A stretch of 64,000 nucleotides of DNA from Takakia lepidozioides. Lineage: Eukaryota; Plantae; Bryophyta. Numbering within the stretch: the stretch's first letter is position 1; every line of letters begins with the position of its first letter. Both the position numbers and the translations under genes were made by a program. The stretch spans positions 56,172,001 through 56,236,000 of the forward strand of contig CM060734.1 in assembly GCA_030704615.1 (NCBI GenBank), in the 5' to 3' direction. Below the pieces are notes generated by a model. That model was given only the letters and a program-made list of their open reading frames with translations, was not told where the DNA came from and made no database searches. This document shows, piece after piece, positions 1-64,000 of this stretch.

Positions 1-42
1 CCTACTGATGTGTTTTGTCATTTTGCAAACTCTGATCTCCAG

Positions 43-195
43 GGCTTTACAGCAGGAGGATTCATTTACATCTCGGTCGCAGGCGTTCTGCCAGACATGC
101 ACACTCAGGGCACCTCGCTCTCCACCACTGTTTCTCAACTGAGTGCGATGATTTTGGGCATTGGGGTAGCTGTTATTATTTCTTTGGCTGAATGA
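43..195 (+). CDS. IAR1: Terminal exon of a ZIP-family metal transporter (IAR1/ZIP7-like); rest of gene lies upstream of the window
   Basis: Acceptor ctccag|GGC at 42/43; peptide GFTAGGFIYISVAGVLPDM...LGIGVAVIISLAE* matches the TM7-TM8 C-terminus of IAR1-type ZIP transporters. Confidence 0.85.
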   Translation, partial: GFTAGGFIYISVAGVLPDMHTQGTSLSTTVSQLSAMILGIGVAVIISLAE

Positions 196-3100
196 TTCCC
201 TAATTTTCGATGTTTCACCATTATTGCTCTCTCCCGCTGTGTCATTGCATCCTAAGCTTCAGACTTAGTTTGCATTTGCGTTTATGTTCTAGTCTGATCC
301 AAACCTGCAGAGTATTCTGTGTCATATCTATTATGACTCGGGGTTCTTGCATGGCTATGACATCAAGTAGTATCTGACAGGGAACAAGAGTTTGTCTCAA
401 ACATGATAGGTTGGTATACTCCCCTGGGACCCTTGAGATGGGCGAAGTCCGATTTCATGCACACAGGATCCATATGTGCTAGGGGTGGTCAGGTTAGTCG
501 CTAACAGCAAGTGGGTGAAAGTCGTGTCCTTTTCAGTATAATTTTTGGAAATCTATTCAGAAGCCCCCTCATGAAGTTGGATGTAGAAGAGTGGGGTTGC
601 AGAGAGACATTGATTGTAATAGAATAGAACATTTGTGATACAAGGAGGAGACCTAATCGAAAACTTACTGCTGGGTGTCAAAGTTGTTCAGATTCTCATT
701 GTTGTGTGCGATTTGAATAAGGTTTAATAACAAAGCTGAGCAAGAAAGAAAACTTGTGGGTGGGGGGAACTCATGTGAAACCAGCTTGACTGCATTTCAT
801 TCTAACTTGCTTGGGTTGGTCTAGCAAAAATTGGTTGCTGACACAGACTATTTTGGAGCTTGAATATTCCGGATCACGTTAGCCCACATCCCATTAAACG
901 TAGGAGATGGGTGGGCATTGCATCCTGCTTGAAATTCCTGGTAGATTGGCTTTTGCATGTTTTCATATATCAAACAAACATGATTTTATTAACACTCAAT
1001 GTACAAAGTGCTTTGACACATCATAGCTACAATCAACGATGCACAAGATTGACAAGCTTGATCCAAATAATTTAGTAGTGTTGTCCTAAGGATCAGAGAC
1101 AGACGAGGGATTACAGTGATTTAGAGTTTGTGAAGTTGGACAGCATATGATTTCATGGGAATCTGATGAATGTGAAAACATGTAGGGATTGCTGATGTTG
1201 TCAGAACCAGGAAAACTTGTAATTATCAACCAAATATCATTGAGCAACCTTGAGAACCCATGAAGTATGTGATAATGCACAAGAGCCAGGGAGAAATCTA
1301 GAAATGTGTGAGAGAGAAACTGGAATCCTGCATGTAAGAAGGCTTTGCCATATCTCTACCCAAGTTCCCACATTAAATCACGATCACAGACCACATCAAG
1401 ACAATGCAATGGAGAAGGGAAGGATGAGGGTTGAAGGTTTACATTACTTCATGAAAAGGATACCTGCTTTTACCATGGTGTTGGGCCTTGGAGCTGAGAA
1501 GTTCACACAAGATACATCACACTGCTTCTCTAGGCCTGGAGCTGAACTTCCTCCCATCTACAAATGGCCTCCTTCAAATGGCTGGGTGATGCATCATTAT
1601 TATGAGCACAATCCATGGGGAGGGCACTCCCACAGGTGGATAATCACGCCAATTCAACCCTGCGGTTCACTCTGGTTTGATAGTGGTGTGGGATCTTTCC
1701 TCGTCAAATTGAGACTCAGATTCATAGCCAAAGCAGAAAATAGTTAGACGTACGAGTGCATGAAACCAGGTGGCAGCCGGCCAGGAATAACTCTATACGG
1801 CATACAAAGCATTAAATTGTCCCCCGTGATACAGGAAAAGGCAAATTGGAACAGCAAGAAACAACCCCTGTAATAACCCAACCTCCTCCACTGCAGTACA
1901 GATCCCCAGGTACCTGCGCAACATTTCAGCATCCTTTCCTGCATATCCTCGGACACTGGAATCACAATGATGTATACAATTTAGACTCTTGTTGCTGCCA
2001 AGTTTCTCCCTAGCCTCACCTACAGATACCCAAGGTTAAAAAAAAAATTTGATATGGGTAATTACATTTGGAGATTTTGCAGCCTTAAAACACAAATATG
2101 TCTTAAAATACCAAACTGAGTTTTCCTTGAAGCCAGGCTTGGCAGCCCTCAGCAAGTACTTATTGAGCACTCTGTTACTTGGAAGCTGGTAGGGTAAAAA
2201 ACCCTAGGACCGTTATAGTAGCTATGACCGGTCACCTCATAACTGCTCGGGTCAGGCCGCATGAGCTACCATTGCTGGGCCCAAGACTGCTCATTTTTGC
2301 CACTTGGCAAACAGTTGTTTGATAGAACCACCCAAAAAATGTGATTGGTCATAGGGCCCAAGGTTCACACAAGCTTTCTGATTGGTTCATCTTTGAAACC
2401 CCACAACTTTGTGTGGACTTCATGAATCACGCACTTCCAAGTGTGTTGGGATGCCCTGGATGTGGGGCATCTTATCAATTTTATCCGGGGTAAAAATGAC
2501 AAAAATTCACCGTTCATCGTTAGATGAACGGTCATAGGCCTGTCTACCCTACTTGGAATTTCAAGCTCCAAAAATCAACCAATAGACTTGTTAGAAGCTG
2601 CTGAAAGTTCCCAAAGCTATGTAGGTTTGAAGACATAAACTTGGTATAGTACTGACAGTGTTGCACTGTAGTAGAGTACACAGTGAAAACAGGAATTCAA
2701 CTGCAGTCTTGCCGAGTGAGCAATCCGTAGTACCCTACACTCAATCTAACTTGAGGCCTTCTCGAGCATCTCTTGACCAACACTGGGTATCTAGTGCATT
2801 CTTTGTTTTTTCTGCTGCTTTTTGCTTGTGAGCCCACTGCTGCCAAAATTGGCACTTGGCCTTTCCCATGTCGCTAGTGCTCCCTGAAGCAATCCCTTTT
2901 GGAGCTTATACATTCCATTTCCTCACTTTGGCAGACAAACTTATTAAAGTATTACCTATAAAGTATATAATTGCATCCTGCAAGTACTTCAACTTGGAGT
3001 TTGACTGAAGATTTGCAGGGGAACTCTATTTCACAAAATCATATGTCAAAAAATCGCCTATCGCTTATTTATTATGCTCTCAATGCGCTAGAATGCTCTT

Positions 3101-4974
3101 TTAAAATTTTTGTGTTCTCACACTTGCTTTCTGTTGCTCCTAAATACATACCCACAACATTCCTATGTTCGAACTTCAGTACGCGAGAATCAGAATCTCA
3201 CTTGTACATAACTGAAATTCGTCAACAATGACGCTTCGTAAAAGTTTGGAAAGCTTTTATATCAAATGGTAAGTGTTCATGTCATCCCCATCACAAAAAG
3301 TGCAATTTTATGAAATGGACACTTCCAAATCCAAGGGGCCCGGTACGGTACGGAATGGATGGGTGAAGTATAATAAGTGAATATGCAAGACAGGTCTGGC
3401 AGGGAATAACCAAAGCGTCCTACTGAAGTGGCTCCCTTTTATGGCCCATGTAGGCCATACATAAGTTGGGCCCACAACACAATGAACACCCAAGAGTGTC
3501 CAATGGGCCAACAGACTCCAGCACTCTTTTGCTAAGTTTGCTGCTGCCAGTGCTGCAGTTGCGAAGTTTTCTCTCTTATTGGGTTGGACATTGTGAGGAA
3601 AACTTTGTGTACAATGGAGACTCTTAGATTTGAATCATAGCCCAAAAGGTTCCCTTCGCACTATATGATATCGTGCAAGGTAGGTATACTGATTTAAGAA
3701 TCTACTGTGCTCATCCAGAGGCAGGGAGGGACCCCGAAAATGATCGCTAGTACAGAGTTGGCAATGTAATTTTCACAATATTGGACACTCTCACATGGAC
3801 CATTGTATACCTAGTGATTTTAGAGCCTTTTACTTTAGAGGGCTTTCAAGGCTCAAGCTCAACCTGTGGGTGATTGCGTGGCATGGGGGAGGGGATGATG
3901 TACCTTCATGCACATTCACTATGCAGGCCTAAGCAGAGAAGGTGCTGACCCCGCATAAGTTGTCGGAAGGACAGAGCTACCTACATATTGTAGTTCGAAC
4001 TTCGTGTCCTGATGAATCTGATAAGTATCTTTATTACGTACCACCTGTACACCCTGTTTCCTGGTGCGGCAACTACTCTTCTGGCGTGTGGCATGCTGTT
4101 TGCCACTGGGCTGCTCTGAAAAGAGCCCCTTTAGTTGTTAGCTTGGAGTGGGCGTCAAAAGTGATGAGAAGGATCCTGCCACCCTACAGTCCACTAACTT
4201 CTCGGCACCTTGTAGCGCACCGTTGCCTCCCACCGCAAAGCTGCAAATATCTATCTCCCTCCGCGCAGATGACACCCCCACCATCGCTGCCTCACCCACC
4301 ACTGCCCACCACTGCCAAATTGCAAAGGCACAATACTTTCAGGCATCTTCACTTTGAATCAATCCCTCGTCGAAGCTGCTCCCGACTCGCTTCTCTTCTG
4401 CCTCATCTTTCTTCCCTTCCACCATCAAACACGTTTGATCTTTCTTCCAGCATCAAACACATCTGATCTTTCCTCCAGCATCGAAGAGATCGACCCGCAT
4501 CGCACGCTCGGAGGAGAGATAGAGACTTATTAGTATTTTGTTGGAAGGCTGACAGTTGCAATCATTGTCCAATTCACCCTACCTGCATCTCCACCGTCCA
4601 ATCACTGCGGATGCGGCCGGTACCGACGGCTGCCACAAATGCTTTGTACCTGCCCGGCCCGCATTTCAAAGTTGACGTTACACTCCCTTTTCTTACCTTT
4701 CCCTTTACCTTTGACCCTTGTATATTTTGCTTGCTGTTTTTAGCACTACATCCATCCAACATCCAGACAATCATCCAGATGGAAGGAAGGGTTCCAAACG
4801 TTTTATTCGATATATCAGAGAAATCATCCAGTATCACAGGACCACATCCATCCAGCACCCAACTATTTTGGTGGGGGACAAAACCTGCCCCAGATTTTTG
4901 TCCGAAGAACTGATCCAATTTCCGACGTCCGGGACCACTGACTAACCGAAAATAAAAATAGAAATAATATTAAG

Positions 4975-5350
4975 TATTATTATAAAGATGATAATGATGA
5001 GGCCACGCAGAGCTGCACACAGATACATATATAAAAATATATCCCATATCGATACCCCTGAGGGAGCAATAATGGCGATCGGCGCAGATCCGGGGCGCGA
5101 TCGTAGGGCGGACAGCACGTCACCGTTTCGAGCGTGCGACGCGGCGGGGCTTGGTCCGCTCCAGCCGAACGTGGCAGGGAAGGGGAGGCGGAGCGACGTT
5201 TATAGCGCCCCATCCCGCGCAATTGCTGGCAATCGATATGGGATATATCGCGCGCCTTTAATGTTGCACCCCATGCGGTCCTAACGCCTCTGCGCGCACT
5301 ATCCGTCGGTCGCAACGTTGTAGCCCACGAATATTCCGCGGCAGCCATAC
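4975..5350. repeat. GC-rich dispersed repeat, copy 1
   Basis: Shares ggcgcagatccggggcgcgatcg and gatatgggatatat blocks with 8697-9060; both preceded by tattattataa. Confidence 0.6.
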
Positions 5351-6242
5351 GGCACGTCGGGCTGTGGGGCAGTTCAACAACCCTGTTGCAGTTTAGTCAA
5401 CGACTGCCCGCGGTCGACGGCGCGGTCCGGGCCGGCAGGCTGGCGGCTGCCGACCGACGGAGACGAGGATGTCGGAAAATGGGGGGCCGGCGTGTACGCG
5501 CGATCTGTATATACGGACCCCGAGCGCTTGCGTGCGTGTACTTGGGACGCCAACTCAGCGCGGTTTGTACGTAACTCGAGTTGGATCTCGCGGTACCATA
5601 TCGGCCGCCTGCCAAATCGCGGTGCCCAACGCAGAACACGGCCCCGACCAACCATTTGCGTACACCCCTATATATACATGTTGGCTAGGCCCAGTGCGCG
5701 CAAACGACATGGGATATATCCCGACGCCCGGCCAACCCTGTTTGTTGTCTCTCGGGAGGGACGACTGGGGCGGGTATAAATATTATCGTTGCTGGGACGA
5801 GCCACACATGTACCCCCTGCACCGTGCTTTCACCCGTTCTGTATTCTACTCCCGTGGGGGTAATGTCAAAACTTCAAATACGTAGCTTTACCGGGGGTGC
5901 ATCCGCGGCCCAAGATCTGCATACGTGGCCCCAAACAGTTTTCATGGAACCCCGCAGGCGGACCCAGGGCCGATTGAAGGGCCACCCGGCCATGGTAGCC
6001 TGCCGGTGTCTGGCATGGGGCCCGCCTGGCAAGGGGCGGGTGAGGTGGTCCCCCCAATACCACGGGCGACATAGGGTCCTAACCTGGCGACCCACTTTAT
6101 GACACGGATAAGTATCTGAGCGTGGAGAGGCCTCGCAAGAGAATGAGAATCTATAACTGACTTCATCGATACTGGATGAATTGTGATGATTTAGCCACAC
6201 AGAAACTTCACCCAAAAAAATGCTACACCACCAGTGGATGGA

Positions 6243-6301
6243 GGGCAGCTCAGTTGGATAGAGCGCCACCGTATGTTACTGGGTTCGACTCCTGCTGTGC
6301 C
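6243..6301 (+). mobile_element. tRNA-derived SINE head or truncated tRNA pseudogene
   Basis: A-box CAGCTCAGTTGG (6246-6257), B-box GGTTCGACTCC (6282-6292), no full anticodon arm; related copies at 40.5-40.8 kb and about 50.73 kb. Confidence 0.6.
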
Positions 6302-8696
6302 TAGTTTATACTTGCAGGTCTGAAAGCTCATCACTATTATATTATGGACAGCACTGACAGAAAATGTAGGGGGTGGGTCCCAGATGATATCGTCAGTTCT
6401 CCTCGATCCTGGGCTTACTAAATATAAAGAGGGTTAGGAACCGGGCAGGCTGCGACCTGCCAGTCCCCAAAACCTAATTTCACAGATCTCCCCAGGAAAG
6501 AAATATTACACTCCAGCTTTTGTTGCCAGAGTTTTCCTTTTTCAGCCATATATTTCAACTCCTGCCCGCTTGTTTTCCGATATTTCTGAACCTGGGACTG
6601 GGCAGCCTTTACCTCTCAGTGTCGGACCAAAAAGCTGAGTTGGGGCCACCTCTTTTTCCAGCGATGGCATATATCTGGGCTTGCAGGAGCTTCTCATCTT
6701 CCACAAATCACAAAAACGTTTGGCAAGAGGGACACCCTGAACGGAATATTCTAGGGAATATCCGATGTCGGATATACTCTATTTTTAGCTGCTACTTCGT
6801 CTGAATAACTCCTGTGGTATATTATTTGTTGGCCAGTTTGTTTTTAAGCGACCCAACAATTTTTTCCATGGCTGAGGTAATGGCTTGCAGTGCGCAGTGT
6901 GTTTTATTTTTCATATTTGGAATGGCTACTGAGATTTGCAGGAAATAGCCATATTCTCTGTTCATCCACTGAAATTTGGACAGAATCATTTTCCTCTGTA
7001 CTTTCATCCATGTATATCATCCATATTAGGCGAATTCATCCAAGAGTTTTTTTCTTTTTGGAGAAATTTGGTGATTTCATCCATGATAAAATATGGAATT
7101 TACGACAGAATATTCGATTTGTTTTTTGAAGTCGAAAAAGTGCGAAATTTCGCCAGAAATATAAACACTGTCGGAAGTTGCAAAACTGCGCGGAGGAATA
7201 TTCATATTCGGGTGATTGGATGGATGAAGGAAGGAAGGAAGGCATGAACGAAGATTGGGTGCATGTATGTGGTCGGCATGTGCGACGGGGCGGCTGACGC
7301 AATGGAAAGGTCCCAGACCCGGGCAGGCCCGGCATGGGGCCTGCGTGGGGTCAGTGAGAAGTGTGGGAAAACGTGCAGGGCTGCGGTAGGTCGCCGGCAG
7401 AGGACCATTCAATAGTGTGCGTTGATGAGGAGGCCATGGATATCCAAAAGAGGGGCGTCGGTCGGGGCCAAAAGCGACGTCATGTGCTGCAGGGCCCGAA
7501 GCTTTCGGGGACAATAAAATACAATTAGACGGAAGCACGAGGAAACATGCGGTCGCTGGTGGGTCTGCGCACAGCCTAAATAGGGCACGCAGCAATCATT
7601 CGCGCCCGAATTATCCCTGGTTCAAATCCAGATCGGGTTGACCGGGCCGCAACCGAATATACAACTCGCTGGCTGCCCAAAGATCTAGACCCAAAAACAG
7701 AATGTCATAAACGAACATTGCAAAACTCTCACCACCTTTTAAGAGCGAGTTTAATGTACGCCGCCTGCGGTTTAGGGCAGCGATTAGTGACCAGTTAGTG
7801 ACATGCACGCCGCTTTTAAGAGCGAGGGGGAGTCACTAAACACGCCGCTGAAGGATGTGCTGTATATAGCGTCTGACACTTCGGACACAGCCCCTGATTT
7901 TCAGGCCGAGCCACGTGATCGACCCCCGCGTATTTAGTGCGGTATTTAGTATGCGCGTCGTATGTTGTACCAGCCACCTGACACTTCCGCATACGCTCTG
8001 TACTTACTCTACCTCGCGCGAGGGTCCAGATCCTCTCCATGATCTACCTAGCACCTCGGATACCCGTACACGTGGACATATCCAGTCAATATTAATACTT
8101 GTATACGAGACTTTTCTGTAGTCATACTCGTACTGACGACCTAGACACTAGTAACTAATAACCTGCAGTCGTGCACGAAGAGTCACTAATAGAGTCTGTT
8201 AGTGAGTATTCAGGACAGGTCTAGTCGTGCGGTATCGAGGTTAGATTAAGGGGCGGGTTATTAGTATATACTACGTAGCCCTGAGTTTACATACTTGCCA
8301 TGCGAGTCAGAGATCAAATCTCACTGCTCTGCTATTTATTGCCTAACCAACTTAACTAACTTCGGTCCTACCCAGCAGTTACTGTGGTTAGGTCTTAGGT
8401 AGACCTAGAACTGGAATATTCGAGCATGAAAGATATTTCGAGATTCTGTAGTAAATAACTAATTTGTAAATTCTATAAATAATAATAATTCATAATATAT
8501 TTTATAGTCTCGTAAGCAACCCAAATAATTTTTAAATAAGATAAAGGTCCTACAAAATGTTTTCGTACTTTCTCAAATTCTTACAGCATTGAAGAAAGCA
8601 CAATTAGGGTTTAGATCTAAACTCCGACTACTTAGTATTTACCACCTACTAGCTACCACGTGACTCGTGTACAATTCTACTCTCAACCCGTTAGAA

Positions 8697-9060
8697 TATT
8701 ATTATAATCCAGCTTTTACTTTTTTGTAATAATATAATACGCTAAAATAAGAGCGGCAGCCGCCGGGTTGCGCGGCCGGAGCGCAGGCGCAGATCCGGGG
8801 CGCGATCGCAGGGCAGGGCACGTCGCGGGTGCCGTGCGGCAAAGGCCGCTGCCGCCGCACGTGCGTGGCGAGGTGGGGCCGGCGTGGATCCATGGGATGG
8901 GATGGATATGGGATATATGGGGGCGGGCCTAATGCCCCACCTGGTCCGAATATGGCAGCTTTTGGGGCTAATAATTGAGGCGCGCAGGATCGAACGCGGG
9001 TACACCAAAAATACATTCCGAATTATATCCCACCCTGTACCCTGCGGGGTCGCCTGTGAA
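8697..9060. repeat. GC-rich dispersed repeat, copy 2
   Basis: Same conserved blocks in the same order as 4975-5350. Confidence 0.6.
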
Positions 9061-11333
9061 GCTGCATGAAAAGAACGGTTGAACCACCACCGTGACCGCA
9101 GACCAGATCGTGCGGTTACTGCGCAGTTGACAGAAGGTTGCCGCGTGGCGGCGTTGATGAGTGGGTCTGTGTAAGTTGTGGAATACATTTATCTTAATGT
9201 AAGTATTCGAGTTGTTGTCTCTTGTTTTTTTTTGTTTTTTTTTCGTTTTTCTTGGGGAAAGTTGGACATGTGATTGAAAAACATCATAAAATAGAATATA
9301 TCCAATCCTATAAAATGTGGTATAATGACAATTTGATGAAGTGATTTTATGTGGCATTATATTTTTAATATATTTTTCATATTAACCTCCTAAAACCTGC
9401 TCTTGGGGATGCTTCGCTAGCTCCCGAGATAATGTTGTTGGACGGTCCATCCCGCATGGTTGCACCCATCCTTGTGTTGTGCTTGTTGATCCCCCAATTA
9501 ACAGCTGACATTAACGAATCAGATGGACAAAGAGTTTGCGCTACTGGCATGTGCAACACCACTAGTTTTTTCCTACTACCCAAATTAAACCACTGAATAA
9601 ACTTGGTTGACAAACATGGTTTATGCGCTACTAATGGGGGAGCTTGTTGAGCATTTGACAAACTCACACCATCCATTTCAAATGAGATTTGTCCCTCTAC
9701 CACACGAGCAATCCAACCTGTAAATTTTCAAAAAAAAAATTCCGTCCTAATAGATTTACTAGTAATAAGAATATCTGCACATCATGACCGGCCAACAACG
9801 GTTGCAACACCTCAACTCGACAATTGGCCCCAAATGCGTGCTCAATACTTTTAAGGCAACTTAGAGCCACTTGAGTTAAACTGTTGCAAGTGCAAGAAAT
9901 CCCACAATTTCTGCGGCAATGGTTGGTGTTGCTATATTAGCAACTCAATGGTGTCGGATGGGATGGGCATCATTTCAATGTTTCAACAATCAAACGTTAT
10001 GTTCTAAACTAGGCTGAGGTAGTCATGTCTTCTTTATGCAAGCCTTGAGAGTCTCAATAACATTTTACATTGCCCATATAGGAAAAAAATCCATTGTAAA
10101 AAGAAAACATCTTTTTAGGTGTATTTCTTATTCGTGCCGTTTTGGGTGAAGTTACCTTATTTATCCTTTCCCTACAATTCAAAAGCCTGGGCCTGATAAC
10201 TAAATTGTGATAGAGTCGAAAGTTTGGAGTGAGCATGTAGATAGTTGATTGAGCAATAGCCCATATGTCACAGCCACACAATGCTTGCACAACTTTCCAT
10301 GGCCGCTAGTGTCCATATTGCTTGCAAAAAAGACAAAATAGGAAGAATGGTTGAACTAGGTATGAAGTAAAAGGAGCTTTGGGTGACCAATAGAATGTTG
10401 AACGATTGACATCCAATAGATAGCCTAGTGGTTACCTCATAATACCATTTCATTAGTGATGGTGGCTTCAAAACCACATATGTGTTGGATGTCATAAAGG
10501 TGTCACCTTCCCTTCAGAAGGCAATAGCCCTCAGGGGTCATGTTACCCTATGCTTGCTACGGCAAGAGTCTACATTTTTATTTTTTTTATGAGTTTTTGA
10601 TGGATGTAGCAGCTATTCGTTTGTCAGAACTAGTTCATCCGAAGCGATTCTATACCCAAAGAATATAGATTCTCAAAAAGTAAACCCCAAATTTACTATG
10701 CATATGAACATACTATGTTGGTTTGGTATTGACGTTTTGTAATACAAGGCTGGTCCGGTATATAGGTGGCTGTCAAAATAAAATATCAAGTGGAAACTGA
10801 TACGAGAGGATTTCTTGAATTTACATACTAGTCCGGTATCCATAATGAAGGCTTTGTGAAATACTTATGCACTGATATAAATACAACTAGATTAGCTAAT
10901 ATCGGCTGGTATCAATGATGACCTCTGGTATCAAACCAGATTCAAGTTCATGACAAAAACAACTAATGAAGAAACATGCAAATGAATCCAAGCCATGAGT
11001 GAAACTTCTAAGCTTACAACATAATCTGGTATATAAGACATATACATCAGCAACCAAGATATTCACAATATTTGACATACAAATCAAATCACAAAAGTCA
11101 TTGCAGATTCCAAAGGAGCCCATACTCGCACTTTGATATAGAATGTAAAGTTGTTGGAAGAAAGATCAAGATCACATGAGACCTGATATCCAAAATATTT
11201 CTACTTCATAAATTATCACAAGCATGAAAGCAAAGTTTCGAAGCTAGAGCTATTACACTCCAGATTCTACTTAAGCTATTCATCTTGAAAGTAACCAGCC
11301 TCCTCAAGCTCCTCCTCATAGTCATCCAATAAC

Positions 11334-12230
11334 CAAGGCACTACGACGCATGCGAATGCACACCCTGCATGCTGCTGGGAACCAATGCTACTACAACGCC
11401 TGCGAATGCACACCCTGCATACCGCTGAGAACCAAGGCACTATGTCGCGGCCCTTTGCCTTGAGGGCAGGGGGTCGGGACACGAGAGGGGCTACCCTTGT
11501 GGTGGGGGCAGTGGCGACAATAGATGCGGGGGCTGAAGCACCCTTGAGTGCCCAAGGCACTCAAAGAGGCGGAGGCGCTCACTAGGTGGAGCCCCGCACA
11601 CCGGATTGCGGTGGGGGTGGTTCCACGAGGGGTGGTTTAGCTTAGTGGGACTTAGTGGGGGTGACATAGGACTCACCATGGGGGCGGAGACCTTGTGGTG
11701 GAAGTCGTGGGGAGTCTTGGGACTCATCACGGTCCAATGGGACCGTGGTGGGTGGGCCAAGACTCACCGCGACTCATCACCGGGAATCGAGGGTTTTCGT
11801 GGTTATTCGCCATAAAATGGCATGGTTGTTTGTGAAACCCCCACGGACAGTCACAGAAGTATATATAGGGAGTAGTAACCCCGAGAACGGTGCAAGCCCG
11901 TTGGTGACTAAAAACTAGTGAGTAAGCGTGCGAGCCGGAACGCGACCCAGGGTGTGGGGAGCTATTCCGGACTGCCATCGACCAAAGGGAATTTCCACTA
12001 GGCCCAAATTGGGAGAGGGTCTTGTGGAGGAGTAAAGGGGGACCGTTATGTCCCGGTGAGCAGCCGAAGCTCCGAGTTGGCCCGGCGGCCAGTTAGAGAG
12101 TTAGGCGCGCGTATCAAAGCGAGTAACTATGACTTGAAGGGGAGCTTACCAAAGTGAGGTGCGCGACACACTACGACGCCTGCGAATGCACACCCTCCAT
12201 ACCGCTGAGAATCAAGGCACTACGACGCCT
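11334..12230. repeat. About 50-bp minisatellite interrupted by the solo LTR
   Basis: Unit ctacgacgcctgcgaatgcacaccctgcataccgctgagaaccaaggca at about 11341, 11391, 12171 and partially 12220. Confidence 0.8.
11443..12168. mobile_element. Solo LTR (726 bp) with 5-bp target-site duplication
   Basis: Termini TGTCGCG...CGCGACA; TSD CACTA at 11438-11442 and 12169-12173; internal TATA near 11860. Confidence 0.85.
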
Positions 12231-12566
12231 CCTCGGCAAAAATATCCTCCATCCCTTAAGCTGCAAGAAAACAGCTTGTCCTCGCATCGACACTTGACCA
12301 ATTTTTCATGATAATCACCAACTTGTCCAAAATTTGCACACCTACCCTACATCACTGCAAACTAGTCAATATTCTAAGATTTTCTCTGTTTCAATTTGGG
12401 ACCTTGGATTTGAAACTGCTAAGCCATAAATGCAACTTTAGAAAATCGTGTCTCATGATCTTTTTAACATACTAATGGAGATTTGACATCATTGACATTT
12501 ACAGCTAGTCGACGATACAACAACAATTCAATTTCACCAGGGATAGACTGGCTTTCTCCAATCATG

Positions 12567-12860
12567 TTATTGTCCCCCACAATGAGTCATTGACAATGGC
12601 AGCCATAGGAGGAGGGTTATCTGCACACGCCCGGGGTTGAGATATTTCCAAACTCGTACAAAAAGAGGCACGAATATCACCTGCTGGTCATACTCCTCGA
12701 CCATTGCTCGAATTTTATCTTTGTCTGCATACTCCATTATGCACTTGAAGGCCTTTGAAACGTGGATCCACCTGCAAGGCAAGCATATTATGTGCATCAA
12801 CAGCATTGAAACATGTTGCAAAGGCCAGAAACGGCTCCAAAAATTTGACCACTGCAAGCC
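12567..12860 (-). pseudogene. hAT-like transposase relic (C-terminal part)
   Basis: ..KAFKCIMEYADKDKIRAMVEEYDQQVIFVPLFVRVW.. resembles bryophyte hAT transposase remnants; degenerate. Confidence 0.45.
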
Positions 12861-14324
12861 CTATCCTAGCATACAAGATCTATATTTTTATGATAAAATT
12901 CCCTACATAAAATAGAAGGGATTGAAGGTTGCTCTAAATCTGTAATTTTGCTACAATCGAATATTGATTGTAAATTTAGCTGCAAATAAAGCATCTGACA
13001 ACAACTAATAACCCCGAGTTTGGTTGAGAATGCATTGTTTCACTACAGGGCCCAAGGTTTCGGTGACAGCCTTTGCAATCGCCCATCATGTGGATCCTGA
13101 TGGCACTCTAGCCTATAGCTCAGAAGTCTGCCGACTGCAGCACAGATTGATAGCACCAACACTATCTTGGAACATCACTATTTGGAAGCGAATCAAGTTT
13201 TCCACGGCCATTTTCAAGATTCTTGGCCACAAACCAATCTACTTATATACAAGATTTCGTTCTTACCGCCCTTCCCCGACTTTTTGGTCCACATAATTGT
13301 TTTTTGTAAGGCGCTTTGTGCATCGAAGAAACTGAACTCCTTCATTAATATGCCAACACAAACTGCTTTGTCATTGGTGACATATTGACATGCTTGAACA
13401 TGATGCCTATATCAAGACGACAAATGAGGAGGTAAATGCTGAACAAGAACAGATCTGGAGCTAGCAATATAAGGAGCTGCAGAAGAACCAGCGATTCTAG
13501 CATCCCCATAAACACATAGCACATGCTTGTACGTTTTTCGCGTTAAACGATCAAGCAACGGACGAGTACCACTTTTGCGCACGATAAAGGGAGCCAAAGC
13601 AGGGCCGGTAAGTGCCATTGGTGACGTTTGGGCAGCTTGGTGGGAGAATCTATGGCGTCACCAGTAGCTCCAGAAACATATTCAGCGGCATCGAGAGAGA
13701 AGAAGGGGAAGAATTTTGTGGCCGAAGAAGAACGATAACTTTGCTGCTCTCCAGTGACACCGAATGGGCAGAAAAAACACAACATTCTGAGATAGAGTAC
13801 AAGAGCACTACAACAACAATCGACCTGCTTGTGGTGCGGAGAGACCAGCCATGTCGTGGGGGATTATCAAACACGACGTCGCAAAAAACTGTGGCTAACT
13901 ACCAAGCTGTTGTCGCTTGGTGTAAATCTGGAACATCTGCTGAGAACACCTTAGAGAAAGCTATTGAATTGTACTAGTCGAAGTACCCAAGAGCCCATAG
14001 CTTCACCTACATACATTGTTGGCTGGTTTGGAAGGATGTGCCTCGTTGGGCCGATACGCGAGAGGATGTTGCTGCCGCCATCACTGCATCTCCATTAATG
14101 ATGTTGAGCACCAACGAGCACCAACGCTGTGTAGGCTCCAGTTTGACGAGAACGGGCGGATCAAATTCGGAGTTGGCCGTTACTTGTTTTGGGGACCCGT
14201 CAAGTGGACCGTCACAGCCCACAATATTTGCAGGCCACCACTGGAGATGCTTTTACAACTTTACAAGTCCGGCAATAAACAAGTTTCATAGAGGATCTAG
14301 TGTTATTCATAGCCAAATGGTTAC

Positions 14325-14520
14325 TTGCCGATATCATTAGTGGAGAATGCTTGGTTGCGACGAATAGTGATTGTGAGGCTGTGTGATCAGGTTAGGTTTC
14401 TTGGTATGAAGCAGCGTGTGCGAGAGCACATACCATCTCTCCATACGAAGGTGATGAAGAAATATATACTGTCGTTGCTTACATGTTATGCCACAACTTC
14501 GATTTGTGGATGGCCGGGTC
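14325..14520 (+). pseudogene. hAT-like transposase relic (N-terminal part)
   Basis: PISLVENAWLRRIV..LCDQVRF...REHIPSL..KVMKKYILSLL resembles the hAT segment preceding the catalytic D-x-W motif. Confidence 0.5.
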
Positions 14521-15769
14521 ATCAATCCTCACATGACCATAAACCTTTATGGGTGGACATTTAAAGGCTGTCACTATTCAACTTCAATTTGAGATTCTCC
14601 GGAGCAAGATTCGGTCCAGATGGTCCTCATGTTTCGCTGGCCATTCCAATTTACTCCACGCGCCAACTTGGATATTGTGACGCCGATTACGCATATTTCC
14701 TTAATGTTGCAGCAATACAGACGTATGCTGCGTAATGGAGAATTCAGTGGCACCTCTCTCAGGTATTGGTATCTCTACCCTTTCTTCGAACAAATAGCGA
14801 TTTGGTATGTTCCCGATGTCGAGGTTCTGAATATAGGTTGTAGCAGATGAATAACAAGACTACGCCAATCATGGAGGATGCAGGTAGCTTGTAGTGTTAA
14901 GTTGTAGTTCTTTCAAGCTATGTCGTTTGGTAGTCTTGTTGATACTAGCATTCTTAATACTCAGTGCAGGTGGAGCACTATCTGCGTATCTACGTGCTTG
15001 TCGAGGTCATCAATTAATGGTAGAACACTTAGAAATTCGCATCCGCAGACCTCCATCTTCATGGTGATTTTGGCACTTTGGAATGCGGTGATGATGGGGA
15101 TTCTAGTTCTTCTTGGGAAGAAATGAATTGTCAAGCATTGATACCAGTGGAGTGATGGCTGTAAAACATGCGGAGCGAGTATCAACAATAAACTAGTGGT
15201 CTGGTCTACATCCTTTTATCCAAAACCTAATTCGTTTGTGCATTGATATCAACCTAGGTATCTCAGATCCGGGACCAGGCTGGTCTGTTCTTTAATGATA
15301 CCATGGTTGATGCTAGACCAAACACTGGAACATACAAATACAATACCATCTTCATGGAATCTATTTGTGGGAACCGAATCTTGTGGTAACTATGCCAATG
15401 TCTTTAGGTGGACTATGTTTCATTGACATCTCTCGAATCCTGAGGCACATACGAAACTAAAATTAAATGGATATATATCTATAGATATAGAAAAGATTTT
15501 GAAAATTTTAGAGAATTGCGCGTGTATAAAAGCCCAAAGATAATTAAAAAAAGACAGTGACGCATGATGCTACCAACACATTTGTGACCTTCGATAAAAA
15601 CCCTAGTTACATCTACAACATGCTCATTTTGCCGAGCTCCGAAACACCTAAAACTACTAACACCGCCACATGAACACTAACACCACATCAAAGCTTGGAT
15701 ATAGAGCACTAGGTGCCCCACCCAGACGATTCTACATTCAAATACTTGTGTGTGGCAATATATTATTCT

Positions 15770-16230
15770 TCCGGGCGGGGCCACGTGTCTATGGCGAGGA
15801 CTTTGTGCCCGGGCTAAAAAAAACAAGTGCAGAAAAGAAACAGTAACTAATTTTACTTATCTATTTATTTTTAAATGTTAAATGTGATTAGGTTAGCATA
15901 AACTAGCCAAGGGAGATTAGGTTAATACGTTATTACCCACTCCACGCTAAATACGACCCCCAGTTAAAATCTTGGACTTTGTCGGCCCGGAAGTCGGGTG
16001 ACTGACACGTGGCAACGATCGCAGAACATTCCCCGGCAAGCTCCGGCGAGTTGACCAGAGTAACGATAAACCGGGGCGTTGGTTAGCCAAGCGTGCGAGA
16101 GTGTTCGCAGAGCGTGTTTTGTGGGCTGCTTTGCACAGCGACTGTCATCTCCCCACTGTAGCTGCCCCCCTCCCTCATATCTTTCTTTCTTGCCTTCCCC
16201 ACCACCATCTCTCTGCGGTCCCATGCTAAT
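15770..16230 (+). promoter_or_regulatory. Putative SPL-A promoter with two G-box/ABRE elements and a TGTCGG auxin response element
   Basis: GCCACGTGTC 15780-15789, TGACACGTGGCA 16003-16014, TGTCGG 15980-15985, CT-rich patch about 16150-16230; CpG-rich relative to flanks. Confidence 0.5.
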
Positions 16231-17207
16231 CTCTCACCGTGCCACGGCTTTGTGATGCCAGTTTACAGATTTGCGTTTAGCAGTGAGACGGATTCCGTGG
16301 CAAAGCTTTGAGCTTTGCGAACTAAAGTATGCGGTTGTGATTGAGAGTGAGGGTGGAGGAGCTCCAGATAGTAAAGCTGGGTAGGGGGAGAGGGAGAGAG
16401 AGGAAGAAGGGTGATGGAGATGACGTCCAGTATGCATACTGTTCGGTGGACCATGTGAGCTTGGTGGGATGAAAGTGTCTAGCAGCTCATTAGGTTGGTA
16501 AGCGGTCTTCTTGAGGAATCGTTGTGGTAGATTCGCTCTAGACCATTGCATAGCTCTGGCAGCGGATTACTACTACCCCTGCCAAGCTGTGTGTCAGTCT
16601 CTCGTTCGGGTAACTGAAAGTTGAGAGTGGAGAAAGAAGTTCGGAGAGAAGGTGTCAGTAGGCCTTGTTGGTGGTTTCGGAGTGGGAGATGGAGAGAGAC
16701 GCCTCCTCGAAGGCCGCCGTGCCTTCAGCGACCAGCTTTGCAGGGTGCACAGGTATACACAGCAAACTTCTGTGAGTTTGGAGAGTGACAGTGTATTGTT
16801 ATTGCGAAGCCTTCAAAATGTTGCCAGGAAGTCGTTGACTGTGCATGAGCACTAGAAGCCAAATTTGGGCTGAGCATTCATTCCCTGGTTCGGTTTGAGG
16901 GTATGTCTCGCTCTGCCTTCCCGGTTATCGTACGGCCAATGTTTATAGAAGATGACTATCTGGCCTCGTTCCAACCAAGTTTACTGAGCCATTTCCATGC
17001 AAGTGAAGCAGTTAGCTGCAAGAAACTTTGAGTGGAGCCAATCTGAGCATTCTAATCTTTTGCATGCATGCCTTGTCTTCCTCATCATCTATCCCTCAGT
17101 CGCTCTTTCCCACTTCTGATTTTGTTTGTCATCCCGCCTCTGGTAGCAGATTCTCCTCTAGTCTCGAAACAGCCAAAGCTAACGGTCATTTTCCCACAGT
17201 TGGAAGC

Positions 17208-20200
17208 ATGGAGTCTTTGAGAGCAAGCCATCGTCTTTCATATGCACGGCCGCACGACATGACCCTTAATCACACGAACATGAGTGGAGGAGTTCCAAGC
17301 CCCCCTGAAAATTGCTGGTCTACCTCAGCTTGGGATAATCACGCTCCGACTGACGCAGGACGCATGGAGGAGAGTGCGGGAGGAGACTACAACACTGGCC
17401 GCATGGACTGGGATATCAAGTCCCATCCCTGGGACTGGGAGAACATCACGATGGTCTGCGGTGGCCGTTCGGGAGAGGGCCGCAGGTTGCCGGCGAGTGA
17501 GTGGGGGATCGGTGGATGCGCTGTTGTGACAGCTGATACCCCTGGAGGAGGAAGTGCTCCTTCTAAAGACTTTGGCTTTTCCATCAGTCTTGCATCAGAG
17601 ACCAGTGCTCCTTCAGGAGTTTCTTCCGTCTCATCAGGCATCCCAGGCTTGGCAGCGAGCAGGGGAGGTGGTGAGCACGACTTCTCATTGGTGAAGTGTG
17701 AACCGGACCTGGAGCAGGGAGGAGACGAGTCAGGTAGTGGACCCACTCTGACCACGTCTGAACAGCAGAGAAGGCTTTTTCTGGGGCTGGCGGCACCTCC
17801 TGGCCCTGATCTCTGCGAGGGGGGCCAAGGAAATGGAGCTGATGAGAATAAGCCCTCAGAATGTCACAGCAATGGGGGAAATGCAACACATGTGGTATCA
17901 GGGGATTCTTTGATGGGTTTGAAGCTTGGTAGACGCATCTACTTTGAGGACTCAGGAGGGGGTGGAGGAGGGCAGAAGGGAGTTGCGTCCTCATCTTTCA
18001 ATGCGTCACCTGCCTTAAAGAAGCAACGTTCGGCCTCTCCTGGTATGCAAGTGCCGAGGTGCCAAGTAGAGGGGTGCAAGGCTGACCTAACTCCAGCTAA
18101 GGACTATCATCGACGCCATAAAGTGTGTGAAACGCACTCAAAGGCCTCAAAGGTCGTGGCTGCCGGCCTAGAGCAGCGTTTTTGCCAGCAATGTAGCCGG
18201 TGAGCTAACGATGTTGCCTACAATTCTTGCCATTCTTGTCTGCCTGTTCCACCTCGGTCTCGGAGTCCGATTTCTGACCTTAGAACTGATGACTGTAGGC
18301 TATAACTTTACAGGCTATCCCCTCGTTGTGTGTAGTGCGAAGCATGTCACTCACAAGCGTTTGGGTCTTGGAATTTAATGCATTCAGTCGCTTCTGTCAG
18401 TGTATCCAGGATTTTTGAGGGATTTTAGGAGGGTTTTTGTTCTCAAACAGTTTGCCTCCGTCTGATGCATGCATGACTACACCAACAAATGTACGGGCTG
18501 TCAACGTTGCAGAATCAGAAGACTGATTGTACAGTTGTGGCATGTTGTATTTCAGTTTCTCTTTTGGTAGGAGTTACCGTGTCCCTGATTATCGAGTTCT
18601 GAAATCAGGAATACTCACATGTCTCTCATGTCACGTTTCCCTCCCCATATTTTTGGAAGTTTTGAATACGAAATTATGCACACTAGTACGACTTATTATT
18701 CAATCCTGACCTACACACGTAACTTCTTTTGGGAATAGAGCTGGCTGGTAAGTTCACCATGTACAGAGGTTGTGAAGTGACTGATTCCTCCCAACTTATG
18801 TTCCTTTTAATCTTTGGTTACCTCTCAAATGTGAGCTCGGAGTTCATGCTTCTCACATTCATAAATATTTCTCCTCAACAATATACATGTGAATTCTCTG
18901 CTACCATGACTTTTTGACTTTGGACGAGCTTTCTTTTTCTGAATCTTTCATTCTATGTTGCTACATAGGAAATTTCTTGCACCAATTAGTGAGCTCTTTC
19001 TTGATTGGATTTGTCAGAGTTTCCGTTAGAGGGAAGTAGAAGCTGGAGGTAAGGCAGCAAGTAGCGGACTTGCAATTTCGATTTCTATTTTCTTCATGTT
19101 TCAAGCCTAACTGTTGGGTTTGAGGATGGTTTAGGTTCCACGTCTTGGCAGAATTTGATGAAGGAAAACGCAGCTGTCGCAGAAGATTGGCAGGACACAA
19201 CGAACGTCGGCGAAAGCCACATCCGGATATAGTCTCCACAACTATTGGAAGCTCATTACCTCTTCACCGTGATATTAGCGCTCATTTGTCTTGCCTGGCG
19301 GGTGATGGTAAGCGTCAATACCGTCTCTTCCTGCCATGTCTGGGTTGTGTTTGATCTGTGAGAGAAGGGCAAGTGTTTATGTGGCTGTTTTGTTTCTTAA
19401 GATTTCAGGTCACATCATAAAACCATTGTGGCTGGTGGTGTTGATTCCTCACCTCTCAAGAATTAAGTGAGCTGGATGTGTCACCTAAAGGAGTATCCTT
19501 TCTGCTGGTGGTTCAGTGTTTCTAGAAATGTCAGGTGCAGAATGTCACTGGTATACATCTCACAGACTACTGACTGATTTATAAACTTTAGGTGCCAATG
19601 ATTTTGTGAGTGTGATCTATGTTATTGGAACCTTCTTATGTTCTCAGATACTTCAGCTGGATAATTGGACCTTATCTAGTAGGCATCCACCTGTTTGTTG
19701 CGCTATTGCTTTCTCCGTGCATTGTAAAAAGTGAGATTCTGAGTATAATTTTTTTGTAGGTGCAGTATACGTACACAAGTGTGGGGTGCCTTAACCCTCT
19801 CATGTCCGTTAAGTGCCAGATGCCCTACTGAAATTGATATTCCTCGCGCTTTGACTTGCAGACGACAAGGCGTCTAGCAATAGCAACAGTCTCCTGGAGC
19901 ATTCATGCTATCTGTCTCGAGGGACAGGGTCCTCAAGCACATCCCTTGAAGATTCTGATGATCACACACACCCATACAGGACCAATTTGAAGCTTACTTC
20001 AGGTGTCCCTTGGTCAAGGATGGGTACAATGGATGATGAATCTGGGCTTGGCTGCCAAAGCTTGCAGGTTAATGGCGTTCTCTGTTAAAACTCCTAATTG
20101 ATGTTAGAACTTGACCCTTTCCCTTTCCGTTCACTTCACAAATATATGATCTGATAGAGTTCTTGTCAGTCCTTTAGAGCAGGCTCCCTGGTTATCTTAA

Positions 20201-21704
20201 CAATTGTTGACCGTTACCTTAGCATATGCCAACCATTTTTCTGATTTCTCTGTATAGACTTGTGAAAGTGTAGTTCTCTTATGCAATGATGGCTGCAGCA
20301 ACAAAACCACAGTTATCCTCCCTAAGGGGCAATGTCTTTGGGACAAGGCCTTTTAAAGACCATGTCCCAAGTGCTTCCTATCTTTGTACAGAGTAAGGGT
20401 ATTGCCCTGATTTGCTTTATGACATGTATTAGACAAGGCCTATGAACCATGTCAAGAAAAGCCCCTTGGTGTCACACTGTCAAAACAAGTCAGCCCCCCT
20501 TCTGTCAGTTTGACGTGAGAGACTGAGAGTCTTGAGCCTCCTTAATGCCACACTATCAGCTTGGTAAAGATTGTCTCGGGGAAGTCTTGTGCTCAGTGTC
20601 GTAACATATCAAACTTACTAGTGAGATAAGATTTGGTAGGACTGAGAAGAAGCATAAAGTTTAGACTTGAAATGGTCATGAGCTTTTGTATTTAGGGACC
20701 AGACTTCATTAAGTAGTCCCTCTTTCCTCAGCTTACCACTTCAACCAGTGATCTTGAGCTTTGTTGACTTGCAGGCTGCAAACTCTGACAGGCAACAATC
20801 CATCTTTTCGACACTATCTGGCCCAACAGCTGATCGTCTGCTTATGCTACTCCAGAGTCCAAAGGGGCAAATGGCAGCTCCTCATGTGTCAATTGGAAAT
20901 GCTGGAAGTCCTCACCAATTTTTGCAAGGAACTCCTGGGGCCCATCTAGGACAAGGCTTAACGCTAACCCCCTCCCTAGGTGGTGGAGGGGTTGTGGGGA
21001 GTCTAGAACATGAGGGACCTAGGAGACCCTCCTCCCAGGGTCTTTCCAATGTTTTGGGACTCTCCAACTCAAGTCGTGCTCTCTCTCTTCTGTCATCACA
21101 GTCGTGGGCCCCTCGCCCACACTGTGTGTCTGGACCGGATGCCCTTGATCTCTCCCAGGCTAATGTGACTCTGGAACAATTCGTGGCTAGTAATGGTGAC
21201 AACAGTAACTACAATCGGGGCCCAATTTCTCAGCGCTTGCAGATCTTGCCGACAGTGGGATCCCCTGCACGGAACCAGCAACCACACGATCAGTTCTCTG
21301 CACTAGAAAAGGTCTTCCCCATGCATTCTAGAGATTTGGGGGTTGATGGTGGGCTTACAGATGGGGCAAGCCATCGGTATAGGGATAGTGAGGATCATCA
21401 CCGCAACGGTAGTAGCAATAGTTTACTTTCAGGTCTGGGTGGATTTGAAGGTGCGCATTCTATGGTGGGGTTTCTACATCCAGGCCATGAATTTCGGGGT
21501 CTCTCTATGGTGGCAGGGGACTGCCACAATTCTCGCCACACTATTGATCTTATGCAGGTGCCCTCTTCCCAGGTGCATGGAAACTCCGCAGTCTCTCATG
21601 GAGGTGGACATTCTCAGTCTCATCTATCCTCAAGTGGACAGTATGCAGACTTCACCTCTCTCAGACCTATTGAGTCTTCTGTATTCAGTGCACAGCAGCT
21701 CTAG
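17208..21704 (+). CDS. SPL: SBP-box (SPL) transcription factor, miR156/529-targeted clade (SPL-A), about 766 aa
   Basis: Exons 17208-18199, 19135-19307, 19862-20067, 20775-21704, all GT-AG and in frame (2301 nt). SBP domain [28 protein letters not shown]|[27 protein letters not shown] split by the conserved intron; GLKLGRR motif upstream; ALSLLS motif in the last exon. Start ATG inferred after a 5'UTR intron (donor near 16901, acceptor 17149 or 17199). Confidence 0.93.
21071..21095 (+). promoter_or_regulatory. miR156/miR529 target site in SPL-A coding sequence
   Basis: AAGTC-GTGCTCTCTCTCTTCTGTCA: canonical miR156 site (21076-21095) overlapping a miR529-type site; encodes RALSLLS. Confidence 0.95.
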
Positions 21705-22199
21705 AGGGCATGATCCCTTCTGAGACAAACCTTGCAAGTTGTGTTGAAATTGAAAGTTTGCTTTTATATTCCTTCAACTGCAAACTTTCCCTTTTTATAG
21801 CGATCTTAAGGTAATATTTAGCTGACAGACTAGTTTTTTTGGTCTTTTGCCAGCGTTCCTCAATTGTGTTTCCACTCTGCCATTCATATTAACTCTTGAT
21901 GTGGAGTTGTCTCCAGAGACCACAGTTACAGTTTATAATCTAGATGAGCAAGTGTGAGGTTAGATGTTTGTTGCAACTCCAAGATTGTCACCTTTCTTCA
22001 GAAATAACCTGCTTTATGACAATGACAACTCTGTAGCTGAGTGTATGTGAGATAGCAGGACGTATACATATATATAGACATTGGGGAAACTTGGGGATTG
22101 GCCCTCTAAAGAGTAAGTTCAGCTCAGGCGAATAGTGTCCTGGGTTCAAATCAGTGTTTTTTTTTCAAACTTGAAGAATAACAGGAGTGAACACGAAAC

Positions 22200-23180
22200 C
22201 ACCTGATTTTTTATTTTTTCTTGGAATGGGACGGAGGCTCTTTTAATCAAATTAATAAAGAAAGAGGTACAACAGGGTGGAAAAAAATAACCACCTAGGA
22301 GGTCTTGGGACAGAGGGGGAATCACCCTGCGACCAAGCCAACAAGGCTGAAATACCAGAGATGCAGAAAAACACTCTCTAACCAGAAAGGCGAAGTAGCA
22401 GAAAGCTGCAGGTGAGCCCAAAACAATGGCTGAAGAAGAAAGCGTCCAAAATCTCAAGGGAAAGAAGCCATAATCACCCGCAGCCATGAGCCTACAGCCA
22501 CTGCCTGAAGCCACATCCTACTGGCTTGTGCCAGAAGCTATTACTGCAAGCAGCAAGCCAATAGCGATGTCTGCTAGATGCTGTAAATTGAGCTAAGCTG
22601 CAGGGTGCACCGAGAAGCGAGCCAGAATTAGAAGTTCAGCTGGGTCTTGAGTGCAGGCTCCCTAGATCGTTTGTGTCGCCAGTGGTAGTCCCTATCATCA
22701 CCATCACCTGGGGACGGTGTCTTCCCATCGAACTGAGTTGGAATTTCTGGAGCCGAGCAAGCCGCCCTTGCACCAGGTGTGATCGAAATCTTGGAGGAGC
22801 CGAGCTCTGCGTTCTTTGGAAGACTTGGGAAAGTTGCACACAGATATATCCATGCCTTCCTCCCCTCAGTCATCACATCACGATACAAATTAAACAAGAT
22901 TGTTCTGATGCTGGGTCTCTTCCGCTGCAGCGGCATGATGCGGTAGCATTGGACTGACCGGGTGAGTGGCCCTGGTTTCCCGTGGTACTTACTTACACAG
23001 GCATCTGTTAAATTCCAGAGTGTGTGACAAGCCCAGATTGGGCAGGTCAGCAGGGTCTAGGCAGGATATTAATCAGAAAGAAAGACGGGGCAGAAGGAAG
23101 CCTATTCCACTTGGAGTAGAAGCGAATGACAGCACGCAGGTGATGTGAGCAGTGGGACAAAGAACCAAACAATGCTCCCG
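22200..23180 (-). mobile_element. 3' fragment of an L1-type LINE
   Basis: A-rich tail on - strand at about 22205-22220, T-rich 3'UTR, degenerate C-terminal ORF. Confidence 0.35.
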
Positions 23181-23185
23181 ACATA

Positions 23186-24665
23186 GAGCCCGGTTCCATG
23201 GGCACCCGCAAGCCCCCCCATGAATCGCCCCTAGGATTTACGAGGCGCGACCGCGCAAGTGGTCGAAATAAGATATTCCATAAAAGGCGCCCCCCTTCGC
23301 CCCTTCCAAAGCGATCCCTTCACAATGGGCGATCGAGTTTCGTGGGGCCTAACTGACACCTTTACAGCGGGGCGCAACCTTAAATAATAATACCATTGAT
23401 TTTCATCCAGGAAGTTAGATTTTAGGAGAGGGAATGATTTTTGACATTTCCATCCAAAACTTATATTAATTGTCAATTATTATGTCATGGGCCCACCACA
23501 ATTGGTGCCAAAGACTTCTAGAGGGCTGAATGGAAAGCTGTCCATGGAACCACCCCTCTCATTTTTAACCCCTAAACGCCGAGCCGACCCGAATCGGGTC
23601 GGCCCGATTTTTCATCCATCTGTAGCATGCACGGATGAAGTCCGATGAACGAGCGGCTTGAACGAAAAATGTAGCGCGGAACGAACTGCACACGCAGGTC
23701 TTTATGGTGACCCCAATAGAGAAAAACTCCGCCGTCAGGAATTTCTTGAAGTTTTGAAATTGCAGGATTTTGGGTGGAGGGGGGGGGGGGCATGGCAGTT
23801 GACCGTCGACGTGGCAGGTGGCAGCGGCCACGCGGGTGGGGGGGGGGGGGGGGAATGCAGGGGTTGGAGTCGGGGGCTTGTGAGGCCCTCCCCAAAACGC
23901 TGAGGAACAGGGGACGGCTCGAATGAGCTGGCCCTGCCAAATAATGGGAAACCTCGACGTGGCCCGGAAAACGTCGCCGGATTCAGGCGAAATTCCGGCC
24001 ACCGATTGCCTGACCTGGAGGAGGCCGGAAATTTCACAAAATCCCACATCCCAAATGCAATTTAGGGAATTTTTGGGAAATTCTTGGGCAGGCTTGTGTA
24101 GTTCTTGGCCTATGAGGGACTGACCGTTGGAATTCCCAAATGAAGGAGAATGTGGGGTCCCAATTGGGCCTATACCATTTTCTTTGCAAATTCTCTTTTT
24201 GGACCCCATTCCAGTCACATACAAAGCACCCCCCCTTTCATTTTGGCAGATTGGGGTGAAATTTGGTGTGAGGGTTTGGGATTGTGCACTTCACAGGAAT
24301 ATAGCACTTTTTCTCCCAGGAAAATTTGGGATCATGGATAATTTGCTTGGTCAAACTTGAATTTTTTCTCTGTTTTTTCCATTTTCAAAAAAATGCACCG
24401 TCTTCAAATGTTATAATCTCCCAAACTACACGGTGGAATCTCCCTAAATTTGGGGGGCTTGTGCATCTTGTAGGTAGGAAGCAGTTTGTACGGTTCATCC
24501 ACAAGGATGAACGTTGGTGGGCAGGTAGCCACTGACGTGTGAGGGTGGGTCCCGGAATTGTCCAAAAACCCAAAAACACCTCTCGTCCTATAGGGTTAAG
24601 GGCCGATTCCTTCATGGGGCCGCCCCCTTGGGGGTGCACTTGGGAGTGCCCATGGAACCCAGCTC
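23186..24665. mobile_element. Non-autonomous TIR element (PIF/Harbinger-like termini) enclosing a younger insertion
   Basis: Left GAGCCCGGTTCCATGGGCAC; right end reverse-complements to GAGCTGGGTTCCATGGGCAC. Confidence 0.55.
23569..24595. mobile_element. Non-autonomous piggyBac-like DNA transposon
   Basis: TTAA|CCCCTAAACGCCGAG...CTCGTCCTATAGGG|TTAA; subterminal palindrome GCCGACCCGA-A-TCGGGTCGGC; a second diverged right end finishes at 25288 (GGG|TTAA). Confidence 0.6.
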
Positions 24666-25444
24666 TTAGTGGCAATCCTTTGGATGAATTGACACCAATA
24701 TTACAGTTATTCTTTTTTGATTTTATCATTATAACTAATTTGTCGCACATAGCTTCATGAAGAATGTCAAGTTACTTATTGCTAAAATATAGATTTCAGG
24801 TATTCATGAAGGTAAAAACCTAGATACAAACATTAATTGTTAACATTGGGGTATGGACGTAGCAGTGTTGATCTTAATAGAGCAAATTTTGGTATTTTAG
24901 CTCCCTAAATTCACGTTCAAAGCCCCACCCATATTTTGATCTGTCACTTTGAAGTTTTGAGAGAATACCTGCTATCTGCCACTAATGGTCAATGTGGAGG
25001 CCGTGCATCCAAGAAAAAGTTGCAACTTGCAGAATTTCCTTGGTCAAATGAAATTTTGTGATACAATTTTCATTTCGGTTCCAATTTGTGTCATTGTTTT
25101 TTCTTATAGTCTCCCAATTAGAACGGTGAAATTTGCCAAGACTTTGTGAGAGGGTTCATGTCGTCAGCATGGATGAGTTTCTACGGTTCATCCATGTGGA
25201 TGAATGGCAGTAGGAAGATATAGCTAGGCACATCAAGGTACATATGATTTTGGCCCAAAAGTCTAAAACTTACCTCATCCTTTAAGGGTTAATATATAAA
25301 TGATAACCGATTCTTAGTACATAATAGTTGAAACATCTTACATAGATATATTTAACCTATCCTAATGATCATAAAGGTCAAACAATGGTGAAGTGTACAT
25401 ATAACTTGAATTTCAAAGGTTATGTACAAGGTTATTTGGAAATG

Positions 25445-26023
25445 TGCTTCTCATTTAACAATAATAGGGTCATGAATGCCCGCACATGTGGTTGCGGCGG
25501 GCCCGCGTGTGGTAGGGTCATGGAGGTGTGCGGGCCCCTCCTACCCGGACCCGCCAATCCCCGCCAGTCTGTCTGCTTGCCGGGTCTGCCCGGCAAGCTG
25601 GTCTACTGGGGCCCACAATATGCACATAAAGCATTAGCTATTGCAAGGGTTTGTAGTAAGTGGTGGGTAGTGTGGTGGTTAAGAGCATTGAATGATATAC
25701 ATGAGGTATGGAGTTGAAATCTCGTTACGTCGTATTGTGGCAGTAATGTGTATTATTAAATATATATTTTGTCGAAGGGTAAGCCAGTCTGCTAGAGGGG
25801 GGTTTGCCCAGTTTGCTGGAGAGGTGCCAGTCCGCTCGTCGGTCTGTTGGAGGGTCTGCCCAGTCCGCTAGAAGGTCCGCCACGGTAGATTAACAAGGAC
25901 TTAGAAAAATTTCAGAATCTCGCCGACCCGGTGAATGGGCTGTGGGCTTATGAGCTCACCCAAGGGTCGTACTGGCGGGGCCGCCTGTGCATTCATGACC
26001 CTATTATTAAACAATGAGAGGCA
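25445..26023. mobile_element. MITE with 20-bp perfect (about 35-bp imperfect) TIRs
   Basis: AATAATAGGGTCATGAATGC (25460-25479) and GCATTCATGACCCTATTATT (25989-26008); subterminal gtc(t/c)gc repeats. Confidence 0.75.
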
Positions 26024-26085
26024 TTAATTATTAGTGTTAATCATTGCAGGGCAAACATTTATGTCCAGCCCCTCCCTACTATCTA

Positions 26086-26116
26086 CTAGTGTGGCATGTG
26101 CCGTCGTCGAGCACAT
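26086..26116 (-). mobile_element. Helitron-like 3' terminus
   Basis: - strand ATGTGC-loop-GCACAT hairpin followed a few nt later by CTAG|T. Confidence 0.4.
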
Positions 26117-26204
26117 ATTATAAGTATTTCACCTACAAAAAATTAATGTAAACGCTGATATTCATAGCATTTTGATTCAACTCCGCTATTGGGCAAATTT
26201 CACC

Positions 26205-26815
26205 CCTTGGAAGATAATGGGAATAATGTAAGAACTTAATGTACATGTGCAACCTCTGACAGGATGGTACGCCGGTTCTCGGCATGTCAAATCTTCCCCA
26301 CCCTCTCTTGAGAGTGACATGGAACTGAAGGAGTGTAAGCTCCAATCGGGGTTACACAAGGTCTGTAACTCCACTTGGGGTTACAATGGGTTACACGACG
26401 AGGTGTGTAACGCAACTCGGAGTTACACGGAATGGAGTGTAACTCCACTCGGTGTAACTCACACTTGGTCTCGAAATCTGACTAATTGGCTGAAATATAA
26501 AATGGACCAACCAGAGTTACATCAGAGACCGGGGGTTACAGAAAGTTACGCTGATTCAAATACCGATTACAGACAGGAGGCTCCCATCAAGAATCAAAAC
26601 CGGAACCTCGCTGCCTACAATGCTATCACCTTTCCGTCATGCTACCCACATGAAACCCATTTGGATTGTTAAGTATTTAATAGTGAAACCGAGGTGAGAG
26701 GGGATGGGGAGAATTTGACACGGGCCTGCTGGAGGAGCCCACACGGCCGTGAAAGTATCGTCAGATCGCATCCGTCCATTAAGTTCTTACATTATTCCTA
26801 TTGTCTTCCTCAGCC
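26205..26815. mobile_element. Foldback/MULE-like element with long imperfect inverted arms
   Basis: ggaagataatgggaataatgtaagaacttaatg inverts to cattaagttcttacattattcctattgtcttcc; tgtcaaatcttcccca/tggggagaatttgaca; internal GTTACA/TGTAAC array. Confidence 0.65.
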
Positions 26816-29800
26816 CCCCAAACAAATGTCATATGGTGAGTTAACTGAGGCTACACACCTACCTTGTTATATCCACAAAAAAAGTGAACCCTATCCGATT
26901 CACCTTCGCTACCATGTACATCCACTCAACAAATTGCGAAGTTTTTTTTTTTGTTTTTTTTTTGGGAACACAGGGATTCACCATACGACGTGAGAGATTT
27001 AAATGTTTTAGTGGGTTATTTTTTGTTTTGGATTTTGCAATGTATGAAATTTGAGCTTTGACCAAGCTATTTGAGTGATGAGTTGATTTTTCTTGCTTTT
27101 GCCTCTCACATAGAAATGTAGTATCCTAGCCAACTATTGTGAAAATTTCAAGCCAAACAACATTTTTTTATTAGGGTCCTTTTTATGGGTGTAGGGGGGA
27201 AATCAAAATGACTTTCATAGTTTGGCAATTCAAGGTGAGCCCATTTCAAACATTGACCCATTGATAACGAGATGTTCCACTCAATCCCTCCGGTGTGGAA
27301 TGCATTGCTATAGTGAGCCTCATAAAAGAAAATTCTAGATCCAAGGATAGAATTTACAAAAGTTACCACTGAATGAGCTCAATTGTGGGCCAGTTATGTC
27401 TTCCCACCCAGACACACAACTCTGCATACCAATTTAGAAAGTGATAATTTTTGCAAACAAGCATGCTCCAATTTCGAGACCCTTATGTTTTCTAAAAAAT
27501 ATACAGGTTGGAGGATTCAGTAAAAATGAATTAGTTTCAATGTGAGAAGGTGGGCCATGTTGTCAGAAATTTAAATGCAGTTGGAACCCTTAAAAAATAT
27601 TAATATATGCAAAAAATGCAAAAAAATGCACAGAAAAGTTTACTTTACTCCCAAAACGGGTCCGATCTCCTGGGTTAAATAATGGGGCTAAAAAAAGATG
27701 TCTTGGTAGAATGGATGCTATTGACAGGAATCTGCTTTTTTCGAGATACCTTTTTTCAGAATATTGTACTTGCTATAGTTGGTTATCCATAATCATATGG
27801 GATGACTGGTTGGAGGGGATCATCCAAGTGTGTAGTGAAAGCGTCATAAATAAGTAAGATTAAACAACACGGATATGCCAAAAATTATGACCCAATGTTA
27901 CACACACACTTTAGGTTAGATATTAATGGCATTTCATCATACATCATCCATGTCCAATGATGGTTGGTAATTTTTTCATCCAACTTAAAAGTCATCATCC
28001 TTACACATTAATCATCAGATTTAATGTGTCCAAAACCTGTCTAATGCGTCTAAGACCAATTAAACGAAGCCCAAGAAATTTCTTATTTCTTGCCCTTGGG
28101 GATCTACAAACTAAACAAACAAACAAGCAAAACAAGTTACCTTGCTTAATACCACCTATTATGTAACCGACACTTTAAACGTGGTCCAGCTTCGCTATCA
28201 TGACATAGGCGGCTTCTTGGACAAGTGTATAGACATCATGAGGCTGGAGAGATTGTCATAATATATCTCTTTAACTGGGGATTTATGATCAACGGATAAA
28301 CATGATTAAAATAACCTACAAAATTCCTAACTGGAGGTTATAGAAGAGTTTGAGTAACTGTATCTAGATAACCTTGATAGTTTTAAGAAATTCCGCAACC
28401 AGCGGTTGTCCAACTATTGCAAAAATGAAATAATCTGAACCGGGCTTGGCCATTAATGAAATAATGGCCAAGCTCCCTTGGACAAACATACTTTCAAAGT
28501 TTGATACATACCGATTAGGCTTCACAACCACTTTGTTCACAATTCATGCCCCACTCTCTTACTGTGAGCGACTGAAATACGAAATTAACCCTACATCTTC
28601 ATAAACTTCATTTGATGAGAAGAGCCTGTATTTTGAATCGCCTCTGGAATATATATCCAGGAGATATCAAAAGTTGTCATGTGGAGTACACAAAAAACAT
28701 GTGTCAATTGAATCACGCAAGCTTTAAACTGCCTTGGATCCCAAAATCATTTGTGATATGAATGGGCACCTAAGAATTGTATAGTCTTACAAATCTCAAT
28801 TACTCCGCATGTTGAAGTCATGATTCATGAGTCTACCATAGTTGCCTAATTTATTTACTAGATTTAGAGCCATCAACAATTATAATAGGCAATGAAAGAG
28901 ATAAATCTAGAGCAATCAATGACCAATGTTTTGCAATTCTAACTAACTACCAATGCCTGATCTGAAGTGCCACCAGCACTTTTTTTGCGCAAAGTTGTGA
29001 GTGGCTACTCTGCACAAAACCATGCCAAGATCCAAGAGAGGCTAAGGGCTGCTATGAACTCCAATGCACACTGCCTACATAACTCTGCTAAGCTGCAATG
29101 CTATTTTCTCAGTCTGCTAAGAAACATCACACAAGTTCATACACGGAGCAATTTCTTGAAGTGCTTATTGCCTGATTGCACACGGGTCTACTAGTGATCT
29201 CGTCAAGGCCTTGCTCAAAGCTAATTGAGGGAATTAGAGAGTTGTATATGCAAGTGCTTTTACTCATTGTGTACCACAGATCCATGCACTTCCTTGCTGA
29301 AAGCTAGTAATCTACACAATCTCATTCCAAGTTTCTACTGCTCATTGACAAAACGACATGGAACCCAGGCCATTGACATGCCATGCCATTCAGTAGTGTA
29401 ACAGTTGGCTGCTACTACTCAATAACTTGGCAACAACTCTGAAATGGGTCTGAAATAGATACATCCCTTACCCACTTGACCTAGCTATTGTAGGTCCATC
29501 AGAAGCTACTCAAGACTTTGAGGTTTCTCAGGACGTAGCATCTTTAACATCAAAAGAATCAACTCCCAACCCAATTAGTGCACAAACTTGAAGCCTCAAA
29601 TTAAGAGCACTCTTTTGATAAATCATTGTCATGATATATTTGAATTGCATAGTGACAAAATCTTACATGAATTTGCCCAATAGTGAACTTTAAGAGTCAA
29701 TTAGGTGACAAGGAAATTTGTCCTCTAATATCACCAAGTCGACCAATAGACTTATCTCACATTGCGTAGATGAAGTCTATCAATACTTCTCCTATGTAGC

Positions 29801-30791
29801 ATAGCACTAGTTCACTCATTTCCGAAGAAAGCCACTGACCGAGCCAGGCAGAGATCTCTGCTGCCTAACAAAATTCTTCCCAGTAAATCTACATGTGTTT
29901 GGCCTTGAGTTGAATACCTCAACACTAAAACGGCCAACATCCATCCGCAAGTGATCGCAGAGTTCTTCAAAAAGTGGGGAAGGTAGACAGACCACTTGCC
30001 TGGCCAACTCTAGCCGCTTCAAAGGGGGCAGAGCACGTGTTCACAACATTGATTCACATGAAATGTCACCCTGCTATCCTGCCCGTGCATCATATACAAA
30101 TTCTTTATAAGAGTACAATCAGCATAGCATAGTACAATGCCATCAGGACACACAATTCTATATGAGACCACAACTGCGAGGACATAGTACTTTATATAGT
30201 AGACTGCAAGTAATCTTACACATCAAGGTCCAGAATGCTATATTAGACCATGATAGTAGAGAAACAGACCCCATATTACTCAATCGCAGATCCATGGCAA
30301 GTAATCTATCATATAGCTTCAGAAATTAAGACCTCTAGATTTGATGATGTTAATCTTTAAAAGGCCCAAAAACAGCACTGCCCATCATATTTATAATGGG
30401 CTATGGAGCATCCTTTACATCTGGTATATAGAGAGTTAAAAACAGTAAAACTATGGAAGGTGTAGTAGTAACTAACTGGGAAAAGGGTTTGTTCAAACAT
30501 TTTCATATACACAGAGAATATGTACAGGAGAGTGGTCCTCATAAATAGTATTACCAAAGTGACCCGTGCTTAGTGTCATGAGTGACAAGGTGCATATACA
30601 TAAACACATTACTGTAAGAAAGAACCACTAACAATGGAGATGGCACATCTTTCATGTGTCTTTCAATACTCTTCTTAAGTTGTAATTATCATGGAGTAAA
30701 CGAAAAGCTGATCAACGGTAGAAGAGTAGGGATGGAGAGGATGAAGGCAGATCGAGGCCTACCGCAGACAAAAAGTTGTGAAATTGGCGGC

Positions 30792-33700
30792 TCACAAAAG
30801 ATTGTGATGCGAGTCATAAATAGATGACGCCCCAAAGGGTCGAAGAGCTTGGAGCTCACCATACTTCATATCAGGCCCACCAGGCCCACAACCTCCAGTG
30901 GTGCCAGTGTGTGTGCCAGTATCCCCAGAAGTCTCATTCCTAGAATTGGGATGATGCAGAAACTCCATGGCACGGGAACCTGGTACACTTGCACTACTGG
31001 CATTGCTAGGAGGATTGGGCCCATCACCAGGTCGTATGGTAGAATTTTCCAGCAAGGCCAGCATCTGATGTCCTTCCAGCTGACCACCTCCGGACAAACT
31101 ACTCAAGGAAGACGAAGGCCCAAAATGGCTTGATCCATCCCGGGAATTTGCAAGACTTCCAAGCATCCACTCGGGGCTTGATATGTCTCTAGATGATGAT
31201 TGAAGCGGCAGCATGTTCTGGTTGGACGGTGAGAACACTTGAACATCAGGATCCTGTACAAAATGTATAAGAGTAAACTACCTTACTGTTCTTAGTAAGG
31301 TCCCCTTGTGCAAGCTCAGTACACTAACCCAACATGGCAGAAGCATTCAACAAGGTCACTGTGAGCTACAATTTCCAAGTCCATATAGGAATGAATGCTA
31401 TAAAACAATCCAGATGAGCTATTGACCGCATAATGAAAAAGGGAAACGTGGATTAGGACTTGGAACGCCTTCAAAAACTTGGAAAGGTCACTAAGCGATT
31501 AGAGCCCTGCTAAACACTTGAAATGCACAATGAACTACTTGAGCAATATGCCACAAAATGCATGAACTAAGTAACCTGAGAATTTGAAGAGTTTGCTGAA
31601 GCTGAATTAACACTCTGGTGAGAAGATTGCCCATTTTTGGAGTCACTAGACATGAGCTGTTGGAGGTTCATGGTGCCTGTTCTGGTTACTGTTTGGCCCA
31701 AATCTGCTCGAGAGCCCATGGGCTTCAACCAGGGAACAGGTGGCTCCATCCCATTGTAGCCTTGGCTGATTGATGTTTGGCCCCGTGGACCAGCTTGGTT
31801 TCCAAGCCCAAGATGCCCCCCCAAAGAAGATAGAGACAGGTTTGGGCCAGTTTGGCCTGCACCAACTCCCTGCAACCAACGAGGCTGCCGTAATTTGCGA
31901 TCAAAAGATAATTAAAAAACCACATGACGATGGAGCAATATGGATCAAGTAAGACAATGGGATGATTACTTCCTACAACTCTCATCATCCCTGGGTGAGC
32001 AAGAAGTTCTCTTGCACATATATTTACTTAAGATGCAATTCCATACTTATATAAGAGCCCCTAAAGTCCGGTGTTGTTTAGGCTAGCTATGATTTACACA
32101 CCTCCAACAGTCACTGAAAAATCTTACCCTTCATTTCTGAACACGGGTAAGACAAGGGTGCAACAGGACTTAACAAAGTTCTCTTACAAATATGACTGCT
32201 ATGCCAATGTCTAATGAACTAGTAGGACAAAGGCTAGGGTACATTCATGATCCTAAAATTATACCTGTAAGAACTGCTGGTAGACAGTAGCATCCTGGTT
32301 GTGATTGGCACCCCCAGACATCATTGATAGATGGCGATTAGCATTGTGTAGCATGAGGGGGTTTGGTGGCGAAAGGGACATGGCAGACAGTAAAGCCTGT
32401 GCATCAGAGCCCGTCATGGCTTGGGAACCCATTTGCATCCCAGTTGGCCGTTGATCATCACAGTGGCCTCGTCCAAATGTTGAGCCCGATGTTCGTAGTT
32501 GCAGGTTGTTTCCAGCTGATCCAGATTTTTCATCGGAGTCATCATGCAAGGCTGAGGTTGGAGACCCACATTTCAAGTGCATAAGCATTGTCTTGGGGTT
32601 TGCTTTTTCTTAAAAAGAAACAGTAACACTTCTACATAAACAAACACATGATGTCTAGCGCCAAAGTTGTTGAATGGAGATGTTGAATGGAGAAACTAAG
32701 TGTCACTAGGTCAAAACAAAGACAAAAGAAATGACGTTATGTTGAGTACTTCAAAAGCTAACCTGTGGCACGGTTGATTCCACTGAGATCACCATCATCA
32801 GTGCGATCCTTCATCCCCATGGACTCAGCTGTTGTGCCAGCTGTGACATTGGGCTGTGGCTTGCGACGGCGTCTATTGTGGTCAGCCAGCCGCTTTCTAC
32901 AGCTCCTTTTCCCCTCGTCAAACTCAGTCAGTAGGTGAAATCTGGAAAAACGGAGACTTGTTATTTCATATTGAGCAAAAGATCGCTCCCTCAAACTTGA
33001 TTAGACCATATTTCAGAATCCTTAGAAGCTTAACAAACCACTCCTTGTCCATCTAGAAGTGCCAGATTACATGAAACTGGATAAAAATACTGCAATATAC
33101 GACAGAATTTGCTTTTGGGAACTGACTTCCTGCTTCCTAACTTGTAGGGAAGTGTTTGTCATACTTAGCGCACAACAAACGATCAGTGGAACACACCTGC
33201 TGCATTGTTGACAAAACCGCTGAGTATGACCAGCAGCTACCACATTTGGGGCCTTTGAGTGCAGCTCACATACTTTGTGGCGACGATGGTAGTGCTTGGC
33301 TGTGCTGAGATCTGCTTTACAGCCCTCAGCCTGACACATAGGAATCTGAGAACTAGGAGAGTTTGCTCTGTGTCTCTTTCCGAGCCGCCCTGCAGCAGTG
33401 TCCTCTGTTGAAAAGTAGGTTCGTACGCCAAGGTTGAGCCCGATTCGTGCACCATGTCCATCACTCACCTGAGATTCAAGTTGGCATAAGGCAAAACATC
33501 ATTTTGGGTATAGCCAAAATAATTTTCTTTTGAGATAGAGCCCTGTAGATCATATTAAACAAGGAAATAAATAACCTTGTGGGTGCCATACTATTTCTAT
33601 TTAGCCGTATTGACAGAAATTCCAAAGGCTCAAATAGAAGGAATCAAATTTCTTAGACTTAGCTGTAATTAATGTTCTTGTAAATTAAATGGTCTAACTA

Positions 33701-34825
33701 ATTGCTCGCCTCTAGGCTAAATGGGGGCTAAGATTTTCTTGGGCCACCTAGGAGATTCCTAGGGGTATCAAGAACCCGTTTGGCCTGGGAGAACCCAAAG
33801 GGCAGAACCTGCCAAATCTCAAAGCAAGCTTGCGAGAAGCATGGCCTCCCGCATATGTGAAGCTGATCTCACATGGACCTACATACTAGCAGTTTTCTGT
33901 AGTCAAAGTCCCTTTCCTCATAATAAATAAATGGCAAGGGTTTGTAAAATTGAAATCTCACATGATAACTAATTTAGTGATCATTCAAGGTCTTAACCTC
34001 TACCAACAGGAGCCACACGGTACATTACCTCCTCTCGTTTGACAACGTGGTGATGGTCATGGACAACGGCTGCATAATACTCCCTACGTCGCTGTTCAAA
34101 GGAGGGCCGCATGTCTCCATGCATTCCTGCTCCGCTAGAAGCTGCAAGGCCTGGAATGCCTGATGATCCAAGGTTGTGCAGCGGTGAGCTCGTTGGAATG
34201 CTACTTGAGCCGTGCATTGCTGCAAAGTTCCGAATTCCAGCAGAGCTAAATATGCCCATAGGGTGTTGGGCGAAGTTGGATGGAAGGCCAGTAGCCAGCA
34301 TGTTGTTGTATGCGCGGAGGCTGGACATTGTGCCTAAATAGTTGGGCAATCCACAACCAACAAAACTAGTGTTAAGATACAGGTGGATGTTTTATGATCC
34401 CAGAGGCTAGACGTTGTGCCTAAAAGCATTGGAGTATTCAAAACCAACAAAGTACAGTTAATACACAATGTCCTACTTTTCTGTTTCAGTATTAACACCC
34501 TTTAAGCCCTTTATGCTCAGACTCGACCTTACATGTTGCAATGAGGACATGATCGTCCCAAAATCAAAACTGCACAAAGACATGAAAACACTACGATACC
34601 TGCAGTGATCTGGTTCTTTCGGTCTCCATCTGTACCATCATTTGAGCTGGCACTGCCAGGATTCTCCGCCAAAATCATTGGATCCCACTCCCACTCCAAC
34701 CGGCTGGCTGGGTACAATTGACGTGAGGTCTGCTCGAGGCTGCCAACTGCACCAGGGTTATCCCAATTCTCTGTTGTCCAGCTTGGGTCACCTTGCTGGT
34801 CGTTGGTATTTGCAGATGGGTTCAT
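30792..34825 (-). CDS. SPL: SBP-box (SPL) transcription factor, SPL8-like clade (SPL-B), about 693 aa
   Basis: Exons 34825-34600, 34333-34029, 33468-33197, 32941-32763, 32608-32265, 31869-31576, 31253-30792, all GT-AG and in frame (2082 nt). SBP domain [28 protein letters not shown]|[27 protein letters not shown]; [12 protein letters not shown] motif typical of SPL8-type proteins. Confidence 0.93.
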
Positions 34826-37800
34826 CCCATATACCACGAAAAGGGAGTTTTGGAGAAAATTTATGACCAATAGGTAGTTCCAAAATGGCAGCTTACAAAC
34901 ACACAAAGACAAGCTCAACACTTGAGGAAAGCCTTCAGTCAGTTGACAATATCTAGAGCAATGTTCCTGCAGGAGGTGGATGTTAAGTCAATGAGAATAA
35001 ATTAGTCGAGTAGAAATTCCTTCAAGAGATGACGATCGGAAATGAGATGTGTTAAATTGCATTGTAATTCTATATTCAATACCACAACTGCACAACTGGA
35101 GATTAGTGCAGCAAACCTACATCCCTTCAACACAGGGAACAGATAAGTGCCCTTATGAGTTGGAGTCTTGAACAATAGTAATAGAAGTGCTTAGACTTCC
35201 TTGTAGTAACTTATTCTTTGCTAGGTACACCAGGTACACCACGTTCCAGTTGGTACACAAAGAAAACCCCCACTGGATCCACCATGTAAGATCAGGTGAA
35301 GGCTGCCAAAGAAACCCTGTAGTTGCACAATACACAGAACGCCTAAGATGGTCAACAACCCAGGCCAGATTCAAGTGGATTTGTAAGGTCTTTGTTTAAT
35401 ACCTTACAAGTTCCTCCTTGCAGTAACCTATTCTGCTGTGCACCCTGTAGATCTAGACCCTACAAAACCCCTAGGTAAGTTTGTCCACAACTCAACATTG
35501 TTGAAATGGCGAGGTCTTTGTTTAATACCTTTCGCTTGTCTGTGTGTGGTCGTTTCTCCCAGTAGAAGCGCCTCTCCCTTGAATAGTAACCGATTCTGTT
35601 TGTATGCACCAGGTAAGAGCAGGTGCACAATGGAGCAGCCCCCTAGATTCACCAAGCAACAGCAGATGCAAGGGAGAGAAGATCCAAAGATCCCACAGTT
35701 GTAGCTTTGCTACGATCACTTGATACTTGAAGGAACTGAAGAAACTGCACCCAGCCTGTTTGGCCCGGTGTGACAATTGCTACTCGGACAGAGACTTCAG
35801 TTTGCAGTAATGATCTTCCTGTTTCCACAAACTGATGGCTCAGAAATGAATGGGATCAGTCATTGCAGCTCCTGTATGCACGTGTGTTCTGGAGAAGTAT
35901 CAATTCTCAAACTGAGGGGGGCTGGAAGTGATAGCAGTGTAAGCAAATGAAGGAGGAAAAGATGCCCAGCCAAGAGAAACGGCTTCCTTATTTGGCTAAG
36001 AAAGAAATGTGAGTCCTGCACATCAGCTTGCAGAGTGCTCCCTTCCCTTCAAGTGGCAGAATCTACAGTTGCAACCTCTCCTGATTTGATTTGACTTTGA
36101 CAGCTGAACGTTGAAGGCAACACCTGAAGACCCCACCAAAAACTGGACCACTCATCCACGAGTTTAAGAATTATGCCCAGATATACTTGAGAGAGCAACA
36201 AGTTATGGAAGAGACTTCTTCAGACAACCTCAAGTAGACAATGACAAAGACATACCCCCCCATGTTGAAGCATGCTAGGTTGATCAAAAGCATGTCCTTT
36301 CTGTATATTTTCTCTGGTAAGTGCAGCAACTTAAAAGGAAATCCTTTAAGGACAACCACTGATGTATATAACAACAGAATGATCCCCTTCTAAGAAAAAC
36401 AGGTTAATCACTTAAAAGTAAGTCCAAGATTGCTTTCATAGCGGGGGCTAGATCCTGCAAAACTTACATCTCCAGAAAGATCCTCCAGTTACTTAAGGCT
36501 GTGCGCACTGAATGTAGGCTCCTGAGTGTTCTTGCGGCGAGACCCGAGCAAGGACATCCATACACCAGTTGCGTCTTTCCAACAAAACTAGTTTCAGGTC
36601 CCAAAATGCAAATGTCTGACTACAGGTCTCTTGCCTCCCACCCCAGGTGGGATCATTCATTGGCCAGCTATCTCACACTTACTGAGTTTTCTTGTCCCTT
36701 AACATGGGTGAGTACATTCACTAAAAATATAATGTAAGACTGAAACTTTCATAGACCAACTGCATCTTCCTTTGAAATCAGTTCCAGGTTTACATTTCCA
36801 AAGAAGCAATTCTCCAAATATAAATGTAGTCTTCGTCAACGCCCCCATAGAGAGTTAGAAATGATTCACCCTCACCCTAAAGAGAAACCTACTCAGAAAA
36901 CGCTCTGATATGGATTCAGACTTTCTTAAGAATTCAATTTCAACGTTACAGGTCTCTCAGTCTCATTCATGATACATGTCAGAGCCCCTCTAACTTAGAT
37001 AAAGATTTTCTCACTAAACTCTAGGCCATATCGGCAACATAATGCTTCCTCCTGGGAAATTCATGGATTCATTCACAGAAATTCATTTGCTCATGAGCTT
37101 ACAAGAAGCCACCATTTTGTGGACATGAATTGCTCACATTCAAAATCTAGCTATCCTGAAACAAATGCTAGTCCATAGCGCTGCGGAGCTCAATGCATAG
37201 AAAAAGATCACATCTTAGAAACGCAGATCTCTTTCTATGCCTCTCCTCTTGTGTTGTTCTGAGATGACCCATGAATGAGGCCTCCACTAGGAATTCTTCT
37301 CTTTCTCTGTAAACTGAGAAATACTGACTTCAACTTCCCCGAGAGTTGTGGAGCAATAATAGCACATTAAACTCATATATTGACTGAACGGGGGACGCTA
37401 TTGCTACATGGTACTAATGCATCTATAAGCATGCTTGTATTATGTACATAGGCGTACTATGTCCCTACAGGTGGTGGTGCGAGTATGCGTACACCCAGAC
37501 CCAAGTGTCAGATCAGCAATTGCTCCGTTATCTTACTAGTGACGGGCAAGATGCTTGACACCAGCGTGGAATCTTTGGGAACCAGCTGTGGGAAACCAAG
37601 ACTTACAAGCTCACTACAGACATGAAGGAACTGCTAGATGAATTTGAAATACCACGACATTCGATGAGCTCTCATACAATTTGAGAGCAGGTATTTCAAA
37701 CCCTGTGAGGCATGTGACCTAGATTGCACGAGATAATTCTGATCATCTCTGATCATCTGCAATTGTAATCTCACAGTTCATCCCCCAAGTTCTGGAAACA

Positions 37801-38456
37801 TACCTTTCAAAGAGACTTCCGTGCACGTTTGGCAATCTGTGACACTGCCACCAGTTGGGAGAAGCGGGAGCAGCCAAGAGTCCAGGAGGACGAAAGATGA
37901 AGGCTCCGTAGAAAGACTGATCCTCTATGATATAATGCACTTGCCAAGCATAAGACGGTGCAAGGCTTACGCAGCCACCCTGAAGCACATCTTACAAGAA
38001 GCGACCGTCTAACGTTCAATCGCGGACGAACGGAGTAGAAATCCTGGCAATGGAGTTATGCGACGATAGAAGCTCCTTCTCTGCCTCAGTGACTCCTAGT
38101 CCTCAAAAGTTTGTGACCCAATGTCTCTAACACCAGCTTGAAGCTCCCTTCCAGTTCTCACAGCCCCAAATCACCAACCTGGAACTCTTCTCAGGTCGCA
38201 ACTTCTGCATTTGCTTTGAACAAGGTTGTAGCGTCTGGACATAATTACGGAAGAGCGCAACTCGCCCTGTTGCCAGGAGGTCTTCACTTCAGCACTAGCT
38301 AATCTGCCCACCCACCTAACAGTGAACTTCCTACTATTTGTTGAGCACGAACAGTAGCTTCTGTTCCACAGTCTAATTTATCTGCTTTTCTCGTCCGACT
38401 GCCTCTGGAAGTCGAATGTTCACAGTGTTGGACTTGCGGACAAGGTCCAGGTGAGG

Positions 38457-38477
38457 TGACAACGGGAGAGAGCAAAC
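38457..38477 (-). promoter_or_regulatory. Candidate miR535 target site in the SPL-B 5' leader
   Basis: + strand TGACAACGGGAGAGAGCAAAC is 18/21 identical to miR535 (UGACAACGAGAGAGAGCACGC), so the - strand is complementary to it. Confidence 0.55.
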
Positions 38478-39039
38478 CGAGAGAATTTCTTCTCACATTC
38501 AAACCAACATTGCTGTGACCAGCTCTGCACCTCTACGAGGAGCTCTAATCTCTCCCCCTCTCCGGCCACCTCTATCAATCAACCCGTTTACCCCACGCAC
38601 TTCCATCGCACAAGCCGCCAATGGGGCGCCAATACTCTTCTTAACCCATCTTTTTCTGCTGGTCAACACTATCCTCCCAAACTAACCCTTTACTCTCCAC
38701 CCCGCCGGTTCCTGGGGACTCACTGGATCTCAGCTGCGAATCTCTCCTCTCCCTCTAACACTGCACTTTCTCAACACACGCTCTCAGCTACCCAGCACAA
38801 CACAGGTACTCAAATCAGCAGCTCAGATTCGCCATCTGCTGACACTGTCTCTGCCTCAGCTGCAGCTCCCCCGCAGCTACACAAGGACTCTTCACCTCAT
38901 CAATCCAATTCCATCCACTGCGATGCCCTTCTTATACCTCCCTCTACCGCCTACACTCTCAAAGCTTGTGCAATCTGCCTTCCTACACCCCACCTCCACA
39001 CGTACTTGAGCCAGCGCAGCTCGATGGCGATGGCGTCCT

Positions 39040-39930
39040 CTCCCTCCGTCCCTCCCTCCATCTCTCTCCCTCTCTCTCTCTCTCTCCCCTTCTCTCTCAC
39101 TCTTTGGCAGACAAGACAAAAAGCGAGGCCTAACCACAGTGCAGTCTACGGATCCTAGACTGCTCGGCCTATGCTTAGCCCCGATATATAGGCCCACGTA
39201 ACCCGCCTGTGATTAGGTTAAGCTCTCCCACACACGCTCGTTACTTCTCTCATTCACCCCGGGTAGTAACTTGGTTTACCTGCCTATTCGCAAGTAGCTG
39301 TGGATGGATGTGGACCTCCATTCGGTAGAAGGCATCCATCCTGGGGACTTATAAATAAATGGGATTAAAAAAGGGAGGCAATATTCAAGATATTAAGTCT
39401 GACAGCGCAGATTAAGTGCGGGGATATCTACGGCCCGGTCAAGTCGACCGTACTTTTAACCTGACACACCCCCCTAATTAACCCTCTTTAACTCTCTGCC
39501 ATGCAGCCGCCCTAACCTATCACATCCCCATGAATGCATGCGCAGCATGTCGAGTCATGCCATCATGCCATGCCTGCTCATCGCGGAGATGACATGCTTC
39601 CGTACCGTTTTTTCTACGGGCCATTAAGGCCGGGTATTTGCCGCCCGGTGGCCAAACTACGCAGAACGCGGGGAGCGTAATTAGTTCGCTAAGCCAACTC
39701 CTTTGCGATCCAAACTGCACCGTTCGCGCGCTAAGTGAAGTGATTAGCGGGCTGAGTGAAGAGATTAGCGATGTAAATGGAGTGGTTTAGTGCGGTAAGC
39801 TGCACGGCACGCCGCGCGGGCATCCGGCACAGATAGGGGACTAATCTGTAGGTAGGTAGACCAACCTAGCGTAGGCGTAGCCCTAACCCACCCACTCTCG
39901 CCCTAACCCAGCCCCGCACCTAGCCCATAA
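39040..39930 (-). promoter_or_regulatory. Putative SPL-B core promoter and start of 5' leader
   Basis: - strand TATA (cctatatatc, about 39183-39192) followed by a (GA)n tract at 39040-39100; upstream CpG-rich region with CCGTAC, CATG/RY and CCCTAACCC motifs. Confidence 0.55.
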
Positions 39931-40514
39931 CTGCCCATCATTCCGCTCCTTTCTATATTATACTCGTTCCGTCTTTTCTGTAGTTTCACTTGGTATGGAA
40001 GGAAAGACACAGCGCCGAGAGAAGGCTTACCACTTACAACTCAAGCCCCTTATTACTTAGTTGAGTGAGAGGGAAAAATACGCAGTGTTGGGAGGATCTT
40101 TGATTGGGGACCTACCTAATCTCCGCCTCATACGAATTCCAATATACCTATCCCCATTAAATCGGTAGCTCTCAAAGTTGTTTTTTTTTTAAATTAAAAA
40201 GTTTTGAAGAATTGGCCCGGTGAGTATGGAAGTGCAGGTAGTATAATCGATCAAATGTCCTGTTGAAGAAGATTTGTGAAGTAACTGCCGGATATTTCAT
40301 GAGATCCGTAGGGTTTTTGAGGTTTTGCGATAGTAGGATATATCCTGACATGAATCTTGCTTGTATCCCGAATTGGAGGCTCTAAGGCCTAGTTTTCCAA
40401 AAACCCGAACTGGAGGGACAGGAGCATATGACAGAAATCAAAATATCCGCCCAACATTGAAAATGACCTCGCAATGTGGTGCATGGACAAAGTGGAGGTT
40501 GGGGGAGAAGATTA

Positions 40515-40770
40515 TAGCACATCCGACAAGGTAGCAGGATTTGAACCCCGCCGCACCTGAGTGACACTCAGTTTAGTTTTCTGCAAGGAGAAACTGTTTG
40601 CTATCTTATATATAGCTAAGTGCTGCCCAGGTGATTCTGGGTTCAAACCCTGCTACCTTTTCCCATTGGGGGCAGTCAAGAAGGATATTTTGAAAGAGGT
40701 GGCACAAGCTCAGCACTAAGTGCCACCAGGTGATTCTGGGCTCAAATCTTGCTACCTTGTTGGAATCCCC
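40515..40770. mobile_element. Three copies (one -, two +) of the tRNA-derived SINE-like head
   Basis: Repeated ...ggtgattctggg(t/c)tcaaa..tgctacctt at about 40612-40660 and 40705-40770; inverted copy at about 40515-40575. Confidence 0.55.
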
Positions 40771-40849
40771 TTCCCTTGGGCCGTGTCTCATGAGCTTTGT
40801 GCAACCCTCATGGTTAGGTTACTTTGAAGATGTTGACAATCCCTGGTAA

Positions 40850-41920
40850 GGACACACACCGCTTCAGTAGTGGTTGTGGGTTCAAACCACAAGCTGGATG
40901 TCCTAAAGGTCTCCACCTTCCACGAGAATGTCGGAGCTCTTTGGGGTCAATAATTTACGCTTGCTTCGGCAACCCATCCACTTTTTTCCTTTTGGGGCTT
41001 CCAAGGAAACACCAGCCAAAGCAACTAGGCCTACAGGGAGAAAAAAATAAACCCCCTATTGGGCCATGACAGCAAACAACAAACGGCAGAGAGAGACAGC
41101 TAGTAGGGGTTTGAGCCCCAGACCCATAGTTAAATGCACGGGTTGTGCTATTTTTATTGGCCGAAGGCAGGACTACACAAAGGGTTGTGGAATATAGCAC
41201 CCATACTCTCCATTCACAAACCCATTAGTTCAAGACTTGGGTGAAGGGAGTATTACATCCATATTTACAGATGAAATATTGAAACAACATGGAGTTCGGA
41301 TGGTCAATAGACTGTCTCCCATTTCATTGTCATATTAGACAAATGGTTGTCCAATATGACAAAGGACAACCGTTGCAAAAATTTGGCAAATCCAGGTCAT
41401 GGATTCAAAATTACAGTAGGGCAGGGCTTGCATGTACACTGCATCTGTTTTTCTGAAAGATTTTTTCTTTTCCAAAAATGAGAAGCTCTTAAATCTTATT
41501 GAAGAACATGAAAAAAAGCCTTGAGCTACGAAGACAACGGGTATATTATACCCTATGTTTGGGATAGCGAAAGACGGATAAAAAGGAAAAAGCATGTAAG
41601 GAAAAAGAAGAAGCAGAACATACAAACATACGTAACGCTTGTTCCATGCCACAATGATGTTAATCATTATATTCGATAGCGGCGCCATGAAGAACCATTT
41701 TGACAAAGGCGATGACAATTGTAATTTCCTCCCATTTCACTCTCTTACCCACAAACAACCGGCATGTAGCCCAGTCGAAATGGACACATACCATGTTGGA
41801 TGTGGTTGTGGGTTCAAACTACGGTTTGGTGTGTCATGAAGGTGTCCACCTTTCAGTTCGAAGGCAGTAGCCCTTGTGGTGAAGAAACGCCATAATTTAC
41901 GCTCCCTTGGCGAGGCGTCT
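40850..41920 (+). repeat. Two diverged copies of a ~130-bp repeat with a B-box-like GGTTCAAAC
   Basis: ggacaca..tggttgtgggttcaaac..aaggt.tccacctt..ataatttacgct at about 40850-40970 and 41780-41910. Confidence 0.6.
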
Positions 41921-44900
41921 ATATTTTTATTTTATTTTCTTAGCCATAAATAATTTATTTATTTCAGTAATTAAAAATTACATTTTATTTTATTTTTTAA
42001 TTATAAAATATTGAACGGGATGCCCAGCATTATTAAAAAATAAAACCCTCAGGGGCAATAGACCAGATAGACACACTGAACCGGTGAGGGGTAAAACCCC
42101 TAGAGACAGGCTCTAAAGAAGGAATGATCACAAGAGTTGCGAGGAACAAGACAGGTCCCAGAAGGCCCAAGCGAAAACAAAGGAAAGAGTAGGAACAACC
42201 TCAATGAAGGTTCCCACGGAAATCGGATCCCGCAAGTAGCAGCCACCAACAGGAAAGGCCCCCCATGATATTTACAAGTATGAAAAATATCTTTACCATG
42301 CCATGGGAACGTGCGGATTCCGGTTTGGTTCCCAGAGTTGAAGGAGGTATATAAATGAACAGAGTGGATGATAACAAGGAGGTTACGAATGAAAGATATG
42401 GATGATAGCAGCGCGCATCATGATTGTAGAATGGTCAACTCACAGGAACGGTTTCCCACGCACCGCTGGATGGACTCCACTTGTCCGGAGCGATTTCCCG
42501 CCCTACAGCAACGCGATGCTTCGCACGCGTGAGAAGAGCTCCATCATCATCATGCGCCTCATGCCATACAACCCAGCAGTAAGTTACTAGTGAATAGTAA
42601 GTTACTAGTGCGTTAGTGAGGCTGCCGACAGTGACCAACTAGATCATGCGCGGATGGATGAATGAAGTCTAAGGCCAACGTTCGTCGTGCTCTCGCGGGC
42701 TCGCAATCCCACACACTATGCAATGCGAAATGATGGATGAATGTGGATGCTTGAATGAACGATGCGGATGGATAGAGGCGGAGGGGATAAAGGGCGGGCC
42801 TAGTCTACGGGGGGGGCATGTGAGGCGACGGCTAACGGCTGCGTGTCAGAGGCCATGTGCGAGGGCCATGATGGCATGGCAGCCATGACATCATCCAGAT
42901 AGCACGGCCGCGCCATCATGCCATCACCATGGCAGCATGTGCGTCACCATCTACGGATGGCATGGCTGTGGGGCAGGCGTGGGCCTGCCCGCGCTGGAGC
43001 TGCCCGTCGTCTCGCACCTCACGCCCACGCCCTCTCTCTCTCCCGCTGTTTGCTGTTTGCTCACCTCCCTTTCCACTCCCAGTTTCGCTCTCACGGCTGC
43101 GGAAGATTGCTCACCGTTTTTTGAGCAACCCCTCGTTAGAACTGTGTTTTGACTAAGCACGGTACTGGTTTTTAGGGCACGCACTTTTCAAAGAGGTCAA
43201 GGAGGATTGGTGGCCGGTTGATCGATTCCCCAACTCCATACTTACGACATATTGCACCTTCTTCTCGCGCTTTTCCTGGCACTCACATGCACCCACGCTC
43301 ACTCTGTGCAAACATCCTTCTTTCTTGCCTACCGTTCTTTTGACCCAACAACTTCTGCTGACCCCACGCAATTTCTTGTAGTTGGAATGAGCGAAAAAAA
43401 ATATGTATTGAACTTCTACACGAGAATAATTCCTCATAGGAAACATGCGACTAATAATACCGACAAACTGTTGGCAACTCATTTGCCTTGGTCTTATTTT
43501 TAGGTGATACCCCCCAAGGACCACTCGCAAGTGAGGCCCCTTAATCAACCTCTTTGGGAGTAACGTCGTCACCCTAAGTGAGGTGCAAGTGCAAGGACAT
43601 GGGACACCGTCCGAAGGGGAAGTTAATAACAGACGCAACTAGGTAGAAAGATCTGAAGCCAGAATCACCTGGGTGGCACGAGGTACCCAACTGAGTTACC
43701 AACTGGTCGGAGTGAAAACCATCTCACAAATTTTGGAAGAGGCAGAAGTTTGCAGAAAGGAAAGTGGGGAGGAGACAGAAACAAAACACTATCTTGCTTT
43801 TGCTGTGTACTTGTTGTCCAGCTTCCCAACAACTTACTTACACAAAGGTGTGTCTGGTTGAAAAATCGCAAGGGTCAGAAGGATCCTTGTGTACAGCAGG
43901 CAACATATATACCCCCCTTGCGAGAGCATGTTTGGCACCGCCCCAACGCAAGTTGACAAGCGCAGACAGACACAAGGACCGAAGCAGAAGAGATGAATGA
44001 AGGGGGGGCAGGACGGGGGCAGGACGGGGGCAGCCCCTTCACTCCCCGTGTCCCTACGGGCAGAGCCCGTGAATACCAAAAGGGCAAATGGATGGATGAA
44101 GGCGGTCGGATGAATGGGTGCGTAGGGTGTACAGCGCGTCGCCGTCCGTCCGCGGGATGCCGCGCTGGTCGGATGCCAGCGCGGGTCCGACACAGATTTG
44201 ACCCGGCAGCCACCCGACCCGACCCAACCCGACCCTGCACTTTGTCCGGCGATTGCTGCCCCCCCAGAAATCCGGCATCTTGTCTTATTATGTTCCGCTT
44301 GTTTTTTGCTGTTCTCGACGTCTGAAAAAAGCGCGGCGGAATCGCAAGTTGCGATGTGTTGACCGCTGGACGGACGAACGACGGACGACGAATAATAATA
44401 GTCATGATTGATCAAATATTTGGCAGTTTGGCTATCTCGATTTGGTATCGCTTTTCTTTTATGTGTCGGCCCAAAGGTACAGCGCTGCTCTTTATATCCG
44501 AGTACCTGGGTCACTAACTGTGCCTGCAGTTAGTCGCTGTGTTTAAGGCTCCAGGTCACTAACCTAGACCCGAGCGCGGCCCACGCGGCTCCTGCGCGGC
44601 TGGTACGGCGCGGTGTAATAAAAGAGTCCTTCACGCACGCCGTCACCCGGAATCGCAAACATGGGAACGGGTTGGGAACGAGGAGCCCTTTTCCCGCTGT
44701 ATTTTGACGAAACATGTTTTGTCTTGCTATGTCGAGGCCCACTGGCTGATCAGCTTTCAAGTGTGGAGGGGATTCTGCCGAGGGCCCAATGGCTTTCTAG
44801 CAAAGTATTGGCGGAGAGTGGACCCCTTATCGAGATCCCTCCTTCTGTCATTCCTCTCTCTCTTTTGTGGGCTGGGGTGTATGATTCGTCATGTTGTGAT

Positions 44901-47900
44901 GTGGGATCCATTGTACTTCAAGGAATTGTAAAAGACGGTCCAGACAGAGTATTGAAGCAAATTATTTAGCCGTGTAGTTTCCACACTTGTCCTGACATTC
45001 TCTATTCCTACGGTGCTCAATTTTCCAGTCAGACCGTGCATCATGCTGCAATGCAGTGGTATCTTTGGAATTCTGTGTTCCCTTGTTCTGTGAATCCTCG
45101 ACGTTGTGCGATTCCCTGTTAAATTAATGCGCTACAACATCCCTCCGATAGCGAGAAGATAAACACATATGGTAGACAAGTTTTTCTGGGAATTAGGTAT
45201 GCAATATTGAATGAACTCAACACTTGTGCAGTTAATTAAAGAGGCCCAATATGCGGCAGTGTGCCTAGCAAAAATATTGACTTGAACTGGGGGCATGGCC
45301 CACTCTCACTGCAAGTAGCTTCTGTCAGTAGCTCCGGACACGGCGATACCTTCCTGGCTTCTGGGGACTGCCTCTAGACCTGTGTTGTTAAAAACTCCCA
45401 TGAGGGCATCTAACGAACCATTCACAGCTAACCATTGACAGCATTATTAGCCCAGAAAGCTGTAATCAATCATTGACCTAAGCTTCGTAGTAATCAACAA
45501 AACAAACCTCTTCAATATTTCACCAAGACCCATGATGAGAGACACAGCGTGGTTTTACCCGCCTAGTCTGGTGAACTGTTTGCAGTAGCTTAAACATGTA
45601 GACCTCCATTCCATTCCTCTGTACCAGTCTCTAGTGCAAAGCAAAACAGACAGTAGGCTATCGTGTTGGGAAGAGAAAACAGAAGTTTCAAACTTATGGT
45701 AGCCTATACGGCTGTGAGGACGCTTGCACTTGCATGGCTTGACGCATGCAACCAAATCGGAGTTGCCAATGAGCTGCCAATGCTGCCAGCCAAAGCTCCT
45801 GGCTATGGCTGCTCCCTACATTCTTGCCGGTACGTGCAACCCCTCCTTACACACTTTTTTGATAACCAAAAGTGTGCCCCCTCTCCTCCACCGTGAGCAG
45901 ATCAGGAGAGAGGGCGAGAGTACTGTGGGACCTTCGAAAAAAAAACACGGTTACACCTCTCTGATATACACCTAGACGACGGGGAAGAAGCCAAGAGGCA
46001 TTCAATGAAACTCATCCATAAATGCCCCACCTTAATGACTCTTGTCAAACCCCCCCCCCCGCCCAGGTCCATGTTAATTAACACTGCTAATCAAAATGTT
46101 GGTTCATAAATCATCACTTCTCCCTTGCTCGACCTCCACTTTTCATTCGCCCTCTTTGTAGCCATCACATCCGCAGCTCTCTCATTTGTCCTTGCAAAAC
46201 ACAGCAAAGCAACTGTCGTCGCGACATCTCCCTGCAACTAATTCCAACCCTTTCGACCACTTTCCCGCCAGGCCCATCACATTACACTTTTATGGCTTGC
46301 CGCCCAAAATTTATATCCCCCACAAGCGAAACCACTGGCCACATTATAATCAGTCTCCCGTCGCGTTCACCCTAATAATCCCCACGCATCCTTGACACCT
46401 CCATCATCACCCCTCTCTTGTCTCTTTTCCTCCCCCCCCCCCGCCACGCCTTTACCACGCAACCAACATGAGTAAAAAGCTTGCCACACACACCCACGCA
46501 GTACGCCGGGCCGCACACATGGGACGGGCCGGGCCGGGCCGTGGCACATGCCCATATCTGCGATCCGATTCTGCGCCCCTCATGTGCTTCCCCCCCGCCC
46601 GTCTCTTTCGCCCCTAACCCCACCCGTCACCCAAGCCGAGTCGGGTTAGGGTAACCCGGCACGCAGCCCGCGGGCCGCGACCGGTGGTCGCAGGCCGCAT
46701 GGAAAAGCGCGCCTTGACGCTGGCACCCGGCAGGGATCCACCGGACGGCGTCCGGCAGAGGCGGCTGGGCGTGATTCGCCGACCGCTCGACCAGGATTCG
46801 GTGCGCGGCTCGTGTCTGCGGCTGCCGCGGCCTGCCCGCCTGACAGGCGGGCAGTGATTGCGATTACGGCCCTGCTCCTAATCACTCGCACTAATTCCTG
46901 GCTAATTAACGCGCCATCAACGCTGTACTCACCCCGTCGCATCCGCGGTCATACTTGGTAACATCGCCTTTACGCCCAATCAGCCCTGCGGTAAATACGA
47001 CTAGACCCGCAGTAGTTACCGTATTCATTCTCGTGTACGTATTTTGTAGCGTTTGTCGATCCACGGAGAATATAGGTCGTAGGGCAGGGCGGGTAGGCCG
47101 TGGGGTGATCAGCGCAGGCAGCCGAGGCTTCTGCGGTCGGCCGTGCAGCTGTACGTCCGGCTACTCTACTGTACGTACCGGCGATCTGAGGCGGCCGGCC
47201 GGGCGCCCTCCAACGGTAATCTCCGAATATGCGCCCCCCCCAAGTTTGCTTCGCTGCCCTGCCCTCTTCCAACGGTCCTGCGGCCCATGCCCATCCATAC
47301 ATCTCCATCATGTGCATCATCATGTGGTCATGTATGCATTTTCATCGGAAAATATAATTGGTGCATGAGTTTGACCGTGGGTTAAAGTTGAAGCAGGGGT
47401 AATGAGTAGTGACTGGGTGGTGAAAATTATGAAGCGGTCTGTTGCATGGGCAGCTGAACGTGCATGAGTCGTAGGGTGGCGATATAATGAAAATATTCTG
47501 TTGAGGGATTCCAGTCTGCGAGGCGGGATTGGAGGGTGGAACACTGAGGGCTTCCATTTACTTTGTGGCTGTACTTACTTACCGGGACACTGTCTGGCAG
47601 CACAAAACAGGAACCGGGAGAAATGATACTGCAGATCATTGCACCTGCACTTTTACTGCTTTATTTGGAAGCAAATCCACCCCCCCCCCTTATTTCCCTA
47701 AGTTTTAAATAGACATCAATCAAATATATAACTTTATACTAAAAATTTAAAATAAATTTAATATCAAATCATGATATGATATAACCCAGTGTGGCAGTTT
47801 TTATTTTCCTCATTTTCACAATGAAACTTCCTCGTACTTACTTTTTATGATTCCATCATTCCCCTCCAACCTTATTGGCTAACAACCTAGTCTACAGTGA

Positions 47901-50727
47901 GGCATAGGGTTCACAAGAAGGACCCAAAATTCAAACACTTTTGTCAGACTTTTTTTTTCTAATAATATCAGATGTCTGTTGAATGGGTTATATTTTACTT
48001 TTTCTTCTTGTTTTCTGGAAAGGAAATCCTGGGAGGCACTATTATGTCAGCATTCCTCTTGACCCAACATATTTGATCTGCCTGACTTTGGTGGAGAGGA
48101 GTGAATGGTGCAGCACCTGAGTGAGATCCAGTAGGGGCACTGCATGCTGGTCACATCCCCAAGTTTATTTGCCATATCCAGGCCCTTTAAAAGCTGTCAT
48201 GCTCAAATAATGCTATACTATTCCACCCCAGCCTTCAGTTTGTTGACCTGCAAAAAACATTTACTTTTTTTTTTCTTACTTCATACATTGGAAAGACATT
48301 GAAGGACCAAATATACCAACCTATTTGAAAAGCAAAAATGTAAGGGGTGGAACCTGCAGTACTGGTGACCTGCTAAAAGTCTTTGCATAATAATACCTCA
48401 TTATCCACCAAGCTCCATAAATAGTAATAGTTGGCCAAACTTCCTAATGTTATTGATCACCCTGCTGGATAGTAAATGAACCTCTACATACATAGGTCAG
48501 TCTTCACGCAACCAACCTTTTTATTTATTTATTTATTTTTAAAAAGAAAAAAAGCAACCCAACTTTCCTTTAGCCAATCCTCAGAGAGGTCGGTCTCTTT
48601 GGAATCCAATGTGGAGCTTGTAATCTGAATTTTGGGATTAGAGAAGACGGATCTGCAAAGCTGATGATGGTCGGGGCTATCATAATGAAGATCATCATTA
48701 CCAAGAACTTGAGCTTAGCTGCTTTAGTCATCATGGAAAGCATACTAGTCTCTATGTATGACTACTCAATGCTTGTCACCATAATTTCGGAATTATGAGA
48801 TAAGAATCAAAATCATCAATCATAATTTAAAAAAATTTGAGGCAGAGAATCAATATCCTGAAATGGTTTTTTAAGTTATCTACCATATAATACCCCTCAA
48901 CTAACAGAATGTTCCCAAAAAACCTAACTTCATCTAAAACGAGCTCATGGGTTTCGATTGGTCATCCAATTCCCAAACATTTTAAGCACACAGTTTCATC
49001 TATCAATGTCGTGTGCCATCCACCCAACACCAAACGTTTTTAGGGCTAACCAACCCTGCTTGGTTTGCGGCCCACTTCCGACCGGGAAGCAACAGGCCGC
49101 GCCGGTAAAGCCTGCCAGTCGTCCCCCGAGCCTGCCACGTGCCAGTGTGCCACCGTACGAAAACCACGTGAACGAGAAACGTGGCGTCTCTCGGTTGCCT
49201 GCAGCCAGCCACTGCCGTACCCTGCGTTTCCGTGGGCCCACCCCCAACTTTCCCGTGATTGGCTCCCCCCTGCCCGGCCCGCTATCCGGCATGACTGGCC
49301 TGGCCGGTCACAGTCGCCGGCGTGCGGTAGGTGCGGCTGACCTCCATTTCCGGCGCCCCCATTCCTGTTGGGGCCGGTTCCGCCGCAGTTTCGCCACAAC
49401 TCACTTGTGGCTACTGCGCGGGCCCACGCTCTTTTTTTGGTCGGCAGGCGATAATGTAAAAAACGATAAAGCAGAAAAGGCGCAGATTGTCCGCAGGGCG
49501 CAGTTACAGGGAATATATACACGAAATGGTATGGAAGGGATGACGTGCAGTGGCGCTCAGATATTTGGGCAGCGCGAGTTGATTTGCGAGTAATAAAAGA
49601 GGGTAGGTACGTGGCGGGGTGAGGTCAGGGATGGTGTCACTGGGGTTGAACCGTTATGTTGTTGTTACACCGTCGTCACTGTTGATGTCGGCCGTTCGCC
49701 TTTGCTTTCCTTTTTCTAATATGCTTCATTCATCTTTTGGTAAATTTATTGATCACAATCATATCCGACACAATCGTAAAGCCTAGCAAGGATACCTCGA
49801 TCTCAGTTAGTTGCCATTTCAAAGTGTTTTAATATTCTCGTGTTGTTCGATTTCCAGTATTAAAATCCTCTAAACCCTGTCGAGCTAAAGAATCTTTGGA
49901 AAGTTCTGATGAGGCACATTTTTGTTTGTGCAGGAAAGCATCTCTCGCAGGTCTCACTCATAAATAAATTGATCTAGTCTACAAGTCAAGCAGGGGCAGC
50001 TCCACCTTTCTCGTCTCATCCCCTGCAGTTCAGCGCCTCAAAGCTGATTTTCATACATCCAGCTCGAATGTCCGCAACCAAAGGTTTGTTGGTGGAATCT
50101 TACGTCGTCAATATCAATCTATGTGATTCCTCGCATGCCATCAATCAGAATGTTGTGTGTTCCCCAACTCCGGAACAAGTTTGTAGACTCGGAGGCGAAT
50201 TTGTTTTCGGCATTGCTCACTATTTTGTCGTAACAGCACATCATCCTCATCCTCACTTTACACGCAAGAGATTTTGGCGGGGGCAAGAAGATATGGTCGT
50301 CCCTAGCCTCAAGACCCGGCCCCTAACTCCGGGAGGGAAGAGGCTTGCCAACGCACCTTCCCAAGGGGCTCATGGCCCGAGACGGAAGAGAGGGACTGAT
50401 GGTGGGCCAGAAGCAGCCGAAAGTGAAGCGAAGCGCAGCGTAGCATATCGGAATGCCATGGCCCACGCCCAGCTTTCTCATGTAATGTATGCAATCTGCT
50501 TCGGCCATGTGTTTGCACCTAGGCTTTCCTTTTTCAGTTTTTTTTCCCAATTTTCCTAAATGCTGCTCTCGCAAATCGAGTTCTTTCTAGTCGCCCAAGT
50601 CGGAGAAGAACAAGAGTGAAGATTTCAGGGCACCACAAGCAAATTACCTCCAATTCATCTACATTTTTTTATTAAAAAGAGAGATGGGTTCTTCCCCTTT
50701 CCAGAAACAAAAAGACTCACCAGTCGG

Positions 50728-50795
50728 TAAGCTCAGTTGGACAGTGCACAGTGTGTCATCCAAATGATTTTGGGTTGAAATCTTGCTAACTTGTT
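50728..50795 (+). mobile_element. Degenerate tRNA-derived SINE head
   Basis: AGCTCAGTTGG...tgattttgggttgaaatcttgct, similar to the copies at 6243 and 40705. Confidence 0.45.
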
Positions 50796-51967
50796 AGGTG
50801 TGGTATTTTCTACCCTAGGGTATTGGGTTTCAGTAAAGGATTGAATTTGTATGTAGTAAGAGAGAAATGGTGAAGTTGGTTGGATGGGGGTAGGGTGGTA
50901 GGTAGCAGCGTAGGTAGGCAGGCAACTCGTGTTTGAAGCAGAGTAATTAGGAGTGGGAAGGATAGCAAAAAAGGTGATGAGTATGTTTGATGATCATTAG
51001 ACTTGAAAAGCAGGCTACAGTGCACGCAATCATGATTGTCTCTCTGGTTTTTCTGAGTAAGAGAGGTACTGTGGAAGCAACGTCAAGCTTGGGTATATGT
51101 AGACTTTCAAATCTTTGGGGAGGTCTACCAGTTGCATTGCTTTTAAAATTTATGCATTTCCAACGGAATGTACAATAGTACCCCTATGGCATGAAGTTTT
51201 AATAATTTTTTCTTTAAAAAATAAAAGGTCAGGCCCTGTAATTCATATTAATATGAAGTTGTCTTGGAGGCATGAAGTTATACAAGTTACATTTGTTCAA
51301 GGGTAGGAGTTGGCATCTTTTATACTTTTTGAGCAGATGACAAAAGCTTGCAACAGTTTAATGTATTGTGTGCTACCACATGTTATGATATTGCCATGTA
51401 ATTTGTCACAACAACAATGATTACAGTTCCAGGAAGGCACCATTCAACACTATCACTAGTTTACATATTATTATGGATCTATGGAAGTTGATCTAAAAAT
51501 AAAATGCAAGGGTTTAGGATCTACACAAATGAAATGTAGTGGCGGCCATGAATAATGGGGGATTCCTAATCGGTCTATTTAGTCTTATATTGTGGACATC
51601 TTGAAAATTTTGCTTGTGAATTTTCTATAAAAACGTACTCACTATAAGATTGAACACAATCCAATAAGGTTAGGTTTTAAAAAAAACCAGAACTACTTTA
51701 ACTTCATTGATAGTCGAATGAAACAACAGATTTGATCGATAATTTATACTATCATTTACAAATTTACTCTTTTATTATTCTTTAAACCCAATACGTATGG
51801 ATGAGTACATGACATAAGAAAATGAGGTCAATGTTTCTCAAATCGATAAATTTGTTTGGGAAATAATATTGTTTGCTTTGCACTCATTGCTATATTCTCT
51901 CAACCAGTAATAAATTATAAAAAACCAGTATACCGACCTAGCTTCCCGGTCAGCTCCCTTCTCCAAA

Positions 51968-54900
51968 ATGGAGCTTGGTTTGGCATCGGAAAAGCTCGGC
52001 TCTTTCAAATCTCTAGGGCTGGATGGGATACCTAACGAATTCTTCAAAGCCATTTGGCTGATTAGTGAAGACTTCTTGGCCATGACTCAAGACATTCTTG
52101 CGAAAGGCTTGATGCCGTCCCAGCTCTCTCAGGGTCTCATTACCATAATTTTCAAAAAAAAGAATAGAGATGACATTAAGAATTATAGACCCATTACTCC
52201 TCTGAATTTTGTTTACTGCAAGATCATTATTCGCCCTGAACAAACTGGGTTCCTTAAGAAGCGTATGATCCTTGATAACATCCTGTTGGTCAACAAAGCC
52301 CTGCATCATGTTTATGTTTCAAGTCAGCCTCTGCCTCTCCTAATGTTAGACTTCGAGAAGGCCTTCGATAACATAGGATGTGATTATATCTTTGCTGCAA
52401 TTGAAAAATGCGATATTGTGGGTGACTTCTTGAGTTGGATCAAGATTCTTATTTCTTCTGCCAGCAGTAAGGTTAGAGAGAGAAGACTCCAGCCGAAGCT
52501 GGCGTAACTAAGAGCCACTTCGCCTTGCGGCTACTGCCCCCTGTCGGGGGTGGGCCCTATATAAAAGACAGGTGACCGGTTGGTCACCTAGTAACCAGGG
52601 TATGTGTGTTGTGGTGCTAGAAAGGAGAATGAGGGGTACCATGGGGGGGTAGGGGGGGGGGGGGGGGGGGGGGTGCCTTAGGGTTCCTAGGGTACTGATG
52701 TTGGATTGGACTCGAGTTTTCGTTTATTGGTGATAATAGTTGTGAGAGAACAGAGGGCTGTGAGGTGGATAGCTTGAAAACATTTGTGAATTGGGGAGAT
52801 AGGGATGTAAAAATTGTTGTGCAGGTCATTAATATTGGCATTGTGTATGCCTCCTCTAATACTTGTCGTGATGATGGTTAGATGACCGGTGCGCCATCCT
52901 TGCCGACGGATATCAAGGGTGGGGTGTATTTTTGCGTCTTGTGGGCATCGGTCGTGACAGTATATGAACTCGATGAAGTGGATAGTGAGTGATGGGGATG
53001 GTGTGGTAGGAGGTAGGGTAGCCCTGCGTAGACCCTGCACTAGTAAAATATCTGGGCAGAGTCTGGCTGGACAGGTACATGTTCGAGAGGTACAAGTGCA
53101 TGGAAGCAGCCATGGTGGGACAGTGTGATCAGGTGGGCGACCTTGGTATCTGCCTACGTTTAGGAGTGTGTACCATCTGGTTTGGGCACGGCTGAGGAGT
53201 AGTTTGTGGATATGCCATACTGCTTGGTTGTGTCGAGTAATATGTAGGCCATGTATGATAGGGTGTGTACATTGGCTAAGTAAGTGTGGCCAGGTGTCAC
53301 GTTCTTGATGGGTGCCTGAGCAGAGTGGGCAGTATGGAGATGGAAAAAGACGTGGCCAGAAAATCTGCTTGCGCTGGTGTCTCATGTATTGGGCGTATCT
53401 GAATTTAAGGACTTGACGAATTTGTGCATCTGTAGTAATTTTGGTATTCCAGAAGTGATGTGATAGTTTATGGTGTAGCACATTGGATTATGTCCACTTT
53501 TGGATGTGGACTTTAGTATGGCTAATTGATGCAACGGCTTGTTTGTTAGCTTTCCTAGTGAGAGTGGCAAGGATATTCCAAACGGGTCTGGGTGCAGGTG
53601 GATCTGGAACAGGGTGTATGAACCAAAATGGGTGAGTGTGGGCGATGTGAATAGGGTCATCAGATGGGATCACACGAGGTTGGGCAGCCCCAGCTTGAGC
53701 AAACTGGTCGGCAGCATCATTTCCATGTATCCCCGTATGCGAGCGGACTTTTGCGGAAACGGATGGGGTGGAATTTGGAGAGAACTAGTTGGACAATGGC
53801 AGTGATGAGATTGCGGTCTGGGTGGTGATGGTGGGATGAAGGGCGGGCTATGTGGTTTCTGATAAGGAAGAATGAAGTAAAGGCTGTCGCGTTGTACGAG
53901 TAGGATAAGGGTTAGAGATGGTTCCTTCTGCTGAAGGTATTTGGGAAGAGGGGAGGTGTGCGTATTTAAGTTGATTTGGTTCAATAGTGGCTAGTAAATG
54001 GGCTCCAGTGGGAAGGCGTAAAAGGGGGTAGGAATCGTTAGGCGATTTTTGTTCGGTGAGAATAAGTATTGCGAAGGCATATGGAGAAGTGTGGGCGGCT
54101 AAACGCGCCCATTGGAGGGCTTCATGTGTCGGGGAGCCGGCAGGGGGTGAGCAAGGCCTCTGTCAGACCAAGTGTGTTGTATAGCGGTGCCTGTGGCGCC
54201 AAAGAGGCAGTCTCTATGGTTGGGCTGGCATATGTGGTTAGTTCTATGGGACATGTAAGGGGGCTGGAGTAGTATGAATGAGTTGAAATGAGTTAATAAG
54301 CAGTGTAAGGATGTCTTGGGGGAGGGTACTGTGAGCACATGCCTGTGTCAGTCGGTAGTTTTTTCAGGGGGGGGGGGGGGTGTCTTTGAGGTATCGCTCT
54401 ACTAACCAATTGATTTCGGTAGTGAAGTCTTGTTTGGGAGGTTGTAGGGATGTCAATTGAGTGTGTGTGGTGGAGTATTTTTCCCATAACCATTTTAAAC
54501 GGTTATTAGGGATTAAGCCAATGAATTGACTGTACTTGGCGTGTATACTAGAGAAGCGGGGGCCCATGCAAATCATGGGAGGGTCGTGATTGATGTCTTT
54601 GTCACGGTTGCATTCTGTTATGCAGATATGGATATTAGGGGCCTGTATTGGGTTGTGTATGAATCACTTGTCCATGGGTTGAAGGGGGGAAGCATGTTGT
54701 TGCTGGATATGAGTGAGAAAGTTGGTATTGGTAAGTTTGTGAAAGGTGGTCAGGAGGGTGAGGTTATGTGTGGGGTCACAATCATCATGGGAGTCGAAAA
54801 GATCATCCTCTATTTGCCAGATGTTGTCTTCGGAGGGGTATCCGGCCCATTTGCAGTGGTCCATACATGTGGCTCCAAAGGAGTCAATCGACGTTTGGGT

Positions 54901-55213
54901 TTTTATGCCTATGATAGCTTCAATAACGTAGGCATCTGGATTTTCAGAGTTGTGTGGTGGGGTAGTGGGAGGTGACAGTAAGGTTATGATTAATGGGGCT
55001 CTATCACATCCTTTTCGGCTCTTCCGTTCGGTAAAACAAGGTTGTTTCATTTCCCCCTTTCTTTTTCTTATAGCTGCAGATGGCTTAGGCCATTTCCCAC
55101 AAAGTCATGTAGACATTATGGGCCTCAGGGTTGCCTATCCCCCCTCTCTTTCATACAATATAAAGGCTTCTATGTATGCTGATGATGCAATTTTACTACT
55201 GGATAACAACTAA
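51968..55213 (+). mobile_element. L1/Tx1-clade LINE reverse transcriptase relic, split by an insertion
   Basis: KSLGLDGIPNEFFK..NYRPIT..QTGFLK..LDFEKAFD..SASSKV | MINGALSHPFRLFRSVKQGCFISPFLF..YADD; the halves rejoin across the TSD CAGTAAGGTTA. Confidence 0.88.
52476..54975 (-). mobile_element. 5'-truncated Dualen/RandI-like LINE (chromodomain, RNase H, zinc knuckle, restriction-like endonuclease)
   Basis: 11-bp TSD (52465-52475, 54976-54986); RNase H DSL..KVRSHTGIHGNDAAD (frameshifted, about 53690-53890); CPLC..HLLSQC..RHN..PDILL..IEF in ORF 52687-53481; (CT)n 3' tail. Confidence 0.8.
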
Positions 55214-55269
55214 GGAAGCAGGAAGCAGCCATAACTTCTTGTCTCAAAGTTTTATAAATAAGTGCAAGC

Positions 55270-55560
55270 TGCAATTAAAGGAGGTGGGCGCTAGCACCAT
55301 TCTACTGCCCAATGGAGATGCATGACCCACCAACAGCAGAAGCTTGGAGGTCCCTATAACAATGCAAGGGATCACCATTGAGGTGGATTTTGAGGTTTGG
55401 GATGGCGCAAGATACGATGTCATTTTGGGGATGCAGTGGCTGGCAGTTGTGGATGCTCAAGTGGCATGCTGAGATTCATCAGTGGAGGGGTGTCACCTGC
55501 TGGTAAGCGGTTCAAGCTTACAAGTACAAGAGCCCTACCCAATGTACCTTTATTGTCAGC
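55270..55560 (+). mobile_element. Ty3/Gypsy aspartic protease fragment
   Basis: ..VDFEVWDGARYDVILGMQWLA.. matches the retropepsin DVILG-x-x-WL motif. Confidence 0.55.
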
Positions 55561-55561
55561 C

Positions 55562-58500
55562 TGTCAAGGACGAGAACATGACTGAACACAAACAAGAGAT
55601 CAGATTAGAGGTATAAGACTAGACAAGAAGTCAAGGTTGGCGTGGCCGAATGCATGATGGGTAAACATGAATCAAGATGATCTTTATAACAAAGGACAAG
55701 AGTACAAGATACTGGAACTCGACTTGAATACTGGAATGCTGGGAACTGGACTAGAGTGCCAGATACTGAAAACTGGGCTAGAGTACTGGAAGCTGAACTG
55801 GAATGCTGGAACTGGAAACAAGAGTAGCTTGAACTTGTGTTGGCGAGACTGAAGAGTGTCCAGTCTCGCCTCCTATATATATTTGGCTATTAGGAAGTTC
55901 CTTAAGGAAGCTTCCCCAATGGAGGTTTCTTGATGGAGAAGTTTCCTTAAACAAAAGAGGTATCTTGATGGAGAAGTTTCATCCAAAAGAAGCTTCCTGA
56001 GCAGTTTCCCAAGGTACTCTCGGTAATTTGGTAAACTTCCGATAACTTGATAACTAATGGTAACTTATAAAAAAATATGGTATATCATGGTAATTTTCAA
56101 TAACATGGTAACTTGGTAACTTTAATATTTACTCAAAGTAAATTCCTTTGGGCTATGTCCGTGGCATCACCCCCTCCTCTAGCGCCGAGTTCCTCGAGGA
56201 GCGGTAAAATCTTGGGCTTGCTTAGAGTTGGAGAAAATCCAAAATCCGGCGAATGGTACTTGCCAAATATTTGGTTATTCGTTCTTGACTCAAATGATTT
56301 ATAGGTCCCTGCAACCATCGATAGTATCCAACACCTTGAACTTGGGACCATGCAGTGATTTGAGCATTCGAAGCTGCCTTCAAACATGATTTCGTTGTCA
56401 TCTAGGTTCGAAACCTCAACCTCCAACAGGATTATCAGATTTCGAGTAGGCTCCACTTGTCGTTGTACGGGGTCCAGACAAGGAAGTACGCGTCGCATTG
56501 GTGGCCCATCGTCTCGAAAGTATCGGCGTGATGTTGAAGGTTGTGAGAATCGGAATGGCTGATCTGGTAATTGGGTAAGCGACAGCTCCAATGTATCTGG
56601 TTCCTGTGACTTCATGCTGCCAATACAAGATGCAAGAGTGCTGGAAGTGTAGCTATATATACTGATGTGTGGTGTCCCCCCTCCTTAGCGTGTATCAGGT
56701 ACACTGAATGTGAAGTCTTCACCTTGAGGCTAACTTGGCTGACATCATCGTTGTGACGTCTCATTGACATGTAGCTTGGGGCTTAGCTGGATATCGTTGA
56801 TGAAACTCTTAGACTTTGTCAGATGCATTGGCGAGGTTGGATGAAGGTTCCCACGTTCGTTCGCTGATGACGTAGCTTTTCCAATATATTAAATACTCAA
56901 GATGTTTATACTTGATGCGAGAGTCTAGGACTTCGTCGACTTCATATTCGATTTCATAATTGACTTTGATTGGTGGAGTTGATACGGAACCTCTCCCTGG
57001 AATATTCGATGGATGATACAATTCCAATAATGAAACATGAAAGACTGGATGGATGCGCATACTTCGTGGGAGTTTAAGCCGAAAACTGACCGGATTTATT
57101 TGACGAATAATTTTGAATGGTCCCAGGTGTTGATATTCCAACTTCCTTGATGGTCGCAAGGTTTGTATGTCCCGTCAAAGAAGCCATATACGATATCCGA
57201 CCTTGAACTGGGGTTGAAGTTGTCAATGTTGATCTGCATACTCCTTGTATTGTTTTTGAGCTTTTGCGAGGTGGAATGTAAGCTCCTTGTGAATCGTAGC
57301 AAGATGAGTAGCAAGGTTTTCCGCAGTAGGGCTTCCAACAGTCTTCATGTGGAACGGGTTTGCTCGAGGATGATGACCATAATTAGAGAAAAATGAAGTT
57401 TGTTTGGTCGAAGCATGTATAATGTTGTTGCAGGCAAACTCAGCCAATGACAGAAGATCCGTCCAATTATCTTGGTGATAATTTATTGTACAGCGAAGAT
57501 ACTGCTCCAAAATATGGTTTACGCGTTCGGTTTGACCATCAATCTGTGGATGATTAGCTGTAGAGAGGTTGATCTTAGTATCCAATATGTGAAATAATCC
57601 CCTCCAAAAATTTCATGTGAACTGTGGTTCTTGATCAGATATGATGTCCTTCGGGAGTCCATGAATGCGGTAGATATTATTGAGAAAGAGTCTTGTAGTT
57701 TTCTCGCCGATAACCGTCTTATTACATGGGATGAAATGTGTCATCTTCGTAAAACAATCTACAATAACAAGGATTGAATCAGTGGTTTTGGAAATTGGAA
57801 GGTCTGTAATAATGTCCATAGACACGGACGACCATGGGCCCTTGGGAATGGGTAATGGTTGAAGAAGGTCGTAAGGTCGATGTCGTGGTCCATTTGCTCT
57901 AATACACGTGTCACAAGATTTTATAAATTCTTTCACGAATTTCCACATCTGCGGCCACCAATAATCCTTGGATATCAATTCCATTGTTTTGTTGAAGCCA
58001 AAATGTCCTGCAGCCGGAAGATCATTACTTGTTTGAAGAATTCAAAGTCGTATAGGTTCTGGAGGTACATAGAGAAGTCCCTTGAAGTAAAGTAAGCCAT
58101 CTTTGAACTCGAAATCATTTGTAACATGTGGGTAAAGTTGATTCAGTTGATTTCGTAGTGTTTTAGCACATTGGTCGTTCTTCGGTGCTTCTTGAATCTT
58201 CTTTATGATCTCTTTAACCAATAGAGGGAGTAGTGGACCGTTTACCACTATGGCTCACGACCACTGTAACGAGCCACTTTACATCCGTCTGGCAATTCCA
58301 AGAACCTTTGAAAGGACATGGATAACATACTCAATTGGAGATTTGCTGATTTCAAGATGATGGAATTTTATTGGTTGAAAGCTGCATCCACTTCTTTTGG
58401 CGCAAGATACGATCATCGAGAAATAACATCTAGTTTTCCTTGAAGATGTCCAGGACGGTAGATAATAACAAAATCAAACATTGCTAGTGACATATTCCAT

Positions 58501-59213
58501 CTCGTTTGACATTGAATCAAAACACGAGTACTCATAAAATACTCGAGGTTTTTGTGATCGGTGTAGATAGTGACATGATTTTTAGCTCCTTTCAATAGAT
58601 GACGTCACTCTTCAAAAGCATCGATAATCGCTAGAAGTTTTTTGTCATGGATTTCATAATTGATCTCCGCGGCGGAAAATTTGTGAGAACGAAAACCAAC
58701 AAGGTGGAGTCGGCCATCCGTACTGTGTTGAGAGAGTACAGCACTAAGTGCAAATTCCAATGCATCTGCTTCTAAAAAGAATGGTATGGATGGGTCTGCA
58801 TGTACCAATATTGGAGCTGTTGTAAATGTCTGCTTCAGCCTTTCAAATGTCTGGTCAACCTTCTCGTCCCATACAAATTTGTCCTTCCCTGTGAGTCGTG
58901 TCAATGGTGCAGCAACTTTGGAGTAGTCATTGATGATATGGAAATTTATAAATCCCATAAAATATTGTACATCTCGAACCGAAGTTAGTATAATCCACTC
59001 GATGATGGTTTGTATTTTCTTCTGATCCATAAAGATGCATTTGTCGGAAATAATGTAGCCTAGAAATTCGACCTCAGATTGATAGAAAAGTCATTTTTTT
59101 CCAACTATGCATATAGTCTTCTTTCTCTTAATTTATCAAGGACAAGGCGTACATGACGGCCATGTTCTTCTTCATTCTGTGAAAATATCAAAATGTCGTC
59201 CAAATAAAGAACT
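55562..59213 (-). mobile_element. Ty3/Gypsy chromovirus (Tcn1-like) 3' half: RT, RNase H, integrase, chromodomain and 3' LTR; pseudogenised
   Basis: YLDD near 59200; NYEIHDKKLLAII, TDHKNLEYF; integrase SVSMDIIT..DGQTERVN; GPF motif; chromodomain YEVDEVLDSR..YLIYWKSY..RTWEP; PPT agaggagggggtga then LTR 56166-55562 (TG...CA). Confidence 0.9.
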
Positions 59214-62200
59214 TATAACAGGATAAAATCTAGAAAGAGTAGAAAAGTTCCCTAGAAGTTTCCAGAATAATTAGGAATGTTGCTAAGAAGTTTGACTTAA
59301 GGAAGTTTGACTTGAGGCTCTCAAGTCAAACCTCTAAGATATTCATATTATGGAGAGTAGGTCAAATCTTTTGATAAAGTCATATTATGAAAAATATGTC
59401 AAACCTAGGAAGGTTGACTTTAAGAGGTTTTGACTTGAGGCTCTCAAATCAAACCTTTAAAATAATCATATTGTGAATGGTATATAAACCTGCAATGAAA
59501 GCCTAGAAGGCATCGAGTTGTTTTGGGATAAAGTTGAGAAGTACTTCTATTCTAGTTTGTGTAGATCCTGGGTGTTACAATGGTATCAGAGCCTAGTCTT
59601 TCTTAAAGTTGGGAGTGAATACCCTCTTTAGGAGGATTCGATTAAGATGTTTTTTTTTAAAAGAGATTTTTGTTGTTAATATTTTTAAGTGTTGAATAGA
59701 TAGTAGTGATAGTGTGTCATAACGATAGTATAAAAAATTTATAAACTTAAATCAACCCCCTTTTCGTGATTTTCCTTCGGAGTGTGAGTTTAAAATTATA
59801 TGTTGTCGTAAGGCAGAAATAACAGAGATTTGGAGAGGAACAATATCAAGAAGTGTTACAAAACCCACGACCTGTCGTCTTTCTTATAATTAGAATTGGA
59901 ATGTATACATATGTGTATATACATAGTTCATGGATCGAGGTAGATATTTTCTGCTTAATTTTCCACCGCCAAATGTATTTAGTATCAATGTGCGCGTCAT
60001 CGACAAACATCATCTTGTAAGATTTTTGGTTGCAGAATTTGGAATAAAATTCATGAACCTTGTCATGAGTTCAAACGTCTCATTTGTATTACCAATAGTC
60101 ACGTACGGGATGGTTTGGGATTGCACTATTTACATATTGTATTATGATAAAAGAATAGAGATAGTATACGTTAATCTTAGAAGACAAGCACCACGAAGGA
60201 AGGAATAGTGGAGCAAGATGGCGGACAATGAAGAAATTGTGGACAACGCACATACTACTCATCAAGCCAATAATCAGACGGTGTGGATAATGGAGCGTAC
60301 ACAAATTGCAGAATGATTTTGTCACGACCCAACAACAAAACAACGTGTTGATGGAGGAGCTTAAACAAGTGAGACAATCAACCGCCCCGGGACTGGTTGC
60401 TGGTGGGTCGGATACGTTATTGCAAAAGATGACTAAGACGTGCAAGGTCAAGCCGTATAAAGGAAGTCGCGCCATGGGAGTGTTAGAAGGATGGATTTAT
60501 CGAATGGAGGTACATCTGTCATATTTCCCTACATCAAGTGATTTGGACCACGGAATGTTTATACGATCTTTTCTACTCGACAATGCTTCAACATGGTTAC
60601 AGACATGGGAGAGAAGATAGATTGCAAAAGAAGAACATTTACTATGGAGCACCTTGAAAGCGGAACTGCTCCAACAATTCAAGGCTGCTCGAATGAAATT
60701 ATGGAACTTGAAACAACGCGAGAGTGTGCAAAATTACACTGAAGATTTTTTGAATCTTCAAGTCCCAATCAAAGACATGAGTCATGCAGAAGCTTTAGAC
60801 AACTTTGAAATATGATTGAAGAAGAAAATTCAATAAGAGATAATTTTACGCAACCTGGTTGATGTCCACGAAGCAATTTTATTGGCCCAAAAGATTGAAG
60901 GGATGCTACCAAGATACGACGAAGGTATACATGTCCCATTGAACCAGTACAGACCAACGCCTATGGAGCTTGGAAATCTTCGAAGACAGGATAACTTCCA
61001 ATATTCTCAAAGAAATAGGCCGGGAATCAGATATGGAGAAGATAACACACAACGGCGAATGAAATTGAATGACAAGGATGTGACCTCCTCAACATTCTCA
61101 CGAACAGAAGGACAAATGGAAACTAGACAATGTTACAACTGTGAAAAATACGGACATCTTGTGGCCAATTGCTGAAGTGGAATGTACAATCGATAAACTT
61201 ATCGAAAACCTCTTAACAATTTAAGGAGAGGAGAAGATAACGAACATCACAATGAGCAGGAAAACGAGAACAACCAATAAGTAGACCTCGCGGTCTTATT
61301 GTTTCTACAAAGAAGAGGAAAGGTGAAGGGCCCTACAAGGAAAAAAGACAAATCAATCATGCGGGCAAGAAAGAGACGCAGTTAATTGTGGCAGATGGAA
61401 CCTTGGAAGGTATTCATGTGAGAGTGTTGATAGATCCTGGGCCAACAGAAACCTTCTTATTTAAAAATGGTGCCTTGAAACTATGACTCCCCTTAGAAAA
61501 TGATGAAAGAGATGAAGTAGAAATGTCAAATGGACATAATATTAGGCATTCCTTGGATGGAATCTCACAACCCCGATGTTGATTGGCGTCGAAAGATAAT
61601 CAAAACCTAGAATTGAGAAATATGGGGAGATCAAGTGAGGACACCATATCGAAACCTATCATCATTTGTTATAGGTACTACAGTTATATATAAGAAAGAC
61701 GTATTATTTGTAGGTTTAATAAGAGACATGAAAAATCCAAAAAAAAAGACATGAGTGAGGTCCCTATAGAATTACAGAGTGTATTGAAAGAGTTCAAATA
61801 TGTTTTTCCAGATGACCTACCAGCATGGCTTCCGCAAAAAAGAAAAGTAGAGCATAAGATTGAGGTTGTTCCAAGTAGTACTCTTTCTTGTAAAGTCCCT
61901 TATCGATTAGTACCAAACGAGTTGGAAGAATGTAAGGCTCAAGTTGAGGACCTACTATCAAAGGGCTTTATAAGACCAAGTGTATCCCCGTATTGAGCGC
62001 CAGTGTTATTTGTGAAGAAAAAAGATGGAGCAATGCGCATGTGCATTGATTATCGAGCACTCAACCAACAGACAGTGAAGAACAAGTACCCGTTACCACG
62101 CATAGACGATCTATTTGACCAACTGCGAGGAGCAAAATACTTTACGAAGCTTGATTTGAGGAATAGATACAACTAAATTCGAGTCGCTGATGAAGATGTA

Positions 62201-64000
62201 TATAAAACCGTTTTCCGCACTAGGTATGGACATTTTGAATACTGGTTATATCATTTGGTCTCACCAATACCCCAACCACATTCATGGGCCTTATGAATAA
62301 TATCTTCCACCCATTCTTAGATAGATTTGTGATAATTTTTTTAGATGATATTTTGTTCTATAGTAACAGCCTTGTCGAGCATAGAAACCACCTCAAACAA
62401 GTATTACAAGTTCTCTGTGAGAATCAGTTATATGTCAAAGCATCTAAATGTGAGTTTGAAAAACAAGAAGTAGATTATCTTGGGCATCGCGTGAGTAAGA
62501 AGGAATTGAGGTAATGAGTGAGAAAATAGAAGTTATTCAGCAGTGGATAGCCCCTGAAGACATTATCCAATTAAGGAGTTTTCTTGGCCTTACCGGATTC
62601 TACAGACGATTTGTACGGACATTCTCAAAGATTGCCCAACCATTGACAAATCTTTTGGGCAAAGGAATTAGATGGAAGTGGGGTACAGAAGAAGAGTTAG
62701 CATTTCAGGCCTTGAAAGATGCGTTGCTTCATGTCCCGATCTTGAAATGGTATGATCCGACAAGACTAATCAAGCTCTCGGTAGATGCGTCAGGCTCAGC
62801 AGTTTGGTGGGTGTTACAACAAGAATGGGAAGGCGGATGGTACCTAGTGGCATATTTTTCTCGCAAATTGTTACCTACGGAATAAAATTACCATACAACC
62901 GAACGAGAAGAATTGGCTATTATTTTGGCTACAAAACATTGGAAGCACTATGTTGGAGACAAAGAGTTCATAGTGGAGACAGACCATAAACCGTTGGTGT
63001 ACTTGAAGACACAGAAAGATCTATCGAAGAGACAGATTTGTTGGGCGGAGTGGCGACAACAATTTAACATGAAGATCGTCTATATGGAGGGGAAACGACA
63101 ATTGGCGGATGCAATGACAAGGATGTTGCGCATGAACACATTGACAGAAATCAACATTCAACCCGATTGGTGGAACAAGATAGCGACGGCTTCTAAAGAT
63201 GATGGGGAGATCGTGGACGCTAAGAAGAAAGGCAAAGTGACAGAAGTTCAAGGGTTGGTATTCAAGGAAGGTAAACTTTGGATCCCTGATGAACCTGCAT
63301 TGAAGACAGAAGTTTTGTTTGAAGCTCATGATACGACGATAGCATGACATGTTGGAGTTGAAAAAACATTCGAACAATTAAAACGAACATTTTATTGGCC
63401 TCGGATGCGAGACGAGATGGAGGCGTACGTTTGAAGTTGCATGAAATGTCAACAAAACAAGTCAACACACCGCAAGCCAGCAGGTTTTTTATAACCACTA
63501 CCAGTACCAAACAGACATTGAGAACATATGAACATGGATTTAGTTTGTGAGTTACCTCAAACCTTATCAAGATACGACACTATAGTGGTCTTTGTAGACA
63601 AATTGAGTAAGATGATACACATCCGTCCCACTAGAAAATTCATCACTACACTTGAACTAGCTCGATTATATCTAAAAGTGGTCTATTCCCATCATGGGTT
63701 ATCTAAAGTTTTCATTATTGATAAGGGTACCCAATTTACTAGCTTGTTTTGGAAAAGCTTATTTGATCTTTTTAAAACCAAATTAGCTATGTCAACAGCC
63801 TCTCATTCGGAGTCAGATAGACAGACAGAGCAAGCGAATCGTACAATTGAAGACATGTTGCGGGCCTTTATGTTAGAAGAACAAGAAGAGTGGGATTGGT
63901 TATTACCATTGGTAGAATTCTCATACAATAACTCGGTCAACGCGTCAATTAAAAAAACTCATTTCTTTTTAATGTATGACGAACACCCAAATGTGCCAAC
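59214..64000 (+). mobile_element. Ty3/Gypsy LTR retrotransposon (5' LTR, PBS, gag, protease, RT, RNase H, integrase), degenerate, runs off the window
   Basis: LTR 59214-59579 (tataaca...tgttaca); PBS TGGTATCAGAGC 59581-59592 (tRNA-iMet); gag PMEL and CYNC..GHL..C; RT FLDD; TDHKPL; integrase; many stops and frameshifts; inserted into the RT of the previous element. Confidence 0.92.

Follow-up and report, generated by a model that had tools for sequence, protein, structure and literature searches.

The 5′ leaders of moss clade-III SPL genes carry an element complementary to the miR156/529/535 superfamily of microRNAs, preceded by two upstream open reading frames (uORFs) with conserved peptides; this element and its uORFs constitute a more solid result than the distal miR535-complementary site found upstream of SPL-B, the clade-III gene of the window (the whole 64 kb stretch of Takakia lepidozioides DNA that was analysed). 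The proximal element itself has decayed in SPL-B, and there is about an even chance that the distal site is a lineage-specific miR535 site that has replaced it. A preliminary description of this DNA had proposed that miR535 regulates SPL-B through the distal 5′UTR site. That interpretation is partly supported: the specificity for miR535 and the targeting of leaders in this gene family stand, while the expected conservation of the site and the single-intron model of the leader do not.

SPL-B and the leader of moss clade-III SPL genes

SPL-B encodes an SBP domain composed of two zinc fingers and a bipartite nuclear localisation signal with a conserved intron between them (motif scan and tblastn, 33259-33336 and 32863-32910); the zinc fingers are contributed by exon 33471-33196 and the localisation signal by exon 32946-32770. 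The exons were searched individually, not as one joined protein, and all seven match the clade-III genes of Ceratodon, Physcomitrium, Sphagnum and Marchantia (MpSPL1) at about 60% identity, the N- and C-terminal exons being clearly nearer to moss than to liverwort genes. The best match of the N-terminal exon in the protein collection is 79% identical, and searches with the relatives list MpSPL1 and angiosperm SPL8. By these closest relatives, rather than by a tree, SPL-B is assigned to the clade-III (MpSPL1/AtSPL8-type) SBP-box genes. The earlier view of an SPL8-like gene devoid of a miR156 site thus holds: no canonical miR156/529 site was found in the coding sequence or 3′UTR of SPL-B, and the interval 30000-42000 contains neither a miR156 nor a miR529 site. 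An internal positive control is provided by the canonical miR156/529 site of SPL-A, the convergent, miR156-targeted neighbour of SPL-B. The same convergent arrangement, in which a clade-III SPL gene faces a miR156-targeted one (17271-21100 on the plus strand and 30795-34825 on the minus strand of the window) is syntenic in Ceratodon (L003, 10001-15413 plus and 19582-22747 minus); in the hornwort Anthoceros, AaSPL1 and AaSPL2 are adjacent gene models (PMC10796333).

Orthologous regions were compared in 12 moss loci from Ceratodon (two paralogues), Physcomitrium, Sphagnum (two paralogues) and seven JGI/ENA/Logan contigs, which represent about nine distinct genes as some contigs are duplicates. 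All 12 carry the motif GG[CU]GUGUUCUCUCUC(N2-3)UGUCA at 70-100 nt upstream of the ATG, and no other miR535 duplex of -27 kcal/mol or lower occurs in the sense strand upstream, covered for up to 10 kb. This proximal element does not vary from Sphagnum to Bryopsida, with flanks that are unalignable between the two, and a spliced mRNA (contig L005) with a 5′UTR of at least 1190 nt contains it. Nucleotides 1-5 and 8-21 of miR535 pair with the element (-28.9 to -32.2 kcal/mol), and its natural variation, including a 1-nt indel, is confined to the two or three target bases that are unpaired with miR535. The element also pairs with miR156 and miR529; in the Sphagnum paralogue L054 its place is taken by a near-canonical miR156/529 site (miR156, -31.7 kcal/mol; miR529, -35.5 kcal/mol). 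Since the moss orthologues keep this complementary 5′UTR element, leader targeting by the miR156/529/535 superfamily is, judged from sequence comparison, real biology for the clade-III SPL family. A conserved RNA structure was considered as the cause of the element and rejected, RNAalifold finding none.

Upstream of Marchantia MpSPL1 the proximal element is absent. About 1 kb upstream of the MpSPL1 ATG, at L053 8939-8970, lies an 11-nt perfect match to the 5′ end of miR535 (..GGUCUCGUUGUCA; -27.5 kcal/mol), which may be due to chance. The clade-III SPL genes of mosses are reported to have no known miRNA (10.1101/2022.10.03.510622; 10.1101/2023.02.27.530190); the literature searched treats them as miRNA-independent and names just three PpSPL genes of Physcomitrium as miR156 targets. 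The proximal element is apparently unreported in that literature, while earlier degradome tables may already list it.

The candidate partner is widespread in mosses, where the preliminary description had noted its occurrence. Moss metagenome contigs (JGI) yielded some 20 different MIR535 hairpins, with folding energies between -55 and -90 kcal/mol; all of them (L006-L045) contain mature miR535 in its canonical form, have a loop about 40 nt long and show star arms of the form GCGUGUUCUCUCCCGUUGUC[AGU]. In Physcomitrella, miR535 is among the most abundant miRNAs.

The two uORFs lie upstream of the proximal element, the order in the L005 mRNA being Y-like, X, proximal element and ATG. In other mosses, uORF-Y comprises 28 codons, sits at a genomic distance of 1.6-3 kb upstream of the ATG and encodes the peptide MSIPTFLIEDQESMKAENKFLSSHSPIT; Sphagnum and Bryopsida share this peptide unchanged, with codons that differ synonymously, and it has diverged in Ceratodon-5G-type paralogues. 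uORF-X is found 0.5-1 kb upstream of the ATG and encodes ..SEISKPFLVAGHLFLLHLLILLSLPP.., with the pattern ..KPFL[LV]AGHLFLLHLL[TI]LLSLP.. and the hydrophobic core KPFLVAGHLFLLHLLILLSLP; it opens with an ATG in L003, L005, L049 and L050 and is largely degenerate in Ceratodon-4G-type paralogues.

Table 1. Positions of the features discussed, in the window or in the locus named
Feature	Locus	Position	Strand	Basis or remark
Canonical miR156/529 site of SPL-A	window	21076..21095	+	internal positive control
SPL-B coding region	window	30795..34825	-	ATG 34825-34823; seven coding exons by tblastn
SPL-B exons (approx.)	window	34825-34600, 34334-34026, 33471-33196, 32946-32770, 32600-32265, 31881-31636, 31256-30795	-	tblastn
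Position homologous to proximal element	window	34894..34919	-	decayed
Block X, uORF-X homologue	window	35918..36018	-	frame open for 62 codons; GTG where ATG expected
Candidate leader donor AAG/GTATGT	window	37798..37806, junction 37804/37803	-	sequence
Degenerate uORF-Y homologue	window	38050..38170	-	ATG to ATT, CAG to TAG, indels
miR535-complementary 21-mer (distal site)	window	38457..38477	-	pairing; predicted slicing between 38467 and 38466
Proximal element	L001	9910-9929		
Proximal element	L002	9911-9930		
Proximal element	L003	9906-9925		
Proximal element	L004	9883-9902		
Proximal element	L005	1096-1115		mRNA
Proximal element	L046	4308-4327		
Proximal element	L049	9906-9925		
Proximal element	L050	5657-5675		
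Proximal element	L052	5833-5852		
Proximal element	L054	about 9880-9904		Sphagnum paralogue
uORF-Y start	L001	8202		
uORF-Y start	L002	8350		
uORF-Y start	L004	7896		
uORF-Y start	L046	2493		
uORF-Y start	L050	2721		
uORF-Y start	L052	4036		
uORF-Y start	L054	8367		
uORF-X	L003	~9010-9180		
uORF-X	L005	549-701		
uORF-X	L049	~9005-9165		
uORF-X	L050	~4693-4844		
MIR535 hairpin (example)	L006	about 5690-5820		
MIR535 hairpin (example)	L009	about 6930-7060		

The distal site and the leader region of SPL-B

Read directly from the window, the minus strand from 38477 to 38457 is GUUUGCUCUCUCCCGUUGUCA, which places the distal site in sense orientation relative to SPL-B. The query used for miR529 is the sequence that we take to be that of this miRNA. 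The mature miR535 used for pairing, UGACAACGAGAGAGAGCACGC, is the Physcomitrella miR535 sequence (PMC1838911), and both the miR156 and the miR535 queries were checked against that source. The pairing is exactly the one described before: Watson-Crick at positions 1-8 and 10-18, an A:C mismatch at position 9, a C:U mismatch at position 19 and a G:U pair at position 20. With an Allen-type penalty of 3.5, the site falls within the complementarity limits applied to plant miRNA targets (a penalty of 4 or less, no mismatch at 10-11 and a maximum of one mismatch in 2-12); the A:C mismatch at position 9 adjoins the slicing position and counts against reading the match as a miR535 site.

Matches of this quality are rare. 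Over the 64 kb and both strands, the distal site alone matches miR535 with three or fewer mismatches, none of 100 dinucleotide shuffles produced such a match and the theoretical expectation is about 1e-3 per window; for a sense leader of about 4 kb, a match of this kind would be expected by chance with a probability of roughly 1e-5 to 1e-3. RNAduplex, run over the whole window and both strands, returned just two miR535 sites at or below -26 kcal/mol, both in SPL genes: the canonical miR156 site of SPL-A and the distal site itself, with -29.5 kcal/mol. The latter value corresponds to 0.72 of the perfect duplex, compared with ratios of 0.52 for miR156 and 0.48 for miR529; within the miR156/529/535 superfamily, the distal site fits miR535 only.

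Along the minus strand, the distal site is followed by the uORF-Y remnant, the donor, block X, the position of the proximal element and the ATG (Table 1). The landmarks named in the preliminary description are in place, with a TATA-like run (~39186-39192) measured at about 710 nt upstream of the distal site, for a claimed distance of about 700 nt, and the donor AAG/GTATGT at 37804/37803, about 300 nt downstream of the uORF-Y remnant. Past this donor the GC content is lower (about 0.42, as against about 0.50 before it), a drop that is consistent with an exon-intron boundary, and acceptor-like sites are found near 36100 and 36010. The single leader intron formerly drawn from 37803 to about 34969 would remove block X, which is exonic in the L005 mRNA, and this model is thus at best incomplete. 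The distal site is located about 3.6 kb of genomic DNA from the ATG and 353 nt upstream of the core of the uORF-Y remnant (38104); since the L005 mRNA reaches just 279 nt upstream of its own Y core, against the 353 nt needed to cover the distal site, membership of the site in an exon is plausible by homology rather than proved.

Directly downstream of the TATA-like run is an 80-nt GA-rich tract (39030-39108, minus strand), and the block from 38.5 to 39.1 kb displays a strong G-skew on the minus strand, with a GC skew down to -0.6. A GA tract near the transcription start was considered as a conserved architectural feature and rejected, no comparable tract being present upstream of the orthologues.

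Each of the ancestral leader features is altered in the window. The position homologous to the proximal element pairs with none of miR156, miR529 and miR535; block X differs from its homologues mainly at third codon positions, and its open frame together with these third-position changes suggests a leader that was in use until recently. The decay of uORF-Y, of the uORF-X start and of the proximal element is also compatible with a transcription start that has moved downstream, in which case the distal site would be untranscribed.

None of the 12 orthologous moss loci has the distal site in the upstream sequence covered (up to 10 kb), an absence that the preliminary description had itself named as counting against its reading. 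When metagenomes were scanned for the sequence of the distal site, with any base allowed at its three unpaired positions, 40 loci were obtained: about 30 are perfect antisense matches to miR535 in moss MIR535 hairpins and about nine are unrelated GC-rich contigs, one with the exact 21-mer; none is an orthologous leader carrying the distal site. The identical 21-mer stands at L019 312-332 (minus strand), within a 542-codon ORF of a bacterial-type metagenome contig of 61% GC, which shows that chance does produce such matches in very large data sets. The distal site was also considered as a relocated proximal element and this origin was rejected: an nhmmer profile of the element misses it and MAFFT misaligns it. 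As it is located upstream of both Y and X and is undetected by the element profile, it is not the proximal element moved.

A proposed replacement of the proximal element and its rivals

Replacement of the lost proximal element is the favoured reading because a chance match is very unlikely and because the same superfamily marks the leaders of all relatives; it is further in its favour that the uORF-Y block, 353 nt downstream of the distal site, belongs to the leader in other mosses and that a strong donor comes after the remnant of this block. The distal site has the orientation of SPL-B and falls within the ancestral 5′ leader region of this clade-III gene. Other mosses would regulate their clade-III SPL genes via the proximal miR156/529/535-complementary element, and with the decay of this element here the distal site would most likely substitute for it, an instance of site turnover. 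A long-leader SPL-B mRNA containing 38457-38477 would be bound by miR535-AGO1 and either sliced at the predicted position, thereby separating the cap from the ORF, or translationally repressed. In this proposal, we infer the transcription of the site, the presence of miR535 in Takakia lepidozioides and the repression itself. A broader history can be put forward tentatively, and is to be held with less confidence than the replacement itself: moss clade-III SPL genes, which are regarded as miRNA-independent, would ancestrally have been under miR156/529/535 control via a 5′UTR site downstream of the two conserved-peptide uORFs, all three would have decayed in the present lineage and a new, miR535-specific distal site would have taken over.

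The main rival to replacement, possible albeit rather doubtful, holds that the match is neutral or disused, whether because the transcription start has moved downstream, because the site is intronic or belongs to the promoter, or because it is transcribed without regulatory effect. The decay of every conserved leader feature of SPL-B speaks for such a history, as do the lack of conservation of the distal site anywhere else examined, the chance occurrence of the identical 21-mer in a bacterial ORF and the clash between the intron model and the exonic block X of L005. Against it stand the low probability of a chance match within the leader given above, the fact that the matched miRNA belongs to exactly the superfamily that targets the relatives of SPL-B and the frame of block X, which is still open and differs mostly at third positions.

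A non-coding RNA of its own, transcribed upstream of SPL-B (for instance a lncRNA, a decoy for miR535 or a precursor of the TAS kind), is very unlikely to carry the site in place of the SPL-B mRNA. In mosses, non-coding TAS6 transcripts are targeted by miR156/529, which counts in favour of such a transcript, and the region from 37.8 to 39.2 kb offers about 1.3 kb of GC-rich, G-skewed sequence without a long ORF. The uORF-Y remnant, however, ties this same block to the ancestral SPL leader. Furthermore, there is one site only, no second one having been found, and it lacks the bulge or mismatch at positions 10-11 that characterises IPS1-type mimics, positions 10-18 being fully paired.

Least probable of all is a relic of a MIR535-type foldback, in which the site would represent a star arm (minus strand) or a miR535-like 5p arm (plus strand): although a hairpin profile matches the locus on both strands (E = 0.001 plus, 0.08 minus), moss miR535* arms agree with the site at 17-18 of 21 bases, the C opposite A9 among them, and MAFFT aligns some loop-like bases, the locus does not form the stable miR535/miR535* hairpin that defines a MIR535 gene (no significant fold around the site on either strand, z = -0.7, -0.7 and -0.1), the 83 nt upstream resemble the 5p arm and loop no better than controls (83 of 500 shuffled and 128 of 1500 random genomic segments reach the score), and the window contains neither a mature miR535 copy nor any match in an Rfam search.

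Relation to known systems

In bryophytes, branching and the dormancy of meristems are under the control of clade-III SPL genes, which in Marchantia are themselves gated by a miRNA specific to liverworts. The conserved moss 5′UTR site, if true, would provide a long-missing target for the abundant miR535 of mosses and would mean that miRNA control of clade III arose independently in mosses and liverworts. The distal site, if true, would be a natural experiment in the turnover of miRNA sites inside one leader.

Among known systems, the canonical miR156/529/535-SPL module (PpSBP3, AtSPL3/9 and the miR535-targeted OsSPL genes of rice) involves the same miRNA superfamily and the same transcription factor family. 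Its sites are found in the ALSLLS-coding sequence or in the 3′UTR, whereas the distal site is located in the 5′ leader region of a clade-III gene and fits miR535 only. The Mpo-MR-13/MpSPL1 pair of Marchantia likewise places an orthologous clade-III SPL gene under a bryophyte miRNA; by comparison, it uses a different, liverwort-specific miRNA, for which no site was found within the window. That a long plant 5′UTR can hold functional miRNA sites is known from miR399-PHO2, which differs in miRNA and target family and in having several sites, as opposed to the one in the window.

The closest comparison is with the proximal element of the other mosses, which shares with the distal site the gene family, the miRNA superfamily and a location in the 5′ leader region. 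While the proximal element is invariant, close to the ATG and capable of pairing with miR156, miR529 and miR535, the distal site is remote from the ATG, lineage-specific and restricted to miR535, and the two have no detectable homology. The distal site would represent a variant within the known miR156-family/SPL module, and the 5′UTR element with its uORFs constitutes the more interesting result.
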